Assembly (NCBI GenBank): GCA_043228905.1
Contig: JBHGNT010000009.1
Location: forward strand, 7,440,001 to 7,504,000
Direction of reading: 5' to 3'
Source of the DNA: Azolla caroliniana
Lineage: Eukaryota > Plantae > Polypodiophyta
DNA: 64,000 nt
The translations under genes and the position numbers were made by a program. Positions within the stretch are counted from its first letter, which is position 1. Every line of letters begins with the position of its first letter. The notes under the pieces are model-generated. The model worked only from the letters and a program-made list of their open reading frames with translations, was not told the DNA's origin and did not search any database. This document shows positions 1 to 64,000 of this stretch, piece after piece.

Positions 1-1623
1 CATGTGGTTGCATTAAAGTGAACAATTCAAGATTTATTGACCTACTAGCTTAATGGTCTTGAACATAAATCTCTAACTTTGTGTTGAGCTACACCACAAT
101 GATGGGAGAATCATCATCTTGATTGTTGCGAAATGATTCTTGTCACCGTGATTCTTAGAAGTCTTTATATAATGCTTCCTACTGTATGTTTTGAAATTTA
201 GACCAACACGATAATCTTGTAAACTTTGAAGCATTAACTTAAAGTTGACCTTGCACATCTCATGCTCAAACCATATGTATTGGCTATGATCATGCGTGGA
301 ATCATATGCCTTAGCAAATATCATGTTTGAAAACTAGAACAATGTCGTAATCTTAAGAATCTATATTCAAAAACTTAGGTTACTACCCTAGCATAATTCA
401 TGTTAGAATTGTATACCTTGGGCTACCATCATGTTTGTATATTTGCAAGCCAAAACACCCAATACATATAGTAACTCATGAATCTTACATAGGATTGTTG
501 GATGCTTATTATTTTGGCGATACACTTTGATACCACATTGTGCAAGCACATCAAGGCACATGTTGTCAAAAGGAGACATGCTTGCCAAAATGCTATAGTT
601 AAATAGCTTGGTTAGGAGGATTTCCTTAAAAATTAATAATATGAAGAAAGACCATGAATGGAGTATACCAATAATAGTGAGAGTCTAAAGTATGTAATAG
701 CACACATATTTCCAATCAAACAACATTGATATGATGAAACTATCCCCGATGATTCCATAAGGACATGGCGAAGAGGAGAGGAAGGGAAATGCATCCAAAT
801 AATCAGGAACTCTTTATTTCCTTGAATGCCCTAAAGTTTTCACTATCTCTCAACTTAGTTAGAACCAACTTGAGTAAATGTACGTGTGCTATTTGGCAAC
901 ATATATAGTTGATCGATATCCTCATGTATAGCTAAGATTGTCTTGAGATTGTTGTGGTAAAGCTCAAAACCAAATGGTAAAATTTGGGGCTTTACCACAA
1001 CGTTAGAATTGGGGATTTATTTTAAAGAGAGAGAGAGAGCAAGAATATACATACATGTGTAAATTGTAATAAAGAATAAGAATTACAAGCATATTTTTAT
1101 AATCTCATTTAAAAACCAAAACTGAATCAAACTCGCCCCCGAAAAAACCTTGGCATAAGAACTAGACAAATAAATAACTAAATAAATAAAAGTAAAAACA
1201 AAATATAAAAAAAAATCTAAACTGGTAAAAAAGAAAGAAAGAAAGTACGGGGGAGTAGTAAAATTGTCAACTGTACCAAAAGTTTCTTTACCGGATACCA
1301 CCGGTAAAAAAGCACGAGTTTTTACAGAGCAGTCCCGGTAAAAAGAAGAAGAAGAAGAAGAAAAAACTAATAAAGCCTTAAAAAGAAAGAAATAAAAGGA
1401 AAACAAACCTGTCAACTGTCATCATGACCCAGAGTGCCATCGTGGCCAGCGTGGCAAGCCTAGAAGAAAAGAAAAAGAAAATAAAGTGGGAAAAAAAAAG
1501 GGGGGGCCAGACACAGGAAGATTGAAAGCAGCAATTGAAAAGAGGGACAAAAATGAAATAAATCGATAAGTAAAGAAAAAGCTAAAATCGAAAAGAAAAG
1601 AAAGATAATTATGAAATTACTAA

Positions 1624-1649
1624 GCCGGCGGGTGACGTCACCCGCCGGC
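1624..1649. promoter_or_regulatory. 26-bp perfect palindrome centred on TGACGTCA (bZIP C-box/CRE-like), ~1.7 kb upstream of the HAM start
   Basis: gccggcgggtgac|gtcacccgccggc is its own reverse complement; it is a GC-rich island in A-rich flanks. The regulatory function is inferred. Confidence 0.45.
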
Positions 1650-2705
1650 CGGGGGAGGGACGTTGTAGTTTAATATTAGACTTTCTTTGCTATTTGGACT
1701 TTAGGACGTCCTTTTAAATGGGTGGGTGGGGTGGAGGTTACCGGCGGTAGCCGGGTGCTATATTGTGTGGTGAGAAAAAGCCAGGCCCGTGTGACCGGCG
1801 CGCACAGACAAGGACCGCCCATGAAAGGTTTTCTGGTAGCTGCCTCTGCAGTTCCTCGGCTCTGACCGCGCGCCGATAATGTCCCGCTAGAACAGAAAAA
1901 GATCCCAGAAGGCCGCCAAATGGTGTCTTTTATCTCCTCGTTGGTCTTCTCTTCGCTGGGTTGGGTCCCTCGGTTTCGCCTTTTCCTTTCCAACCCCCTC
2001 ACGTGCGGCGCACAGTAAAGTTAAAGCGGCTCCAGAAAAGCAAGAAGAAAGTAAAACAAAATGAAAAAAGCGACCTGGATTTTAATTCTACGTAAATGTA
2101 GTAATAATAATAATAATAATAATAATTCAATAATGAGGAAATTTCACCTGATTGGAATGTGTATCGCGGTTTTCAAACGTTATCATTTCGTTTTCCTATT
2201 ATTATTATTATTATTATTATTATGTGTAGATGTTGTAGTAGTAGTAGCGTTTGCCGTCGTCGTCATTGTTTTCGATTGATTGGATAAATATTCTCAAAAG
2301 AACCAGGAAATAAATCAAATGGATTTCAAAACAATGAATGTCCTCCTTTCCTTGTCTTGTCTTAATTTAAGCTCACACAAATTGACGCGATTAAGGCGAG
2401 AAAGTTAGGCATTCTGCAAACTGAAGTTTGGATTCATGTCAAGAATTTTTTTGTTTACATAATCAATTGAAAATCCGGGATGAGCCAAATAAGCCAGATT
2501 TGATAAATTAAAGATTAAAAATGTGATTGATGATGTGGGGGCTTTTTTGTTTTGGGGGGGGGGGGGGGGGGTTGTTCAATAATAAAAAAACAATTTTACA
2601 AAAGTAGAAGAAAATTGGTCGGAATTTAGCGCGTTCACACTTGTCCGCCCGTCCATCCGTCCGTGCGTGCGTGCGTCCGCCCGCCCATTCAGCTATGTTT
2701 GTGTT

Positions 2706-2905
2706 GAGAGAGAGGACACAGAGTCTAGAGAGAGATGGAGAGACCCTAGAGAGAGAAAGAGAGAGATAGACAGACAGACAGACAAGGAGGGGTGGGGCCC
2801 ATCTTCCACCAATTCCAATGCAAATGCCAACCCCTTTTTTACCCCCAGCGTTTTTGTTAAACAATTCCTCTCTCTCTTTCTCTCTCTCTGTCTCTCTCTC
2901 TGTGT
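2706..2905 (+). repeat. GA/CT-rich microsatellite tracts in the proximal promoter/5' leader of the GRAS gene
   Basis: Degenerate (GA)n/(GACA)n at ~2706-2785 and (CT)n at ~2868-2905, typical of plant promoters and 5'UTRs. Confidence 0.6.
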
Positions 2906-3306
2906 CTGCCTATGCCTCTCATATCAGAAGGGGCTCCTGCCTACTTTCAATGGCAGACCCTAGTCTGATCAGTATCAGACAAGCTTGCAGCCATAGCCTC
3001 CTCCTCCTCTCTGCACATCTCTCTTTTCCACCACTCCTCCCTCTTCTTTTTCTTCTTCTTCGTCTTCTCCTTAATCCTTAATTATGTACTGCTACCACCA
3101 CTGCACGCATTATAATGCTGCCTATATCTCCTCCTGATGCTCCCTTCTACTGCTAATTCTTCCCTAATTCCCATTCCCAACACATCTGCTCTCTCTCCCT
3201 CGTCTTCTTCATCTTCCTCTCTCTAATCCATTCGCAAAGACCAGTTAACGATCCAGTCCAAACTCTCCTCCATCTTTCTCAATTCTGCCGCTGTCTGTCT
3301 CTGTGA

Positions 3307-5780
3307 ATGAGCGCGATGCTTCTTGGCAGGGAGGAGTATTTCCCACCAGGAGTGATTAGCAGCAGCGACGTTAATTATGAGATCCGCGTGAAGAGCAATT
3401 ATTCCGAAGACCTGCAGCAGCAGCAGAACCTGCTGGGCAAATCGTGGCCGTTGATGATGGCCAACGGAGGAGGGATGATTGGCAGGCAATCGACGGTCCT
3501 GATGGAGCCCACGTCAGTGCTGGACAGGAATATAATACGGAGCCCGAGCCCGAGCTCCACGTCCACCCTGTCGTCGTCGCTCTCTGACGGCGCCGTCTTC
3601 TGCACTTACGGTGGTAGTACTCAGGCTATGGCGCCGTCTTCTCCCGTCAGGAGCGGCAGCGATTTCAGCCATGAATTCTCTCAGCTTTTTTTCCCGCCGC
3701 CAGCACCCGAGGTCGCAGAGGGAAGTTTGGAAGCTTGCGTGATGTCTAGCTACAGAAGGAAGAGAGATCGAGATCATGGTGGCCAGTATGACGGATTTCT
3801 GAATGGCTTGGATGATGGCGATCATCCTCAGAAGAGCAAGAAGAATGACTGTAATTTGAGTGGAATGATTCCTGACTGTAATTTATCTGGAATGATTCCT
3901 GGCCAGTTTGCGCTGCCTGTCGAATTAAATCATCCGAGCCTCTCCGATGGTGGTGATGATTCTGCGTGTGGCAGATTACGAGAGCAGCTCGATCTCTATG
4001 AGGCGGTGCAAGCACTGTATATGTCGCCTTCATCGTCAGGCACCTCTTATGCGAGCCCTGCCGCTGGGTCGAACCCTATGCCGGTAATTACTTCCTTTCC
4101 TCCCTTCTATACCCATAATAATCATAATACTGCACCTCAGAATCCGTCCTACACATTGCATCCCCATCATTCTTATCGTCACCATCCTCCCCTGATCAAT
4201 AATACGCCGAGCTGTGCGGCTAATCCCATCGGTGCACTGGTCCGATCGGTGCAGCAGCTACCGGCGGTTCTTGATTCGAAATCACCTGCTCCTGCTCCTG
4301 TTCCTGCTGCAGCCGGCTCCACGCACAGTGTTCATAATCTGTCTCAATTCACCCAACTTGACCGGATCATGGTCGCCTCCAAGGACGGCATCCCGTCATC
4401 GGAGAATACAGAACTAGCAGGGAGGTTGCAGCTCCAAGAGCCTCATCGCTCTAATGCGAACTGGTACCCTCACCAGAATGGGTCAATCCGTTATCCTGCA
4501 CAGGGCCACCATAGCTATGGGGTCTGCCAACAGACCAAACATGGTGTGAATGCGTGGCAAGATGTGGCGGTGGGGCACGGGATGAGGCTAGATGAGCTAT
4601 TGCTGGCTGGGCATCACCTCTGGGCGGCGGCAGCGGAGCTGGCGGTGGAGGCAGGTGCAGCCCATGGCCACCTCCCGGGGGTCCGTCCCCCACATTACGA
4701 TCGGGATTGGGACAGGGATCGGGTGCCCCTCGGTGGCGGTGGCCCCTCTTCGTTGGCTCGACAGGCGATATTGGCGCGGCTCAATCAGCAAATAGTCTCT
4801 ATTTGCTCCCCCAATTCACAACAACCTTGGCACCGCGCGATCTTCCGCTTCAAGGAAGCTCTCGCCACAACGTGCATCCTCAACACTTCTTCTTCCTCCT
4901 CCTCCTCCTATGCCATTACTGCCAATCCTCTTCCTTGTTGTCCGCCCGATATCATCCACAAGATTGGGGCATTCAAGCGGTTCTGCGAGCTCTCCCCGAT
5001 CCCGCAATTCGCGCACTTCATCCCCAACCAAGCAATCCTGGACGCCACCCAGGGGGAGAGCTCCATCCACATCATCGATTTCGAGCTCGGGTTTGGTGGG
5101 CAGTGGGCCTCCTTGATCCAAGAGTTCGGCCGGAGAGGCGGGAAGGAGCTGAAGCTAACCGCCGTAACAATCCCAGCCCCGTGGAGGAATCAGAGCACGA
5201 GCGATCCATCGGGCCGGCTCGAGTTCGGGCTCGCAAGGGAGAATCTTCTAGAATTTGCGAGGGAAGCGGGGCTACACCTGGAGGTGGAAGCCATGTCTTT
5301 GGAGAAGACAATGGAAGTGATGAGAAGAAAGGTGGGGAACCAAGAAGTTGTGGCGGTGAATTTCGGCTTCTTCGGTATGAGCCGGGCTATGGCATATCTA
5401 CAATCCTCATCCTCATCATCCTTCACTACTACTGTGTCTAGTGATCATGAAAACTGTATCAGAGAGGAGGCAGTGGTGTCTTCGTTCCTGTCGTGGATAA
5501 GGCGGCTCGAGCCGAGAGTGGTGGCAGTGGTAGAAATGGAAGAAGAATCATCGCCATTGTCGTCCGTGTCTTGGTCTCGCAGACATATGTTTGAACACAA
5601 GCTTGAATCCTTTGCCTGCGTGTTTGAATCCCTTCAAGAAGCATCCATGGCATCATCGGGGGCTCCCCCATCGAGCTGCTTCGACCCTGACTCTATGTAT
5701 GAAATAGAGAGACTTATCTTAGGGCCCAAGATTGAAGATACAGTGTATGAAGCTTTCTTTAATCATCATCATCAACAACA

Positions 5781-5815
<35 letters not shown>

Positions 5816-5999
5816 ATAGTAGTAGTAGCAACAGCAGTAGTGGTAGCAGTAGCAATAGTATAAGCTCTCTGCCATGGCGAGCGGTCTTGCTAAAAGCAGG
5901 ATTCGTACTATTGCGTTGATACCACTGCAGAGAGCCAAGCTTCCTGTTTGGTGAAGATGAACAAGCATTCAGGGTTCAATTTTAGGAAGCAACAAGAGA
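3307..5999 (+). CDS. HAM: GRAS transcription factor, HAM/SCL6/LOM subfamily. Intronless; 3' end lost in the assembly gap; apparent frameshift at ~5905-5918
   Basis: 870-aa ORF with 'EPTSVLD..RSPSPSSTSTLSSS', 'QAILARLNQQ', 'IHKIGAFKRFCELSPIPQFAHF..NQAILDA', the VHIID variant 'IHIIDFELGFGGQWASLIQE', 'IERLILGPKIE' and 'PWRAVLLKAGF'. The SAW domain continues in the +1 frame from 5918 as DTTAESQASCLVKMNKHSGFNFRKQQE up to the gap. Confidence 0.93.
3847..3900 (+). repeat. 27-bp in-frame tandem duplication (DCNLSGMIP x2) in the HAM N-terminus
   Basis: gactgtaatttgagtggaatgattcct / gactgtaatttatctggaatgattcct; the copies differ only at synonymous positions. Confidence 0.9.
4767..4787 (+). promoter_or_regulatory. 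miR171 target site
   Basis: GATATTGGCGCGGCTCAATCA is the exact complement of miR171 (UGAUUGAGCCGCGCCAAUAUC) and overlaps the ILARLN codons, as in known HAM/SCL6 genes. Confidence 0.97.
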
Positions 6000-6099
6000 N
6001 NNNNNNNNNNNNNNNNNNNNNNNNNNNNNNNNNNNNNNNNNNNNNNNNNNNNNNNNNNNNNNNNNNNNNNNNNNNNNNNNNNNNNNNNNNNNNNNNNNN
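6000..6099. other. Assembly gap (100 N, placeholder length)
   Basis: Exactly 100 N; the HAM frame does not resume on the right side. Confidence 0.99.
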
Positions 6100-8429
6100 A
6101 ATGGGGTACGTAAATGCGGTATAATGTTCAATTTCAACCATTGAAATTTTGTACCAGAGTTACCATTTATTGAGTTCGCCTCATCCGACTTCCACAAAAT
6201 TTTGTCAAGGTCATTCGTTATGGCACCAATGTTGCAAAATGGTTTACATTATAGTCATGGAAGAAACATTCATTTGATCTCTCTAGATGGGCTAGAAGAA
6301 GACACTCATTTTTCCTTTTGAAGGAATGAAAACCTAAGAGTGTTGTGTTTCTATTACAATGTCAATTAGTATCAAACATAATTCCTTTGACATTTTTCTC
6401 ATTCATTAGATAATGTATAGGATAGAAAAACACAAAAATAAATCCTCATCAGGTTGCCTCGATAAACAAACACTTCTTTTCATGAAGTAGAAAGGGTTTA
6501 GTAAGCCAATTTTCGAAACAAGTAAAATTCATGCTATATTTTTGAGGTATCTTTCATTCCCCACAATTTTCACTTAGACAATTTATGTGCATAGAATTTG
6601 GTTAAAAGAATTATGTTTTATATTTGGCATTCATGGTCCTAAGGTCGAGCAGAAAAGAGGGTGGTGGTTTTCATGTAGTGAGTATTTGTACATAGAAATT
6701 TGTAGCTCATGTTAATTTCAAGTACTGTAAAGCGTTGTCCGAAAGGCCTACATACATAGCCTGCAAGTCACACAATCTTATGCGTTGGATAGGGTATTGC
6801 TATAACCAATGTGTCATAAAAAAGTGACGGAGTTACAGTTGCTTCTTGATCATATGCAAACATTACCAAAGTTCTAGTACAACTTAAAAGACTAGCTTCA
6901 AAGTTTCACAAATTGAATTTGGTTAAAACAATATTGTATAATAAAATTTATCTTTTACAAATTTCTGTGTCAGCCAATTCTATCAATCAAAATCATTGAG
7001 TGATTCAAGATGATCACATGATGTTTGTTGAAATAGTTGCAATCTATCACAATTTGTCTAAATAGATCCTCCTTCAGTGTTCAATATCTTCGTTTGGTTA
7101 TTTGAGGAGGTTACTTTTTCTAGAAAACAATATATACTATGTTGAAAGATTAGACGGATTATATAAAAGACAAGCTATTAATTTCTTTCTTGTATGTCAT
7201 TGGGAACTAATAATACAACACTTGCTTCCATTTTCCTATGATACAATGAGAAAAGATGAAACTAAACATACTTTTAAAAGGAAGGAGGTGGAGCACATTG
7301 TAGGGAAAACAAGTACTACAATTCAACTAAGATTTTTCTTAGGTCCATCAATTTGCCAAGTATAATTTTGTTTTATATCATTTATACCCTCCAAGTTTCT
7401 TCCCATGTTTACCATCCTTCCGTGATAAAAGCTTGTCTTTAGTACTAGCTACCCTTCTTTAAGTTCATTTTTTGAGATCGTATAATGTCTAAGTTTCACC
7501 TTGATGTGATGTGTGATGTTTTTTTTGTTAGCATGTGTTAGTACATAGAGATGTATGGATTTGCTTGAGAGACATAGATCCGAGTGAGGGGGTCTTTATA
7601 GAGCACCATTGTTTTAGAGAAAACTCGTCTTACTCTTTCTCCAACGGATGGTTACATCTCGATACATTGAACAAAGAACTCCTTAGACACACAAAAATAT
7701 TGCTCACACTTAGCCAAAGAGAATATCGTCAGAAGGTTCAACATTTAATGGATTTAAGAACCGAACATAGGTTTTTGACATTCCACCCTTAAAAGGTAAC
7801 AATAATGTCGTCGTAGAAGAGCTATTTGTAATATAATGGTGTATACAAAAAACACTTAATGGTAAAATGTCATACAATTAAATTTACTATTACTTGGAAA
7901 TAAGGTATGTACATAAGTTGAAGCCCTGAAATAAATTGTCCATGAAAATACATATTCTGAACTTGACGCCATGAAGTAAAATGTCACACGATTATATAAC
8001 TCATTTCAAAATTTCTTTGAATTTCCAGAATGGCCTGGTTGGAATCCAAAGTTCGCAAAAGGAGTGGGAGGGCAAAGGAGAGTTACTTCTTGCTAGCCTC
8101 TCTTCTCATACCTTACATGGATTTATATTTGATAGATTTTGATGCCATAATGCAACTTCAATACCTAGTTTGTGTGAGTGACTGTGAGGGCTCTACGAGT
8201 TTCAAGTGACGATTGACTTTTTGAACTTCGTCAAGAAGAGTGTGTGACATAAAGGTTTCAATATTTCCAACGATATATAACACCAATGTTAGCATCACTT
8301 GCCTTGTCAAGTTGACTGTCTTTAGAGGCAACAGATACCCACGTCCCAATGGAGATTGATTGAGCTCAATTCAAGCTTGAAACGGATGCCTAAAATGCCT
8401 TCAAGTTACTAAAGCAACCATTCATCACA

Positions 8430-9130
8430 ACCCTTGTACTCTTACATCCTAACCCAACCAAGCATTTCTAGCTCAACACTGATGCCTTTGATTTTGTAAC
8501 TGAACCATTCTATCCTAGCTTGATGATAGATCAACATTTTTCATCTAGTGGCCTACTACTCTAGAAAGTTCATTGCTCTAGAAATCAACTACTAGGTATA
8601 TGACATAGAGTTTGTTGCTATTGTGACAACTTTCAAAGATTGGTGACCTTATTTGGCTGGGGCACAACACCATGTCTAAGTGATAACCCAATCACAAGAA
8701 TTTTCTCTACGTCTCAACCACTCGAGCGTTGAGTCGACATCAAGCTCATTTTTCAATGTTTTTAATTAAGTATGAACATCAAGCTCACCATTGCTAATGA
8801 ATGACACAAGGATCTAGCTAACCATCATTGATTAAGTACTCCCAATTTTTAGGTAGGCGATTTTGGTTTGGCTCCTATCCTGAAACATTTCCAGTAGTCA
8901 CCCTTTCATGAAGTTGGACTACAAGAAGTTGGGATATTTCTTAATTTTTGAGAAAATTAACTCGGTGGTTTTTCACTTAGAACCCCCTTCACATTTAAGG
9001 ATTCATAATGTCTTCCATGTATCCCTTCTTCAACATCACCATCCATCTCCGATTTCGGGACACCATCCTTTCTCCTCCCCCACCAATCCAATTGTCAACA
9101 TGGGAAGAGTATGAGTACTTGACTCTTGCC
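8430..9130 (+). mobile_element. Heavily degraded, internally deleted Ty3/Gypsy relic (RNase H plus integrase C-terminus)
   Basis: Broken translation 'LNTDAFDF...VAYYSRKF..LEINY.VYD.EFVAIV..FKDW.PYLAGA', then 'KLDYKKLGYF...LRIHNVFHVSLL'. Confidence 0.75.
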
Positions 9131-12078
9131 TCCTTCATTAACAACAGAGTAACCCATCTCAGAAGCAACATAGGATTCAACTTAGAATTTAAAGGATTTC
9201 ATTGGAGTAGTCCTAGATTTAGAGCCTTTTCATTCTAGAAATACTTGGAAACTTCTAGAAACTTTTAGAGCATGCATTCTAGAAATATTTGAAAAGTTTA
9301 ATAAACTTCTACAAACGAAAAGTTCAATGAACTTCTAGAGTGTGCATGCACATGTGGAAAATAATAATAATTATAAGCAAAAATTAATAAATGAATATTA
9401 GCAATAGTTATTAGTTCTTAGGAATACGGTTTCCTTCATGAGAAGGAAACCGTAACTGTATCGGTGGTGGTCTTATAAAGCCACCACCAATGATGTAATA
9501 GTTAGGCATTATTATTAATATATAATAGACGATTCTCTGTTTCCCTCAATCTCTCTCTCTCTTCTTTCTATCTCTCTTTCTTCTCTCTCTCTCTTCTTTT
9601 CCTACATGGTATCAGAGCCAATGACCTATAACCTAATAACCCAATAGCCTATGCCTTTCTAAAATCACAAAAGACATGCCCTCATCATAATTTAACCTTT
9701 ATAGCCATATAAAACAAATCAAATTCGTAGTGTCCAAAATCGTCAAAATAACAAAAGACAATTTTGTGTTTATTGTGTGCTGATCCGGAAAACCCTCTGC
9801 AATAATGGCACAATCTATGTCGTCGTCGCAACTCAACATGCGAAAATTCACGATCGAGAAATTATCGGACACAAATTATCGAATATGGAAGGTAAGATTA
9901 TAATTACTTTTTAAATATAATAAATTATGGGATATAATTTCAGGATCGTCAACAAAACCTGAAAAAGGCGAAGAACTTGAAGAATATGAGGAAAAAGACT
10001 TATACGCAAGAATGGAAATTCTAGTGCACGTAAGTGATGGCATTGGAGAAACATTACAAAAAATGGAGACGGCTCAAGAAATGTGGAAGCACTTACAAAC
10101 TATCTACGAACCGAAAAACGATGCCCAACAAGCGCTTGTTAATTACAAAATGAATGACGAACAACCGGTTGGTGAATTTCTATTAATACGGCAAAAGAAT
10201 TTAGATGATGTGTTAACTTCGGGATTAGAAATCCATGATAAATTACAAAAGATTCTCCTTCTTGGTGCTCTTCCTCACTCGTGGTCCACTTTCAGAACCA
10301 CCCAAAACTCTATAAATTGTCCAACTCTAATTGATCTTCTTGCAAATATTAGACAGGAAGAAATAATGCATTCACAAAGGTCTTCAAATTCAACTCCAAG
10401 TGTGCCAATGTTAGCATACAAAAACCGAAGATTCACTCAAAAAGGAGAAAGATCAAAGCCATGGATAAAGAAAGATCAAAACACTAAACAAGGAGGGATG
10501 CGGTTCAACAACATCTATTGTAAAATATGCAAATGTTCTAATCATGCAACAAAAGATTGTCGCGCAAAGTCAAATTTCAAGAATTATCAACCTTGGAGGT
10601 GTGTGCAAGCCCATCTTGTTGAAGAAGAGATGGATGATGATAAAACCATAGGAAATGGATATCAAAATGGTGACAAGTATGACGATGTTCTTCAAGAATT
10701 CATTGTTGAATCACTTTCCGCCACGATTCCAAATCCAAGTAATGTAAATGACATGGTATCTTGACACTGGTGCCACTAACCACTTAACTAATAGGAAAGA
10801 TTGGTTATGTAATTATAAGGAAGTTGAACCCCCTATCATTGTAAGATTTGGAAATAATGGGACTAAACAAGCTATTGGCAAGGGTGATATTACTTTTGAA
10901 GTCACAGGAGGAAGACATTTCACAATCAATGAAGTTCTCTATGTCTCGGGCATCACCAAACATTTTCTATCGGTTAGTCAAGCAACGACAAATGGTACTA
11001 TTATTGAGTTTCATCATAACCATGCTATTATTATACATAAAGTCACAAATGGAGAACTTGATAGAAATTGTTGCAAACGAGAAGGAGGATTATATCCCAT
11101 AAAATGTATTCCTACATGTCTTATTTTAGAAGCACATCATCCTACCCCAATTCAATCCTCTATATCTCTAACTAATCTACATTCTCCCTCTTCTCTTTGG
11201 CATTTTCGTCTAGGCCATATGCATTTCAATGCTCTAAAAACATTACAATGTAATAATCTAGTCCATGGTTTGCCAAAAGAACCTTTCAAGCCCATCTCTT
11301 TGTGTGAAAGTTGTATCCTTGGGAAAATGCCCCAACAGATCAAGAGCCTCTACCCCTCTTGCATTAGTACATAGTGATCTACGTGGACCTTTTCCAACCC
11401 CTTCTCTTAGTGGAGACAAATATTTCATTAGCTTTATAAATGACTTTAGTCGATTTACAATCTTGCATTTTCTCAAGTATAAAAGTCAAGCTTATCAAGC
11501 ATTCAAAGAATACAAGGCTTGAGTTGAAGTGCAAAACATCATCAAAGATTAAAAGTCTTCAAACCAATGGTGGTGGTGAGTATATGTCTCATAAATTTCA
11601 AAGTTTGTATCAAAATGAAGGCATACATCATAGAATATCAACACCACACACACCACAACAAAATGGTGTATCTGAAAGGAAGAATAGATCACTTCTCAAT
11701 ATGGCTCAAAGTATGTTACAATTTTCTCACTTATCGCCTCAATTTTGGGAGGAAGCAGTTGGCACCGCTTGCTATATTCAAAATCGAGGATTTCATAGAT
11801 CTTTGGGGCTCCAAACCCCTTATGAACGATGACATGGTCATAAACCTAACTTAAGTAACCTTCGTATTTTTGGTTGTGATGCTTATGTTTTTGTGCCAAA
11901 TGTTCAAAGAAATAAGCTAGATCCAAGGGCTTCAAAATCAATTTTCATTGGACATGGAGAAGATTCGGGATACAAGGAATACAAGCTCTATGATCCACAA
12001 AAGCAAAGAATATTCTTTAGTCGCAATGTGATATTCCAAGAAAATGAGCTTTCTACAAAGGTTTCTTCTTCCCTTTCT

Positions 12079-12375
12079 GGGTGAAAGCATGCGAATGGAA
12101 ACACTATTATAGCTATTTAGCTGCTAAAATGACCGCAGCTAAATAGTTTTTTTTATAGCTAATTTTTAGTAGGAAGATCTTAAAGATATGTATCATTTAT
12201 TATGGAGATGGAAATATTACCATTTATGGTCCACCGTTTAGCTAGTCTTTTTCTGAGATCAAATTCTAATCATCCCTAAATTTGCCAAAATATACAGATT
12301 ACATGTAGCTTTTTAGATAGCTAATTAGCTATGTCAAGGAGATAGCTAATTGTTCCCATTCCCATGCTTTCACCC
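12079..12375. mobile_element. 297-bp MITE with 25-bp TIRs (GGG...CCC) and a 4-bp TSD, inserted in Copia 1
   Basis: Left TIR gggtgaaagcatgcgaatggaaaca; reverse complement of the right end gggtgaaagcatgggaatgggaaca (2 mismatches). TTCT at 12075-12078 and 12376-12379. AT-rich interior with repeated TAGCTA. Confidence 0.88.
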
Positions 12376-12604
12376 TTCTTCTAATCTACCTCCTTTATTA
12401 CCTACCCCTACCCACTTACAACCATCTTCCTCAACCATCTCTAATATTAATAGCTCCCATAGTGACGGAGCCAACATTGGCTCATCCTCTACTTCCTCTA
12501 CATCTAATCACAAGGCAAAGGTCAATCCTACTCAACCAACTAATTCTTCTTCTAATCATTCCTCATTCCAATCTCTAGATGATTCTCTTCCTCATACTCC
12601 TTTA

Positions 12605-13192
12605 TGTTGGGAACAAGTCCCTTCGGATGGGAAGAAAAGAGCCAAGTTGATGAGTAACTCGCCGATGCCGATAGGCCAAGACCGAATCCGAAATTGTGGA
12701 TGCATCCAACTCAGGAGACTACATTTGTAAATAGTTGAAATGTGCCCCATGTCGGCTATGTATGTAAATAGCCATAAAGTTGCATTATTACATAAGCAAC
12801 TAGGGAAACTTTATGAAAAGAGTAGTGTATGTATCATTATTGTGAAATAGAGTTAGTGCAGGTCGTGGCCTGTGTAATTATGAGGGAGTGTGTGTGAGAG
12901 AGAGTGTGAGTGACTGTAACTCTGTAATCGTCAGTTGACGAAGAAGAACTGGAGGTCGCTGCCTTCGATCTTCTTGTTGTACTCCCCTCATCATCATCAT
13001 AGTGATTCTGTTTTTGGAGTTTGTGGACTCCACGTGGTTTTTCCCAGTTCGGGTTTCCACGTTAAAATCTCTGTGTTCTCTGTTTCTAGTTTTGTCGTTT
13101 TTCTTGTATATGCTTCCTATTGTTATTTCTGCATTTGATCATTTGATTATACGAAAGAGTAAACCAGGTGTGGCCAGTCACGATTCTTAACA
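12605..13192 (+). mobile_element. Solo LTR inserted in Copia 1
   Basis: tgttggg...cttaaca with perfect 5-bp TSD CTTTA; related to the LTRs at 18195-18814 and 29829-30457. Confidence 0.9.
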
Positions 13193-15369
13193 CTTTAAAT
13201 ACACATTGTTTAACTCCCTCTAACAATACAAATAATGTTATCTTCTCCACTCCCTCTCCTAATTCTTCATTCCAAGCTTCATCACCAACTTCTCCACCAA
13301 CCTCTCCACCTCCAAAGTAGATCTTTAAATAGTATTTATGAACAACTTGATCAAATGGAAGCATATTTTGTGGACTTGGACCATGAAGCCTATATACAAG
13401 AAGAAGATATTCCAACCCTTAGTGATGACACACATCTATCGGCTAAAGATGCACCTTCCGGATCGGATTCTATCAAATGGAGAAAGGCTATGGAAGAAGA
13501 ATGAAGGCTTTAATTAAAAATGGTAGTACGTGGACCCTCGTTGAGCCTCCAAAAGATCGTCAAATAATTGGTTCTAAATGGGTCTTACGCATAAAGCGAG
13601 ATAGTAATGGTAATCTAATTCACTTCAAGGCTCGTGTTGTTGCTTGAGGATTTTCTCAAGTACCAGGTATTGATTTTCATGATACATTTAGTCCAACGCT
13701 GAAAATATGTGGTTTTCGAATGCTCGTTGCTCTTGCTGCTCAACATGATCTAGAGTTGCATCACTTGGATGTACAAACGATTTTCCTTCATGGAGATTTA
13801 GATGAAGAACTTTATTTACAACAACCACAATTTTTTGAAAATCCAAGTCATCCGACACATGTTTGTCGACTTCGTAAATCTATTTACGGCCTTAAGCAAT
13901 CTCCACACATATGGTATCACAAACTACACTCTTTTCTTATAAAAGTTGGATATCATCGTCTAAACAATGAACCAAATATCTATGTTAGAAAAGCCAAATC
14001 CAATTTTGTTATCATAGCTGTCTATGTTGATGATTTGTCGTTGATCTCTAATTCCAAATCTTATCTAACTATTGCAAAGAAGGAACAATCTTGCATATGT
14101 CTTTCCTATCACCGATTTAGGCCCTATGCCACATTTTCTAGGCATCAAAGTAACTCAAAATAGAACAAATCATACTATCTCATTATCACAATCAAACTAT
14201 ATTAATTCTATTCTCCAAATATTTCATATGTTCCATAGTAAACCCATTAGTACTCCTCTTACCTCTTCATGTAAACTTTCAAATGATGATTCTCCCAAGA
14301 ATGAACGAGAAATTTCTGAAATGAAGGATGTACCTTATAAGATATTTGCTTTGCCGCTGGTTTTCTTTCTCGTTTCATGGCTAATCCAGGACCAAAGCAT
14401 TGGACCGCGCACAAAACATTACTACGATACTTGAAGCATACTCAACATTATGCATTGACTTACTCGACCACACAATCTGAGTCAATTGCACTTGTGCAAG
14501 ATGGACAAATCCCTCTAGCCAACTAATTGGTTGGTCGGACTCAGATTAGGGGGGAGATGTGGATGATCGCAAGTCAATAGGTGGCTATGTTTACACACTA
14601 GCTGGCGCTGCAATTTGATGGAAGTAAAAGAAACAAACTACCGTAGCATTGTCATCCACCGAAGCAGAATATGTTGCCGCAACTTTAGTGGCTAAAGAAG
14701 GCATATGGATTAAAGCTATGCTCGATGAATTTAAATTATTTACTATTCCAAAAGTGACTTCGTTTTGTGATAATCAATCTTGCATCAAGTTAGCTAACAA
14801 TACGAAGATAAGTGACAATATACGTCATGTGGATTTGATGCATCACTTTCTTCGTGATCTCATTGAAACAAAGAAGATAGAGTTAAAGTTTGCTCCCACT
14901 CATCAAATGTGGGCTGATTTTCAACCGAAACCTCTTCAACATTCTAAGCACATTATTTGTTGCAAGCAAGTTGGATTAATTGATGTAATCGAAGATAAGC
15001 ATGAAAATCTACACTTCTAGAAATTTTCGCTTAGGGGGGAGTGTGGAAAATAAAAATAATTACAAGCAAAAATTAATAAATTAATAATAGCAATAGTTAT
15101 TAGTTCTTAGGAATACGGTTTCCTTCATGAGAAGGAAACCATAACTATATCGGTGGTGGTCTTATAAAGCCACCACCAATGATGTAATAGTTAGGGAATT
15201 ATTATTATATAATAGACGATTCTTTGTTTCCCTCAATCTCTCTCTCTTTTCTATCTCTCTTTCTCTTCTTTCATACAACAAATGCAATGCTTGGGAATAT
15301 TTTGTCCACCTCTCTTATGAATTGGATTTATTGATTGTCCTTTTGTCTATCCTCGAAATATTCATATGT

Positions 15370-15900
15370 GAGAGCTTACGCTAGAATGTGGGCGTATGGC
15401 AACATTTTCTGAATACAAAAGATAGATCATCTAAGGATTACAAAAGATTCTTGTGTAATAGCATCATTTGAACAACAATCACGTGGAAGCTCCAAGGATG
15501 CAACTTGATTGAAGACGAGCTCGAATACAATCTATCTATGAAGTGGGCTTCAATTGATGAAACAAGTAATTACTCTTAAACACAAATTGTCTTATTCTCT
15601 ATAATTAGTTCAATTCCCATAAATTTTTCATTTAATGGTGCAAATAATTGTCAAAGTAGATTGGTTCAACAAGAGTACAAAGGATCATGTGTAGCCATGC
15701 ACCGTGAAGTCGTGGGTTTTTGGTTTATGGACTCTGCAAAACTTCTACGGGCAACGAAGGAGCCATACATTTTCTTGGTCCACTGTGAGCAAGCCTTCTT
15801 TTAAAAGGATTCTCAGTAGTTAAAGACCTTGTGGTGGCCAATCGTGCACATCAACCTGTGGGGAAGGCGGATATTTGACTTGATTCCCCCCATATCGCAC
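15370..15900 (+). mobile_element. Degraded CACTA (En/Spm) transposase C-terminal relic
   Basis: Broken translations 'AYARMWAYGNIF..DHLRITKDSCVIASF', 'KVDWF' and 'GFWFMDSAKLLRATKEPYIFLVHCEQAFF' resemble the DUF4216-type region of CACTA transposases. No termini were found. Confidence 0.5.
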
Positions 15901-18194
15901 ACTAGTGAAGAAGATGGCCGATTGATGATGAGGATGGTGATCTTGATCCCAAGTAGATTAAACAAGATCCGTGAAATGAAGAAGACCTAGGTGATGACGA
16001 GGACATTGAAATACAAGTTCCACCTTGGGAAATTATGGGGACATACAAAGTTACAAAGGAATTTTCATGTGCATTTCTAATTTAATATTATAAATTCTAA
16101 TAGGTGAATGTTCAATAGACTAACATTATGAGGGTGGCCATGGGGTTTCTAACGAAAAGCAACTATTCGTTGCTTTTAGGGGTTCAATTTCCCTAAGACT
16201 TGTTTTACTTTTAAAAACTGTTATAAACCAATTTGCAACTATAAACTAACCACAAGTTAATTGTAACAGAGACTCACATAAGGTTGTAGCTCGCACGATC
16301 CCACCTATGCCGGAAAAGAAGCAAGATCTCCTTCAAGATGGTCTTTGTTTGCCACCATGTCCCAAAGTGTCATTGTAAATCCTCAATGATGTACTTTTGG
16401 GGGTGGGGTCTTTTCATTGATCCCTACATTACGAAACAAGGACATTTATGCAATTATGGGGCTTAAATATTAGAACATTCATAAGTGTAAGAAACATCTA
16501 CACTTCCAATGGTTCTCCATTTGAGGGAGATATGACTCCACAAGGTTGTCTAACCTCTTTTTGAACACAAGCCCAACTCCTAGGATAATAATGTCAAAAC
16601 CCATCAAGATTGTACATTAAATCCTCAGAAAACCAATACATGATTGGGTAAAAGAGGGGATTTGTCCCCAATCCCACACTTGGTTGATTTGAGGACATGT
16701 CAGTTGTAAGCTGGTTACAACGTGTAACACACCTCTTGTATGTCCTAACCAACAAAAAGAAGGGAAATTATTGACCATTGAAATGACACTAAACTTTACC
16801 TCAAAAACTCTCTTGGAATGATAACTCAGGTTCACACTAGCTCCTCATGCGGTTGCCTTTGTATTGTTGTGAGTCTAACAATGTCACATGAAGAGCAAAA
16901 GGAAATGGCAATGTATATATTTGAGTATGTATCAATTTAATACTTATTTTTGTGCGTGTGTATATGTATGTAAGCAGATGAACTGATATTTCCTATGTCC
17001 CATTCCCCTCTCATAACATACATAGTGCATGTTACACAAGTGCTCTCAAAAGAGGATGTGATAGTTAGCCATCCCATCATAGGGGGTTCTAGATAGATGG
17101 GTGGAAGGGTCGAGGGGGAATGCACTCGCTCAAAATTTACCCCTCATATTGTTGGAGGTGAGGCCGTCAATGTGGAAATAGAAACAACACTTAGGTATTG
17201 AAGACCAAGAAGTCGATGATAGATTAACAAGATGAGTAGATTAACGTCAAGAGTTGCAAGACAACTTAAGTTACCAGAATACAAGATCAAGACAGAGTGA
17301 GAGAGACACACACATAGAGGCACAAAATGTAATTGTATTATTAAAATGTTACAGCACAATGAGTGGCAACACCCAAGAACTAGGTCACAAAGTCAATTAT
17401 ATAAGAACTGAACTAGGACAACTACCCTTTGGCTTTATTGTAAATATGTCCTAATCTAGTATGTCCAAATGGGATAATGTGAATACAACCATTATACACT
17501 TGTATTCGACACTCCCCCGTAATGGGTGTATACAACAAAAATCTATAATAAGAGAATAAACAAAATACAGATTTATACAAAGAGATGTTTAAGACAATTC
17601 GGCTAGTTGCGGAATCGACAAATGCTAAATAACGAAAGCCGAATCAGCTAGTTCGAAAGACTGAAGTCGGATTAAACCCAATTGTCCAAAGTGTCCCAAG
17701 CTAATGGTGTGAGGCCATCTTTGCGTTCGACTCAATCGGACTGATTTCTCCTTAAGCCCATTTGGTACCTTAGTGACCGGAAACGGTCAGCCGAAAGACA
17801 CTTGGTCATCCCGTCTGTTATGTTGTCTATTGTAGAGATCTTCTCGAGACCGAGCTTATCTGTAGTTACATAGTCTCGAATGAAGTGATATCAAATGTCA
17901 ATGTGCTTCAAGACGTTATGGTGGACCGGGTGACAACACTTGATTGTCACTCTAGACAACTGAAGCTGAATTGGAGTTGGCTTGTCGAAATGTGCATGCC
18001 AACCGACCAAGCCATACAACCTCCTTCACCGCGTTGGACGTGGTTACATATTTGGCTTCGGTCGTTGAAGTGGTCGTGCATTTATGAAGTTTCAACTTCC
18101 ATGAGATCACTCCATTGCTGAATTTCAATACATATCCGATCGTCGACTTTCCGCTTTCCAGACATCTGGCAAAGTTCAAGTCGATGTAGCTGAT

Positions 18195-18814
18195 TGTTAA
18201 GATCATAAACCAGCCACAACCAATTTCTCGTATACAAATATGCATTGGGTGCAAAGATCAAGAAAGATAGTGCTCAGACAGACAAGAAAGCAGAAGTACA
18301 GAAAACGAGAGAGAACCCAGGAACACAAGATGTTTTATCGTGGAAAACCCAAATGGGAAAAACCACGTGGAGTCCACAAACTCCGAACTGATCACTATAT
18401 GGTAGGAGGAATATACACTAAGAAACTTTGAAGGCAATGACCTTGAGTTCTTCTTCATCAACAGACGGCTATAGACTTACAGCTCTATTCTCACTCTCCT
18501 ACTATCACTCACACTTAGTTACAGAGGCAACTACCACAGTGTAACTATATAATAATGATCAACAACACTCCTACTACACATAATGGTTGCCCTATAAGTA
18601 TATATACTTATACAACTTTCTGACAATTTATAGATATAGCCCACATGGGGCACATTTAGACTATTTACAAATATAGTTTCCTGAATTGGTTATATAATCG
18701 ATTTTCAATTTTCAATTTCGACCTTGGCCTATCGGCCTCGGTTGAATTACCCACTTACTCCACCTGATTCGGTTCGTTCTCTTATTCCCATCCGGAGGGA
18801 CTTGTTATTTAACG
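18195..18814 (-). mobile_element. Solo LTR inserted at the RT/RNase H junction of Copia A
   Basis: Reverse-complement homologue of 12605-13192; TSD ctgat/ccgac (C>T decay); removing it restores 'DVVG-YID'. Confidence 0.85.
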
Positions 18815-21110
18815 CCGACAACATCTGAAGTCTTGTTCAAGCCGAAGAGGATGCTGAGGTCTTTTGTGCCCACCAGATATCTGAATACATGCTTTACTGC
18901 GTTCCAATGAGATTGGTTGGGGTTGTGCATAAATCTGTTGACAACTCCTACGACGTGAGCTATGTTCGACCGTGTTGTGATCATCGCGTACATCAAGGAG
19001 CCGACTGCCGGTGCATACGACACTACTTCATATCTTCCCCCTCTGGACCGGATGTCGAACAGTCTCATTGAGATAGCCGAAGGCTAATGGGGTCGACGCA
19101 GATTTGGCCGATTGCATGTTGAACCGTTCCAAAACATGGTTGATGTAGTCGGCTAGAGACAAGAACAATTGTAGTTGATTCCGGAGCCAACTAATCTTCA
19201 TACCAAGAATTACCAAGAATGTGTCTTGCAAGTCTTAGATTCTTCACAGAAAATTTCAACTGCAGTTGTTGTACGAGATCGGAGAGCTCTCCCGCATACT
19301 GGCTGGAGAGAAGTATGTCATCCACGTAGAGGATGAGTTGATGATAGATTAACAAGATGAATAGATTAAAACCGAGAGTTGCAAGACAATTTAACCAAAA
19401 TACAAGGTCATAACAGAGTGAGAGAGAGAGACACAAAGGCACGAATTGTAACTGTATTATTCAAACATTACAATACAATGAATGGTGTGAATGTTAAAGT
19501 GCGGAAGCATCAAACAGAACCAGCTCAGCCGGATAGCAACAGAAAATGAGATGACGGTTTAATGGAAAGCTTAAAAAACACAAAGGAGACAGAGAGAGCA
19601 GAACATAAAACTATAATAATAAAAAATTAACTCTAAAACCCTATACATACAACATGCATAAAAGATTGACCGAAGTACTGACAAGTACTTCAATGCTCAC
19701 ACTTGCGATTGACACTAACTATGAGACAATGATTACCTAGTAGTCTAGGCTACTACTACGCTTCCGGTTCCCGCTCGAATTCGGATCCCCAATCCGGCCG
19801 GTTGTTTCCGGATACCGATCTGGCTCATCCTTCCAGATGCTGATACGGCTCAGGCTTATTCAGCCGATCCAGATCCGGTTGAGCTTGCTTGCTCAAGACT
19901 CCCCCTCAAGCTCAACTTGAGGTCGGATCGTGGTGTTAGTGTCCGTGGCAGCCGGTTCTTCTACCCAGCTCCTCCTGGCGTTGCTCCGCCGCGCTCGCAT
20001 TCCTCCTCCGGTCCAGTCTTGTTTGCCATGACCCTTCTGGTTCTACGCACCTCGACCCTCCTCGGTCGGCTTGTCTGCTCAACAGGCCCATTCCAGCTCC
20101 CTCGCTGCTACGACTCCGACGCTTGTCGACCTGTTAGTTCCTTCGTGTTGGTGTCGACTTCCGCTGCGTCCGTGTCCACTTGGCCTTTAGTTGATCCGGC
20201 TTCTCCGAATGTTGAATCAAATCAATTTTCTTTGATTCGTTCCAGCTCTTGTCCGAGTCGGTGTTCTCCAACACGTCTTCCGGTTTCAGGCCCTTGACCA
20301 CACCAGACCACGTCCGGGTCTTGGCCGTTTTCTTCCAACCAGCTCTGTCCTTCTTGACTCTGTCGCCGTTGCCGCTTGTTCCAACCTTTTCGGATGTGTC
20401 GACTCCTTCGGTCGGCTCGGCTTCCTTTTTCCTCTTGTCTTCCCCTTTGGTGGTTCTTTGTTCCTCTCTGGCTCCTTGTCTGGTGCCATCCGTTCCCTTT
20501 CCTTTTCTCCCCCCAAAGTGTAGCACGTCAAGATGTTGAACACCAAGCATTTAAGTGAAGTGCTGCAACTTGTCCGATCCGAGTGGTTTGGTGAAGATAT
20601 CGACAATTTGCCGATCCGTCTAAACATACCGAAGTTCTACTTCACCGCTCAAAACCCGCTCACGCACAAAGTTATAGTGGACTTCTATGTGCTTCGTCCG
20701 AGCATGGAACACAGGGTTCTTGGCGAGCTGAATGTTGCTCATGTTGTCACAATAGATCAGGATTGGGGTAGGGACCTCAATCTGCAGGTCTTGCAGTAGT
20801 CGCCGAAGCCAAATGGCTTCACAGGTGACATTGGTAGCACCTTGGTATTCAGCCTCGGTGCTCGACAGAGCCACTATTGGCTGCTTTTTGCTGCTCCACG
20901 CAACAGCCACGCTACCCAAAGAAAACATGTAACCGGAGGTGGATCGGAGATCCGATGCATCACCAGCCCAATCGGCATCAGTATATCTGACTAGTTTCCC
21001 AGCTATACCGTGTCGGTATAATAGTCCCTGGTCCTTCCTGCCGCTCACATACCGGAGTATCCAGTGTGCGCACTGAAGGTGCTCGACGGTTGGCTTCTGC
21101 ATGAACTGGC

Positions 21111-24100
21111 TGTAGAAAGTAGCATGCGGAAGAAAGTATGAAGACCGAACAGAAGGGAGGAAACTCAGGTTTAATGGAGAGCTTGAGCTTACACGGTGTA
21201 TGCAGGAGAGACAGAGAGAAACACAAAAACTATATTCAACAATAATACTCAATCTGTACATAAGACGTGCTTCAGTGAACACTTTTATACAAGTCCTAGA
21301 AGGACTGACCAAAGTACTGACCAAAGTACTGACAGTACTTCACTGCTCATTAAGAGCTCCTACACTAACTCCCAAATATATTCCTCACGGAATATCTTTC
21401 CTAACGGCCTCCCGGTTTACGCACTCGGCCTAACCGATCTGTCCCAACCGATCCGGTCCTCGGCTTCTTCAGCCGATCCAGCCGATGTTGAGCTTGTCTC
21501 TCAACACTCCCCCTCAAGCTCAACTCAAGGCTCTTCGGGATCCTCGGACTCACAGCTCCGGTTCCTCCTGGCTTCATGCCTCGCTCGCGCTCGTCGACCT
21601 GTTCGACTCCGCGCGCTTCGACCCTTCCGGTCGGCTTGTCTGCTCATGTGGCCCTTATCAGCTCTTCTGCTGTTGCGGTGTCGACACTTCTTCTGCTGCC
21701 TTTTCTTCTGCTTGGGCCTCGGTTGATTCAACGTGTATGAAACAAACATCCGAACCGACTCGGCTACCTCCGATCGGTTTTTGCTCTCGTCCGAGTTGGC
21801 TGTCTCCAACTCGTCTTCGGTCTTCTCGCCCTCGATGGCGTCATCTCCCCAATGCGTGGTTGGCTTCGGCTCTCTCCTTCAGCTGCTCCCCTTCTGTCCG
21901 CTTCCGGACTTCTCCGCGGGTCCGCCCTCGGCTTCTTCAGCCGATCCGAAGTCGAACTCGACAACCGACTCGGTGTCGCGGTCTCCGCTCCTTTCATGTT
22001 GCCTTGCTTGGTTGTTTGGGACTGTTCTCCCCCTCAAGTTTGGCACGTCGAGGTGACGCAATCCGAGCGCACCTGAGAATTGCCGCAACTTGTCTAGACC
22101 AAGAGGCTTGGTGAAGATGTTGGCAATCTGCCGATCCGTCGGCACGTATTGAAGTTCGACTTCACTGGAAAGGACACGCTCACGGACGAAATGGTAGTGC
22201 ACCTCAATGTGCTTGGTCCGTGCGTGGAAAACGGGGTTCTTCGTGAGCTGGATGCTGCTGAGGTTGTCGCAGTAGATCATCGTCGGATCTGACACCTCCA
22301 CTTGCAGGTCCTTAAGTAGCCGCTTCAACCATATGGCTTCGCATGTCGCGACAGCCGCTCCTCAGTACTCAGCTTCGGTGCTCGACAGTGCAACTGTCGA
22401 CTGCTTCTTACTGCTCCACGCGATCGCGACACTCCCGAGGGAGAACGCGTATCCGGACGTGGATCGGCGATCGGCGGCGTTGCCAGCCCAATCAACATCG
22501 GTGTAGCCGACTAACCACGCGGCTGCACCGGTCTGATATAGCAGTCCCCCGTCCTTAGTGCCATTGACATACCGAAGTATGCGTTGCGCACACTGAAGGT
22601 GCTCCTCGGTAGGTCGCGCCATGAACTGACTGATCACCCCGATCGGATAACTGAGGTCGGGTCGAGTGATGGTCAAAAATATGAGGCTTCCGACAATTTT
22701 TCGGAACCTTGTCGGGTCGCATACCTTTCCCGTATCGGGACGAAGCTTGACGGTTCTGTCCAGAGGAGTCGAGACGGACTTACAGTCGGCCATCCCGAAT
22801 TTGAAGAGCATACTTAGCACGTAATGACGTTGGCTGATCAATATGCCTTCGGGGGTACGGATCACTTCGATCCCGAGGAAGTAATGAAGGTCCCCCAGAT
22901 CCTTCATGTCGAACGATGCCGCAAGCTGGAGCTTCACATGGTCGATTTCACCTAGGTCGGCGCCGGTGATGACCAAGTCATCAACATATAGTAGAATACT
23001 AACCGGTCCGAGTCGACCTTTCCGGATGAATAGGGAAGAGTCCGATTTTGACGTGACGAAGCCCATCCGACGCAGTTGTTGTGTGATCTTCGCGTTCCAG
23101 GCATGCGGGGCTTGCTTCAGTCCGTAAAGGGACTTCTTCAGTCGGCATACTGCCGAGGAGTTCGTTCGGGAGTGAAATCCGGGGGGCTGTACCATGTACA
23201 CTTGTTCCTCAAGGTCACCTTGCAGGAACACATTCTTTATATCCATTTGATGTAGGTGCCACCCCTTGGCCGAGGCTACTGCGAGCAAAACACGGACGGT
23301 CGTCATTTTCGCGACCGGCGCAAATGTCTCATTGTAGTCGATGCCGTGTTTCTGCGCGTAGCCCTTTGCCACTACCCGAGCCTTGTACCGGTTGACCGAG
23401 CCATCGGTGTTGTACTTGACTTTGTACACCCACCTACACCCAATCGGTTTTACCCCTCTTGGTGCGTCAACCAGGTCCTAGGTCTCGTTCTCCGCCAATG
23501 CGTGCATCTCTTCCTCCATTGCGACGCGCCAATTCGCGTCCTTCGCCGCTTCTACGTAGCTCTCCGGCTCACACACTTCTGCTACACGAGTCATGTACGT
23601 GTACTCGTTGTATCCAAACCGCACAACTGGGTTCTTTTGGCGGGTAGATCGGCGCAATTTCACCTTAGCCGATGTCGAGGCCTTCTCTGTCGACGGGGTC
23701 TTCATCTTTAAAGACTCGTCACCGGTTCCCTCGGAGTCGGACTCGCGTCGGTCTGACTCGTTCCTTTCCGTGCCGGAATCCGACACCTTCTTCTTCCCTT
23801 TCTCTTTGCGCATAAGCCGTCTCCTCGGCTTCCTGCGTGGGGAATGCACGGCCGAGTCTCCACTACTCGCCGGCTCTTCATCGGGTTGGTCGTACCGACT
23901 CAGTCCTCCAATCGGTCCAGTTAACCGGAGTGAAATCGGACTCTCTTCGCGGGTCTCGATTTCGGGCTCATTCGGAGGCATCTCGGCCTCGCTGACCTCA
24001 TTGTCAAAGCTCGGATTGGAGTCGAGGTTCGTAGTCGGGGGCAGGTACCAGGACGCGGACTTGTCAAACACAACGTCGCGGCTGACACGCGCTTGTTTGG

Positions 24101-26663
24101 TGCGAGGGTTATAGCACTTATAACCCTTCTGCTCGTCCGAGTAACCGACCAAGATGCATTTCTCGGACTTTGCGTCCAACTTCCTCCTTTTCTCCTTCGG
24201 TACATGCACATACGCAATGCTACCGAACACCCTCAAGTGTCGCAAGTTCGGCTTCGTTCCGAAATATAGCTCGTGCGCCGACACTTTGTCTCCGATCCGG
24301 TTCTGGATGTATACCGCGGTCCTTACCGCCTCGGCCTAGTAGAACTTGGGCAAGCTCTTCTCCTCCAACATTGCCCTTGCCGCTTCCACAACTGACCGAT
24401 TCTTCTTCTCGGCCACGCCGTTCTGCTCCGGCGTGTATCTTTCGTCCGACCGCAGGCACTTGATCTTTCGTCCCGTCTCCGTTTCCACGAACCCTTTGAG
24501 GTTCCGAAAGCAGTCGAAGACTTCGCTCTTCCTCTCAATGAGGTAGATCCACGTGTGCCGCGTGTGGTCGTCGATGAAGGAGACGAAATATCGGCTCCCA
24601 TCAAGACTAATGTTTTGTGTCAGCCCCCATACATCGGAGTGTATAAGGTCGAGCTTGTTCCGGCTCCGGTTTCGCTCGTTCGGGAAAGGAAGTCGGTGTT
24701 GCTTCCCGAGCTGGCAGGCTTCACAAATTTGTGCCTTTCGGCCACTAAATTTGGGCAATCCGAACACTACCTGTTTCGATTGCAGATCTTGAAGCCGCTG
24801 GTGGTTGACGTGGCCTATCCGCTTGTGCCACAAGTCAATGTCTGACTCGGCTTTTTGTCCCTTCGCGAACATTGCGGTGCCGCCGTCAGTGGAGTCGAGG
24901 ATGAACATCCTCCCGTCTCTGCACCCTAACGCAATCACACGGCCTTCTTCCTCAATGAAGCACCCGAGGTGTGTAAACCGAACCTCCATCCCTTGGTCGA
25001 CAATCTGTCCGACTGAGACCAAGTTTTTCGTGATTGTCGGAACGTGCAGCACGTTCATGAGTTTCCCTTTCTGCCCGACATGGCTAAGGGGAACTTCTCC
25101 GACATTCGCGATCGGATGCAGAGTGTCGTCTCTTGTTGCGACTACTCCGGGTTGTATCGGTTTTTCAAGGTACGAGAACCACTCCTTATGGCTCGTCATG
25201 TGGTTTGACGCGCCGGAGTCTACGTACCACACCTCTTCCGATCTCGGGGTGCTCTGTTTCATTGAGTTTGCTTCGTGTCTCGACACGAAGGCAAACCCTT
25301 CTTCGGCTCTCCCGGAGTCTTCGGCGTAGTGCGATCGCTGCCGATTTCCCTTGTCGGTATGCCTGGAGCCGTTTCCGGAACCAGTTCTCTCCAAATCGGC
25401 GCGCTTCTTCCAGCACTCGCTTTCCCTGTGGCCTTTCTTGCCACAGTACCAGCACTCCGCGATGGCCTTCCCTTGCCGGTTCTCATCGCTTCGACTCCCC
25501 CTGTTTCCGGAGGGTCCAAAGTTGTTGTCGGCATCACTTCGGTGCCTTCTTCCTTGATCTCATCGGCCGCCTCCATTGCTCATCCTCCACGTCCACGGGG
25601 CCTATCTCCCTCCGTGTACAGCATTCTGCTGTCGGTGTGCGTGCTCGTCGATGCACCCGCGTGGTTCTCCTCTACCGGGAGCATCGACTGTAAGTCGAAA
25701 AAGGACGGCGTATTCTCTCGGGTACACACAGCCGTTCGGAACGCTCCGAACTTCAACGCCAAACCTCCGAGACAGATCTGGACCATCTCGCTCTCCTCGA
25801 TGTTCACCTCTATGGAGGCGAGGGAGTCCCAAATATCCTTGATCTTCGAGGTATAGTCCGCCACCGACAAGTCGCGTTGTTGTAGGTTGCTCAACTCCTG
25901 TCGGAGCTGAAGCTTCCTGGCTGTGGTGCTCGCGGCGAAAATCTTCTTCAGATTTTCCCACGCACCCTTCGGCGTCTTTGCATCCCGAACATAGCTCAAT
26001 AGTTGTTCGCCCACACACGACGCGAAGCAGTATAATATCCTGCTCGCCGATTGCTCCCACGATGGGAAGTCTCTGTGTGTCGATTCGGGTGCTGCGTCAT
26101 TAGCTCCTTCGACATAACTCCAGTAGCCGTGCCCGAGCAGGTACTGGTGCATCTTGTAGGACCAAGACGCGTAGTTGGTTCTGTTGAGTTTCTCTGTTGG
26201 AAGTGAGCTCGCCATGCCTCTATCCATCGTTCTTCTTGTTCTTCTCCGTCAAGCTGTGTCGGCTGCAGAGAGGTTCTCAACCCTCGCGCTCTGATACCAT
26301 GTAGAAAGTAGCGTGCGGAAGCAAGTATGAAGACCGAACAGAAGGGAGGAAACTCAGTTTTAATGGAGAGCTTGAGCTTACACGGTGTACGCAGGAGAGA
26401 CAGAGAGAAACACAAAAAAAATCTGTACATAAGACGTGCTTCAGTGAACACTTTTATACAAGTCCTAGAAGGACTGACCGAAGTACTGACAGTACTTCAC
26501 TGCTCATTAAGAGCTCCTACACTAACTCCCAAATATATTCCTCACGGAATATCTTTCCTAACGGCCTCCTGGTTTATGCACTCGGCCTAACAGATCTGTC
26601 CCAACCGATCCGGTCCTCGGCTTCTTCAGCCGATCCAACCGATGTTGAGCTTGTCTCTCAACA
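21111..26663 (-). mobile_element. Ty1/Copia element C (same lineage as B) inserted in the RT of B. LTRs 21111-21506 and 26300-26663
   Basis: Perfect TSD CTGGC; PBS complement gctctgatacca 26288-26299; PPT 21507-21515. ORF fragments: 25580-26227 gag, 24336-25394 PR/IN, 22362-23429 RT, 21879-22328 RNase H. Confidence 0.95.
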
Positions 26664-29600
26664 CTGGCTGATCACTCCGACCGGGTAACTGAGGTCGGGT
26701 CGAGTGATTGTCAAGTATATCAGACTTCCGACAATTTGTCGGAACCGTTTCTCATTGCAGGCCGGTTCGGAGTTGGGACAAAGCTTCTGGTTCCGGTCCA
26801 GGGGTGTGGAGACAGGTCGGCACTCTGTCATACCGAGCTTGTACAACATATTCAACACACAGTGTCGTTATGAGAGCAATATGTCGTCAGGGGTTCGGAT
26901 CACCTCGATCCCAAGAAAATAATGAAGGTCCCCCAGGTCCTTCATTTCAAATGCGTCCGATTTCATTGAGTTCGGGTCTGGTGATGACTAAATCATCAAC
27001 ATAAAGTAGGATGCAAACCGGCCATCCGGACCTTGCCGGATGAACAATGACGAGTCGGATTTAGAGGTCACAAACCCCATCTTACGCAATCAGTGCGTGA
27101 TCTTCGCATTCCAAGGTTGGGGGGCTTGTTTCAGACCGTAAAGCGACTTCTAGAACCGGCACACCGCCGACTTGTTCATCTCCTACTTAAAACCGAGGGG
27201 TTGGATCATATAGACCCGTTCTTCAAGGTCACCTTGAAGAAACACATTCTTCACGTCCATCTGGTGAAAATGCCACCCCCTTGCTGCAGCAACCGCTAGT
27301 ACCACACGAACCATCGTCATCTTCGCTACAGGGGTGAAGGTTTCGTCGTAATCGATTCCCCAGGTCTACGCGTATCCCTTCACCACTAATCGGCCCTTGT
27401 ACCGGTTAACCGAACCGTCTACATTGTACTTTATCTTGTACACCCATTTGCAACCGATCGGTTTACAATGTCAGGGAGGGTCAACGAGGTCCCATGTGTC
27501 GTTGGCATCTAGTGCCCGCATTTCTTCCTCCATAGCGGCACACCAATTTGCATCCTTTGCCGCTTCTGCATAGCTCTCCGGCTCGTGCACTTCCGCCACC
27601 TTAGTCATGAACGCGTAATGATGCGCCATGTACTCATCGTACCTGTACCGTGTAACAGGGTTCTTCAGGTGGGAAGACCGGCGTAACTTGGTATTACTCG
27701 GTGTGGGGCCCTTCTTGGCCAGGTCGGTCTTCATTCCCGAGGATTCGCCTTCATCCTTTCCGGAGTCAGATTCGCTCCGATCCCACTCAACGTTGCCGGG
27801 TTTCATATTCCGGCATCTTCTTCTTCCCCTTCTCTTTGCGCGTGAACCGACTCCTCGGTTCCTTGCGCGGGGAGAGCATGACAGAGTCTCCAGTACTCGT
27901 CGGTTCCTCATCCAACTGATCATCTCGACTTAGTCGCTCATTTAGTCCACTTAGCCAGAATGAGATCAGACTCTCTTCTAGAGTGCCGAAGTCTTCATAT
28001 TCTATCTGAACCTCCTCGGGCTCACTAGCCTCATCTTCCGGAATCGGGTCTTTGTCGGGAGTTGGAGTTGGTAAGGAGTACCATGATGCTGTCTCACCGA
28101 ACTGAACATCTCGGCTTACTCGGACCTGCTTAGTCTGGGGGTTATAGCATTTATACCCCTTTTGCTCATGCGAGTAACCGACTAGAATGCACTTCTCCGA
28201 TTTCGGATTCAGCTTCCTCCGCTTCTCATCCGGTACATGCACATATGCTATGCTACCGAATATCTGAAGGTGTCTCAAATTCGGCTTTCGCCCGAAATAC
28301 AGCCACATATAACTGTTGAATTGGCTAGAAAAGTATTCTTTCCCGCCATCTGACCGAAAGCACTTGATCTTCCTCTCCGTTTCCCGTTCAACCAAGCTTT
28401 GAAGGTTTCGGAAACACTCGAAGACTTCGCTCTTCCTCTCGATGAGGTAGATCCACGTGTGCTGGTTGTAGTCGTCGATGAAGGAGACGAAATACCGACT
28501 CCCGCCAAGACTAACGTTTTGTGCCAGTCCCCATACATCCGAATAGATTAAATCGAGCTTGTTATGGCTCCGGTTTCAATCGGTGGGGAATGGAAGCTGG
28601 TGTTGCTTCCTGAGTTGGCAGGCTTCACAAATTTCGGCCTTCGGGTCGCTAAATTTCGGCAAACCGAAAACGACTTGTTTTGATTGCAGGTCTTGAAGCC
28701 TCCGATAATTGACGTGGCCGATCCGCTTGTGCCACAGGTCGATATCCGATTCAACCTTCTGCCCTTTTGCAAACATAGTGGTGCCCACATCATTAGTGTT
28801 AAGGATGAACATCCTCCCGTCTCTGTGCCCTTGCGCAATTATCCGGCCCTCTTCCTTGATGAAGCACCCTAGGTGCGTAAACCGCACCTGCATCCCCTGG
28901 TCGACGATTTGCCCAACTGACACCAGGTTCTTTGTGATAGTCGGGACGTGTAGTACGTTCATCAGCTTACCCTTTTGTCCAACATGGCTTAAAGGGACGT
29001 CTCTGACATGCACAATCGGTTGAGGGGTGTCATCTACGTTTTCGACAATCCTCGATTATTCCGATTTCTCCAAAAAAGAGAACCACTCTTCATGGCTTGT
29101 CATGTGGTTGGACGCTCAGGAATCAACGTACCATACTTCCTCCGTTCCAGAAGTAGTCTTCTTCATCGAGTTAGCCTTGTTCTTCATCACAAAGGTTGGC
29201 CCTTTACCGGTTTTCCCAGTTCCGGATCCTTCCGATCCTCCCACGTAGTGCGAGCTTTGCCGGTTCTCCCGACCGGTTTTGCCAGGTCCAGATTTGTCCG
29301 AATTGGCCCGCTTTTTCCAGCACTCGCTTTCCCTGTGCCCCTTTCTGCCACAGTACCAGCATTTCGTGTCGGCATTTCCTTGCCGGTTCCCGGCGCCGCT
29401 TTGACTCCCCCTGCTTGTGGAGGGTCCGGAACTGCTGTCGACACAACCTCTATGCCTCCGGTCCTGCTCTTGTCGGCCGCCTCCATTGCGTGCCGACCCA
29501 CCTTGTCCACCATGTCCATGGGGCCAATCTGTCTCCGTGTACAACATCCGGCCATCCGATTGAGTGTTCCTTGACACACTCGCATGGTTTTCTTTGACCA

Positions 29601-29828
29601 TCAGCATCAATTGCAAGTCGAAGAAGGACGGTGGTTTCTCCCGGGTGCAGATCGTTGTCCGGATTGGCCCATACCATTGTGCTAGACCACCGAGGCAGAT
29701 TTGTACCATCTCATCTTCGTCCACCGTCATGTTGATGGATCCGAGTGCGTCGCAAATCTCCTTTACCTTGGTGGTGTAGTCCGTAACTGACATGTCTCTT
29801 TGTCGGATGTTGTTCAGCTCTTGCTAGG

Positions 29829-30126
29829 TGTTGGGAGACAGGTCCCTCCGGATGGGAAGGGAGAAGAATAGTGCTGATGAACAAACTCGGCCGAGGCCGA
29901 AACCGGATGAGGAGTACCCGGCTACGGAGAGCCGAATGGTGCAGAACCAGTGAGGAGTGCTCACCGGATGAAGAGACATATTCGTAAATATGTTTCTGAG
30001 AATCCATCATGGCTATATTTGTAAATAGCCGAAAAGTCATATTAGTATAAATATGACTTAGGGCAAACTTTTAAAACGTTGTTGTCATTCTTGTTGGTGC
30101 AAGGAGAGAGAGAGCGCGTAACTGTG

Positions 30127-30191
<65 letters not shown>

Positions 30192-30457
30192 CGTTGCCTC
30201 TGTTGTAACCGCCGCCTGTGGCGAGGATCGTGAGCATGAGGTCGTTGCCTCCGTGAACTCATTGTTGTACATTCTAACATAGTGATAGTTTGCAGCCTGT
30301 GGGCTGCCGTGGTTTTTCCCCTTAGTTTGGGTTTTCCACATAAACATCCTGCGTACTCGTCTCTTCTTCGTGTCGTTCATTATTTCCCGTTTTCTATGTA
30401 TGATTCTAAGCTCGGTTGTGGCCGAGCGTTGCGTATAGGGAGCGTGCAGTTCCGTCA
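29829..30457 (+). mobile_element. Solo LTR containing a long (GA)n tract, inserted in the gag of Copia B
   Basis: tgttggg...ccgtca with perfect TSD CTAGG; removing it rejoins the gag region 'HKLQ...ELNNIRQR'. Confidence 0.9.
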
Positions 30458-31655
30458 CTAGGCTGCAACTTATGGGCTGTGGTACTCGCAGCAAAAATCT
30501 TCGTCAGATTTCCCCAGACCTCCTTCGGCGTCTTTGCATCCTTGATGTAGCCGAGCATCTGATCGTGCACATAAGACGCGAGGCAGTACAATACTCGGCT
30601 CACTCCTTGCTCCCATACCGGGAAGTCTTTGTGTGACGACTCCGGTGCTACTTCATTCGTTCCTTCCATGAAGCTCTAATATCCATGCCCCAACAGGTAC
30701 TGGTGCATTTTATATGACCAAGATGCGTAGTTGCTCCGATCGAGCTTCTCTGTTGGAAGTGAACTCGCCATTCCTCTGTCCATCTCTTCTCTTTATTTGT
30801 TGTTACCGGGTTCTAGGGTTCGTCTACGGAAGCAAATGTCGGTTGTAGAGGTTCTCAACCCTTGCGTTCTGATACCATGTGAATGTTAAAGTGCGGAAGC
30901 GATAGACAGAACCGGCTCAGCCGGATAGCAACAGAAAATGAGATGAAGGTTTAATGGAAAAGCTTAAAAAACACAAAGGAGACAAAGAGAGTAGAACATA
31001 AAACTATATTTAAAAAAAATTAACTCTAAAACTCTGTACATACAACGCGCTAAACAACATTATTTATACAAGTCCATAAAGGACTGACAGATGTACTGAC
31101 AAGTACTTCAATGCTCACATGTGCGATTGACACTAACTACGAGACAATGATTACCTAGTAGTCTAGGCTACTACTAGGCTTCCGGTTCCCGCTCAAATCC
31201 GGCTCCCTGATCCGGCCGGTTGTTTCTGGATACCATCCAGATACCGATCTGGCTCATCCTTCCGAATGCCGATTCGGCTTAGGTTTATTCAGCTGATCCA
31301 GATCAGGTTGAGCTTCCTCGCTCAACAAATGGCAACACCCAAGACCTAGGTTAAAAAGTCAGTTATATAAGAACTGAACTAGGGTACTACCCTTTGGCTT
31401 TATTGTGAATATGTCCTAACCTAGTATGCCCACATGGGACAATGTGAATACGGCCATTATACACCTGTATTCGACACATACATCTAAGCGTCTATTAATA
31501 TGTACAAGTGCGTGAATTTGTATTTATGTATGTGTATGTGTATGTGTACTATGTATGTGTATGTGTGTGTATACATGTATGCATATGTGCACATGTATTT
31601 GTACGTGCATGTGTATGTGTATGCATATGTGTGTATTTGTGTGTGTATGTGCAGG

Positions 31656-32212
31656 TGTTATATCTGAGAGGATTTGAGGCTATCTTCCACAATTACATAT
31701 GTGTTATGGGTATATGTTCAGATTGTGGACTTGCTAGATTTAGGTGGTGTCCAAAAGAGTTGAGTAGTGAAATTTTAATCCCTATTGGGTTGTTTGAACA
31801 TGTTGAGACACATATGAAGGCAAGGTATGTAAAAAAAAGAATTTTGTTAGAAAGTTGCTTAAACTAAGGAATTTGTCGTCTCTTTTTTTAGAAACTAAGG
31901 CAAGATGTGTATCTCTAAAACAGTTCATTAAACATAACTTTATTTACGTATGGCAAACCAATAAGTTCAATCCATGCATATTTGATTTTCCAAATGACAT
32001 AGTTGTCTCAATAGTAGATTTTGTAAAGAGTTATACTTTTAAGGAGGTAAATGAAATTCAATCCATGCATTGGTGGTTAGTGGAGGTAACCATTATTGTT
32101 CATATAACTTATTATCGAGTTTTAGGTGACGTAAAGAAAGTAATTCATTTCTTTATATTTGATGATGAGAAACATAATACATTGTTTTAATTTACATTGG
32201 AAATGGTTGTTA
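31656..32212 (+). mobile_element. Sola2-like DNA transposase relic (Cys-rich region plus the N-terminal half of the catalytic domain)
   Basis: 'FHNYICVMGICSDCG...WCPKE' and 'FIKHNF..WQ...VVSIVDFVKSYTFKEVNEIQSMHW..VTIIVHITY...HFFIFDDEKH...HCFNLHWKWL' match the DF(S/A)ENY..EIQS.HW..SD..H pattern I recall for Sola2 transposases; preceded by a (TG/TA)n tract ending in gtgcag (intron-like). Confidence 0.6.
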
Positions 32213-33425
32213 TTGTGGCCAGAAAGGCCACAAAGAAAGCGAGCGTTGGAAGAAGAAGGCCAATTCGGACAAATCCGGATCATGCAGAGCCGAACAAGGA
32301 AATCGACAGTGGTTGCACTACGTGGAAGGCTCAAGGCAACCCGGAACGGGCCCAACCTTTATGATAAAGCACAAGGAAAATTCGATGAAGATGAGCACCT
32401 CAAAGTCGAACGAGGTGTGGTACGTCAATTCCGAAGTGTCAAATCACACGATGAGCCACAAAGAGTGGTTCTCATATTTGGAGAAACCAAAACAACCGGG
32501 GGTCATTGAAACTGGTACGAACTCGAGCTTGATGAAAAGTCGGCAGGAACATCTGAACTTGAGCCGACTATGGAAGGTAGAAGGTATCCACTAAGACAAA
32601 GGAGAGCACCCTCTCGATACACCAGCCAATATGTTTTATTGACCGATGAGGATGAGCCGGAATGTTACGAAGAAGCCTTGGCAATTGAGCACAAGGAGAA
32701 GTGGTAGAATGCAATGCAAGATGAAATGGACTCCTTGCATGAAAATTATACTTACAACCCAGTAGAGCTACCGAAAGGTAAGAGAGCCCTGAGAAACAAA
32801 TGGGTCTTCAAGCTGAAAAATGGGGAAGATGGCAGCTCACCCAGATACAAGGCCCGAGTTGTGGTAAATGGATTTCAACAGAAGAAGGGGTTCAATTTTG
32901 ATGAGATAGTTGCAGGTCCAGTTGTAAAGATGACATCCATTCGAACGGTGTTAACTATTGTTGCTAGTATGAATCTGGAAATAGAGCAATTGGATGTCAA
33001 AACAACATCCTTGCATGGGAAATTAGACGAAGAAATCTATATGTAGCAACCCGAAGGTTTTGTGGAGAAAGGAAACGAGAATCTAGTATGTCAACTAAGG
33101 AAGGGCTTGTATGGTCTAAAGCAAGCTAAGTCCACGACAATGGTATAAGAAGTTTGAATCCTTCATGTTGGAACATGGGTTCCATAAAACACAAGTTCAT
33201 CATTGTGTGTTTGTCAAAAGGTACAATCAAGGCGACTTCTTGATGCTATTGCTATATGTGGATGACATGTTAGTGGTCGGACAAGACACCAAGAAGATTG
33301 TGAGCTTGAAGAAATCACTAGGCAAGTCGTTTGCCATGAAAGATCTTGGACTGACAAAACAAATCTTGGGGATGCACGTAGTTTGAAACAAAACTAAGAA
33401 TGTGCTATGGTTGTCACGAGAGAAG

Positions 33426-33872
33426 TTTCACAGACACACCAACCGCGAACTCGAACGAAGCACGGATGATAGGGCTAAGGGCGTGGAACTTAAGAAGCTA
33501 GGAACGACACAAGAGCATGAAGACAAAGATGAAGAACAAGGAGACAATATGGGACGAAACGAGAATGCTAGATTGATGTGTCAATGACCAGTGTTGAATC
33601 CCTTGAAAGGGATCAAGGAAGTTATAACTATTTAAACATGTTTGTGGCCTCTACATGTAGTTACCGGCATCGACCCATTTTCATGTAGAAGCTTCTGCAG
33701 CTTTCTGGAAGCTTCAAAAAACCGAACTTGGAATACATAATCTACTAATAATTTACTAAGATATAAATAATATGACCATGTATTTGGATGTGATGGTTAA
33801 AATACAACACTTGAGTATATACAAGAGGTGAAGATTTCAAACCTTGACATGACTGTTGCCATGTCCGTGACA
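33426..33872 (-). mobile_element. Solo LTR (probably Gypsy) inserted in the RT of Copia F
   Basis: Perfect TSD AGAAG; ends tttcacagaca/tgtccgtgaca; the minus-strand start tgtcacggacatggcaa resembles the LTR start of element E (tgtcatgatatggcaa). Confidence 0.8.
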
Positions 33873-35550
33873 AGAAGCATGTGAAAAAGGTTTTGGAAGA
33901 TTTAACATGTCGAAAGCAAAACCAATAGCGCCTGCCTTGTCGACAAAGTACAAGCTGAATGCTAGGCAATGTCCGAAAAACGAAAAAGGACAAGGACGAG
34001 ATGAGGAAAGTACCATATGCCTCGGCCGTTGGTAGCTTGATGTATGCTATGGTCTATACAAGACCAAACATAGCATTTGCGGTCAAAATAGTAAGCCGAT
34101 ATATGAGTAATTCAGGAAGAGAATGTTACCCGCAAGAATATACGGGGAGGCATAAGGGTATGTGTAATGATGTGGTTGATGTGTATGTGTAAAGTAAATG
34201 AGTGTGTGAGGATGAGTATGTGTATGGACACATGCACAATTATATGCATGTGTACAAGAATGTGTAACGGTCTTATTTATAATGGTCATGTAACCGTTAC
34301 ATTGGATGTATTATATAAACCCTCTATGGGGTATGTAATGAAATATACATTTCCCCCCTCTCATTTGGTGTCATTTTCTATTTGTCTTTCTCTCTCGCTC
34401 TCTCTCTAACGTAACCCCCTTGGGACGGGGGTGAAGCCATTCTAGGCTTCACCCCCCACCCCAACAACACTTTTGGCACGCCGGGTGTGTTGTTGGGGTG
34501 GGGGGTGAAACCATTCGTCCCAAGGGGGTTACGTTAGAGAGAGAGCGAGAGAGAAAAACAAATAGAAAATGAAACCAAATGAGAGGGGGGAAATGTATAT
34601 TTCATTACATACCCCATAGGGGGTTTATATAATACATCCAATGTAACGGTTACATGACCGTTATAAATAAGACCGTTACACATTCTTGTACACATGCATA
34701 TAATTGTGCATGTGTCCATACACATACTCATCCTCACACACTCATTTACTTTACACATACACATCAACCACATCATTACACATACCCTTATGCCTCCCCG
34801 TATATTCGTACGGGTAACACATGACACACCTGTGGGACAGTGCATTGCACGGTGAACCCACTCGCCATGGCAACTCTTCTCGACCGGAACTCCATCGGTC
34901 GTCTCAATGGTCGGAAATCCCTTGACCGGATCACAGCTCTACGATCGATAACTTCAATCGGATCTTTGCTTGACTCGAGCCTTCTCGTTCGGTCAACACA
35001 AGTCACGATTGGATCATACACCAATCAGCTAGTTCAATGTGGCATGGGTCGTGAAATCGTGTTGTGCATTTGTGTATTCTTTCTTTCATCATGTGAAGTG
35101 AGTTTTATATTTTTTACCATTTGGTCTTTAAAATTTTTACCCTCAAATTTTTTGAAATTTTATTTTCGGTCCTTGTGTTTTCGAAATTCTGCATTCTGCC
35201 CTCCAAAATTTAAAATCTCATGTCATGCCCTTGAGCTTTTGAAATTTCATCTTCTCTGCCCTTATACCCTTGAGCTTTTATAATTTTATCTTTTGCCCTC
35301 CAGTTCTTAAAATTGTGATAATGCCTTTATGTTTTTGAAATTTTTCTCTTTTCCCCTTTCTCTTCTCTTTCTTTGATTTTTGAAATTCGTATTCCAGCCT
35401 TTCAATTCTAGCAGATGGCGGCGGCGACAACAATGGCAGCGGCAGCAGCAACGATGCCGACGGTTGTGATGGTGGCAACGATGGCGGCGATTGCGGCGGC
35501 GGCAATTCACATCTCCACGATGGATATCAGGCCCTCTATCTCAATATTGC

Positions 35551-35790
35551 TTAGGCCTCATATTGATGAAGTCTTCTCTTTTTAGCATCAACAACCAATT
35601 TTACATCCTCTATTCTTTTGGCCTCTACTTCAACTCTCAATTTCACTTGACACTCACATTCTTCTCGAGCCAAAGCTTCTCCCTTTTTAGCATCCGCTTC
35701 TCTTCTAAATTTCCTTTCTTCCACCTGTGAACCTCTGCAATTGAGCATTGGTATTGTTTGTCTATGCGGCGTGCAAGCTCTCTTTAATTC
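35551..35790 (-). pseudogene. GLE1: Captured fragment resembling the coiled-coil region of the mRNA export factor GLE1
   Basis: Broken translation 'RELARRIDKQYQCSIAE / SQVEERKFRRE...EALAREE' versus plant GLE1 'KEVERKLDLQYQRKVAE...SQIEERKIR' (from memory), with an internal deletion and frameshifts. Confidence 0.55.
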
Positions 35791-35801
35791 CTCTTCTCTT
35801 T

Positions 35802-36223
35802 CAACCCATTGATCTGAACCCGAGTGATGAGTGGATTAACATGGCCATGGCAGGTGTTCCACCACATCTGATCATGAAGAGTGCTTTGAAAGGGATTGCT
35901 TTCTGGATTGGCTAGAAGGATGTTGAAATATAGCTAACAGTGAAGAAGGCTCAACATTTGCGGCAGAGATACAATGAAATGCAGGCAAAGTTTGTGGAGA
36001 AGATGGAGCTTGCTCAAGTAGCTTACAGAAAGTGATGAGATAGGCTTAGTCTCTTAGGAATGAATATGATAAACTGAAGAAATCCACAATACAACAATCT
36101 TGTAGAGATCCATTTCCAATACAGAATGGAGTACGACCAATGTTTTCTGAGCCTTCAGGATTTGAAGATTTATCCGCACACCATCACGGTCGTGGTGCTT
36201 CATCTGCTATTCCTCCAGTGACT
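35802..36223 (+). pseudogene. HEI10: Captured intron-free fragment of the meiotic crossover E3 ligase HEI10 (CCNB1IP1), post-RING coiled-coil region
   Basis: QPIDLNPSDEWINMAMAGVPPHLIMKSALKGIAFWIG*KDVEI*LTVKKAQHLRQRYNEMQAKFVEKMELAQVAYRK, then SLRNEYDKLKKSTIQQ. Compare plant HEI10 (from memory) 'PVDINPNEEWINMAMAGISPQILMKSA...MQAKFSEKMEQVHTAYQK...LRSEYESVKR.AIQP'. Both stops are TAG where Gln is expected. Confidence 0.85.
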
Positions 36224-38758
36224 TGATTTCTAGCCTGCAACGAGACCTTGAGCTCCTCCTGACCTCAATAACCTTCTGAACAATAGTATGTACCAGAACA
36301 AACTTCAACCATGAAGTCAGCCAGATAGTTTACAACTACTCGGGGTCCATCCAATGCTCTCCAAACTTGCTTCTTTCACCTATGAAGAGACCATCCTCTA
36401 GCTTGGGAACAGAATATACGTATGAACATAATAGAAGCTGAGGAATGAGAATGCAAAAATCATCATCCATCTGCTTTTGTGGTGAATGTTTGTTGAATCC
36501 CTTGACCAATAATGTAAAAGTTGTTGAGAAGGTTGTACTTTCTTGTGGCAAAGTTGCATATTAGTAATAGAGCTTCTCTTTTCTGCCTTTTAAGTTGCTT
36601 TGACCCTCATCACTGCAGAGGGGCAATGGCCAAGGAACAAAAGGAACATGAAAGAGAATGGGATGAAGGCAGAAAGAGTGGTGACCACGATCTTAGTGAT
36701 CGCAGAGAAGGAGTTGGTTCTCTCAATCTCCTAGGCCACAAGTTTGTCAGAGAACGTCTTCAATGTGGCCATAGCCCGCACCAACATCGTGAAGATCTCC
36801 TCAGCCAGGACTCAGAGCAGTATAGGTGGATGAGGACAGCTGATGGTTGTGGTGGGGAGCTTGGGCTTTTTCCGTGAGAACATGCTTGCTTCTTCGTCGT
36901 CGTCCATTGCTGTTGTTGCTGTTGCAGCTCGCCATAGCCAAAGCTCGACGAGTTCTGTTTGTTCGTAGGGAGAGACACAGAGAGAGAGACAGACAGAGAA
37001 AAAGAGAGATAGAGTAAGACTATTGTGGATATCTCTATCAGAGGTTGGCTCTTCCACAGAGAGTTCATGCACAAATCACACTCAAAGACGAACACACAAA
37101 GAGGGGGCAAGAGAGAGATTGATAATGGAGAGGGAAGAGTGAGGGATAGACTTCCTCTCAAGGGAGGTCGTCCCACCAAGCGTGCCAAAAGTGTTGTTGG
37201 GGTGGGGGGTGAAACCTAGAATGGCTTCGCCCCCATCCCAAGGGGGTTACGTTAGAGAGAGAGTGTGAGAGAAAGACAAATAGAAAATGACACCAAATGA
37301 GAGGGGGGAAATGTATATTTCATGTTGAGAATCAAGCTCAACATGGTCTAGTGTGTGAACTCACCTTGAGAGTGAATAGACACTCCAACGGTCAAGAGTC
37401 ACCATAATGTCACCTCTTTGTATTCTAGCATTTAGTATGAGTCATAGAATCATATTCTATGACACATAACTTATTAGCTTTCACATTCCCCATGCTCCAT
37501 GAGTCTTGTAGTTAATGAAGAGAGAGGGTGACTATATAAAGCACCCTCCTCCCACCTTGTAGTTGGTTGAGTCTTTCTCGTTTGTTAATATACTTTTACC
37601 TTGCGTACTCTCTGTGTCTTACTCCTTGTCTCTTCATTCTCTCTCTCTCTCTCTCATACACACACACAGTTCACACCTATTCTGCTACACAAGAATCATA
37701 CCCGATTCTTTACAAGGTATCAGAGCGATTTGGTAGCTCGATCTAGCCCATTCGCCTCATCGTGATCGTGTGTTGTGCTCCACGCCGACGACCAAGAACC
37801 GGCTCATCGCTATCGTAGCTTCGCTACATAGCTCGCATTCGAAGAGAGGAGAAGAAGAAGAAGAAGAGTCGACATAATGAATACTCAAATGGGGAGCGCT
37901 CTCCCTACCGAGAAGTTGGATCGAAACAACTTCGCATCTTGGGAGTACAAGATGCACCAATACCTTGTCGGACAAGGCTATTGGAGCTACATCAAAGGAG
38001 CGCATGAAGACTGACCCGCCGAAGCAGCTCCCGGATACGCGACATGGCAGCAAGCCGCAAGCCACGTGATGTATTGCTTGGCGACATGTGTTCACAATCA
38101 CATGCTCGGCTACATTCGCGAAGCCAAGACGCCAAAGGAGGCATGGGAAAATCTACGAAAGATTTTCGTGGTGAACACAACCGCAAGAAGGCTTCAACTC
38201 CGCCAAGAGTTGAACAACATTCAACAAAGGGACATGTCCATTACGACATACACCTCAAAGATCAAGGAGCTTTGCGATTCGCTCGGCTCAATAAGCGTAA
38301 ATATCGATGATGATGAGATGGTTCAAATATGCCTCGGTGGCCTCGCACCACGGTTCGGCCCGATGCGAACCGCCGTTCTAGCACGGGAGAAATCTCCCTC
38401 CTTCTTCGAGCTCCAATCAATGCTATTGGTCGAAGAAAACCACGTGCGTACAAGGAGCAATGAGTCGGAAGGCCACATGCTCTACACGCACTCGAACGGA
38501 GGAAGAGGACGTGGACGAGCAAGAGGCCGATTCGGCCAAGGACAAGGCGGATGAGGTCTGACCTACGATAACAACTTCCAATTTCGGCCGCAAAACGGAA
38601 GCCAACGAGGAACCTTCGAAAGAAGGGGGAGCTTCCACTCCAGCCCGAGCCGTCAAAATGCAACCGAATGCGGATATTGCGGAAAGCTCGGCCACCACGA
38701 AGAAGAGTGTCGAAAGAAGATGCGCGAAACGGCTTCCACAAGCCGACAACTCACGAAT

Positions 38759-38934
38759 TACGCGTACAATTCTGACTACGAAGAGTATAGCGGAATGTAC
38801 GGGCACAACTCCGACTATGAAGATTGTGGCGGAATGTATGCACACAACTCCGACCTGGCGAAATGTACGGGCACAATTCCGACTACGAAGATCGTGGCAG
38901 AATGTATGCACACAACTCCGACCGTGGAGGAATG
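38759..38934 (+). repeat. Five tandem 29-39-bp units between the zinc knuckle and protease of Copia D
   Basis: Units of ta(c/t)g..cacaactccgactacgaaga..gtggcggaatg encoding Y(A/G)HNSD(YED)xGGM. Confidence 0.85.
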
Positions 38935-39656
38935 TTCATGATGAAACATAGAGCAAACTCTATGTCGGCCTCTACCTCAACTAGTGCCTCCGGTTCGGAA
39001 GACGTATGGTTCGTCGATTCCGGTGCTTCTAACCATATAACATCGCATCAAGAATGGTTTCGAGAACTTCGATAGCCGGACCTACCCGGCTATGTCGAAA
39101 CCGAAGACGACACTACGCACCCGATTCGACACATCGGCAATGTTCCATTCAGAAAAGAAGGTAAGCAAAATTACATTAAAAATGTCTTGCATGTACCGAC
39201 CATTACGAAGAATTTGGTCTCCGTCGGCCAAATTGTAGAGCAAGGGATGCAAGTTCGATTTAATCAAGGCGGTTGCTTCATCAAAAAAGAGGGTCGACTC
39301 ATCGCACGCGGAAGAAGAGAGGGTCGGATGTTCATTCTTGATTCACACGAGATGAAATCCGCCATGTTCGTGAAAAGCACGAAAGCCGACTCCAACATAG
39401 AGCTATGGCATAAGCGAATCGGCCACATCAATCTCAATAAACTCAAAGCAATGAAATCGAAAGGAGTCGTCATCGAACTCCCGACATTCAAAGAGAAGGA
39501 GATTGAAGGTGTATGGGAAGCGTGCCAATTCGGCAAACAACACCAACACCCATTCCCGAAAGAGCGGAACGTGAGCAAAGGTCTACTCGACGTAGTCCAT
39601 TCCGACGTATGGGGACCGGCACAAACGGCTACATTCGGCAAATGCTGATACTACGT

Positions 39657-40304
39657 TGTCGTGAAGAAAACCGTCCCCTGGCGTAATCGGTGAATAGCAC
39701 ACAGGAACCGGCCCTTCACGTGTGCTCTCTCTTAATATATATAATAGAGAATTAGGTACAGAGAGAGATCCGGGGTAGTTAGATTTGGTAGGTAGGAAGT
39801 AAATGAGGGAGACAGCTCCCCTCTTGACGTTATAAAGGAGAGGGAGACGCAGGGAGAGAAGGAGGGGCATTAAGGAGGACGAAGTGTTGTCGAACCGAGA
39901 CCGAACGCTTCTCCTCTGTCTGTTCTCTGTTGCCCTTCTCTGCAGGTTTCGGGAGGCTCGCGCTGCTTCGAGGAACGCCCGTGTGCTCCCGGCAGGACCT
40001 CCATCCTATTCCCATTTCGTGTGTAGACGAACAGGCATCGGCATCTGTCCGCCGGCCTGTTCGGTTGTAGCTGCTCGCGTGTTCTGCTGTGTACTCATTA
40101 TTCGTTAATATACAAACACTTGCTTCTTCCTGTCTCTGTGTCCCTTCGCGTCTTCTATGTTGACGGGCCACGCCCCTGTGTTTCTTTGCTCATACGTGAC
40201 CGGGCCTCTCTCTCCTTCTCTTTCCCCTTCTATCACCTGCTCTTCGGTTCAAGACCCCGGTGGTCCCGCCTTGTTTCTCCACGCACGCGCGTAACAACGC
40301 GACA
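39657..40304. mobile_element. 648-bp solo-LTR-like insertion with a 4-bp TSD in the integrase of Copia D
   Basis: tgtcg...cgaca; ACGT at 39653-39656 and 40305-40308; removing it restores 'YYVLFIDDFSR'; TATA-like ttataaa near 39830. Confidence 0.85.
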
Positions 40305-41233
40305 ACGTGCTCTTCATCGACGACTTCTCTAGGAACACTTGGATCTACCCAATGTGGCAAAAGAGCGAAGTGTTCGGACACTTCCAAACATTCAAGAATG
40401 AAGTCGAGAAAGCCACAGGATGACATGTACGTTGTCTTTGATCGGATGGCGGCAAGGAGTACTTCTCGGACGATTTCACGGCGTATCTCCGAAAGGAAGG
40501 AATTCGGCGAGAATTCACTTGCCGACACACTCCGCACCAAAATGGAGTAGCTAAGCGCAAAAATTGGCACATCCTCGAAGTAGCGCGGGCCATGATGAAC
40601 GAGAAGCATATGCCCAAGTCATATTGGGCCGAAGCTGCAATTACGACCGTCTACCTAATGAACCGATGCACAACATCTGGCGTGCACGAGGTCACTCCGC
40701 ACGAAAAATACTTCGGAAAGAAGCCAGACTTATTGCACACCCGGATATTCGGCACGATAGTGTACGTGCACATTCCCGACGAGAAGCGTCAAAAGCTTGA
40801 CCCAAAGTCGGAGAAATGTATCCTCGTAGGATACTCACTGGAGCAAAAGGGGTACAATTGCTACAACCCCGCAACTCGAAAATCTCGAGTAAGTCGAGAC
40901 GCCATTTTTTACGAGTCCGCATCCGGGTATGCACCAGAGACGACTCCGACTCCGACTCCGCTCAACCCGGAATCCGCCGAACCAGAGATAGAGGATGAAG
41001 ATCGCCTTACGCGCATGGTCAAAGAAAGTCTGATCACGACCCAACTGAGCGGACCACAAGAGCCTTTGAGCGATCAAAGCACATCACGGCCTAGCCCGAA
41101 GATGGACAAAGGCAAGGCGAAAATGGCGGAATTTGCAGAGATGAGTCGACTCACTCACTCGACAGTGAGTTCGGCGGCTTCGATGTACCAATCGGAGCTA
41201 AGAAAGACCTCATCTCTGCAAATAAAAAACTCC

Positions 41234-44200
41234 TGTCATGATATGGCAAGACTCGAACCCATGACCTTATGCTACATGGGTCGACCTCTTGACCATTAGA
41301 CTATACATTGTAATACGTAAAATATTATTTTCATTTATGTTTTATTATAGAAAATTGATGTATATTCCAGATTTCTCTGGAACATTCTAGAAACTTCAGG
41401 AGTTTTCCTTAGAACACTATAAAAGGAGGCACAAGGCATTATTTCGAACCAAATCGGTTCAACGCTAGTCTTAAGCCTCCTAGCTACTGTACATTTTCTT
41501 CACATAATATATATCTTTTCTTATCATCACTCACTCTCTCTCTCTCTCTCTCTCTCGATCTCTCTCGATCTCTCTCTCCCTCCCTCTCAGTCAATCTTCC
41601 CTTCTCTCGAGAGTTCTTCACCTCTCTTAGTACTAATACTTCTTTTAGTACTAATACTTCTTTTAGTACTAATTCCTTCTTTGTCTTAGTACTGTTCCTG
41701 ACAATTTGAACCGATTTTCCTACCTTCTGTCTCTCTCATTTCCTACTAATCTCTTATTCCTCTTTTCTTTCATCCCATGGCCACTATTAGCACTGATGAA
41801 TATCAATCTGTTTTCTTGGAATTTCAATGCTTGAAAGAGAAGTTCCATGCTTTGGAACAAGAAAACCAACGGTTGCTGGGGGATCTTTAGCAAATCTCCT
41901 TAGAAAGCAGCAAACGCAACAATAGCATGGGGAACTTGTGTTACGCGTGCAACAACTCGAAGCAACCATCGTAGCGATGCAACAACAAGGGCCCGAAACG
42001 CAAGGGATTCATAAAGAATCCAAGATTGGCCTTCCCACGAAGTTCGATGGAACGCGATCGCAGTTTAGAGGGTTCCTTAACCAGGTACGATTAGTTATTC
42101 AAATGCATCCTTCCCGATATCCCACCGATGCATCACGAGTGGGTTTAGTAGGCACTTTGTTAAGTGGCTCAGCGTTGGCATGGTTCGCTCCACTATTAGA
42201 AAAGGAATCTCCATTACTCAACAATTTTGAAGAGTTTCTAAGTGAGTTTAAAGCATGTTTCGGAGATACTAACAGCATCAGGACCGCAATCAACAAAATT
42301 CGGCGATTACGCCAAGGTGACCGTCCAACCTCCGCATACACTGCAAATTTTCGCCTACTCGCCGCCGATATCCCTTGGGATAATCAAGCGTTGATGGAGC
42401 AATTCCGTTATGGTTTACGCAACGACGTCAAGGATTTACTCTTAACCTTCCCCGAAGAGCCAAAGTCCTTAACAGAAGCAATCAGTCGCGCGGTGAGATG
42501 TGACAACCACCTCTTTGAGCGACGTTCGGAACGACAGCTACAGATGCCGAGGGCAAGATCAGAGCCCACCTACGCCTCAGTGGTAGCAAGACCTTTTCCG
42601 AGGGAGTCATATAATGCGCCTCTAGCGAATACTCCGACTCCGATGGAGATTGACACTACACGTCGTCGAGGGCCATTATCCGAAGAAGAAAAATAGCGAC
42701 GCCGTACAAATCGACTATGTCTTTACTACGGTGGACCAGGACATATTGCAATAAATTGCCCCCATAGGCCAAGAAGACAGGTAAACCAAATAGTCGCTAG
42801 TTCTAATTGTACTAAACCCGAGCCTATTTCAGTAGGGATATCTGATAGTCCTAATAGTACTAATAGCCCAGATCTAGCGAACAGATTTGATGTCCTTAGT
42901 CAGTTAGAAGAAGAGTTAAACGACTAAGTCCAGCCAAAATAGGAGCCGTTTGGTTGGATAACCCTAGATCTGTGCAGCCCATTAGTGGTTCCATTCCCTC
43001 TAAGCAAGTTAGTGATGTGTTTGTAGCCCAAGTAATAGTTAGTACTAAAAGTACCCCTCCAGTACATGTCCTAGCACTCCTAGATTCCGAAGCTAACTCT
43101 TGCTTTATGGATAAGAAATTTGATCAAGCTCATAAGATATCCCTAAGAAAACTCTAGTGTCCAGCCTCTATAGTAGTCATTGATGGACGTCCAATTGCTC
43201 CCGGAAATATCATAGAAGAGTCAGAGCCCATTAATATTGTCCTAGATAACTTAGCATGTGTAGTATCATTTAATATTATTAGTATCCCAGAACATCCCAT
43301 AGTTTTAAGATTACCGTGGTTCGAGTTACATACCCAGACATAGATTGGAGAACAAGAGAAATCCGGTGTCAACAAACCCAAGGGTCAACTCAGAAGATGG
43401 CAACCATTTCGCTACGTCAGTTGCGTAAAGAAGGGCGCAAGGAGGAAATGTTCCTCTTTGCAATATCAGTAAACCCCTCCAGCACCACTAAAGAAGAATC
43501 CACCGTTCAACTTCCCGAGAAGTGTCGTCATTACGCCGATGTGTTCGATAAAGTACAAGCCAATACACTTCCTCATCATCGACCGTACGATTGCCCCATC
43601 GATTTACAACCGGGAAAAGAGCCGCCATGGGGACCGATCTACAATTTGTCACCAACCGAGCTAGAAGTCCTTCGGGCCTATATAGAGGAGAATTTGGAAA
43701 ATGGTTTCATTCAACATTCCAAATCTCCAGCCGGCGCGCCCATTTTCTTCGTCAAGAAAAAGGATGGATCGCTTCGTCTCGTTGTAGATTATCGTGGCTT
43801 GAATAAGGTTACAATCAGGAATAGGTATGCTCTTCCCCTTATCTCAAGTCTTTTAGAATGGATCAGTGGTGCCAGGTTCTTCACGAAGATCGACTTACGG
43901 GGAGCATATAACCTCGTACGGATCCGACCAGGAGACAAATGGAAGACCGCGTTTCGCACCAGATATGGGCACTTCGAGTATAGGTCATGCCGTTCGGCCT
44001 CATTAATGCGCCGGCAGTCTTCCAGCACATGGTTAATGATATATTCCGAGATCTATTGGATGATTGTTTGATCATCTATTTGGATGATCTACTGGTTTAT
44101 TCAAAGACCCAAGAAGAACATGATTCTCATGTACTATTAGTACTAAAATGACTTCAAGAACATGGGTCTGTATGCAAAGCTGGAAAAATGTAGTTTCAGG

Positions 44201-46940
44201 TGCAACCAAGTGGAATTTCTCGGCTACATCATTTCGTCAGAAGGCATCTCCATGGACCTAGCTAAGGTTAAAACGGTGGTAGAATGGCAGACTCCGCATT
44301 CAGTGCGGGATGTGCAATGCTTCCTAGGCTTTGCCAATTTTTACCGGAAGTTCATACAAGATTACTCAAAGATCGTTCTACCTCTCACACAACTTACCAG
44401 GAAGGGACAACCGTTCATCTGGTCTGAAGAAACGGACATGGCTTTCGAGATTCTTAAAAAGGTCTTTACATCGGCTCCAATTCTAGCTCATGTAGATCCA
44501 GAAAAACCATTCATTATCGAAGCTGACGCATCGGATTTTGCATTGGGGAGCATTCTGTCACAACAAGGGAATGATGAGAAGCTACATCCTGTGGCTTTTC
44601 ACTCACGCAAGTTTGACGCCGCCGAAATCAACTACGAAATTCATGATAAGGAGCTATTGGCAATAGTGGATTCTTTTATGCAATGGAGGCATTTTCTGGA
44701 GGGTTCCTCTCATCCGGTCACCGTATTTAGTGACCACAAGAACCTTGCCTACTTTCAGGATGCTCGTGTGTTAAATCGACGTCAAGCTCGGTGGGCCCAC
44801 TTCCTCACGTATTTCGACTTCAAAATTAAATATCGTCCGGGGAGGCACCAAGGGAAGGCAGATGCATTATCACAACGTTTGTATCTAGCACCCCGTCCCG
44901 GCGAGCCAGCTTTCGATAACCTAAAACAAGTCATCTTGGGACCGGCACAACTACAAGCAACACAGATCTTTGACATGCCCATGGATTCCAGCGTTATCGA
45001 TACCATATACGAAGACTTGAAGACAAATGCGTTCGCCCAAGCTATACTAGCACAAATTGATCCCTCTCGAGCATCGTGTTCACAGTCGCAACCACCAGGT
45101 ACGGACTATCGGCAATTCAAATACCATGATGGATTACTCTTCTTTAAAGAACTTTTGTATGTTCCTAATGGTTCTTGCCGCTTTCAAGTAGTACAAAACT
45201 GTCATGACACATATACAGTTGGGCATTTTGGTAGTACTAAAACATTACATTTAGTACAACGATCATTTTGGTGGCCCTATATGTGACAATTTGTCGAGGA
45301 TTTTGTTCGGACTTGTGATACATGCTGCAGAGCGAAAATGCCAAGGCATCATCCATATGGTTTATTAGAACCATTACCAATTCCAAGCAAGCTGTGGCAA
45401 TCCATTGCTCTAGACTTCATCACAGATCTTCCAATCTCTAAGGGGTTCAATGCGATTCTAACGGTGGTTGATCGATATACGAAGATGGCTCATTTCTTGC
45501 CATGTACTAAGGAGATCTCCAGTGAAGACACTGCCGAAATTGTCATGTGTGAAGTATGTCGGCATCATGGACTTCCCGATAGTATCATCAGCAACCGTGG
45601 ACCCCAGTTCGTGTCAAAATTCTGGAAGCACCTTTTTAACACGCTCAAGGTCATTTGTAACCTCTCCTCCGGCTACCACCCACAAACCAACGGCCAAGCG
45701 GAACGAACCAATCAAACGCTGGAGCAGTATCTATGATGCTTTCTCAACTATCATCAGGATGACTGGGCAGATATTCTCCACTTCGCCGAATTTGCCTATA
45801 ACAACTCTATCCACGTATCCACTAAAGTTATGCCATTTTATGCTTATACGGGATGTCACCCCTGGTGGTGTGTACTTGAAACCCTAGAGGTGTCCACAAA
45901 TCCTTGCGCAGAGGATCGTTTGGAGAGGTTACGCAAGATACAAGCGGATTTATCTACTCATCTCCAACAAGCTCAACAAACACACAAGGTTTATGCGGAT
46001 CGTCATCGACTCCCATCTAGTTTTAACATTGGAGATTGGGTATGGCTACTCCGATGACACATCAAGACTACTCGCCCATGCGAAAAGTTGGATTATCAGC
46101 GATTAGGTCCTTTCCGTATTATAGGAAAGATTAATGATGTCGCTTTTCGTCTTGATCTACCTCCACAACTTCGGATACATCCGATGTTTCATAGTTCTCT
46201 CCTCGAACCCTATCAAGAGAGCACCATCCCAGGACGTATTACATAGCCTCCACCCCCGATCGAGCTTGAAGATGGACCTGAGTACGAGGTTGCCGCCATC
46301 CTTGATTCCAAGCTTGTTCGCAACAAGCTCTACTATCTAGTCGATTGGCTACGATATAGTCCCAGCGAGCGTACTTGGGAACCGATAGAGAATGTCACCA
46401 ATGCTCGTGCTCTTCTTGAAGACTTCCATCGTCAATATCCAGACAAACCGGGTCCTCAATCCAAAACGACTCGTTACACTTGTCGTTTTAAAGGGAGGAT
46501 AGTGTCATGATATGGCAAGACTCGAACCCATGACCTTATGCTACATGGGTCGAGCTCTTGACCATTAAACTATACATTATAATACATAAAATATTATTTT
46601 CATTTATGTTTTATTATAGAAAATTGATGTATATTCCAGATTTCTCTAGAACATTCTAGAAACTTCAGAAGTATTCCTTAGAACACTATAAAAGGAGGCA
46701 CAAGGCATTATTTTGAACCAAATCGGTTCAACGCCAATCTTAAGCCTCCTACCTACTGTACATTTTCTTCACATAATATATATCTTTTCTTATCATCACT
46801 CTCTCTCTCTCTCTCTCTCTCGATCTCTCTCTCCCTCCCTCTCACTCACTCTTTCCTTCTCTCGAGAGTTCTTCACCTCTCTTAGTACTAATACTTCTTT
46901 TAGTACTAATTCCTTCTCTGTCTTAGTATTGTTCCTGACA
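41234..46940 (+). mobile_element. Ty3/Gypsy chromovirus E, Tcn1/Tf1-sushi-like, nested in Copia D. LTRs 41234-41703 and 46503-46940
   Basis: TSD actcc/actct; sushi-type gag (PTKFDGTRSQFRGFLNQ), protease ALLDSEA, RT ([21 protein letters not shown]), RNase H, integrase, chromodomain EYEVAAILDS..YYLVDW..YSPSERTWEP; PPT aaagggaggatag; no tRNA PBS. Confidence 0.95.
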
Positions 46941-49150
46941 ACTCTGTCGCTCCACCCGTGAAAAGAACCCCGTAAGTCGATTCGGCTACAACAATTATAT
47001 GGCATACCATTATGCCTTTGCGATGAAGGTGGCGACAGTACACAAGCCGGAAACTTTTTCCGAAGCAACCAAGGATCCGCGATGGATCGAAGCCATGAAC
47101 GAGGAGTTGCAGGCACTATGCAAGAACGAGACATGGGATCTCATTCCCACCTCACCACACAAAAAGGCGATCGGATGCAGATGGATTTACAAAGTGAAGT
47201 ACAACGTTGACGGTTCCGTCAACCGCTAAAAAGCGCGACTCGTAGCGAAAGGCTACGCCCAAACGCATGGAGTTGACTACGAGGAGACCTTTGCCCCGGT
47301 GGCAAAGATGACGACGGTACGGACCGTAATTGCGCTTGCCGCGGCGAAAGGGTGGCACCTCCATCAAATGGACGTCAAGAACGCCTTTCTACAGGGCGAA
47401 TTAGAAGAGGTGTACATGATACAACCACCCGACTTCGAATCACGCATTCATCCGAAAGTTGTGTGCCGACGCAAGAAGCCACTCTATGGCCTCAAGCAAG
47501 CACCGCGTGCTTGGCATTCGAAGATAACGCAATATCTTCATCAAATCGGCTTCCATATGTCAAAATCGGATAACTCCCTCTACATACGAAGCGATTCCGC
47601 AAGCCCGATCGTCATCATCTTATATGTGGATGACCTAATCATTGGAGGTGAGCATCTCGTCAAAATCAATAAGGTCAAATCCCTCCTTTCTGACAAGTTT
47701 GAGATGACGGACATGAAGGAGCTCCACTACTTCCCCAGCATCGAGGTAATTCGGACTCCGGCCGGAATCATGATCTCTCAATGGCACTACATCCTCAACT
47801 TGTTATACAAGTTCAGGATGGTTGAGTGCAAATCTGCGACAACCCCACTCGATCGCAATCTCAAACTCGATTCGAACTCCGGCACCAAAGCGTGTGAGCC
47901 GACCCAATATCGGCAACTCATCGGAAGTCTCATCTACCTCACGATCACATGACCCGATCTCAGTTATCCGGTCGGTCTCCTTAGCCAGTTCATGCAAACA
48001 CCGCGTGACACTCACTTGGATTGCGCTAAGCGAGTTCTACGATACGTGAGCGGCACAATGGATTGTGGCATCCTCTACAAGACTGCGATGCCAATACGAC
48101 TCGAGGGGTACACAGACGCCGATTGGGCCAGCTACAAAGCCGATAGAAGATCAACCTCCGGATTTGTTTTCTCCCTCGGCAGCGGAGTAATATCCTGGAG
48201 TAGCAAGAAGTAGCCTACCGTCGCTCTTTTGAGTACAGAGGCGGAATACAGGGGACCAGCCGTAGCTGCATGTGAAGTCGTATGGCTCAAGAGGATTTTG
48301 AAGGATCTAGGCGTTCCCATCAAAGATCTGACTCCCCTTTACTGCGACAACATGAGCAGTATTTATTTGGCTCGGAACCCGGTGTTCCACGCACGGACAA
48401 AGCACATCGAAGTGCACTATCACTTCATTCGAGAGCGCGTTCTAGCTGGCGATGTCGACCTACAACACATTAGCACCAATCTTCAAACGGCCGACATCTT
48501 CACTAAAGCTTTAGGAGCCGACAAGTTAAGGCAATTCATGACCGATCTCGGATTGACGATCCCTGACCTGCCAAGCTTGAGGGGGCAAGACACTACGCAA
48601 TCGCAATAACGCGTAGATTCCGCAACCGCGCAATGAAGCCGCGAAGAGCCGATCTACCGCGCAAAGCCGCGAAGAAAGACGCAAGCTGAAGCACAGACTT
48701 CGCAACTACACACAACGCAAGCTGGAGCACGGATTCCACAACTCCGCATAAATGTGAGTCGACACGGATTCCAGAACGCGAGTCGAAGCGGATTTCGGAT
48801 ACCGTCTGAAACCGGCCCGACTTGAGCTTGAGGGGGCGTGTTGAGAATCAAGCTCAACATGGTCTAGTGTGTGAACTCACCTTGAGAGTGAATAGACACT
48901 CCAACGGTCAAGAGTCACCATTATGTCACCTCTTTGTATTCTAGCATTTAGTATGAGTCATAGAATCATATTCTATGACACATAACTTATGAGCTTTCAC
49001 ATTCCCCATGCTCCATGAGTCTTGTAGTTAATGAAGAGAGAGGGTGACTATATAAAGCACCCTCCTCCCACCTTGTAGTTGGTTGAGTCTTTCTCCTTTG
49101 TTAATATACTTTTACCTTGCGTACTCTCTGTGTCTTACTCCTTGTCTCTC

Positions 49151-49197
<47 letters not shown>

Positions 49198-49850
49198 CAC
49201 ACACACAGTTCACACCTATTCCGCTACACAAGAATCATACCCGATTCTTTACATTTCATTACATACCCCATAGGGGGTTTATATAATATATCCAATGTAA
49301 CGGTTACATGATCGTTATAAATAAGATCATTACGCATTCTTGTACACATGCACATAATTGTGCATGTGTCCATACACATACTCATCCTCACACACTCATT
49401 TACTTTACACATACACATCAACCACATCATTACACATACCCTTATGCCTCCCCGTATATTCTTACGGGTAACAGGGAACACTAGGCAGCTATAAAATGGA
49501 TACTCATGTACTTGAAAGGCACCTCAAGGGTATGCCTCAGTTATGGTTTCAGAAAACCTATGCTCAAAGGTTTTACCAACTCAGACACATCAAGTTATGT
49601 GATGACCTATGCATGAGGAGCAGTGTCATGGCAATCGAGATTACAAAAGGTTGTGGCTTTGTCGACCACAGAGGCAGAATATATGGCTGCAATAGAGGTT
49701 AGAAAGGAGCTAATATGGATGAAGAATTTTCTCAGTGAATTAGGAATGAAACAAGAAAAATTCTTACTCCATTGTGACAATCAGAGTGCCATACATCTAA
49801 CTAAGGACGCTGCTTACCTCTCCCGGACCAAGCACATACAAAGAAGATAT

Positions 49851-50000
49851 CACTGGTTACGAGACAAAGTGGATGAGGAAGAGTTTACCCTTGTGAAGAT
49901 CCATATTGATGGTAATGGATCTGACACTGGTTACGAGACAAAGTGGATGAGGAAGAGTTTACCCTTGTGAAGATCCATATTGATGGTAATGGATCTGACA
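49851..50000 (+). repeat. Perfect 74-bp tandem duplication in the RNase H of Copia F
   Basis: cactggttacgagacaaag...ggatctga occurs at 49851 and 49925, with CA microhomology. Confidence 0.92.
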
Positions 50001-50879
50001 TGCTCACGAAAACCCTACCTATGGATAGACTCAGAGCTTGTTGACAGAAGACTAGATTAGTTGACTCTCCTTATAAGAGTGAAGGGGGAGTTTGTTAGGG
50101 TTTTGTCCCTCCTAATGAGAGAAGTTGGTAGTCGAATTGGAGGAGTTGACAAACCGAATTCAAGATGGTCGATCAGATCAACCAGCGAATCAACTTGGTA
50201 GTCGACTAAGTATAGGAATAATGGTAGTCAAATGTATTGGATGGATGATCCAAGTGAAAGACTAGGCCGACTAGTCGGCCTGACCTGATGGTCGAAGACT
50301 AGGCCAACTAGTTGGGCCGACCTGATGGTCGAAGACAAAGTCTGATAGTCAGACCGACTGGATAGTCGACATAGGAGTCGGCTAGTCGAATCGACTAGAC
50401 TGTCGACTTGTGGGTCAGACAGTCAAGTCGACCAGTCGATTAACTGTTGTTATTATTATTATATAATAATAACGCTTTTATAAATATGTGGAGCTAGGGA
50501 AAACTTTATAGGGAAGAAGGTGAAAGTTGAGTGTAATATAGTAGTACTACATAGAGAAGGAAGGAGACAAGAGAGGAAGTGAGTGTAGGCATGGTTAGAG
50601 GAACTTGCCAAAACCCTAAGTGGGGATTCTCTGATCATCAAAGATTTGTAATCTGTTTTTCTTGTACTTCTATCCATAGTGAAAAATCTATTGCCCCATG
50701 GTTTTTCCCTGTTTTAGGGTTTCCACGTAAATGTTGTGCACTGTGTATTTTGTTTTCTGTTTTGTGCTTTCAGCTCATCCTTCTTGCTTAACCTACGGTC
50801 CTAAATTCAACAAAAGGTATAATGTGTAGAGTGCAAAGGTATTGAGTAATCTTTTATCTGCATCTATAAGGGTTGTCAT

Positions 50880-51200
50880 AAGGATGACTTTTGGAAATTT
50901 GGCGATGGAAAGAAATTCATGACTCCTTATCAATGCATTATATGCCAGACATTGCATTTTCAAATGAGTGTGGTTAGCTTACACATGTCAAATTCTTAAC
51001 TATGTTATGGTAATTATATGCCAGACATTGCATTTTCAAATGAGTGTGGTTAGCTTACACATGTCAAATTCTAGAAGGATGCTATCAAGATGATATTTAG
51101 ATATCTAATTGGCACTAAGTATAAGTGTTTATGTTTGGGTAAATGTAATATTGTATACACAAATTATTGGATATACGGATTATGCCAAATGTTCTGATTA
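50880..51200 (+). mobile_element. Old Copia RT scrap with a ~60-bp near-tandem duplication
   Basis: 'PDIAF..SVVS' and 'DAIKMIFRYLIGTK'; attatatgccagacattgc...gtcaaattct occurs twice (~50937 and ~51013). Confidence 0.6.
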
Positions 51201-52528
51201 TATATCTTTGGGGCACATACATATATAAGGGCAAGACATTCCTTGGTACAATTTAAGAATCAAACCGCCCAAAATCAAATAGTTAGAAGTTAAAATAGTG
51301 TTCATCAACGAGACTTACTACAAGTGATATGACTCAAAACCTTGGAAAATAGGTCTCAAGTTTGGGTCGTCACCGCATTTCTTTCAAGAAAAATTAGGAA
51401 AACAACAAGATAGAATTTTTTTGATAGGAATACAAAGAAACTAGCACAATCCAATTCAGCCTCAAATAGGAAAGAAATTGTTTTAATGTCAACAACAAAC
51501 TTTGTCAACTCCACTCTCCCTCCACAAAGCTCAGTCTTTCATGTGAAAAATATACTAGTAGTTATCATCTTCATACAAAGAACACATTGCTTTACCCATT
51601 GTCTCAAACTTTCATCGCTTCATGTTGTGCATTTATGTCTATAACAGAAAATGACACCTCTACATTGTCTCCAAATTGTAGCCTTGTTGACCTCGAAAGA
51701 AGCATGTGATAGCTCGTTTTTTCTTCTTTCTATGTAGAATGCAACCTACTCGTTTATAGTTCTCCAAAAAATACCATAGCATGAGTCAAGAAAATTCCCT
51801 CCACTCTTGTCATAAGTTTTTCTTTATGTCTATCTCTACTCTTCTTTTTGGCATGCATTACCTTCACTATAAATATTTATCACAAAATTATGTATGTGGC
51901 CTTCACCAAATTATAATTATGGACTAAGCCATATCCCAAACATAACACTCCTTGAACTAGATTCTTAAATTTATTTATGATTCATAACCCAATTTCTATG
52001 TTGTCAATGACGTTCACTTCGTCAATTGAATATCCTCCACTTTAGATCCAAAATCACTTCCACATATATCTCTTAAGGTCACATGTATGCTTAAGTAGAA
52101 ACCATGTGTATATCATGTACCAAATACAAAAGTTTGCTTGAGTTTGTCTTCTTCGTTTATTGCTCATTTCAGAAGTAAGGATCAACAACATATGTGCCTC
52201 CATGACCTTCATTCTATTTCACACTTATGAACTCATATTATTTACTCTATTGTGACTTGCATCAAGTTTTACACCCAATTCTAAGGGCATCATTTAGTTT
52301 GGAGTGATCGCTTTCACCCCGAGGTGGCACATCATAGGAGCATGTTTTATACTTTCTCAATATCTTCCATCTAAAGGGCGAATATGCTACCTCTTGAGAC
52401 CTCCGATCCCAAAATAGCAATGCTTGAGAGTGCTAATACATCAAAGAGTCCTCCGATCTTTGAAGAGTTGCTAGAGAGGAGAAGAAAACAATAAAATAAA
52501 ATAAAATAACACAAATTCATACCCTGGG

Positions 52529-55500
52529 TATTATAGATCTTAGTACTAATGTAAGCTTAAGATAAGGATAAAGTAATGATAGATAGAAAGGAGAAAGAGA
52601 AAGAAGGGTGCTGATCCACCCGACCACCCCCGAGCGAAGGGATCGAGACGGACTCGAGCCTCGATCGGCGTCCCATACCACCGCCGTGGCATCAAGTCGT
52701 ACCTGGTGCTGGCGCGCTCGCTACAAGAGTTGACCCACCACACGAGCAGAGTCTCGATGTAGTCAAAAGATGATCCAATGAGGGTAGCTAGGCCTCTTAT
52801 TTATAGCGATACCCAAGGCCCCCAAGCAAGTTCACAGTTGACCTAATGGGTTGTCTCAATCCCGAGGATTAAAAGTAATCCTCCCCTTCTTTACACTCTC
52901 GTTTAACCCTCACACTTATCCATGTGTATAGAATACTACGGTAAATTCTTACCACGGGATATTATATGGTCATGCCCGTAACATACTCCCCCTCTTTAAA
53001 ACATTGCACTCTTGCAATGGAAAGTTAGGGAAGTTAGTTCTAAGAGTATTTTCGCGTTCCCATGTGGCATCTTTTATTGATTTATCCATCCATTTTATTT
53101 TAAATTCTCGGATTTCTTTAGTACGTAATTTTTTTGTTTTAACATCGAGAATTCTTTCTGGTACATGTGGTTTAGAAGATAATTCTTCAGAAGTAACCAG
53201 AGTTTTAGTCGTAACTGTATTGTCGCCAGAACCTAGAAGTTCTTTTAGACGACTCACATGAAAGACTAGATGAATTCCGACACCATCGAGAAGAACGAGA
53301 CGATAGGCTGATGACCCAATGCGTTTGAGGACTGTAAAAGGTCCACAAAACCGTGGGGCTAACTTAGCGCACTTACCTATAGACAATGTCTTAGAATTGT
53401 GAGGTACACGTAAAAATACCTTCTGTCCAGGGTTGAATACACGAGGTTGCCTATGATGATGGGCATAAAAACGCGCTCTATCTTGAGCTGTTTTTATATT
53501 ATCTCATGCAATATGCAACATATCTTGCATATCCCGAAGAAAGTTTTGCGTACTTCGCAACTCATCATGATGTATATTAACATCAATCGGGGCTCGTGGC
53601 TGAAAACCATACATCAACATAAAAGGACTATATCCCGTCGACGTATGCTTGGAGCTGTTATAAGCAAACTCCAAAATTGGGAGATAACGTTCTCATTTTG
53701 TTGGTTTTGCACCAACGTATGCTCGAAGCATGTCCTCAATAATTTGATTTACTCGTTCTGTCTGTCCATCGGATTGAGGATGATCCGTGGAGCTCATGCT
53801 CAACGTAGTTTCTAACTTCTTAAAGACTTGTGTCCAGAAGTCACTAGTAAACTTTGGATCTCGATCACTCATGATATCCATCGGTAACCCATAAAAACGA
53901 AACAATTCGTCAACGAATTGGTAAGCCAATTCAGGAGCTGTTACCGTGGTTTTAGTAGCAATAAATCTGGCCATTTTAGTTAGTCCGTCAACAACAACCC
54001 AGATGGCATCATGACCTTTTTGGGTGTGAGGAAGGCTAACAATAAAATCCATGGATATACTTTCCCACTTATTATTGGGAATGTCCAAGGGATGTAAAAG
54101 TCTTGCGGCTTTAAGTCGCTCGGCTTTGTTAACCTGACACTGGTGACATTTAGTCACATAGCTATGTATGTCAGGACGCATCTTAGGCCAATAAAATTGA
54201 GTGAAGATGAGAACAAGTGTACAATGTATTCCAGGGTGCCCTGCTGAGGGTGCATCATGGCATTCAAAAAGAATCCGCTTTTTGACCTCGGGTAAATCTG
54301 GAACACAAACCTTCCCATTATGGTAGAGCAAATTGTTAGCAATGTGGAAGTATTCCTTCAAGGATGTGGTGGTGTCTGTTCCAGACTCAACTCTTGCCCA
54401 GTATTTTGCGAAATAACTGTCATCAGGATACTTTCCTCGAAGGTGATCATAAAGATCTGATGATATTGCAGTGAAGCTAAGCATGTTAACTTCACGGATG
54501 CGACTTAGTGCATCAGCGACAGTGTTCATGGAACCTTTACGATATCGTATGGAAAAATCAAAGTCCTGGATGAGATCAGCCCATCGTGCCTTACGACCTT
54601 TCAGGTCTTGTTGGTCACAAAAATATTTCAAGGACTCGTGGTCCGTAGTTACCACAAAGTGATTTCCATAAAGATAATGGCGCCATGTTTTGAGCGCATG
54701 TATAACTGCAAATAATTCCTTTTCTTGAACGGTATACCGACATTGAGCAGAATCAAGTTTCTTACTCTCGAATGCTATTGGTTTACCATCTTGATACAAG
54801 ACAGCACCTATAGCATAATCGCTTGCATCGGTTTCAACCTCAAAAGGTTTTGAAGGATCAGGTAAAAGAAGTGAAGGAGCCTTGCAAACCAGGTCCTTGA
54901 GTTCCTTAAAGGCAAGGTCTAGTGTAGCATTCCACACAATAGGTTTTGTAGACTTACGCGTTTGACCTTTTAAAAGATCAGTAAACGGCATCGTCAATTG
55001 GGAGTAATTACGAAGAGACTTTCGCAAAAACCCCACAAAACCAAGGAATGATCGAACTTCTCGAATATTCTGAAGAGTGGGCCAAAGCTTGATTTTCTCA
55101 ATGCGAGAAGGATCAATTTCAACTCCTCGTTCGGTTATGAGATGTCCTAGATAAGTAATTGATTTCTTGAAGAACTCACATTTTGAGATCTTTGCATAAA
55201 ACTGTTTGTCACGCAATGTTTGTAAAACAAAGCGGACATGTCTAGCATGTTCTTGTAATGTACGGCTATAAACTAAAATATCATCCAAGAAAATAACGAC
55301 AAATTTTCCAAGTTGTTCTCGGAAAATGTCATTCATTTCTTGTTGAAAAGTAGTCGGAGCATTGGTCAAACCAAAAGGCATAACCAAAAACTCATAATGG
55401 CCATAGTGCGTACGAAATGCCGTATTAGGAACATCGTCCTCACTTATTCGTATTTGATGGTAGCCAGTACGGAGATCAAGTTTCGTAAAATACCGAGCTC

Positions 55501-58500
55501 CTTGGAGACGATCAATTAGATCGTCAGCCCGGGGCAATGGGTACGAATTCTTGATCGTCACTTTATTCAAGCGTCGGTAATTAATACACATACGCCATGT
55601 GCCCTCTTTCTTTTTAACCAAGAGAACTGGTGCACCCCATGGAGATTTACTGTAACGTATATAACCCATTCGTAAATAGTCCTTGAGTTGCTTAGATACC
55701 TCATCTTCTTCGGATCGACTTAAGCGATACGGAGGTATACTTATTGGTGCAACACCAGGTACAATATCTATACGATGGTCTATATTACGTTTAGGAGGTA
55801 ACCCATCAGGTAGTTCACTTGGAAAAACATCATGAAAATCATTTAAGATTTCATCAAGTTGTTGTTATTCAAAATATGATAATTGAACCGGGACATTATC
55901 GATATTGTAAACGTGAATGTCTGGATCAAGTACACAATAAAATAACGTAGAACAAGACAACTCGGATATTGATGGACACGAGGAAACAATCGAGAGGGAT
56001 TGTTTTTTTACACATTGAATAAAATGCGTACAATCGTTCAGTACAAAAGAAATGGAATGACGAACCCAATCAATAAATAAAGAAGAGTTTTTATTATAAA
56101 ACCAGGGATAACCCAGTATTACATCGGTGGTACAAAGATTCATTACATGGAAGTCTACTTCCTCTATATAAGTATCAATAGAAATTCCTAATGAATGAAT
56201 CGCCTCGTTGATGTATTGTACTCTTCCATCGGCCAAGTGCACCGTGTAGGTGTGATCACTTACGATGGGTTGGATTCCCCATATCTGAACCAAACGATCA
56301 TTCACAAAATTGTGTGAGCTTCCCGAATCAAATAAAAATTGTACGGGAGATCCATTGATATACCCGTTTGCACGTAGTAAATCATTGGGACCCAATACAT
56401 AGTGAGGGAAAGAACATTGACAATTACTTAAATGATGTGTATACACCTGAAGGACATTAGGAATCTGACCTTTATGGTCTGCAGCTTTAGCTTTGTTGTC
56501 GTGCTCTTTCCGTTGGAGCTTTCAACATTGATCTTTTGTATGACCCTTCTTTTTGCAAAATACACAAAAAGGATGTTGTCGCTTACAATCGTGATCCAGG
56601 AATTCGTTGGGTGTCTTGCGTTTCCCAACAAATTGCGACTGCTTAGTCCCGGGCGCTTCGTTGGGTTTGTTATGGTCCTTCTTCGAAGTGCGTTGATAGC
56701 GAAGAACTATTTCAACGGCCTCTTCGAAGGATTTTGGATCCTTATCGTGCACTATCCAGTGATAGTCCGAATTGGGGATGTCATTGACAAAACAAGCTAT
56801 CAACCAATTGTCCCCTTCTAGACCCGATTTTTGGATTTGGGTTCTAGCATGGTGAACATAGTCTTCTAGCGAGGAAAATTTCTTGCTAGAGAGGTTCATT
56901 AAAGCTTGTGCTGCCTCGGTTCGAGAGGGAGGTTGCAGAAATTGGCCCTTAAAAACCGTGACAAAATCTGTCCAAGTATCGGGCAATTTCCCCATAGTAC
57001 GGAGGCCACGCCACCAGGCGGCGACCTTACCCCCGAGTTCTCGGCCAACATATGCAATCTTCGTACTATCTGGCGTGGGATAGAGCTCAAAATGAGACTC
57101 CCATCGTCCCAGCCATGTGCAGATTGCTTCTTCGGTTCTTTCCTTTTTGTCTCCGGTAAATGGCTTAACGACAAATGATGGTTCACCTTGTCGCTCATCA
57201 GGTCTATTAGTCTCACGTTGTAGACTAATGACACGTGCCTCAAGAGCACTCTGAGATTGCCGAAGTTCGGTCATCTGTTGAGCGGTGAAACTAAGGTATT
57301 GGGTTATTTGTGCCAAATACATCTCAGTGGACATTTGTCCAGGAGGATTCCCTTGAGTTCCTTCCGCTTGAGCGGATGACATCGGGTCGTTAATTTGAGC
57401 CATTAAAGATTATTTCTGGAAAAGAAATAGGATAAGGTCAGAGATATAGTCATAACATCATGTCGTGATGTAAACATATCATGGGCGAGCATTAATCGAT
57501 ATCATTATCTCACGTCAATACCCCTCTAAACGTATGAGATGAGGTTCAAGATCAGGTTACTATGGTAACACAAAGGTGTTTTAAAAACCATGGGGGTGAC
57601 AAATAAATGTCTTTCCCTGATCTCTATATCGATTTTTTCATGGTGGCTCCCCGAGGCTCAACCATGTATGTTCGTGTCATGAATTGTTTATACACGAAAA
57701 AAATGTTAATAATAAACTATGTTTCGGTGCCCACATATGTGGTTTCGGCTCTTTAAGTCCTATTACGAGGACCCCGAGGTGCACTTAGACCTTAAGTCTA
57801 AACATGTGTTATAGTCATATGTATCAAGGATGTTGTATGGTCTTGGTCATATTTGAACTCGAGACCTCGAGAACAAATACATTAAACACTTGAGCCAACC
57901 AAGTAAGTTGCTCTTCTCAAATGCTTAATGTTTGATGCGTATAAGAGATATGCGAGATCATATATGTTTTTTTTCAAAGAACATATATGTCAAGGGTCCT
58001 TATTTCGCCCTCATTTACCAAAACTATGTTGGTACGTGACCTATCCTCAAGTCTCGTAATTACGATGGCATACGCCAAAGTGCAACCTAATGGTCAAGCC
58101 AAATGAGCCCTTGTTTCGTAGTAGGCTCACGTGGGCCATCACATGGTCACGTCATTACGAATGCCTCTCGTAAGAACGAGCTCATGGTGGCATCGTATCC
58201 ATGTAACGAGGGAGGGATGTTGGATACGTGCGTCATTGGAGCGACCTCACTTGAAGTGGGTCAAGCCCTACGTACTCAACATCATTTTGGCTATTGGCGT
58301 TTCTTTACGTAACGAAATCGAGGTCGTCAACGGGGTTATCAACAATAAAAAAATGTTGAAAAAGGGATGGTGACAACGCCATTCTCACAAAAATGTGAGG
58401 ACGGCCACCAACATCCTTTTCCCGACCAGGACAACTTTCGACATAATCATGTAATAACGAATATACACATATGTTTACTTTTCACATATATACGATCAAA

Positions 58501-59541
58501 TACGTATATATGTGACCACATATGCCTATATTAAACATATCGTTATATTAAATAGCCACAAATGATGTGATCGAGATACGTAATCGAGGTATATACCTCT
58601 ACGCACACGAAACATCCACAAATAAGAGATCATCGTAATACGTAATTGAGGTATTGACCTCTTACGCATACGAGACCAACCGCATATCGTTTACAACAAA
58701 TCAAGGTATTAAACTCATACGCAAATGTAACATATGTTCGTGAACGTAATACGTAATTGAGGTATTAACCTCGTACACATACGACACTCATCACATATTA
58801 TTAATATGTCAAACGAGGTATTGACCTCGTGCACATATGTAAACGTTTTAGATAATCAATTAAAGACCACTACAACATCATTGACTTAATGAAAAAAATT
58901 GACATATAAACTAAACACATGATTAGATGGGAGAAGAGAGAATAGAAAGAAAAATTATGGAAAGAGTTACCGAAGTTCTTTGTTGATCGTTGTTTGGATC
59001 AAGGCCAACCGCACAACGATCGATCAGCATCAATCAAAAGACAAATGAAAAACAAAGAAACATTAGTACAAAAATCTGATACCAAATATTATAGATCTTA
59101 GTACTAATGTAAGCTTAAGATAAGGATAAAGTAATGATAGATAGAAAGGAGAAAGAGAAAGAAGGGTGCCGATCCACCCGACCACCCCCGAGCGAAGGGA
59201 TCGAGACGGACTCGAGCCTCGATCGGCGTCCCATACCACCGCCGTGGCGTCAAGTCGTACCTGGTGCTGGCGCGCTCGCTACAAGAGTTGACCCACCACA
59301 CGAGCAGAGTCTCGATGTAGTCAAAAGATGATCCAATGAGGGTAGCTAGGCCTCTTATTTATAGCGATACCCAAGGCCCCCAGGCAAGTTCACACTTGAC
59401 CTAATGGGTTGTCTCAATCCCGAGGATTAAAAGTAATCCTCCCCTTCTTTACACTCTCGTTTAACCCTCACACTTATCCATGTGTATAGAATACTACGGT
59501 AAATTCTTACCACGGGATATTATATGGTCATGCCCGTAACA
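52529..59541 (-). mobile_element. Young Ty3/Gypsy chromovirus G. LTRs 52529-52983 and 59087-59541 (455 bp each); single-frame gag-pol 57403 to ~52970 with a few point stops
   Basis: About 4 substitutions between the LTRs by eye; TSD ctggg/ttggg; iMet PBS complement tctgatacca ending at 59084; PPT complement tactccccctcttt. Motifs: gag CVFCKKKGH, LFDSGSSHNF, RT FLDD, RNase H, integrase, chromodomain-like PERILD..KW...DATWE. Confidence 0.95.
58575..58840. repeat. Five 55-62-bp degenerate tandem units, each with a GAGGT-N4-ACCTC hairpin core, in the long 5' leader of element G
   Basis: Cores at 58586, 58648, 58703 (degenerate), 58759 and 58815. Confidence 0.8.
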
Positions 59542-59819
59542 TTGGGCAACCCATTCTTGGGCAATTATGTGTGCCATTTGAGCTAAGCGTAAGTCTAATC
59601 AATTCAACGCTATTTTTCTCAACCGTATGTACTATTCGAGCAATTGTGCATCCCCCCAATAATGAGTGTATCTCTTCATGTGGAGTTGTTCGCGAAACTA
59701 CTTGGAAGTTAAGGGAGACAATGAGAAAAAGTGTGGGTTTTTGGTTTTGGGACAATGAAAGAGACCATCAGAAGTGCAAGCTTTGTGTCAGCTGTATGAA
59801 CTTTGAAGTTTGAAGAAGG

Positions 59820-62285
59820 ATGATTATCAATCACTCTGAGCTCCTCTTCATCACCATCTCAGTAGAAAGAGGTGTATTCTCTCTCACTCTGATTTTCATG
59901 GTCAGTGGCAGGGGATGCATCCCCTCCCTCTCTATGAGCTTGAAGAATGTGAGGTCCAAGCATTTTGATCAAACTATCCCATTCGCCTCAAACAAACAAC
60001 TTGAGTTAGCCATGGAAGAGCTTTCTCACATGGAACAGGTTCCTCCCCTTCATTTTTACCTTTCCATTTTAAAGGCTTGTCAGACGGAGAAGTCGGTTTT
60101 CCATGTAAAATTCATCCAATCTCATCTTTCCTCACATAAAGTCAATATTTCGGGTTTCCTCGGTGATTATTTGGTTGTATCGCTAGCAAAATGTGGTGCT
60201 ATCGACGATGCTCTGTTGTTATCTAGGGGTTTAAGTTATAGATCAGTTTTCTCGTGGACAGCTATAATCACTTCATGTACAGAATGCGGTCGATACCAAG
60301 ATGCCCTTGCATTGCATCGATCTATGCTCGATGATCTTGTTGAACCTGACAATTTCACATATGTTAGCCTCTTTCAAGCATGTGGTAATTTATATGATGT
60401 TGAAGAAGGTAGAAAGCTGCATGGAAATGCATGCAAAAAAGGATATGTTTCACATTCCTTCGTGGGGAATAGCCTTGTGAGTATGTACGGGAAATGTGGA
60501 TGTGTTGAAGAAGCTGAGAATGTCTTTACTGGATTAGTTGAGCGAAATATCGTGTCTTGGAATTCTATGCTTGTTGTGTATAACGAACAGAATAAAGCCA
60601 TAAAAGCGTTGAGATTGTATAGACAAATGCAAGAGGAAGGATTGATGCCGAACCAAGCAACTTTTGTTATATCACTTCAGATATGTGGTAATCTAGTTGA
60701 GAAACAAGATCTCCCTAATGCTTTGGATATCGGTTGGGCATTATATTCTAAAGCAAGGAAAAATGGATTTGGTTCAGATCTTCCTGTTAGTAATGCCTTC
60801 TTAAGCATGTGCTCAAAATGTGACACACTTTCAGAAACAGAGAATGTGTTCTCATGTTTATTCCAACACGACATTATATCATGGAATACAATGATCTCAG
60901 CTTATGTCGAACAAGGAAAAGGAGTAAAAGCTCTTCAACTATATACGAAAATCTATGCAATTTCAAACGAGTTGACTCTGGTGATGCTACTTATGGCATG
61001 TGTTATTGTAGCTGATGAGGAAGAAACTAGCACTCAGAATACCAAAATGATCATCGTGGAGATTGGCCAGGCAATACATAGAGATGCTTGCATCAATGGA
61101 TTTGCTTCTGATACTATGTTTGGTACTTCCCTTGTGACTTTCTATGGAAAATGTGGAATGATTGATGAAGCGGAGGATGTATTTACAAAGTTGCCTCAAC
61201 AACGTAACATTGTATCATGGAATACTATGCTTTCTGCCTACGTTGAGCAGGGGCAAGGAGCAAGAGCATTGCAATTATACCGACAAATGCATGAAGAAGG
61301 TGTCAAAACAGATATATTATCGATCACAATTGCTCTCCGAGCCTGCACATTACTTGTTATTACAGCTTTAGAGATTGGTGAAGGGTTACATTCCGATGCT
61401 AGAAAGAAATGTTTTGATTCTGATATATTTCTAGGCAACGCACTTATTCACATGTATACAAAATTTGGTGTTATTGAGGCAGCGGAGAATGTATTTTATC
61501 AGCTTTCTGAATGTGGGGAGCTCTCTTTGGCTGCAATGTTATCAGCTTATGCAGAACTTCATGAAGGAGAAAAAGCCCTATTGTTGTATAATTATGTTCA
61601 AGATAATAAGCATGTGCCATTATCTGATACCGCATTCATTTCTATTCTGAAGGCATGTAGTCAAGAAGGGTCTTTGGAGTTATGTAAATATCTTCATTTT
61701 CTTATCATCTTCGCTTGTTTCAACCCGAATCTTGTACTGTTAGAATCCACTCTAATTTGTGCATATAGGGGTTGTGCTAGTATTATTGATGCCGAGGCTG
61801 TATTTGATGGGCTGCAGAATCCAGATATAGTTGCATGGAATGCATGTATCGATGGATATGGAGGGCAAGGAAATTCTTTATCAAGCCTCGGAACAATTGA
61901 TAAACTTCAACAAGAAGGTGTGAATCCCAACAAAGCAACTTTTACTTCAGCTCTAAGTGCTTTTAGCCATGGTGGTCTTGTGAACCAAGGGGTACAATGT
62001 ATCATCACTATGAAACAACAGTACGGTGTAAATCCTGATTTGAAGCATTATAGCAGCATGATTGACCTTCTTGGTAGGGCGGGGGACTTCAAGAGGTTAA
62101 TTAGTTTATTAACTCATATACAGCTTTTTGGTTATGTGAAGGCAGATGCAACTTTGTGGTTGTGTGTATTGGGTGCATGCAGAATACATGGAAATCACGA
62201 ACTAGGGAAATTGGCATTCAATAATGCGCTAAAACTGCAACCAAATGATCCAGCTGCCTATATTTTGATGTCTAATTTGGTGTAA
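59820..62285 (+). CDS. PLS-class pentatricopeptide repeat protein with a C-terminal E-domain part and no DYW domain; probable organellar RNA-editing factor. True start may be a downstream Met
   Basis: Intact intronless 821-aa ORF with repeated 'NSLVSMYGKCG...A..VF.....NIVSWN.M...Y' motifs, ending 'HYSSMIDLLGRAG...W..VLGACRIHGN.ELGK.AF..ALKLQPNDPAAYILMSN'. Confidence 0.93.
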   Translation: MIINHSELLFITISVERGVFSLTLIFMVSGRGCIPSLSMSLKNVRSKHFDQTIPFASNKQLELAMEELSHMEQVPPLHFYLSILKACQTEKSVFHVKFIQSHLSSHKVNISGFLGDYLVVSLAKCGAIDDALLLSRGLSYRSVFSWTAIITSCTECGRYQDALALHRSMLDDLVEPDNFTYVSLFQACGNLYDVEEGRKLHGNACKKGYVSHSFVGNSLVSMYGKCGCVEEAENVFTGLVERNIVSWNSMLVVYNEQNKAIKALRLYRQMQEEGLMPNQATFVISLQICGNLVEKQDLPNALDIGWALYSKARKNGFGSDLPVSNAFLSMCSKCDTLSETENVFSCLFQHDIISWNTMISAYVEQGKGVKALQLYTKIYAISNELTLVMLLMACVIVADEEETSTQNTKMIIVEIGQAIHRDACINGFASDTMFGTSLVTFYGKCGMIDEAEDVFTKLPQQRNIVSWNTMLSAYVEQGQGARALQLYRQMHEEGVKTDILSITIALRACTLLVITALEIGEGLHSDARKKCFDSDIFLGNALIHMYTKFGVIEAAENVFYQLSECGELSLAAMLSAYAELHEGEKALLLYNYVQDNKHVPLSDTAFISILKACSQEGSLELCKYLHFLIIFACFNPNLVLLESTLICAYRGCASIIDAEAVFDGLQNPDIVAWNACIDGYGGQGNSLSSLGTIDKLQQEGVNPNKATFTSALSAFSHGGLVNQGVQCIITMKQQYGVNPDLKHYSSMIDLLGRAGDFKRLISLLTHIQLFGYVKADATLWLCVLGACRIHGNHELGKLAFNNALKLQPNDPAAYILMSNLV

Positions 62286-63065
62286 TGATAAGACATAAGG
62301 AATGTATAGAAATGAAATGAGACAGAGAGAATGCAAGATTCTTTAGTTGGATGGATTTTCAATTCCACATTGGAGTATCCCAATATCCACTAGTAGGAGT
62401 TCAATATCTTTATTAATTTAGGATTGTTCAATAAATTAATCACCAACAAAAGGTAGCCTCACCAACAAAAGGTAAATGACTGACCAATTATGGATTTTCT
62501 ACGAGTAGATCTATCACACGCATGTAATTTTTGTACAAAATTCCTGTCAATTCGTCTATTTCTCATCATTTACAAATCATTCAATGCACAAAAATCCATT
62601 TTCCCAGCACTGATTTGGAGCATTTTAGTTGATAGAACATATGAAAGGTTGCCTCCCATTAAATCCAAAATTTCAAATGTAATGTGTCCATATCATTGTT
62701 TCGAAGTGCCTGATATGGAATAGTGTTACCACTCAACTTGCTGAAAATTATATAACACTAAAAATACAACTACTGTCTTGATTTGAAGAGATGTAATCAC
62801 TTTTTATTTCAGGTGAATGGAAGAAAATTCCACACCACAATGTAGCAACATCAGCCTCAATTGCTGAAAAGAATAAATCCGGAACCTATGAATGGCTTTT
62901 AAAAGAAGAAACTGTTACTACCCAAAACTCTTTTCATAGCACATCAGGGCTGACTTATGAAGAGTGTTAATGAGGGCCGCTTTCAATCAATTGAAAAGAA
63001 GGCCATACGTTAAAGAAAAAGTACATTCATTCTAATATCTTCGCAAGCTATTAGAGAAAAATCCT

Positions 63066-63143
63066 CTAGAGATCCAAACTCCAAGTCTTCTCAAATGAAA
63101 CCTTGGGGTTTATCTTTTCACCTGCTTTTATAGTGCATGCAAC
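63066..63143 (-). CDS. OEP24: OEP24-like outer envelope pore protein, terminal exon
   Basis: After the acceptor cag (63146-63144) the exon reads VACTIKAGEKINPKVSFEKTWSLDL*, resembling the OEP24 C-terminus; phase 0 matches the preceding exon. Confidence 0.82.
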   Translation of the reverse strand, partial: VACTIKAGEKINPKVSFEKTWSLDL

Positions 63144-63471
63144 CTGTATCACGAAAACCTTAACATCATTAGAGGCAAGGAATTCCTTGAAAGTTTATGA
63201 GCTATATTGTGTATACAAATTAAGCATATAAACACAGACAGATATATATGTCTATTAAGTGCAACCATTTGTGTGTGTGTTTACACATACATTACATATG
63301 TATATAGTTATGCATATAATGTATAACATGTATATATCATATAAATATACATAGAATATGCAATATATAATCAATACGCATACGTATGCACAGACATATA
63401 TGATATGCATGCACACTTGCATACACACATAAGTAGTGATGAAAAAGGAGGTCTAAAGAACAGCAGCTCAC

Positions 63472-63831
63472 CTTCAAAGAACCTGCTTGCTTGAAATTTT
63501 TTGTCCATTCCAGGCCTGTCACATTCTTAGAGGTCTCATAAGAAAGCTTGACTGTATTCCCTTCCCCCAGAGTTTGTGATGCAGTGTAATTCCAAGCCTC
63601 TGTGTTAAAATCATAGGCAGGCTCCAATGTGGTGCCAGAGCTGTTCACATATGTATACTTCACTGACCCTTTTCCAGATTGAAAGCTAAATTTTCCAGTC
63701 ACCTTATTCTCGGAATTAAAAGCCAATGTGCTTTCTAATACAGTGGCATTAGTCTTTTGAGGGTGAATATATGTCAGGTTTACCTGTTTACCAAAAACTT
63801 TGGCCGAGTTCATGAACTGAAACTTGGCAGC
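63472..63831 (-). CDS. OEP24: OEP24-like chloroplast outer envelope pore protein, internal exon (upstream exon lies outside the window)
   Basis: 360-nt exon between an AG acceptor and a GTGAG donor: AAKFQFMNSAKVFGKQVNLTYIH...NKV...KYTY....LEPAYDFNTEAWNY...SYETSKNVTGLEW....GSLK, matching plant OEP24. Confidence 0.88.
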
Positions 63832-64000
63832 CTACACAAAAATAATTGAATAAATGACCTTGTGAGTTATGATAAAAGAAAAACTAGTTTTAGTGCTTTC
63901 ACACAACCATCTTTACAAAGTTACGCATTCATTACGATTTCTGATTGATTCCACAATACAACCATCTTTACAGCTTCTTTATTCAAGCGACCTAAAAATG

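What the first reader, a model, noticed from the sequence alone, without database searches (positions are those of the whole stretch)
34820..37169. Non-autonomous LTR element whose cargo is host-gene fragments, including antisense HEI10
Seen: the 2.35-kb interior between a tRNA-Arg PBS and the 3' LTR has no recognisable gag/pol. It contains an uninterrupted ~77-codon HEI10-like stretch (35802-36032) joined to a more C-terminal HEI10 piece (36050-36223), on the strand opposite to the element. This sits head-to-head with a GLE1-like piece (35551-35790), and further coding-looking segments at 36230-36940 remain unidentified. Established: HEI10 is a dosage-sensitive regulator of class I meiotic crossovers encoded by a multi-exon gene, and LTR elements such as maize Bs1 can capture spliced mRNA pieces. 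Inference: this is a 'Pack'-type LTR family that picks up co-packaged mRNAs, possibly in sporogenous cells. LTR-driven transcription would give antisense HEI10 RNA that could act on the host gene in trans.
Basis: partly seen in the sequence, partly recalled or inferred. Interest (0 to 1): 0.85.

Follow-up and report, generated by a model that had tools for sequence, protein, structure and literature searches.

The report
Fern retroelement carrying spliced gene scraps
A small multi-copy jumping element, probably from a fern, carries broken pieces of three host genes (an intron-less, backwards piece of the crossover gene HEI10, the start of a histone-methylase gene and a likely GLE1 piece) that were likely picked up from messenger RNA during reverse transcription; it also has a second tRNA site where the usual second-strand start signal should be, which likely primes that strand, while an effect on HEI10 itself is untested and probably slight.

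Summary
Mostly confirmed, with corrections. The interior has no gag/pol. The HEI10 piece is real (E 5e-27, fern proteins), antisense, runs 35802-36441 to the stop codon, and has two stops in the supposedly uninterrupted part. It lacks three introns conserved in 5 of 5 genomic HEI10 loci examined, so it came through mRNA. The gap is a 35-codon internal deletion, not exon skipping. The 'unidentified' part is the HEI10 C-terminus plus an ATXR5/6-like 5' piece (PHD, E 1e-10). GLE1 rests on recall. Contigs from three DNA runs show several copies with the same cargo, decayed by C>T changes and 9-13% from host-like RNA contigs. This is Bs1-type capture; antisense capture is already known in maize Sireviruses, and nothing here shows regulation of HEI10. 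This scan noted that design before on other DNA of this genome; my searches found no paper on it. This copy also has an extra inverted LTR cap inside its 5-bp target duplication.

The parts
34119..34123 (.). left copy of the 5-bp target-site duplication, inside a host Copia pol-like frame
   Evidence: GAGAA left, GGGAA right (4 of 5); the flanking frame reads ...NSGRE then H*AAIKWIL once five bases are counted once
34124..34469 (+). LTR A: extra LTR, inverted relative to the element; its U3 end is the left integrated end
   Evidence: 8 substitutions in 337 columns to LTR B, 14 in 351 to LTR C
34474..34487 (+). first 14 nt of a PBS behind LTR A, joined directly to the U5 end of LTR B
34488..34819 (-). 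LTR B: 3' LTR of the element, with a 14-nt deletion near its U5 end
   Evidence: 12 substitutions in 337 columns to LTR C
34822..34838 (+). inverted second tRNA site (anti-PBS) at the PPT position, 2 nt from LTR B; two transitions in this copy
   Evidence: purine share 0.45 in the 20 nt before the LTR on the element strand; G at 34824 in 13209 of 13557 and 11541 of 11895 depth; G at 34828 in 7858 of 11814 and 9082 of 10838
34839..35280 (-). 3' internal region shared with a very high-copy family
   Evidence: summed contig depth in the thousands up to about 35100, falling to cargo level by about 35280
35410..35572 (.). GC-rich triplet segment, unidentified, low copy
   Evidence: no Pfam hit; depth 35-243
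35573..35806 (-). host mRNA piece, probably GLE1 coiled-coil region (name recalled), sense to the element, with a 46-nt deletion at a 4-nt overlap
   Evidence: X14 record 11: 35573-35732 to 567-726 and 35729-35806 to 769-848, 21 differences in 238
35802..36441 (+). spliced HEI10/CCNB1IP1 piece, about residue 52 to the stop, antisense to the element; stops, frameshifts and a 35-codon deletion near 36040-36050
   Evidence: RNA contigs 12 and 13 (36 differences in 421 listed columns)
36442..36610 (+). probable HEI10 3' UTR (inferred from position and composition)
   Evidence: follows the stop at 36439-36441; a SET-domain reading of the other strand failed
36612..36964 (-). ATXR5/6-like 5' piece: start codon at 36935, N-terminus and PHD finger, sense to the element
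   Evidence: best PDB hit ATXR5 PHD 5vab, E 9.6e-11, next hit KDM5A PHD 1.8e-8; RNA record 14 (40 differences in 297), DNA record 30 to 36964
36965..37169 (-). CT-rich low-copy leader
37170..37187 (-). PBS, 4 nt from the 5' LTR (tRNA-Arg by recall)
37192..37322 (-). LTR C (5' LTR), R/U5 part
37323..49253 (+). younger Copia inserted into LTR C, with its own 5-bp duplication
   Evidence: TTTCA on both sides; LTR pair 6 substitutions in 392; Copia gag, E 2e-21
49254..49473 (-). LTR C, U3 part; right integrated end
49474..49478 (.). right copy of the target-site duplication

Best explanation
This is a protein-less LTR retroelement whose coding interior is replaced by pieces of three host genes, the HEI10 piece lacking its introns, likely captured from messenger RNA by reverse-transcriptase template switching and likely moved by the enzymes of a high-copy relative, with a second tRNA likely priming the plus strand at the inverted site that replaces the polypurine tract. 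Shown: anatomy, cargo identity for HEI10 and the PHD piece, intron loss, several cargo-bearing copies, absence of a PPT, family-wide anti-PBS, a 5-bp duplication. Inferred: capture inside virus-like particles; the antisense HEI10 piece taken up while the opposite strand was being made (about 50%; a DNA-level patch from a cDNA or older retrocopy about 35%); tRNA priming of the plus strand (about 60%). After capture the chimera was copied several times, lost further internal stretches and decayed by cytosine deamination; the cargo is most likely passive. The inverted LTR cap of this copy likely arose when a plus-strand strong-stop piece (LTR plus 14 nt of PBS) was joined to the U5 end of a full cDNA before the two U3 ends were integrated.
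For: Intron loss: 5 of 5 genomic HEI10 loci run (of 66 fetched) have introns after residues 63, 73, 157-158 and 213-216; the cargo reads straight across 63 and 73 and aligns over residues 169-228 with no insertion; Ceratopteris isoforms differ by an insert after residue 215. Copies: contigs bridge the GLE1-like/HEI10 junction (X1 record 3, 5 differences) and the 3'UTR/ATXR junction (X1 record 6, 34 differences); a further 97-98-nt deletion with filler stands in X1, X3 and X5; P0121 shares the chimeric tail. Age order: cargo 9-13% from RNA contigs against 3.6% between LTRs B and C. Decay: against run X14, 57 of 110 differing places have A/T here for G/C there, 15 the reverse. Anti-PBS. Precedent: Bs1 and multi-gene LTR chimeras (PMC13317346, PMC5131818; passages).
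Against: The simple template-switch model puts mRNA pieces in sense, and HEI10 is antisense. Intron loss shows an RNA stage but not that it happened inside this element's particles. Host introns were not seen in this species; they are inferred from four angiosperm-like loci and one bryophyte-like locus. Splicing could not be shown for the ATXR5/6-like or GLE1-like pieces. No autonomous partner lies in the window. Summed contig depth is no copy number. Plus-strand tRNA priming has no direct test here.
Confidence: 0.75

Rival explanations
1. One reading: LTR-driven antisense HEI10 RNA or small RNAs from these copies tune the host HEI10 gene, and so crossover number, in trans.
For: Antisense orientation, about 640 nt of coding sequence plus probable 3' UTR, several copies. 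Precedents: siRNA cross-talk to donor genes in maize (10.1101/777037, passages); LTR-linked antisense retrocopies silencing PxyMasc (PMC9674220, passages). HEI10 dosage sensitivity is recalled.
Against: About 9% divergence from HEI10-like RNA contigs (36 of 421) would leave roughly one 24-mer in nine perfectly matched (my arithmetic, assuming even spread). Copies delete parts of the HEI10 piece independently (joints) and show deamination bias. This copy's 5' LTR is split by an 11.9-kb Copia between its TATA-like region and the R/U5 part.
Confidence: 0.1
2. DNA-level patching: a HEI10 cDNA or an older processed pseudogene was copied into the element during break repair, which would place it in either orientation; only the sense pieces came by template switching.
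For: Antisense orientation; filler bases at later deletions (table 5c); no orientation bias in Sirevirus captures.
Against: No poly(A) tract or local duplication is visible at either end of the HEI10 piece; it abuts the other pieces without spacer, like the multi-gene LTR chimeras of PMC5131818.
Confidence: 0.3
3. Strand-symmetric replication: because each strand has a tRNA site next to an LTR end, both sense and antisense transcripts are reverse-transcribed, and each captures mRNA in its own sense; HEI10 came in on an antisense cycle.
For: tRNA sites face inward from both LTRs; TATA-like words on both strands of the LTR; cargo in both orientations; both integrated ends here are the same LTR end.
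Against: PPT-bearing Sireviruses also capture in both orientations; no antisense transcript with terminal redundancy is shown; one locus only.
Confidence: 0.15
4. The anti-PBS is a relic of a head-to-head fusion of two 5' ends and plus-strand priming uses something else.
For: Loose ends show the site next to several different LTR ends (before 34809 and 34816, before 34816); this copy transposed or persisted with a decayed site.
Against: The tRNA-matching letters are the majority form in both runs at fixed 2-nt distance; the two changes here are deamination-type; no shared alternative 3' end appears among the listed loose ends behind 34819 (16 and 23 contigs, agreement 0.40 and 0.38; 380 rows were not shown).
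Confidence: 0.25

Closest known systems
Maize Bs1 (PMC13317346 and PMC5131818, passages)
   Same: LTR element whose interior holds pieces of three unrelated host genes, none full length
   Different: No chimeric ORF survives here; one piece is antisense; no PPT; about 2.3 kb interior
LTR-mediated retroposition (Tan et al. 2016, PMC5131818, passages)
   Same: Partial mRNAs replace the element's ORFs; several parent genes; chimeras go on transposing as non-autonomous elements
   Different: Their copies are young and mostly expressed in sense; junction microsimilarity could be seen here only at one deletion (4 nt)
Gene capture by maize Sireviruses (10.1101/777037, passages)
   Same: Exon fragments in LTR elements, both orientations, possible siRNA cross-talk
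   Different: Copia lineage; cross-talk measured there, untested here
Pxyfem of Plutella xylostella (PMC9674220, passages)
   Same: Multi-copy, spliced, LTR-linked antisense retrocopy of a key developmental gene
   Different: Small RNAs shown there and identity up to 96%; here about 91% and decaying, no small-RNA data
Non-chromovirus OTA Ty3/gypsy elements and canonical LTR anatomy (Neumann et al. 2019, PMC6317226, passages)
   Same: TG...CA LTRs, tRNA PBS, 5-bp TSD
   Different: Paper states most elements have a PPT before the 3' LTR; this one has an inverted tRNA site. Lineage cannot be assigned from this copy, which encodes nothing; OTA comes from earlier notes of this scan
TRIMs incl. Helenus/Ajax (PMC10886601, passages)
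   Same: Short LTRs, non-coding, 5-bp TSD
   Different: TRIMs are under 1 kb with PBS and PPT; Helenus has tRNA-like sequence inside the LTR that does not prime; here it lies outside the LTR at the PPT position

Membership tests
LTR retrotransposon (non-autonomous) | two direct LTRs with TG...CA ends | tested here: met
   LTRs B and C, 12 substitutions in 337 columns
LTR retrotransposon (non-autonomous) | PBS just inside the 5' LTR | tested here: met
   37170-37187, 4-nt spacer; which tRNA is recalled, not tested
LTR retrotransposon (non-autonomous) | polypurine tract before the 3' LTR | tested here: not met
   purine share 0.45 in the last 20 nt; best 15-mer 11 of 15, 66 nt away; inverted tRNA site instead
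LTR retrotransposon (non-autonomous) | 4-6-bp TSD directly at both LTR ends | tested here: inconclusive
   5-bp duplication (4 of 5) exists but encloses the extra inverted LTR A, not LTR B
LTR retrotransposon (non-autonomous) | no gag/pol | tested here: met
Bs1-type / LTR-mediated retroposition chimera | captured piece lacks introns | tested here: met
   HEI10: three positions; not shown for the other two pieces
Bs1-type / LTR-mediated retroposition chimera | pieces of several unlinked genes replace the ORFs | tested here: met
   three separate RNA-contig matches; HEI10 and ATXR5/6-like named; linkage of donors not tested
Bs1-type / LTR-mediated retroposition chimera | microsimilarity at switch points | tested here: inconclusive
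   4-nt overlap at the GLE1-like deletion; full donor sequences not available
Bs1-type / LTR-mediated retroposition chimera | further copies with the cargo | tested here: met
   junction-bridging contigs and deletion variants
Trans-acting antisense retrocopy (Pxyfem-like, siRNA cross-talk) | cargo transcripts and small RNAs that hit the donor gene | not testable with these tools
   only contigs of one guessed RNA run were available
OTA/Athila-like Ty3/gypsy | RT/RH/INT phylogeny | not testable with these tools
   no coding sequence in this copy and no genome held
Pack-MULE / Pack-TYPE DNA element | long TIRs with 9-bp (or 3-bp) TSD, genomic intron-bearing cargo | tested here: not met
   TSD is 5 bp, repeats carry PBSs, cargo is spliced; TSD lengths of these families are recalled
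TRIM (incl. Helenus) | under 1 kb with PBS and PPT | tested here: not met
   about 3.0 kb LTR to LTR without the nest, no PPT (definition)

The most novel reading that the evidence does not exclude
A PPT-less, two-tRNA LTR lineage replicates symmetrically from either transcript strand, so its non-autonomous members collect spliced host mRNA in both orientations and integrate with either LTR end; this one amplified antisense HEI10 beside a piece of a heterochromatin methylase gene, making a natural, multi-copy source of anti-HEI10 RNA in a fern.
Probability: 0.15. Interest if true: 0.85.

Novelty: new variant of a known kind. Interest (0 to 1): 0.5.

Why it matters
The capture itself is a known process; this is a clear fern-type example with exon junctions, including a minor-type intron position, removed exactly. 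The variant part is the vehicle: a protein-less element with no polypurine tract and tRNA sites at both inner LTR edges was still copied and integrated, so those cis signals appear sufficient. It is a compact natural substrate for asking whether tRNA can prime the plus strand, which would break a general rule of LTR elements. If small RNAs from the cargo did reach HEI10, a transposon would influence crossover rate; present evidence does not favour this.

Tried and rejected
Exon skipping for the HEI10 gap: rejected; the RNA contig has 136 nt where the window has 30, the 5' break lies near residues 131-136 and the 3' break near 168, while the exon border is at 158. SET-domain C-terminus at 36501-36602 (minus): 0 PDB hits at E 10; read as HEI10 3' UTR instead. 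Naming GLE1: Pfam nothing, representative search 1 hit, itself a cargo-like copy, atlas best score 0.75, a lead of no value, PDB 0 hits; the name stays recalled, and the 46-nt deletion fits the spacing I recall for plant GLE1. Word search with the PHD piece: 0 of 10 candidates. LTR B as a solo LTR: no duplication at its ends. Sequential nesting of two whole elements: would not leave the 5-bp duplication at LTR C's outer end. Assembly fold-back: LTRs A and B differ by 8 substitutions and a 14-nt deletion and the duplication encloses both. Pack-MULE, TRIM, Helenus: see membership. Rfam: 12 matches, all miRNA models far below cut-off, 10 on the A/B inverted junction and 2 on the LTRs' GT/CA-rich part. 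Folding of three pieces around the tRNA sites: z 0.35 to 0.97, no signal. Expression: no RNA holder listed; in X14, a guessed RNA run, 0 of 12 laid contigs reach 95%; neither is evidence. No genome held, so copies could not be counted. Literature: no paper on a second tRNA site replacing the PPT, on LTR capture in ferns or on captured HEI10 among the listed results; supplements were not read, and those of 10.1101/777037 (Figure S11c) and PMC6317226 may bear on orientation and PBS claims.
Full report
Anatomy. The element lies on the minus strand: 5' LTR C (49254-49473 and 37192-37322, split by a younger 11.9-kb Copia with its own 5-bp duplication), PBS 37170-37187, interior, 3' LTR B 34488-34819. 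B and C differ at 12 of 337 columns. Left of B sit 14 nt of a PBS and a third LTR, A (34124-34469), in the opposite orientation. The whole block 34124-49473 interrupts a Copia pol-like frame and is flanked by GAGAA and GGGAA; the frame resumes when five bases are counted once. Both integrated ends are therefore the same (U3) LTR end. No gag/pol family was hit by 34 translated frames or pieces of the interior.

HEI10. The piece hits two Adiantum RING proteins (2 of 9 candidates, E 5e-27, 71%); the first retrieves named CCNB1IP1/HEI10 orthologues across land plants. tblastn places three blocks: residues 41-127 (sound from about 52), 169-228 and 305-323, with the stop at 36439-36441. So the cargo is longer than reported and not uninterrupted: TAG at 35913 and 35931. 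The host is probably a fern, by these nearest named proteins.

Splicing. I fetched 66 metagenome loci with a HEI10 alignment and ran a spliced alignment on 5 of them, four closest to angiosperm proteins and one to the liverwort protein. All 5 have six introns, after residues 23, 47, 63, 73, 157-158 and 213-216, of 73-559 nt. The cargo reads WIN|MAM across 35840/1 and HL|IMK across 35871/2 with nothing inserted and aligns over 169-228 without an insertion. Two Ceratopteris isoforms differ by an insert after residue 215, which fits a splice site there in ferns. Host introns in this species were not seen directly. The gap is not exon skipping: an RNA contig has 136 nt where the window has 30 (record 12), about 35 codons from residue 131-136 to 168, with the exon border at 158 inside it.

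Other cargo. The minus strand at about 36612-36935 gives a start codon, an N-terminus and a PHD finger whose best of 60 PDB matches is the ATXR5 PHD (E 9.6e-11; next, KDM5A, 1.8e-8); PHD near the start of the protein fits ATXR5/6 (recalled). It matches an RNA contig at 40 differences in 297. 35573-35806 matches another RNA contig (21 in 238) with a 46-nt deletion at a 4-nt overlap; I recognise it as GLE1 from memory only, four tool tests gave no name. 36442-36610 is probably the HEI10 3' UTR; 35410-35572 stays unidentified.

Family and age. In three DNA runs of three studies (two labelled organism A, one organism B) every bin of the cargo is covered. One contig is identical to this copy over 185 nt at depth 20.5, while summed depth over the cargo has a median near 120 in that run: roughly half a dozen copies, a rough figure since summed contig depth is no copy number. 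Contigs bridge both cargo junctions, one with 34 differences in 268 nt, and a further 97-98-nt deletion with filler stands in all three runs. Cargo is 9-13% from the RNA contigs, LTRs B and C 3.6% apart, so capture came well before this insertion. Against the guessed RNA run, 57 of 110 differing places are A/T here for G/C there and 15 the reverse, the pattern of methylated DNA decaying (these counts include the element's own 3' region).

Primer sites. There is no purine tract before LTR B, whereas the nested and host Copia elements have one. Instead a PBS-like 17-mer faces inward 2 nt from the LTR. Laying 34490-35300 on two runs shows the two letters that spoil the match here are G in most of the family (97% and 67% of depth in X3, 97% and 84% in X5); depth just inside the LTR (about 14,000-16,000) is of the same order as over the LTR's U3 half (8,000-42,000); the listed loose ends behind the LTR are unrelated flanks (agreement 0.40, 0.38). 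I noted this before consulting earlier findings; and one search then showed the scan has recorded the same design many times in this genome, on Gypsy elements described as OTA-like. Those notes are unchecked; I tested the site and its family-wide conservation, not the lineage. Two literature searches found no description.

Mechanism. Most likely the enzymes of a high-copy relative package this RNA with host mRNAs; reverse transcriptase switches templates and replaces the coding interior, as proposed for Bs1 and animal chimeras (PMC13317346, PMC5131818; passages). One tRNA primes the minus strand at the PBS; a second likely primes the plus strand at the anti-PBS, leaving the 2-nt overhang that integrase normally trims (established knowledge, recalled). 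Sense pieces fit minus-strand switching. The antisense HEI10 piece needs a switch during the other strand's synthesis, an antisense element RNA, or a DNA-level patch; I cannot separate these, and both orientations occur in maize Sireviruses (10.1101/777037, passages). The cap A plus 14 nt of PBS has the form of a plus-strand strong-stop piece joined to a U5 end before integration; this is inference from one locus.

Regulation. Precedents exist, but the cargo is 9% diverged, independently deleted, and this copy's promoter LTR is interrupted. No small-RNA or stranded data were available. I give 10%.

Verdict. A real, multi-copy Bs1-type chimera with spliced HEI10, on an unusual PPT-less vehicle. 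New variant of a known kind; interest 0.5, carried more by the primer design than by HEI10.

Noticed in passing
window 34124-34487: Extra inverted LTR plus 14 nt of PBS caps the element, so both integrated ends are U3 ends inside one 5-bp duplication; whether other copies have it was not tested.
   Followed up: partly
L009, L011, L021, L022, L041: HEI10 introns after residues 23 and 73 begin GTATCC (GTATCT in one), the minor-spliceosome (U12-type) donor as I recall it, in all five loci; one search found no paper linking HEI10 to minor introns.
   Followed up: partly
window 35928-36027: Other copies delete 97-98 nt of the HEI10 piece and carry 5-6 filler bases, in two variants; seen in runs of two organism labels.
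   Followed up: partly
window 34488-34517: LTR B has a 14-nt deletion in a GC-rich hairpin near U5 that LTRs A and C lack; a few other contigs carry similar short forms.
   Followed up: no
window 37323-49253: Younger Copia nested in LTR C, itself holding another LTR element (LTR pair 41234-41704 and 46503-46941); its PBS begins AGG rather than TGG.
   Followed up: no
window 38751-38923: Three copies of a 39-nt-period repeat behind the gag zinc knuckle of the nested Copia.
   Followed up: no
window 52529-59542: Minus-strand LTR element with 456-bp LTRs 99% alike, a tRNA-Met-like PBS and an ordinary PPT.
   Followed up: no
window 49851-50009 and 50937-51072: Short tandem duplications (74-nt and 76-nt period) in and beside the host Copia's 3' end.
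   Followed up: no
window 35410-35572: GC-rich triplet segment preceded on the + strand by a splice-acceptor-like run; may be a fourth captured piece or a remnant antisense ORF of the parent element.
   Followed up: partly

What the first reader, a model, noticed from the sequence alone, without database searches (positions are those of the whole stretch)
34124..49473. Three-LTR element with two outward-facing U3 ends under a single TSD: possible fossil of aberrant integration
Seen: the order is TSD(gagaa), LTR>, 14 of the 18 PBS nt, <3'LTR, <internal, <PBS, <5'LTR, TSD(gggaa). Both outer ends are the same LTR end (tgttaccc.../...gggtaaca). The middle LTR's U5 end is intact and joined directly inside the PBS (tggcacgccgggtg|tgttgttgggg), and the host Copia RT frame rejoins exactly (NSGRE|H*AAIKW). 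Inference: ordinary nesting followed by LTR-LTR recombination cannot leave a U3 end at both TSD copies. The structure fits a single-ended autointegration of the U5 end into the opposite strand at the PBS, or into a second cDNA, followed by fill-in and integration through two U3 ends.
Basis: partly seen in the sequence, partly recalled or inferred. Interest (0 to 1): 0.8.

Follow-up and report, generated by a model that had tools for sequence, protein, structure and literature searches.

The report
Three-LTR retrotransposon with two front ends
A plant jumping gene sits here with an extra, flipped copy of its end-repeat, so that both outer ends are the same "front" end under one insertion scar; it is likely a one-off copying accident that the insertion enzyme still accepted, and it is predicted not to be copied onward in this form.

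Summary
The structure is real in the assembly: GAGAA, LTR1>, 4-nt spacer, 14 of 18 PBS bases, <LTR2, <2.3-kb internal part, <PBS, <LTR3 (split by a nested Copia), GGGAA; both outer ends are U3. Host-family contigs run straight across the site, so the 5-bp duplication is genuine. All three LTRs share a rare allele, so LTR1 is no stranger; two sites weakly suggest a sibling template. Best reading: a hybrid made before integration, a finished cDNA whose U5 end was joined to a dead-end plus-strand strong-stop DNA (LTR plus part of the PBS), then inserted through two U3 ends. Single-ended integrase attack gives the same sequence and is the close rival; nesting plus microhomology deletion is a minor one. 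No reads of this locus were found, so misassembly is unlikely but untested, and recurrence is unsurveyed. The scan has noted U3-U3 insertions (one in this genome, several in others) and the PPT-less lineage before, on other DNA. Verdict: new variant of a known kind of aberrant integrant.

The parts
33950..34118 (+). Host Copia-type RT coding remnant, left of the insertion
   Evidence: Translation ...SRYMSNSGRE; host-family contigs lie on it
34119..34123 (+). Left target-site copy GAGAA
   Evidence: no other-letter row at 34120 in 4 of 4 runs at a 10% threshold, so A is likely the host-family letter
34124..34469 (+). LTR1, complete (TG...CA, 346 nt), U3 end outward; perfect U5 hairpin 34427-34456
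34470..34487 (+). 4-nt spacer plus first 14 nt of the PBS: with LTR1 the shape of a truncated plus-strand strong-stop DNA
   Evidence: 14 of 14 identical to the PBS of a related family in L001/L002; differs from the element's own PBS at positions 9-10
34488..34819 (-). LTR2 = 3' LTR of the inner two-LTR element; terminal CA joined directly to PBS14, spacer lost; 14-nt loss and loop inversion in the U5 hairpin
34820..34860 (-). No PPT: 2-nt spacer and a tRNA-3'-end-like site (17 nt at 34822-34838) inside a T-arm-like stretch with a small inserted hairpin
   Evidence: 14 of 18, one gap; family contigs end with the same motif before U3 in 4 of 4 runs; fold no better than shuffles, z -0.23
34839..37169 (-). 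Internal region, 2.3 kb, non-autonomous: degenerate frame(s) of unknown kind, no gag-pol
   Evidence: 0 Pfam families in 6 of 6 frames at E<=1; no homologue for one frame; related contigs in 4 of 4 runs
37170..37191 (-). Full 18-nt PBS and 4-nt spacer of the inner element
   Evidence: normal LTR-PBS-internal joint seen in family contigs of X3 and X5 (joint 34482 to 37083)
37192..37322 (-). LTR3, R/U5 half (5' LTR of the inner element)
37323..49253 (+). Later nested Copia (own PBS, PPT, gag-pol remnants, TTTCA duplication), itself holding a Gypsy at 41234-46940
49254..49473 (-). LTR3, U3 half, U3 end outward
49474..49478 (+). Right target-site copy GGGAA (one mismatch, likely the derived copy)
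49479..50095 (+). Host Copia RT/RNase H remnant resumes in frame

Best explanation
This is one insertion with three copies of one LTR and a U3 end at both target-site copies; it is likely a hybrid DNA made inside the retrotransposon particle, in which the U5 end of a finished cDNA was probably joined to a dead-end plus-strand strong-stop DNA (LTR plus 14 PBS bases), and which integrase likely inserted through its two U3 ends. Steps: (1, shown) the inner unit LTR3-PBS-internal-LTR2 is an ordinary two-LTR copy of a non-autonomous, PPT-less family. (2, shown) the extra piece is exactly U3-R-U5, spacer and 14 PBS bases. (3, from Ty1/Ty3 biology, PMC5371799) plus strands that stop 12 nt into the tRNA are dead-end products that pile up in particles. 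(4, inferred) the cDNA's plus-strand 3' end, at the terminal CA or one base beyond it, jumped onto the 3' end of such a strand (1-nt overlap) and copied it to its U3 end, or the two ends were ligated; the strand probably came from a sibling RNA. (5, inferred from the 5-bp duplication and TG...CA ends) integrase made a concerted insertion with two U3 ends. (6, predicted) a transcript from LTR3 would regenerate only the two-LTR unit, so the three-LTR form does not spread. The umbrella claim (hybrid made before integration, inserted by two U3 ends, joint chemistry left open) I put at about 0.78; this joint mechanism at about 0.47.
For: Break inside the PBS, near where dead-end plus strands stop in Ty3 (12 nt; PMC5371799 passages); Ty1 composite elements joined to the 3' end of a PBS were integrated in vivo (PMC2939329 passages). 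True 5-bp duplication: host-family contigs run on from 34123 into sequence like 49479+. All three LTRs carry C (or C>T) at LTR position 303 where 98.5-99.5% of family contig depth has G (4 of 4 runs): one narrow lineage, as expected within one particle. LTR2 and LTR3 share derived T at positions 10 and 324, LTR1 keeps the family letter: fits a sibling template. PBS14 matches a related family's PBS 14 of 14 and differs from the element's own PBS at 2 of 14; three family contig records stop fitting at 34482, just before the second difference: fits a copy of a tRNA or of another RNA.
Against: The spacer at LTR2's U5 end is gone (3 or 4 of 4 nt), which integrase strand transfer explains more naturally than an RT jump. 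One site (121) groups LTR1 with LTR2 instead, so the LTR tree conflicts; three shared sites are unlikely by parallel deamination at even rates (P 0.008) but not with 3-5-fold hot spots (P 0.12-0.32). Two PBS differences in 14 nt are not significant alone (P 0.11). The family's real plus-strand stop point is unknown. The right flank begins GGG like the last five PBS bases (GGGTG), which this model leaves to a chance A>G change. No listed contig bridges the joint or either host junction (32 of 7869 and 32 of 4518 pieces shown); the runs seem not to carry this locus.
Confidence: 0.47

Rival explanations
1. Single-ended integrase attack: the processed U5 CA end was joined to the minus strand inside the PBS of its own cDNA or of a sibling cDNA; strand displacement and fill-in resolved the branch; the product integrated through two U3 ends.
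For: The joint lies at the terminal CA with the spacer lost. Autointegration is common in some plant elements (SISYPHUS; PMC7197481 passages) and in HIV-1 (PMC2644782 passages). The sibling-cDNA version fits sites 10 and 324.
Against: Described products are concerted deletion or inversion circles with sites spread along the element, not chromosomal linear forms. An 18-nt PBS is a small target in a 3-kb cDNA. It needs extra steps to lose everything downstream of PBS14 and to refill 364 nt. In the cis version LTR1 and LTR3 should be the closest pair; they are the most distant (14 substitutions, against 7 for LTR1-LTR2 outside the hairpin change).
Confidence: 0.28
2. Nesting plus illegitimate deletion: copy B inserted in reverse into the PBS of copy A (duplicating GGGTG); later a deletion between the short repeats AACAG-G-G (B's U3 end plus its duplication) and AACAG-A-G (A's U5 end plus its TSD) removed the rest of A.
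For: Both LTR termini end in AACA on the + strand and both duplications start G-x-G. It explains the right flank GGGAA as a chimera, the host family having A at that place. It gives two templates and an integrase-made joint. The region is heavily nested.
Against: Needs B to hit an 18-nt target in a copy of the same rare sublineage (position-303 allele at 0.5-1.5% of depth) and then one particular multi-kb deletion. LTR1 should be the oldest LTR but has the fewest private changes (2, against 3 and 8). A plain A>G change is not rare here (LTR3 has 2 private T>C among 8).
Confidence: 0.1
3. Assembly artefact: a fold-back chimera or a mis-join between LTR copies.
For: A 304-nt inverted repeat at 98% with a short spacer in a very abundant family; no independent contig listed across the joint; the assembly is scaffolded (100 N at 6000-6099).
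Against: The arms differ at 7 sites plus a 14-nt hairpin change, unlike a read fold-back. Both host flanks belong to one interrupted gene, and each is joined to a U3 end; swapping or inverting between LTR copies cannot create a host-U3 junction. The joint falls on a biologically exact point.
Confidence: 0.04
4. A propagating three-LTR architecture of this family.
For: The family is unusual already (no PPT); recurrence could not be surveyed, as no genome is held.
Against: Family contigs show the normal LTR-PBS-internal joint and host flanks after U5 ends; summed contig depth at the PBS14-LTR2 side is nil (bin 34492-34500, a 9-nt edge bin) and the LTR2 hairpin variant is rare (depth 80 at 34517 against thousands nearby in X1). 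Standard reverse transcription would drop the third LTR (reasoning).
Confidence: 0.03

Closest known systems
Ty1 composite elements and dead-end plus-strand strong-stop DNA of Ty1/Ty3 (PMC2939329, abstract and passages; PMC5371799, passages)
   Same: DNA joined to the 3' end of a PBS on a paused plus strand, then inserted with integrase hallmarks; Ty1 integrase accepts any TG...CA-ended DNA; plus strands stop a dozen bases into the tRNA.
   Different: There the partner was transformed marker DNA in yeast; here it is a whole cDNA in inverted sense, fixed in a plant chromosome with two U3 ends.
Template-switch complex insertions with three LTRs under one TSD (Sabot and Schulman 2007, PMC1950507, part 1 of 2 read) and tandem LTR-RT structures (PMC11899658, passages)
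   Same: Three LTRs, one 5-bp TSD, origin proposed in one round of reverse transcription on two RNAs.
   Different: Those hold two internal domains sharing a middle LTR in tandem; here the third LTR is inverted, carries only 14 PBS bases, and both outer ends are U3.
Autointegration products (inversion and deletion circles; SISYPHUS, PMC7197481 passages; HIV-1, PMC2644782 passages)
   Same: A processed LTR end joined in inverted sense to the element's own sequence.
   Different: Known products use both ends, are circular and non-productive; here one end only is consumed and the product was integrated.
2-LTR circle junctions with retained PBS (HIV-1, PMC5618025, passages)
   Same: LTR ends joined across PBS sequence.
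   Different: Those join U5 to U3 in tandem on circles; here U5-PBS14 meets U5 head to head.
Plant non-chromovirus Ty3/gypsy elements (Neumann et al. 2019, PMC6317226, passages)
   Same: 5-bp TSD, full-length non-Met tRNA primer site (tRNA-Arg is recalled and taken from scan notes, not tested here).
   Different: No PPT; no pol in this copy, so no placement by RT.

Membership tests
Integrase-made LTR retrotransposon insertion | TG...CA termini at both host junctions | tested here: met
Integrase-made LTR retrotransposon insertion | 4-6-bp target-site duplication, host otherwise intact | tested here: met
   5 bp, 4 of 5 identical; host-family contigs cross the site
Integrase-made LTR retrotransposon insertion | Outer LTRs in direct orientation (U3 at one end, U5 at the other) | tested here: not met
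   Outer LTRs inverted, both U3 outward; met only for the inner pair LTR3/LTR2
Integrase-made LTR retrotransposon insertion | PBS after the 5' LTR | tested here: met
   37170-37187
Integrase-made LTR retrotransposon insertion | PPT before the 3' LTR | tested here: not met
   15 nt upstream of LTR2 are not a purine tract, unlike the two nested elements
Autonomous Ty3/gypsy element | gag, protease, RT, RNase H, integrase | tested here: not met
   0 Pfam hits in 6 of 6 frames
Autointegration product (inversion type) | Joint at the processed CA end | tested here: met
   Exact, with 1-nt ambiguity
Autointegration product (inversion type) | Both ends joined internally with a 5-bp duplication; circular | tested here: not met
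   Only the U5 end is joined inside; the U3 end meets host DNA
Autointegration product (inversion type) | Joint made by integrase | not testable with these tools
   RT jump and end-joining give the same letters
Sabot-Schulman complex insertion | Three similar LTRs under one TSD | tested here: met
Sabot-Schulman complex insertion | Two complete internal domains around a shared LTR | tested here: not met
   One internal region; 18 nt between LTR1 and LTR2
Composite element built on plus-strand strong-stop DNA | Piece = whole LTR + spacer + part of PBS, ending inside the PBS | tested here: met
   34124-34487
Composite element built on plus-strand strong-stop DNA | PBS part copied from the host tRNA and ending at the family's natural stop | tested here: inconclusive
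   14 of 14 to a related family's PBS; no host tRNA gene at hand
PPT-less tRNA-end Gypsy lineage (scan notes, unchecked) | tRNA-3'-end copy 2 nt before the 3' LTR, family-wide | tested here: met
   loose ends before U3 from 16, 11, 21 and 27 contigs in 4 of 4 runs end in the tRNA-tail motif plus TG, whole-row agreement 0.40-0.47 because host flanks are mixed in
PPT-less tRNA-end Gypsy lineage (scan notes, unchecked) | Placement by RT/integrase phylogeny; priming shown | not testable with these tools
   No pol in this copy; no genome held

The most novel reading that the evidence does not exclude
The locus is a chromosomal fossil of the plus-strand strong-stop DNA of a lineage that primes both strands from tRNA: the extra piece starts at the U3 end that tRNA priming sets two bases from the tRNA-end site and stops 14 bases into the minus-strand tRNA. 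Such U3-U3 hybrids would be a recurrent by-product class in which an LTR element is inserted as a unit with long terminal inverted repeats, and their joints could be used genome-wide to map how this PPT-less lineage starts and ends its second strand.
Probability: 0.3. Interest if true: 0.75.

Novelty: new variant of a known kind. Interest (0 to 1): 0.46.

Why it matters
It shows that a plant retrotransposon integrase can insert a molecule through two identical U3 ends in vivo and that particle by-products usually seen only as dead DNA can be fixed in chromosomes. Such fossils record the end points of reverse-transcription intermediates; here they do so for a family that has no polypurine tract, where plus-strand priming is an open question. 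It also leaves a 98% inverted repeat with an 18-nt spacer, a likely source of hairpin RNA against an abundant family. LTR finders that demand direct repeats with a TSD would miss or mis-date such loci. As a single, likely non-propagating event its weight is moderate.

Tried and rejected
Whole-genome survey: no genome held, so recurrence and a full-length LTR tree were not done. Metagenome scan with a 22-nt LTR motif: 0 loci; second scan with a tRNA-end motif: 2 loci, both 5' LTR-PBS ends of a related family, none showing a 3' LTR. Public runs: best share of words 0.33 among 15 runs; 5 of the 15 were laid; no listed piece spans the joint or a host junction, and the host copy's private letters are absent (for example 34086 in X1), so these runs seem not to hold the locus and say nothing on misassembly. 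Joints such as 34460 to 34529 look like side effects of the U5 hairpin and were not counted as further three-LTR copies. Internal frames: no Pfam family, no homologue for the one frame sent. GRAS search for the plant group gave nothing at E<=1e-60; the group was not determined here. No tRNA gene in the window or L001/L002. Rfam: 14 weak hairpin matches, all below gathering score. The tRNA-like cassette folds no better than shuffles. Star-tree test on private changes not significant (P about 0.08-0.10). Rejected by reasoning: solo-LTR insertion of LTR2 (flanks GGGTG/CATGA do not match); homologous inversion between inverted LTRs (keeps outer ends); copying of LTR1 from LTR3 after insertion (they are the least alike pair). 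Garfinkel 2006 and Shoemaker 1981 were not held and are not used. PMC12312487 and PMC13332604 (passages) gave nothing on this structure.
Full report
OBSERVATION. From left to right: host Copia RT remnant, GAGAA (34119-34123), LTR1 forward (34124-34469), a 4-nt spacer and 14 of 18 PBS bases (34470-34487), LTR2 reverse (34488-34819), an internal region (to 37169), a full PBS and spacer in reverse (37170-37191), LTR3 reverse (37192-37322 and 49254-49473), GGGAA (49474-49478), host remnant. LTR3 is split by a Copia with its own 5-bp duplication (37323-49253). LTR sense is fixed by the PBS after the U5 end and by family contigs with the normal LTR-PBS-internal joint (joint 34482 to 37083 in X3 and X5). 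Both outer ends are therefore U3. The host frame rejoins once 5 bp are removed, and host-family contigs that fit up to 34123 continue with letters like 49479 onward (9 contigs in X1, 12 in X5; 24 of 447 loose-end rows shown). The duplication is genuine. No other-letter row appears at 34120 at a 10% threshold, so the left copy likely keeps the host letter and the right copy is the changed one.

LTR2 has no polypurine tract. Two bases from its U3 end lies a 17-nt site that reads as a tRNA 3' end in the element's sense (14 of 18 with one gap against a related family's PBS; 4 places in the window reach that score, 3 of them this element's), whereas both nested elements have clear purine tracts. 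I noted this before opening the scan's notes. It is family-wide: loose ends before U3 from 16, 11, 21 and 27 contigs in 4 of 4 runs end in the tRNA-tail motif plus TG (whole-row agreement 0.40-0.47, as host flanks of 5' LTRs are mixed in), and the 400 nt next to U3 draw far more contigs than the rest of the internal region (summed depth, not copy number). The cassette's fold is not better than shuffles. Many scan notes report this PPT-less lineage elsewhere in this genome (unchecked AI notes). LTR2 also has a 14-nt loss with loop inversion in its U5 hairpin; the hairpin itself is kept, with paired changes, in a related family (L002). The internal region has no gag-pol (0 Pfam families in 6 of 6 frames; no homologue for one frame), so the inner unit is non-autonomous.

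RELATIONSHIP OF THE THREE LTRs. Substitutions: LTR1-LTR2 7 outside the hairpin change, LTR1-LTR3 14, LTR2-LTR3 11. I polarised the 17 variable sites with family contigs laid at 90% likeness or more (other individuals, depth-weighted, and for several sites the evidence is the absence of a row). Private changes number 2, 3 and 8. LTR2 and LTR3 share derived T at 10 and 324 (the latter a common variant, 21-32%); LTR1 and LTR2 share a rare A at 121 (0.2-0.8%). Three shared sites are unlikely on a star tree at even rates (P 0.008) but not with hot spots (P 0.12-0.32). The simplest account is a sibling template for LTR1 plus one conversion between the adjacent inverted arms; this is suggestive only. 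PBS14 is 14 of 14 identical to the PBS of a related family from another source (L001, L002) and differs from the element's own PBS at positions 9-10 (P 0.11 by chance).

MECHANISM. Homologous recombination cannot put U3 at both TSD copies, since inversion between inverted LTRs keeps the outer ends (reasoning). The molecule was therefore most likely two-headed before it integrated (about 0.78). Ty1 integrase accepts any DNA ending TG...CA (PMC2939329, abstract), so two U3 ends are a plausible substrate. The extra piece has the exact shape of a plus-strand strong-stop DNA cut short in the PBS. In Ty3 the first plus strand stops 12 nt into the tRNA and such dead-end strands accumulate in particles (PMC5371799, passages); in Ty1, foreign DNA joined to the 3' end of a PBS was integrated as a composite element (PMC2939329, passages). 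I therefore prefer one aberrant step: the finished cDNA's U5 3' end, at the CA or one base past it, ran onto or was ligated to such a strand, giving a linear DNA with two U3 ends (0.47). A scan note on an LTR plus 13 PBS bases with two U3 ends in another genome (e1-10283614, unchecked) moved me from the integrase model to this one. The integrase model (0.28) explains the clean loss of the spacer better but has to hit an 18-nt target and shed the rest of the target molecule; described autointegration products are circles with sites spread along the element (PMC7197481, passages). The sequence cannot separate the two. A third route deserves record: nesting of B in A's PBS followed by deletion between AACAG-G-G and AACAG-A-G would give the same layout and would explain the right flank GGGAA; it needs two rare events in one rare sublineage and predicts an older LTR1, which is not seen (0.10). 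Misassembly (0.04) is unlikely because the arms differ and both host flanks join a U3 end, but it was not tested: 5 of 15 runs were laid, none appears to hold this locus, and only 32 of 7869 and 32 of 4518 pieces were listed. A propagating form (0.03) is not expected, as a transcript from LTR3 would regenerate only the two-LTR unit; no genome was held to count copies.

COMPARISON WITH WHAT IS KNOWN. Three LTRs under one TSD are described in cereals as template-switch complexes with two internal domains (PMC1950507, part 1 of 2 read) and as tandem arrays (PMC11899658, passages); neither has an inverted third LTR. PBS sequence at LTR-LTR joints is known from HIV-1 2-LTR circles (PMC5618025, passages). 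Non-Met tRNA primers mark non-chromovirus Gypsy elements (PMC6317226, passages); the name tRNA-Arg is recalled and taken from scan notes, not from a call. Searches for an inverted three-LTR or U3-U3 chromosomal insertion (listings and abstract starts seen) and for PPT-less second-tRNA priming (0 papers) returned no description; the library lacks most subscription papers, including the classic autointegration papers, and supplements were not read. Within the scan, U3-U3 insertions were noted once in this genome (a Copia, e1-10619871) and in several other genomes; none listed has this three-LTR form.

VERDICT. Real in the assembly, most likely a one-off aberrant integrant of a non-autonomous, PPT-less LTR family; it works like a Ty1 composite element built on strong-stop DNA and is not a member of the autointegration-circle or template-switch-complex classes as defined. 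New variant of a known kind; interest 0.46. The most novel reading, a usable fossil of tRNA-primed plus-strand DNA from a recurrent by-product class, has probability about 0.3 and would deserve about 0.75.

Noticed in passing
window 37323-49253 and 41234-46940: The Gypsy nested inside the Copia looks older than its carrier: about 17 LTR differences in 437 nt and a TSD with one mismatch, against 4-6 in 392 for the Copia's LTRs (Fisher P 0.013 for 4/390 vs 17/437). The Copia may have retrotransposed with the Gypsy aboard, or its LTRs were homogenised by conversion.
   Followed up: partly
window 34427-34456; L002 354-384: The U5 hairpin is kept in a related family with paired base changes, so it is likely functional; in LTR2 it is rearranged, which also shortens the perfect palindrome at the centre of the LTR1/LTR2 inverted repeat.
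   Followed up: partly
L002 1-460: A related LTR with the same PBS lies 12 nt from what looks like a second, inverted U3 end (U3 ends facing each other), and its 5' leader runs into exons of a cytosine methyltransferase-like gene (motif recalled).
   Followed up: no
window 35400-36950, minus strand: Degenerate frame(s) with a coiled-coil-like and proline-rich stretch and no Pfam or database match; related longer contigs of 3.3 and 3.9 kb exist in X1 and X3.
   Followed up: partly
window 34461 (24 loose ends): A second LTR subfamily with a different U5 tip is at least as common in the runs as the one here.
   Followed up: no
window 49851-50009: A 74-nt tandem duplication in the host Copia's RNase H region.
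   Followed up: no
window 52529-59542; 3307-5919; 59814-62285; 6000-6099: A young Gypsy (4 LTR differences in 456 nt), a GRAS gene, a long PPR frame and a 100-N scaffold gap.
   Followed up: no
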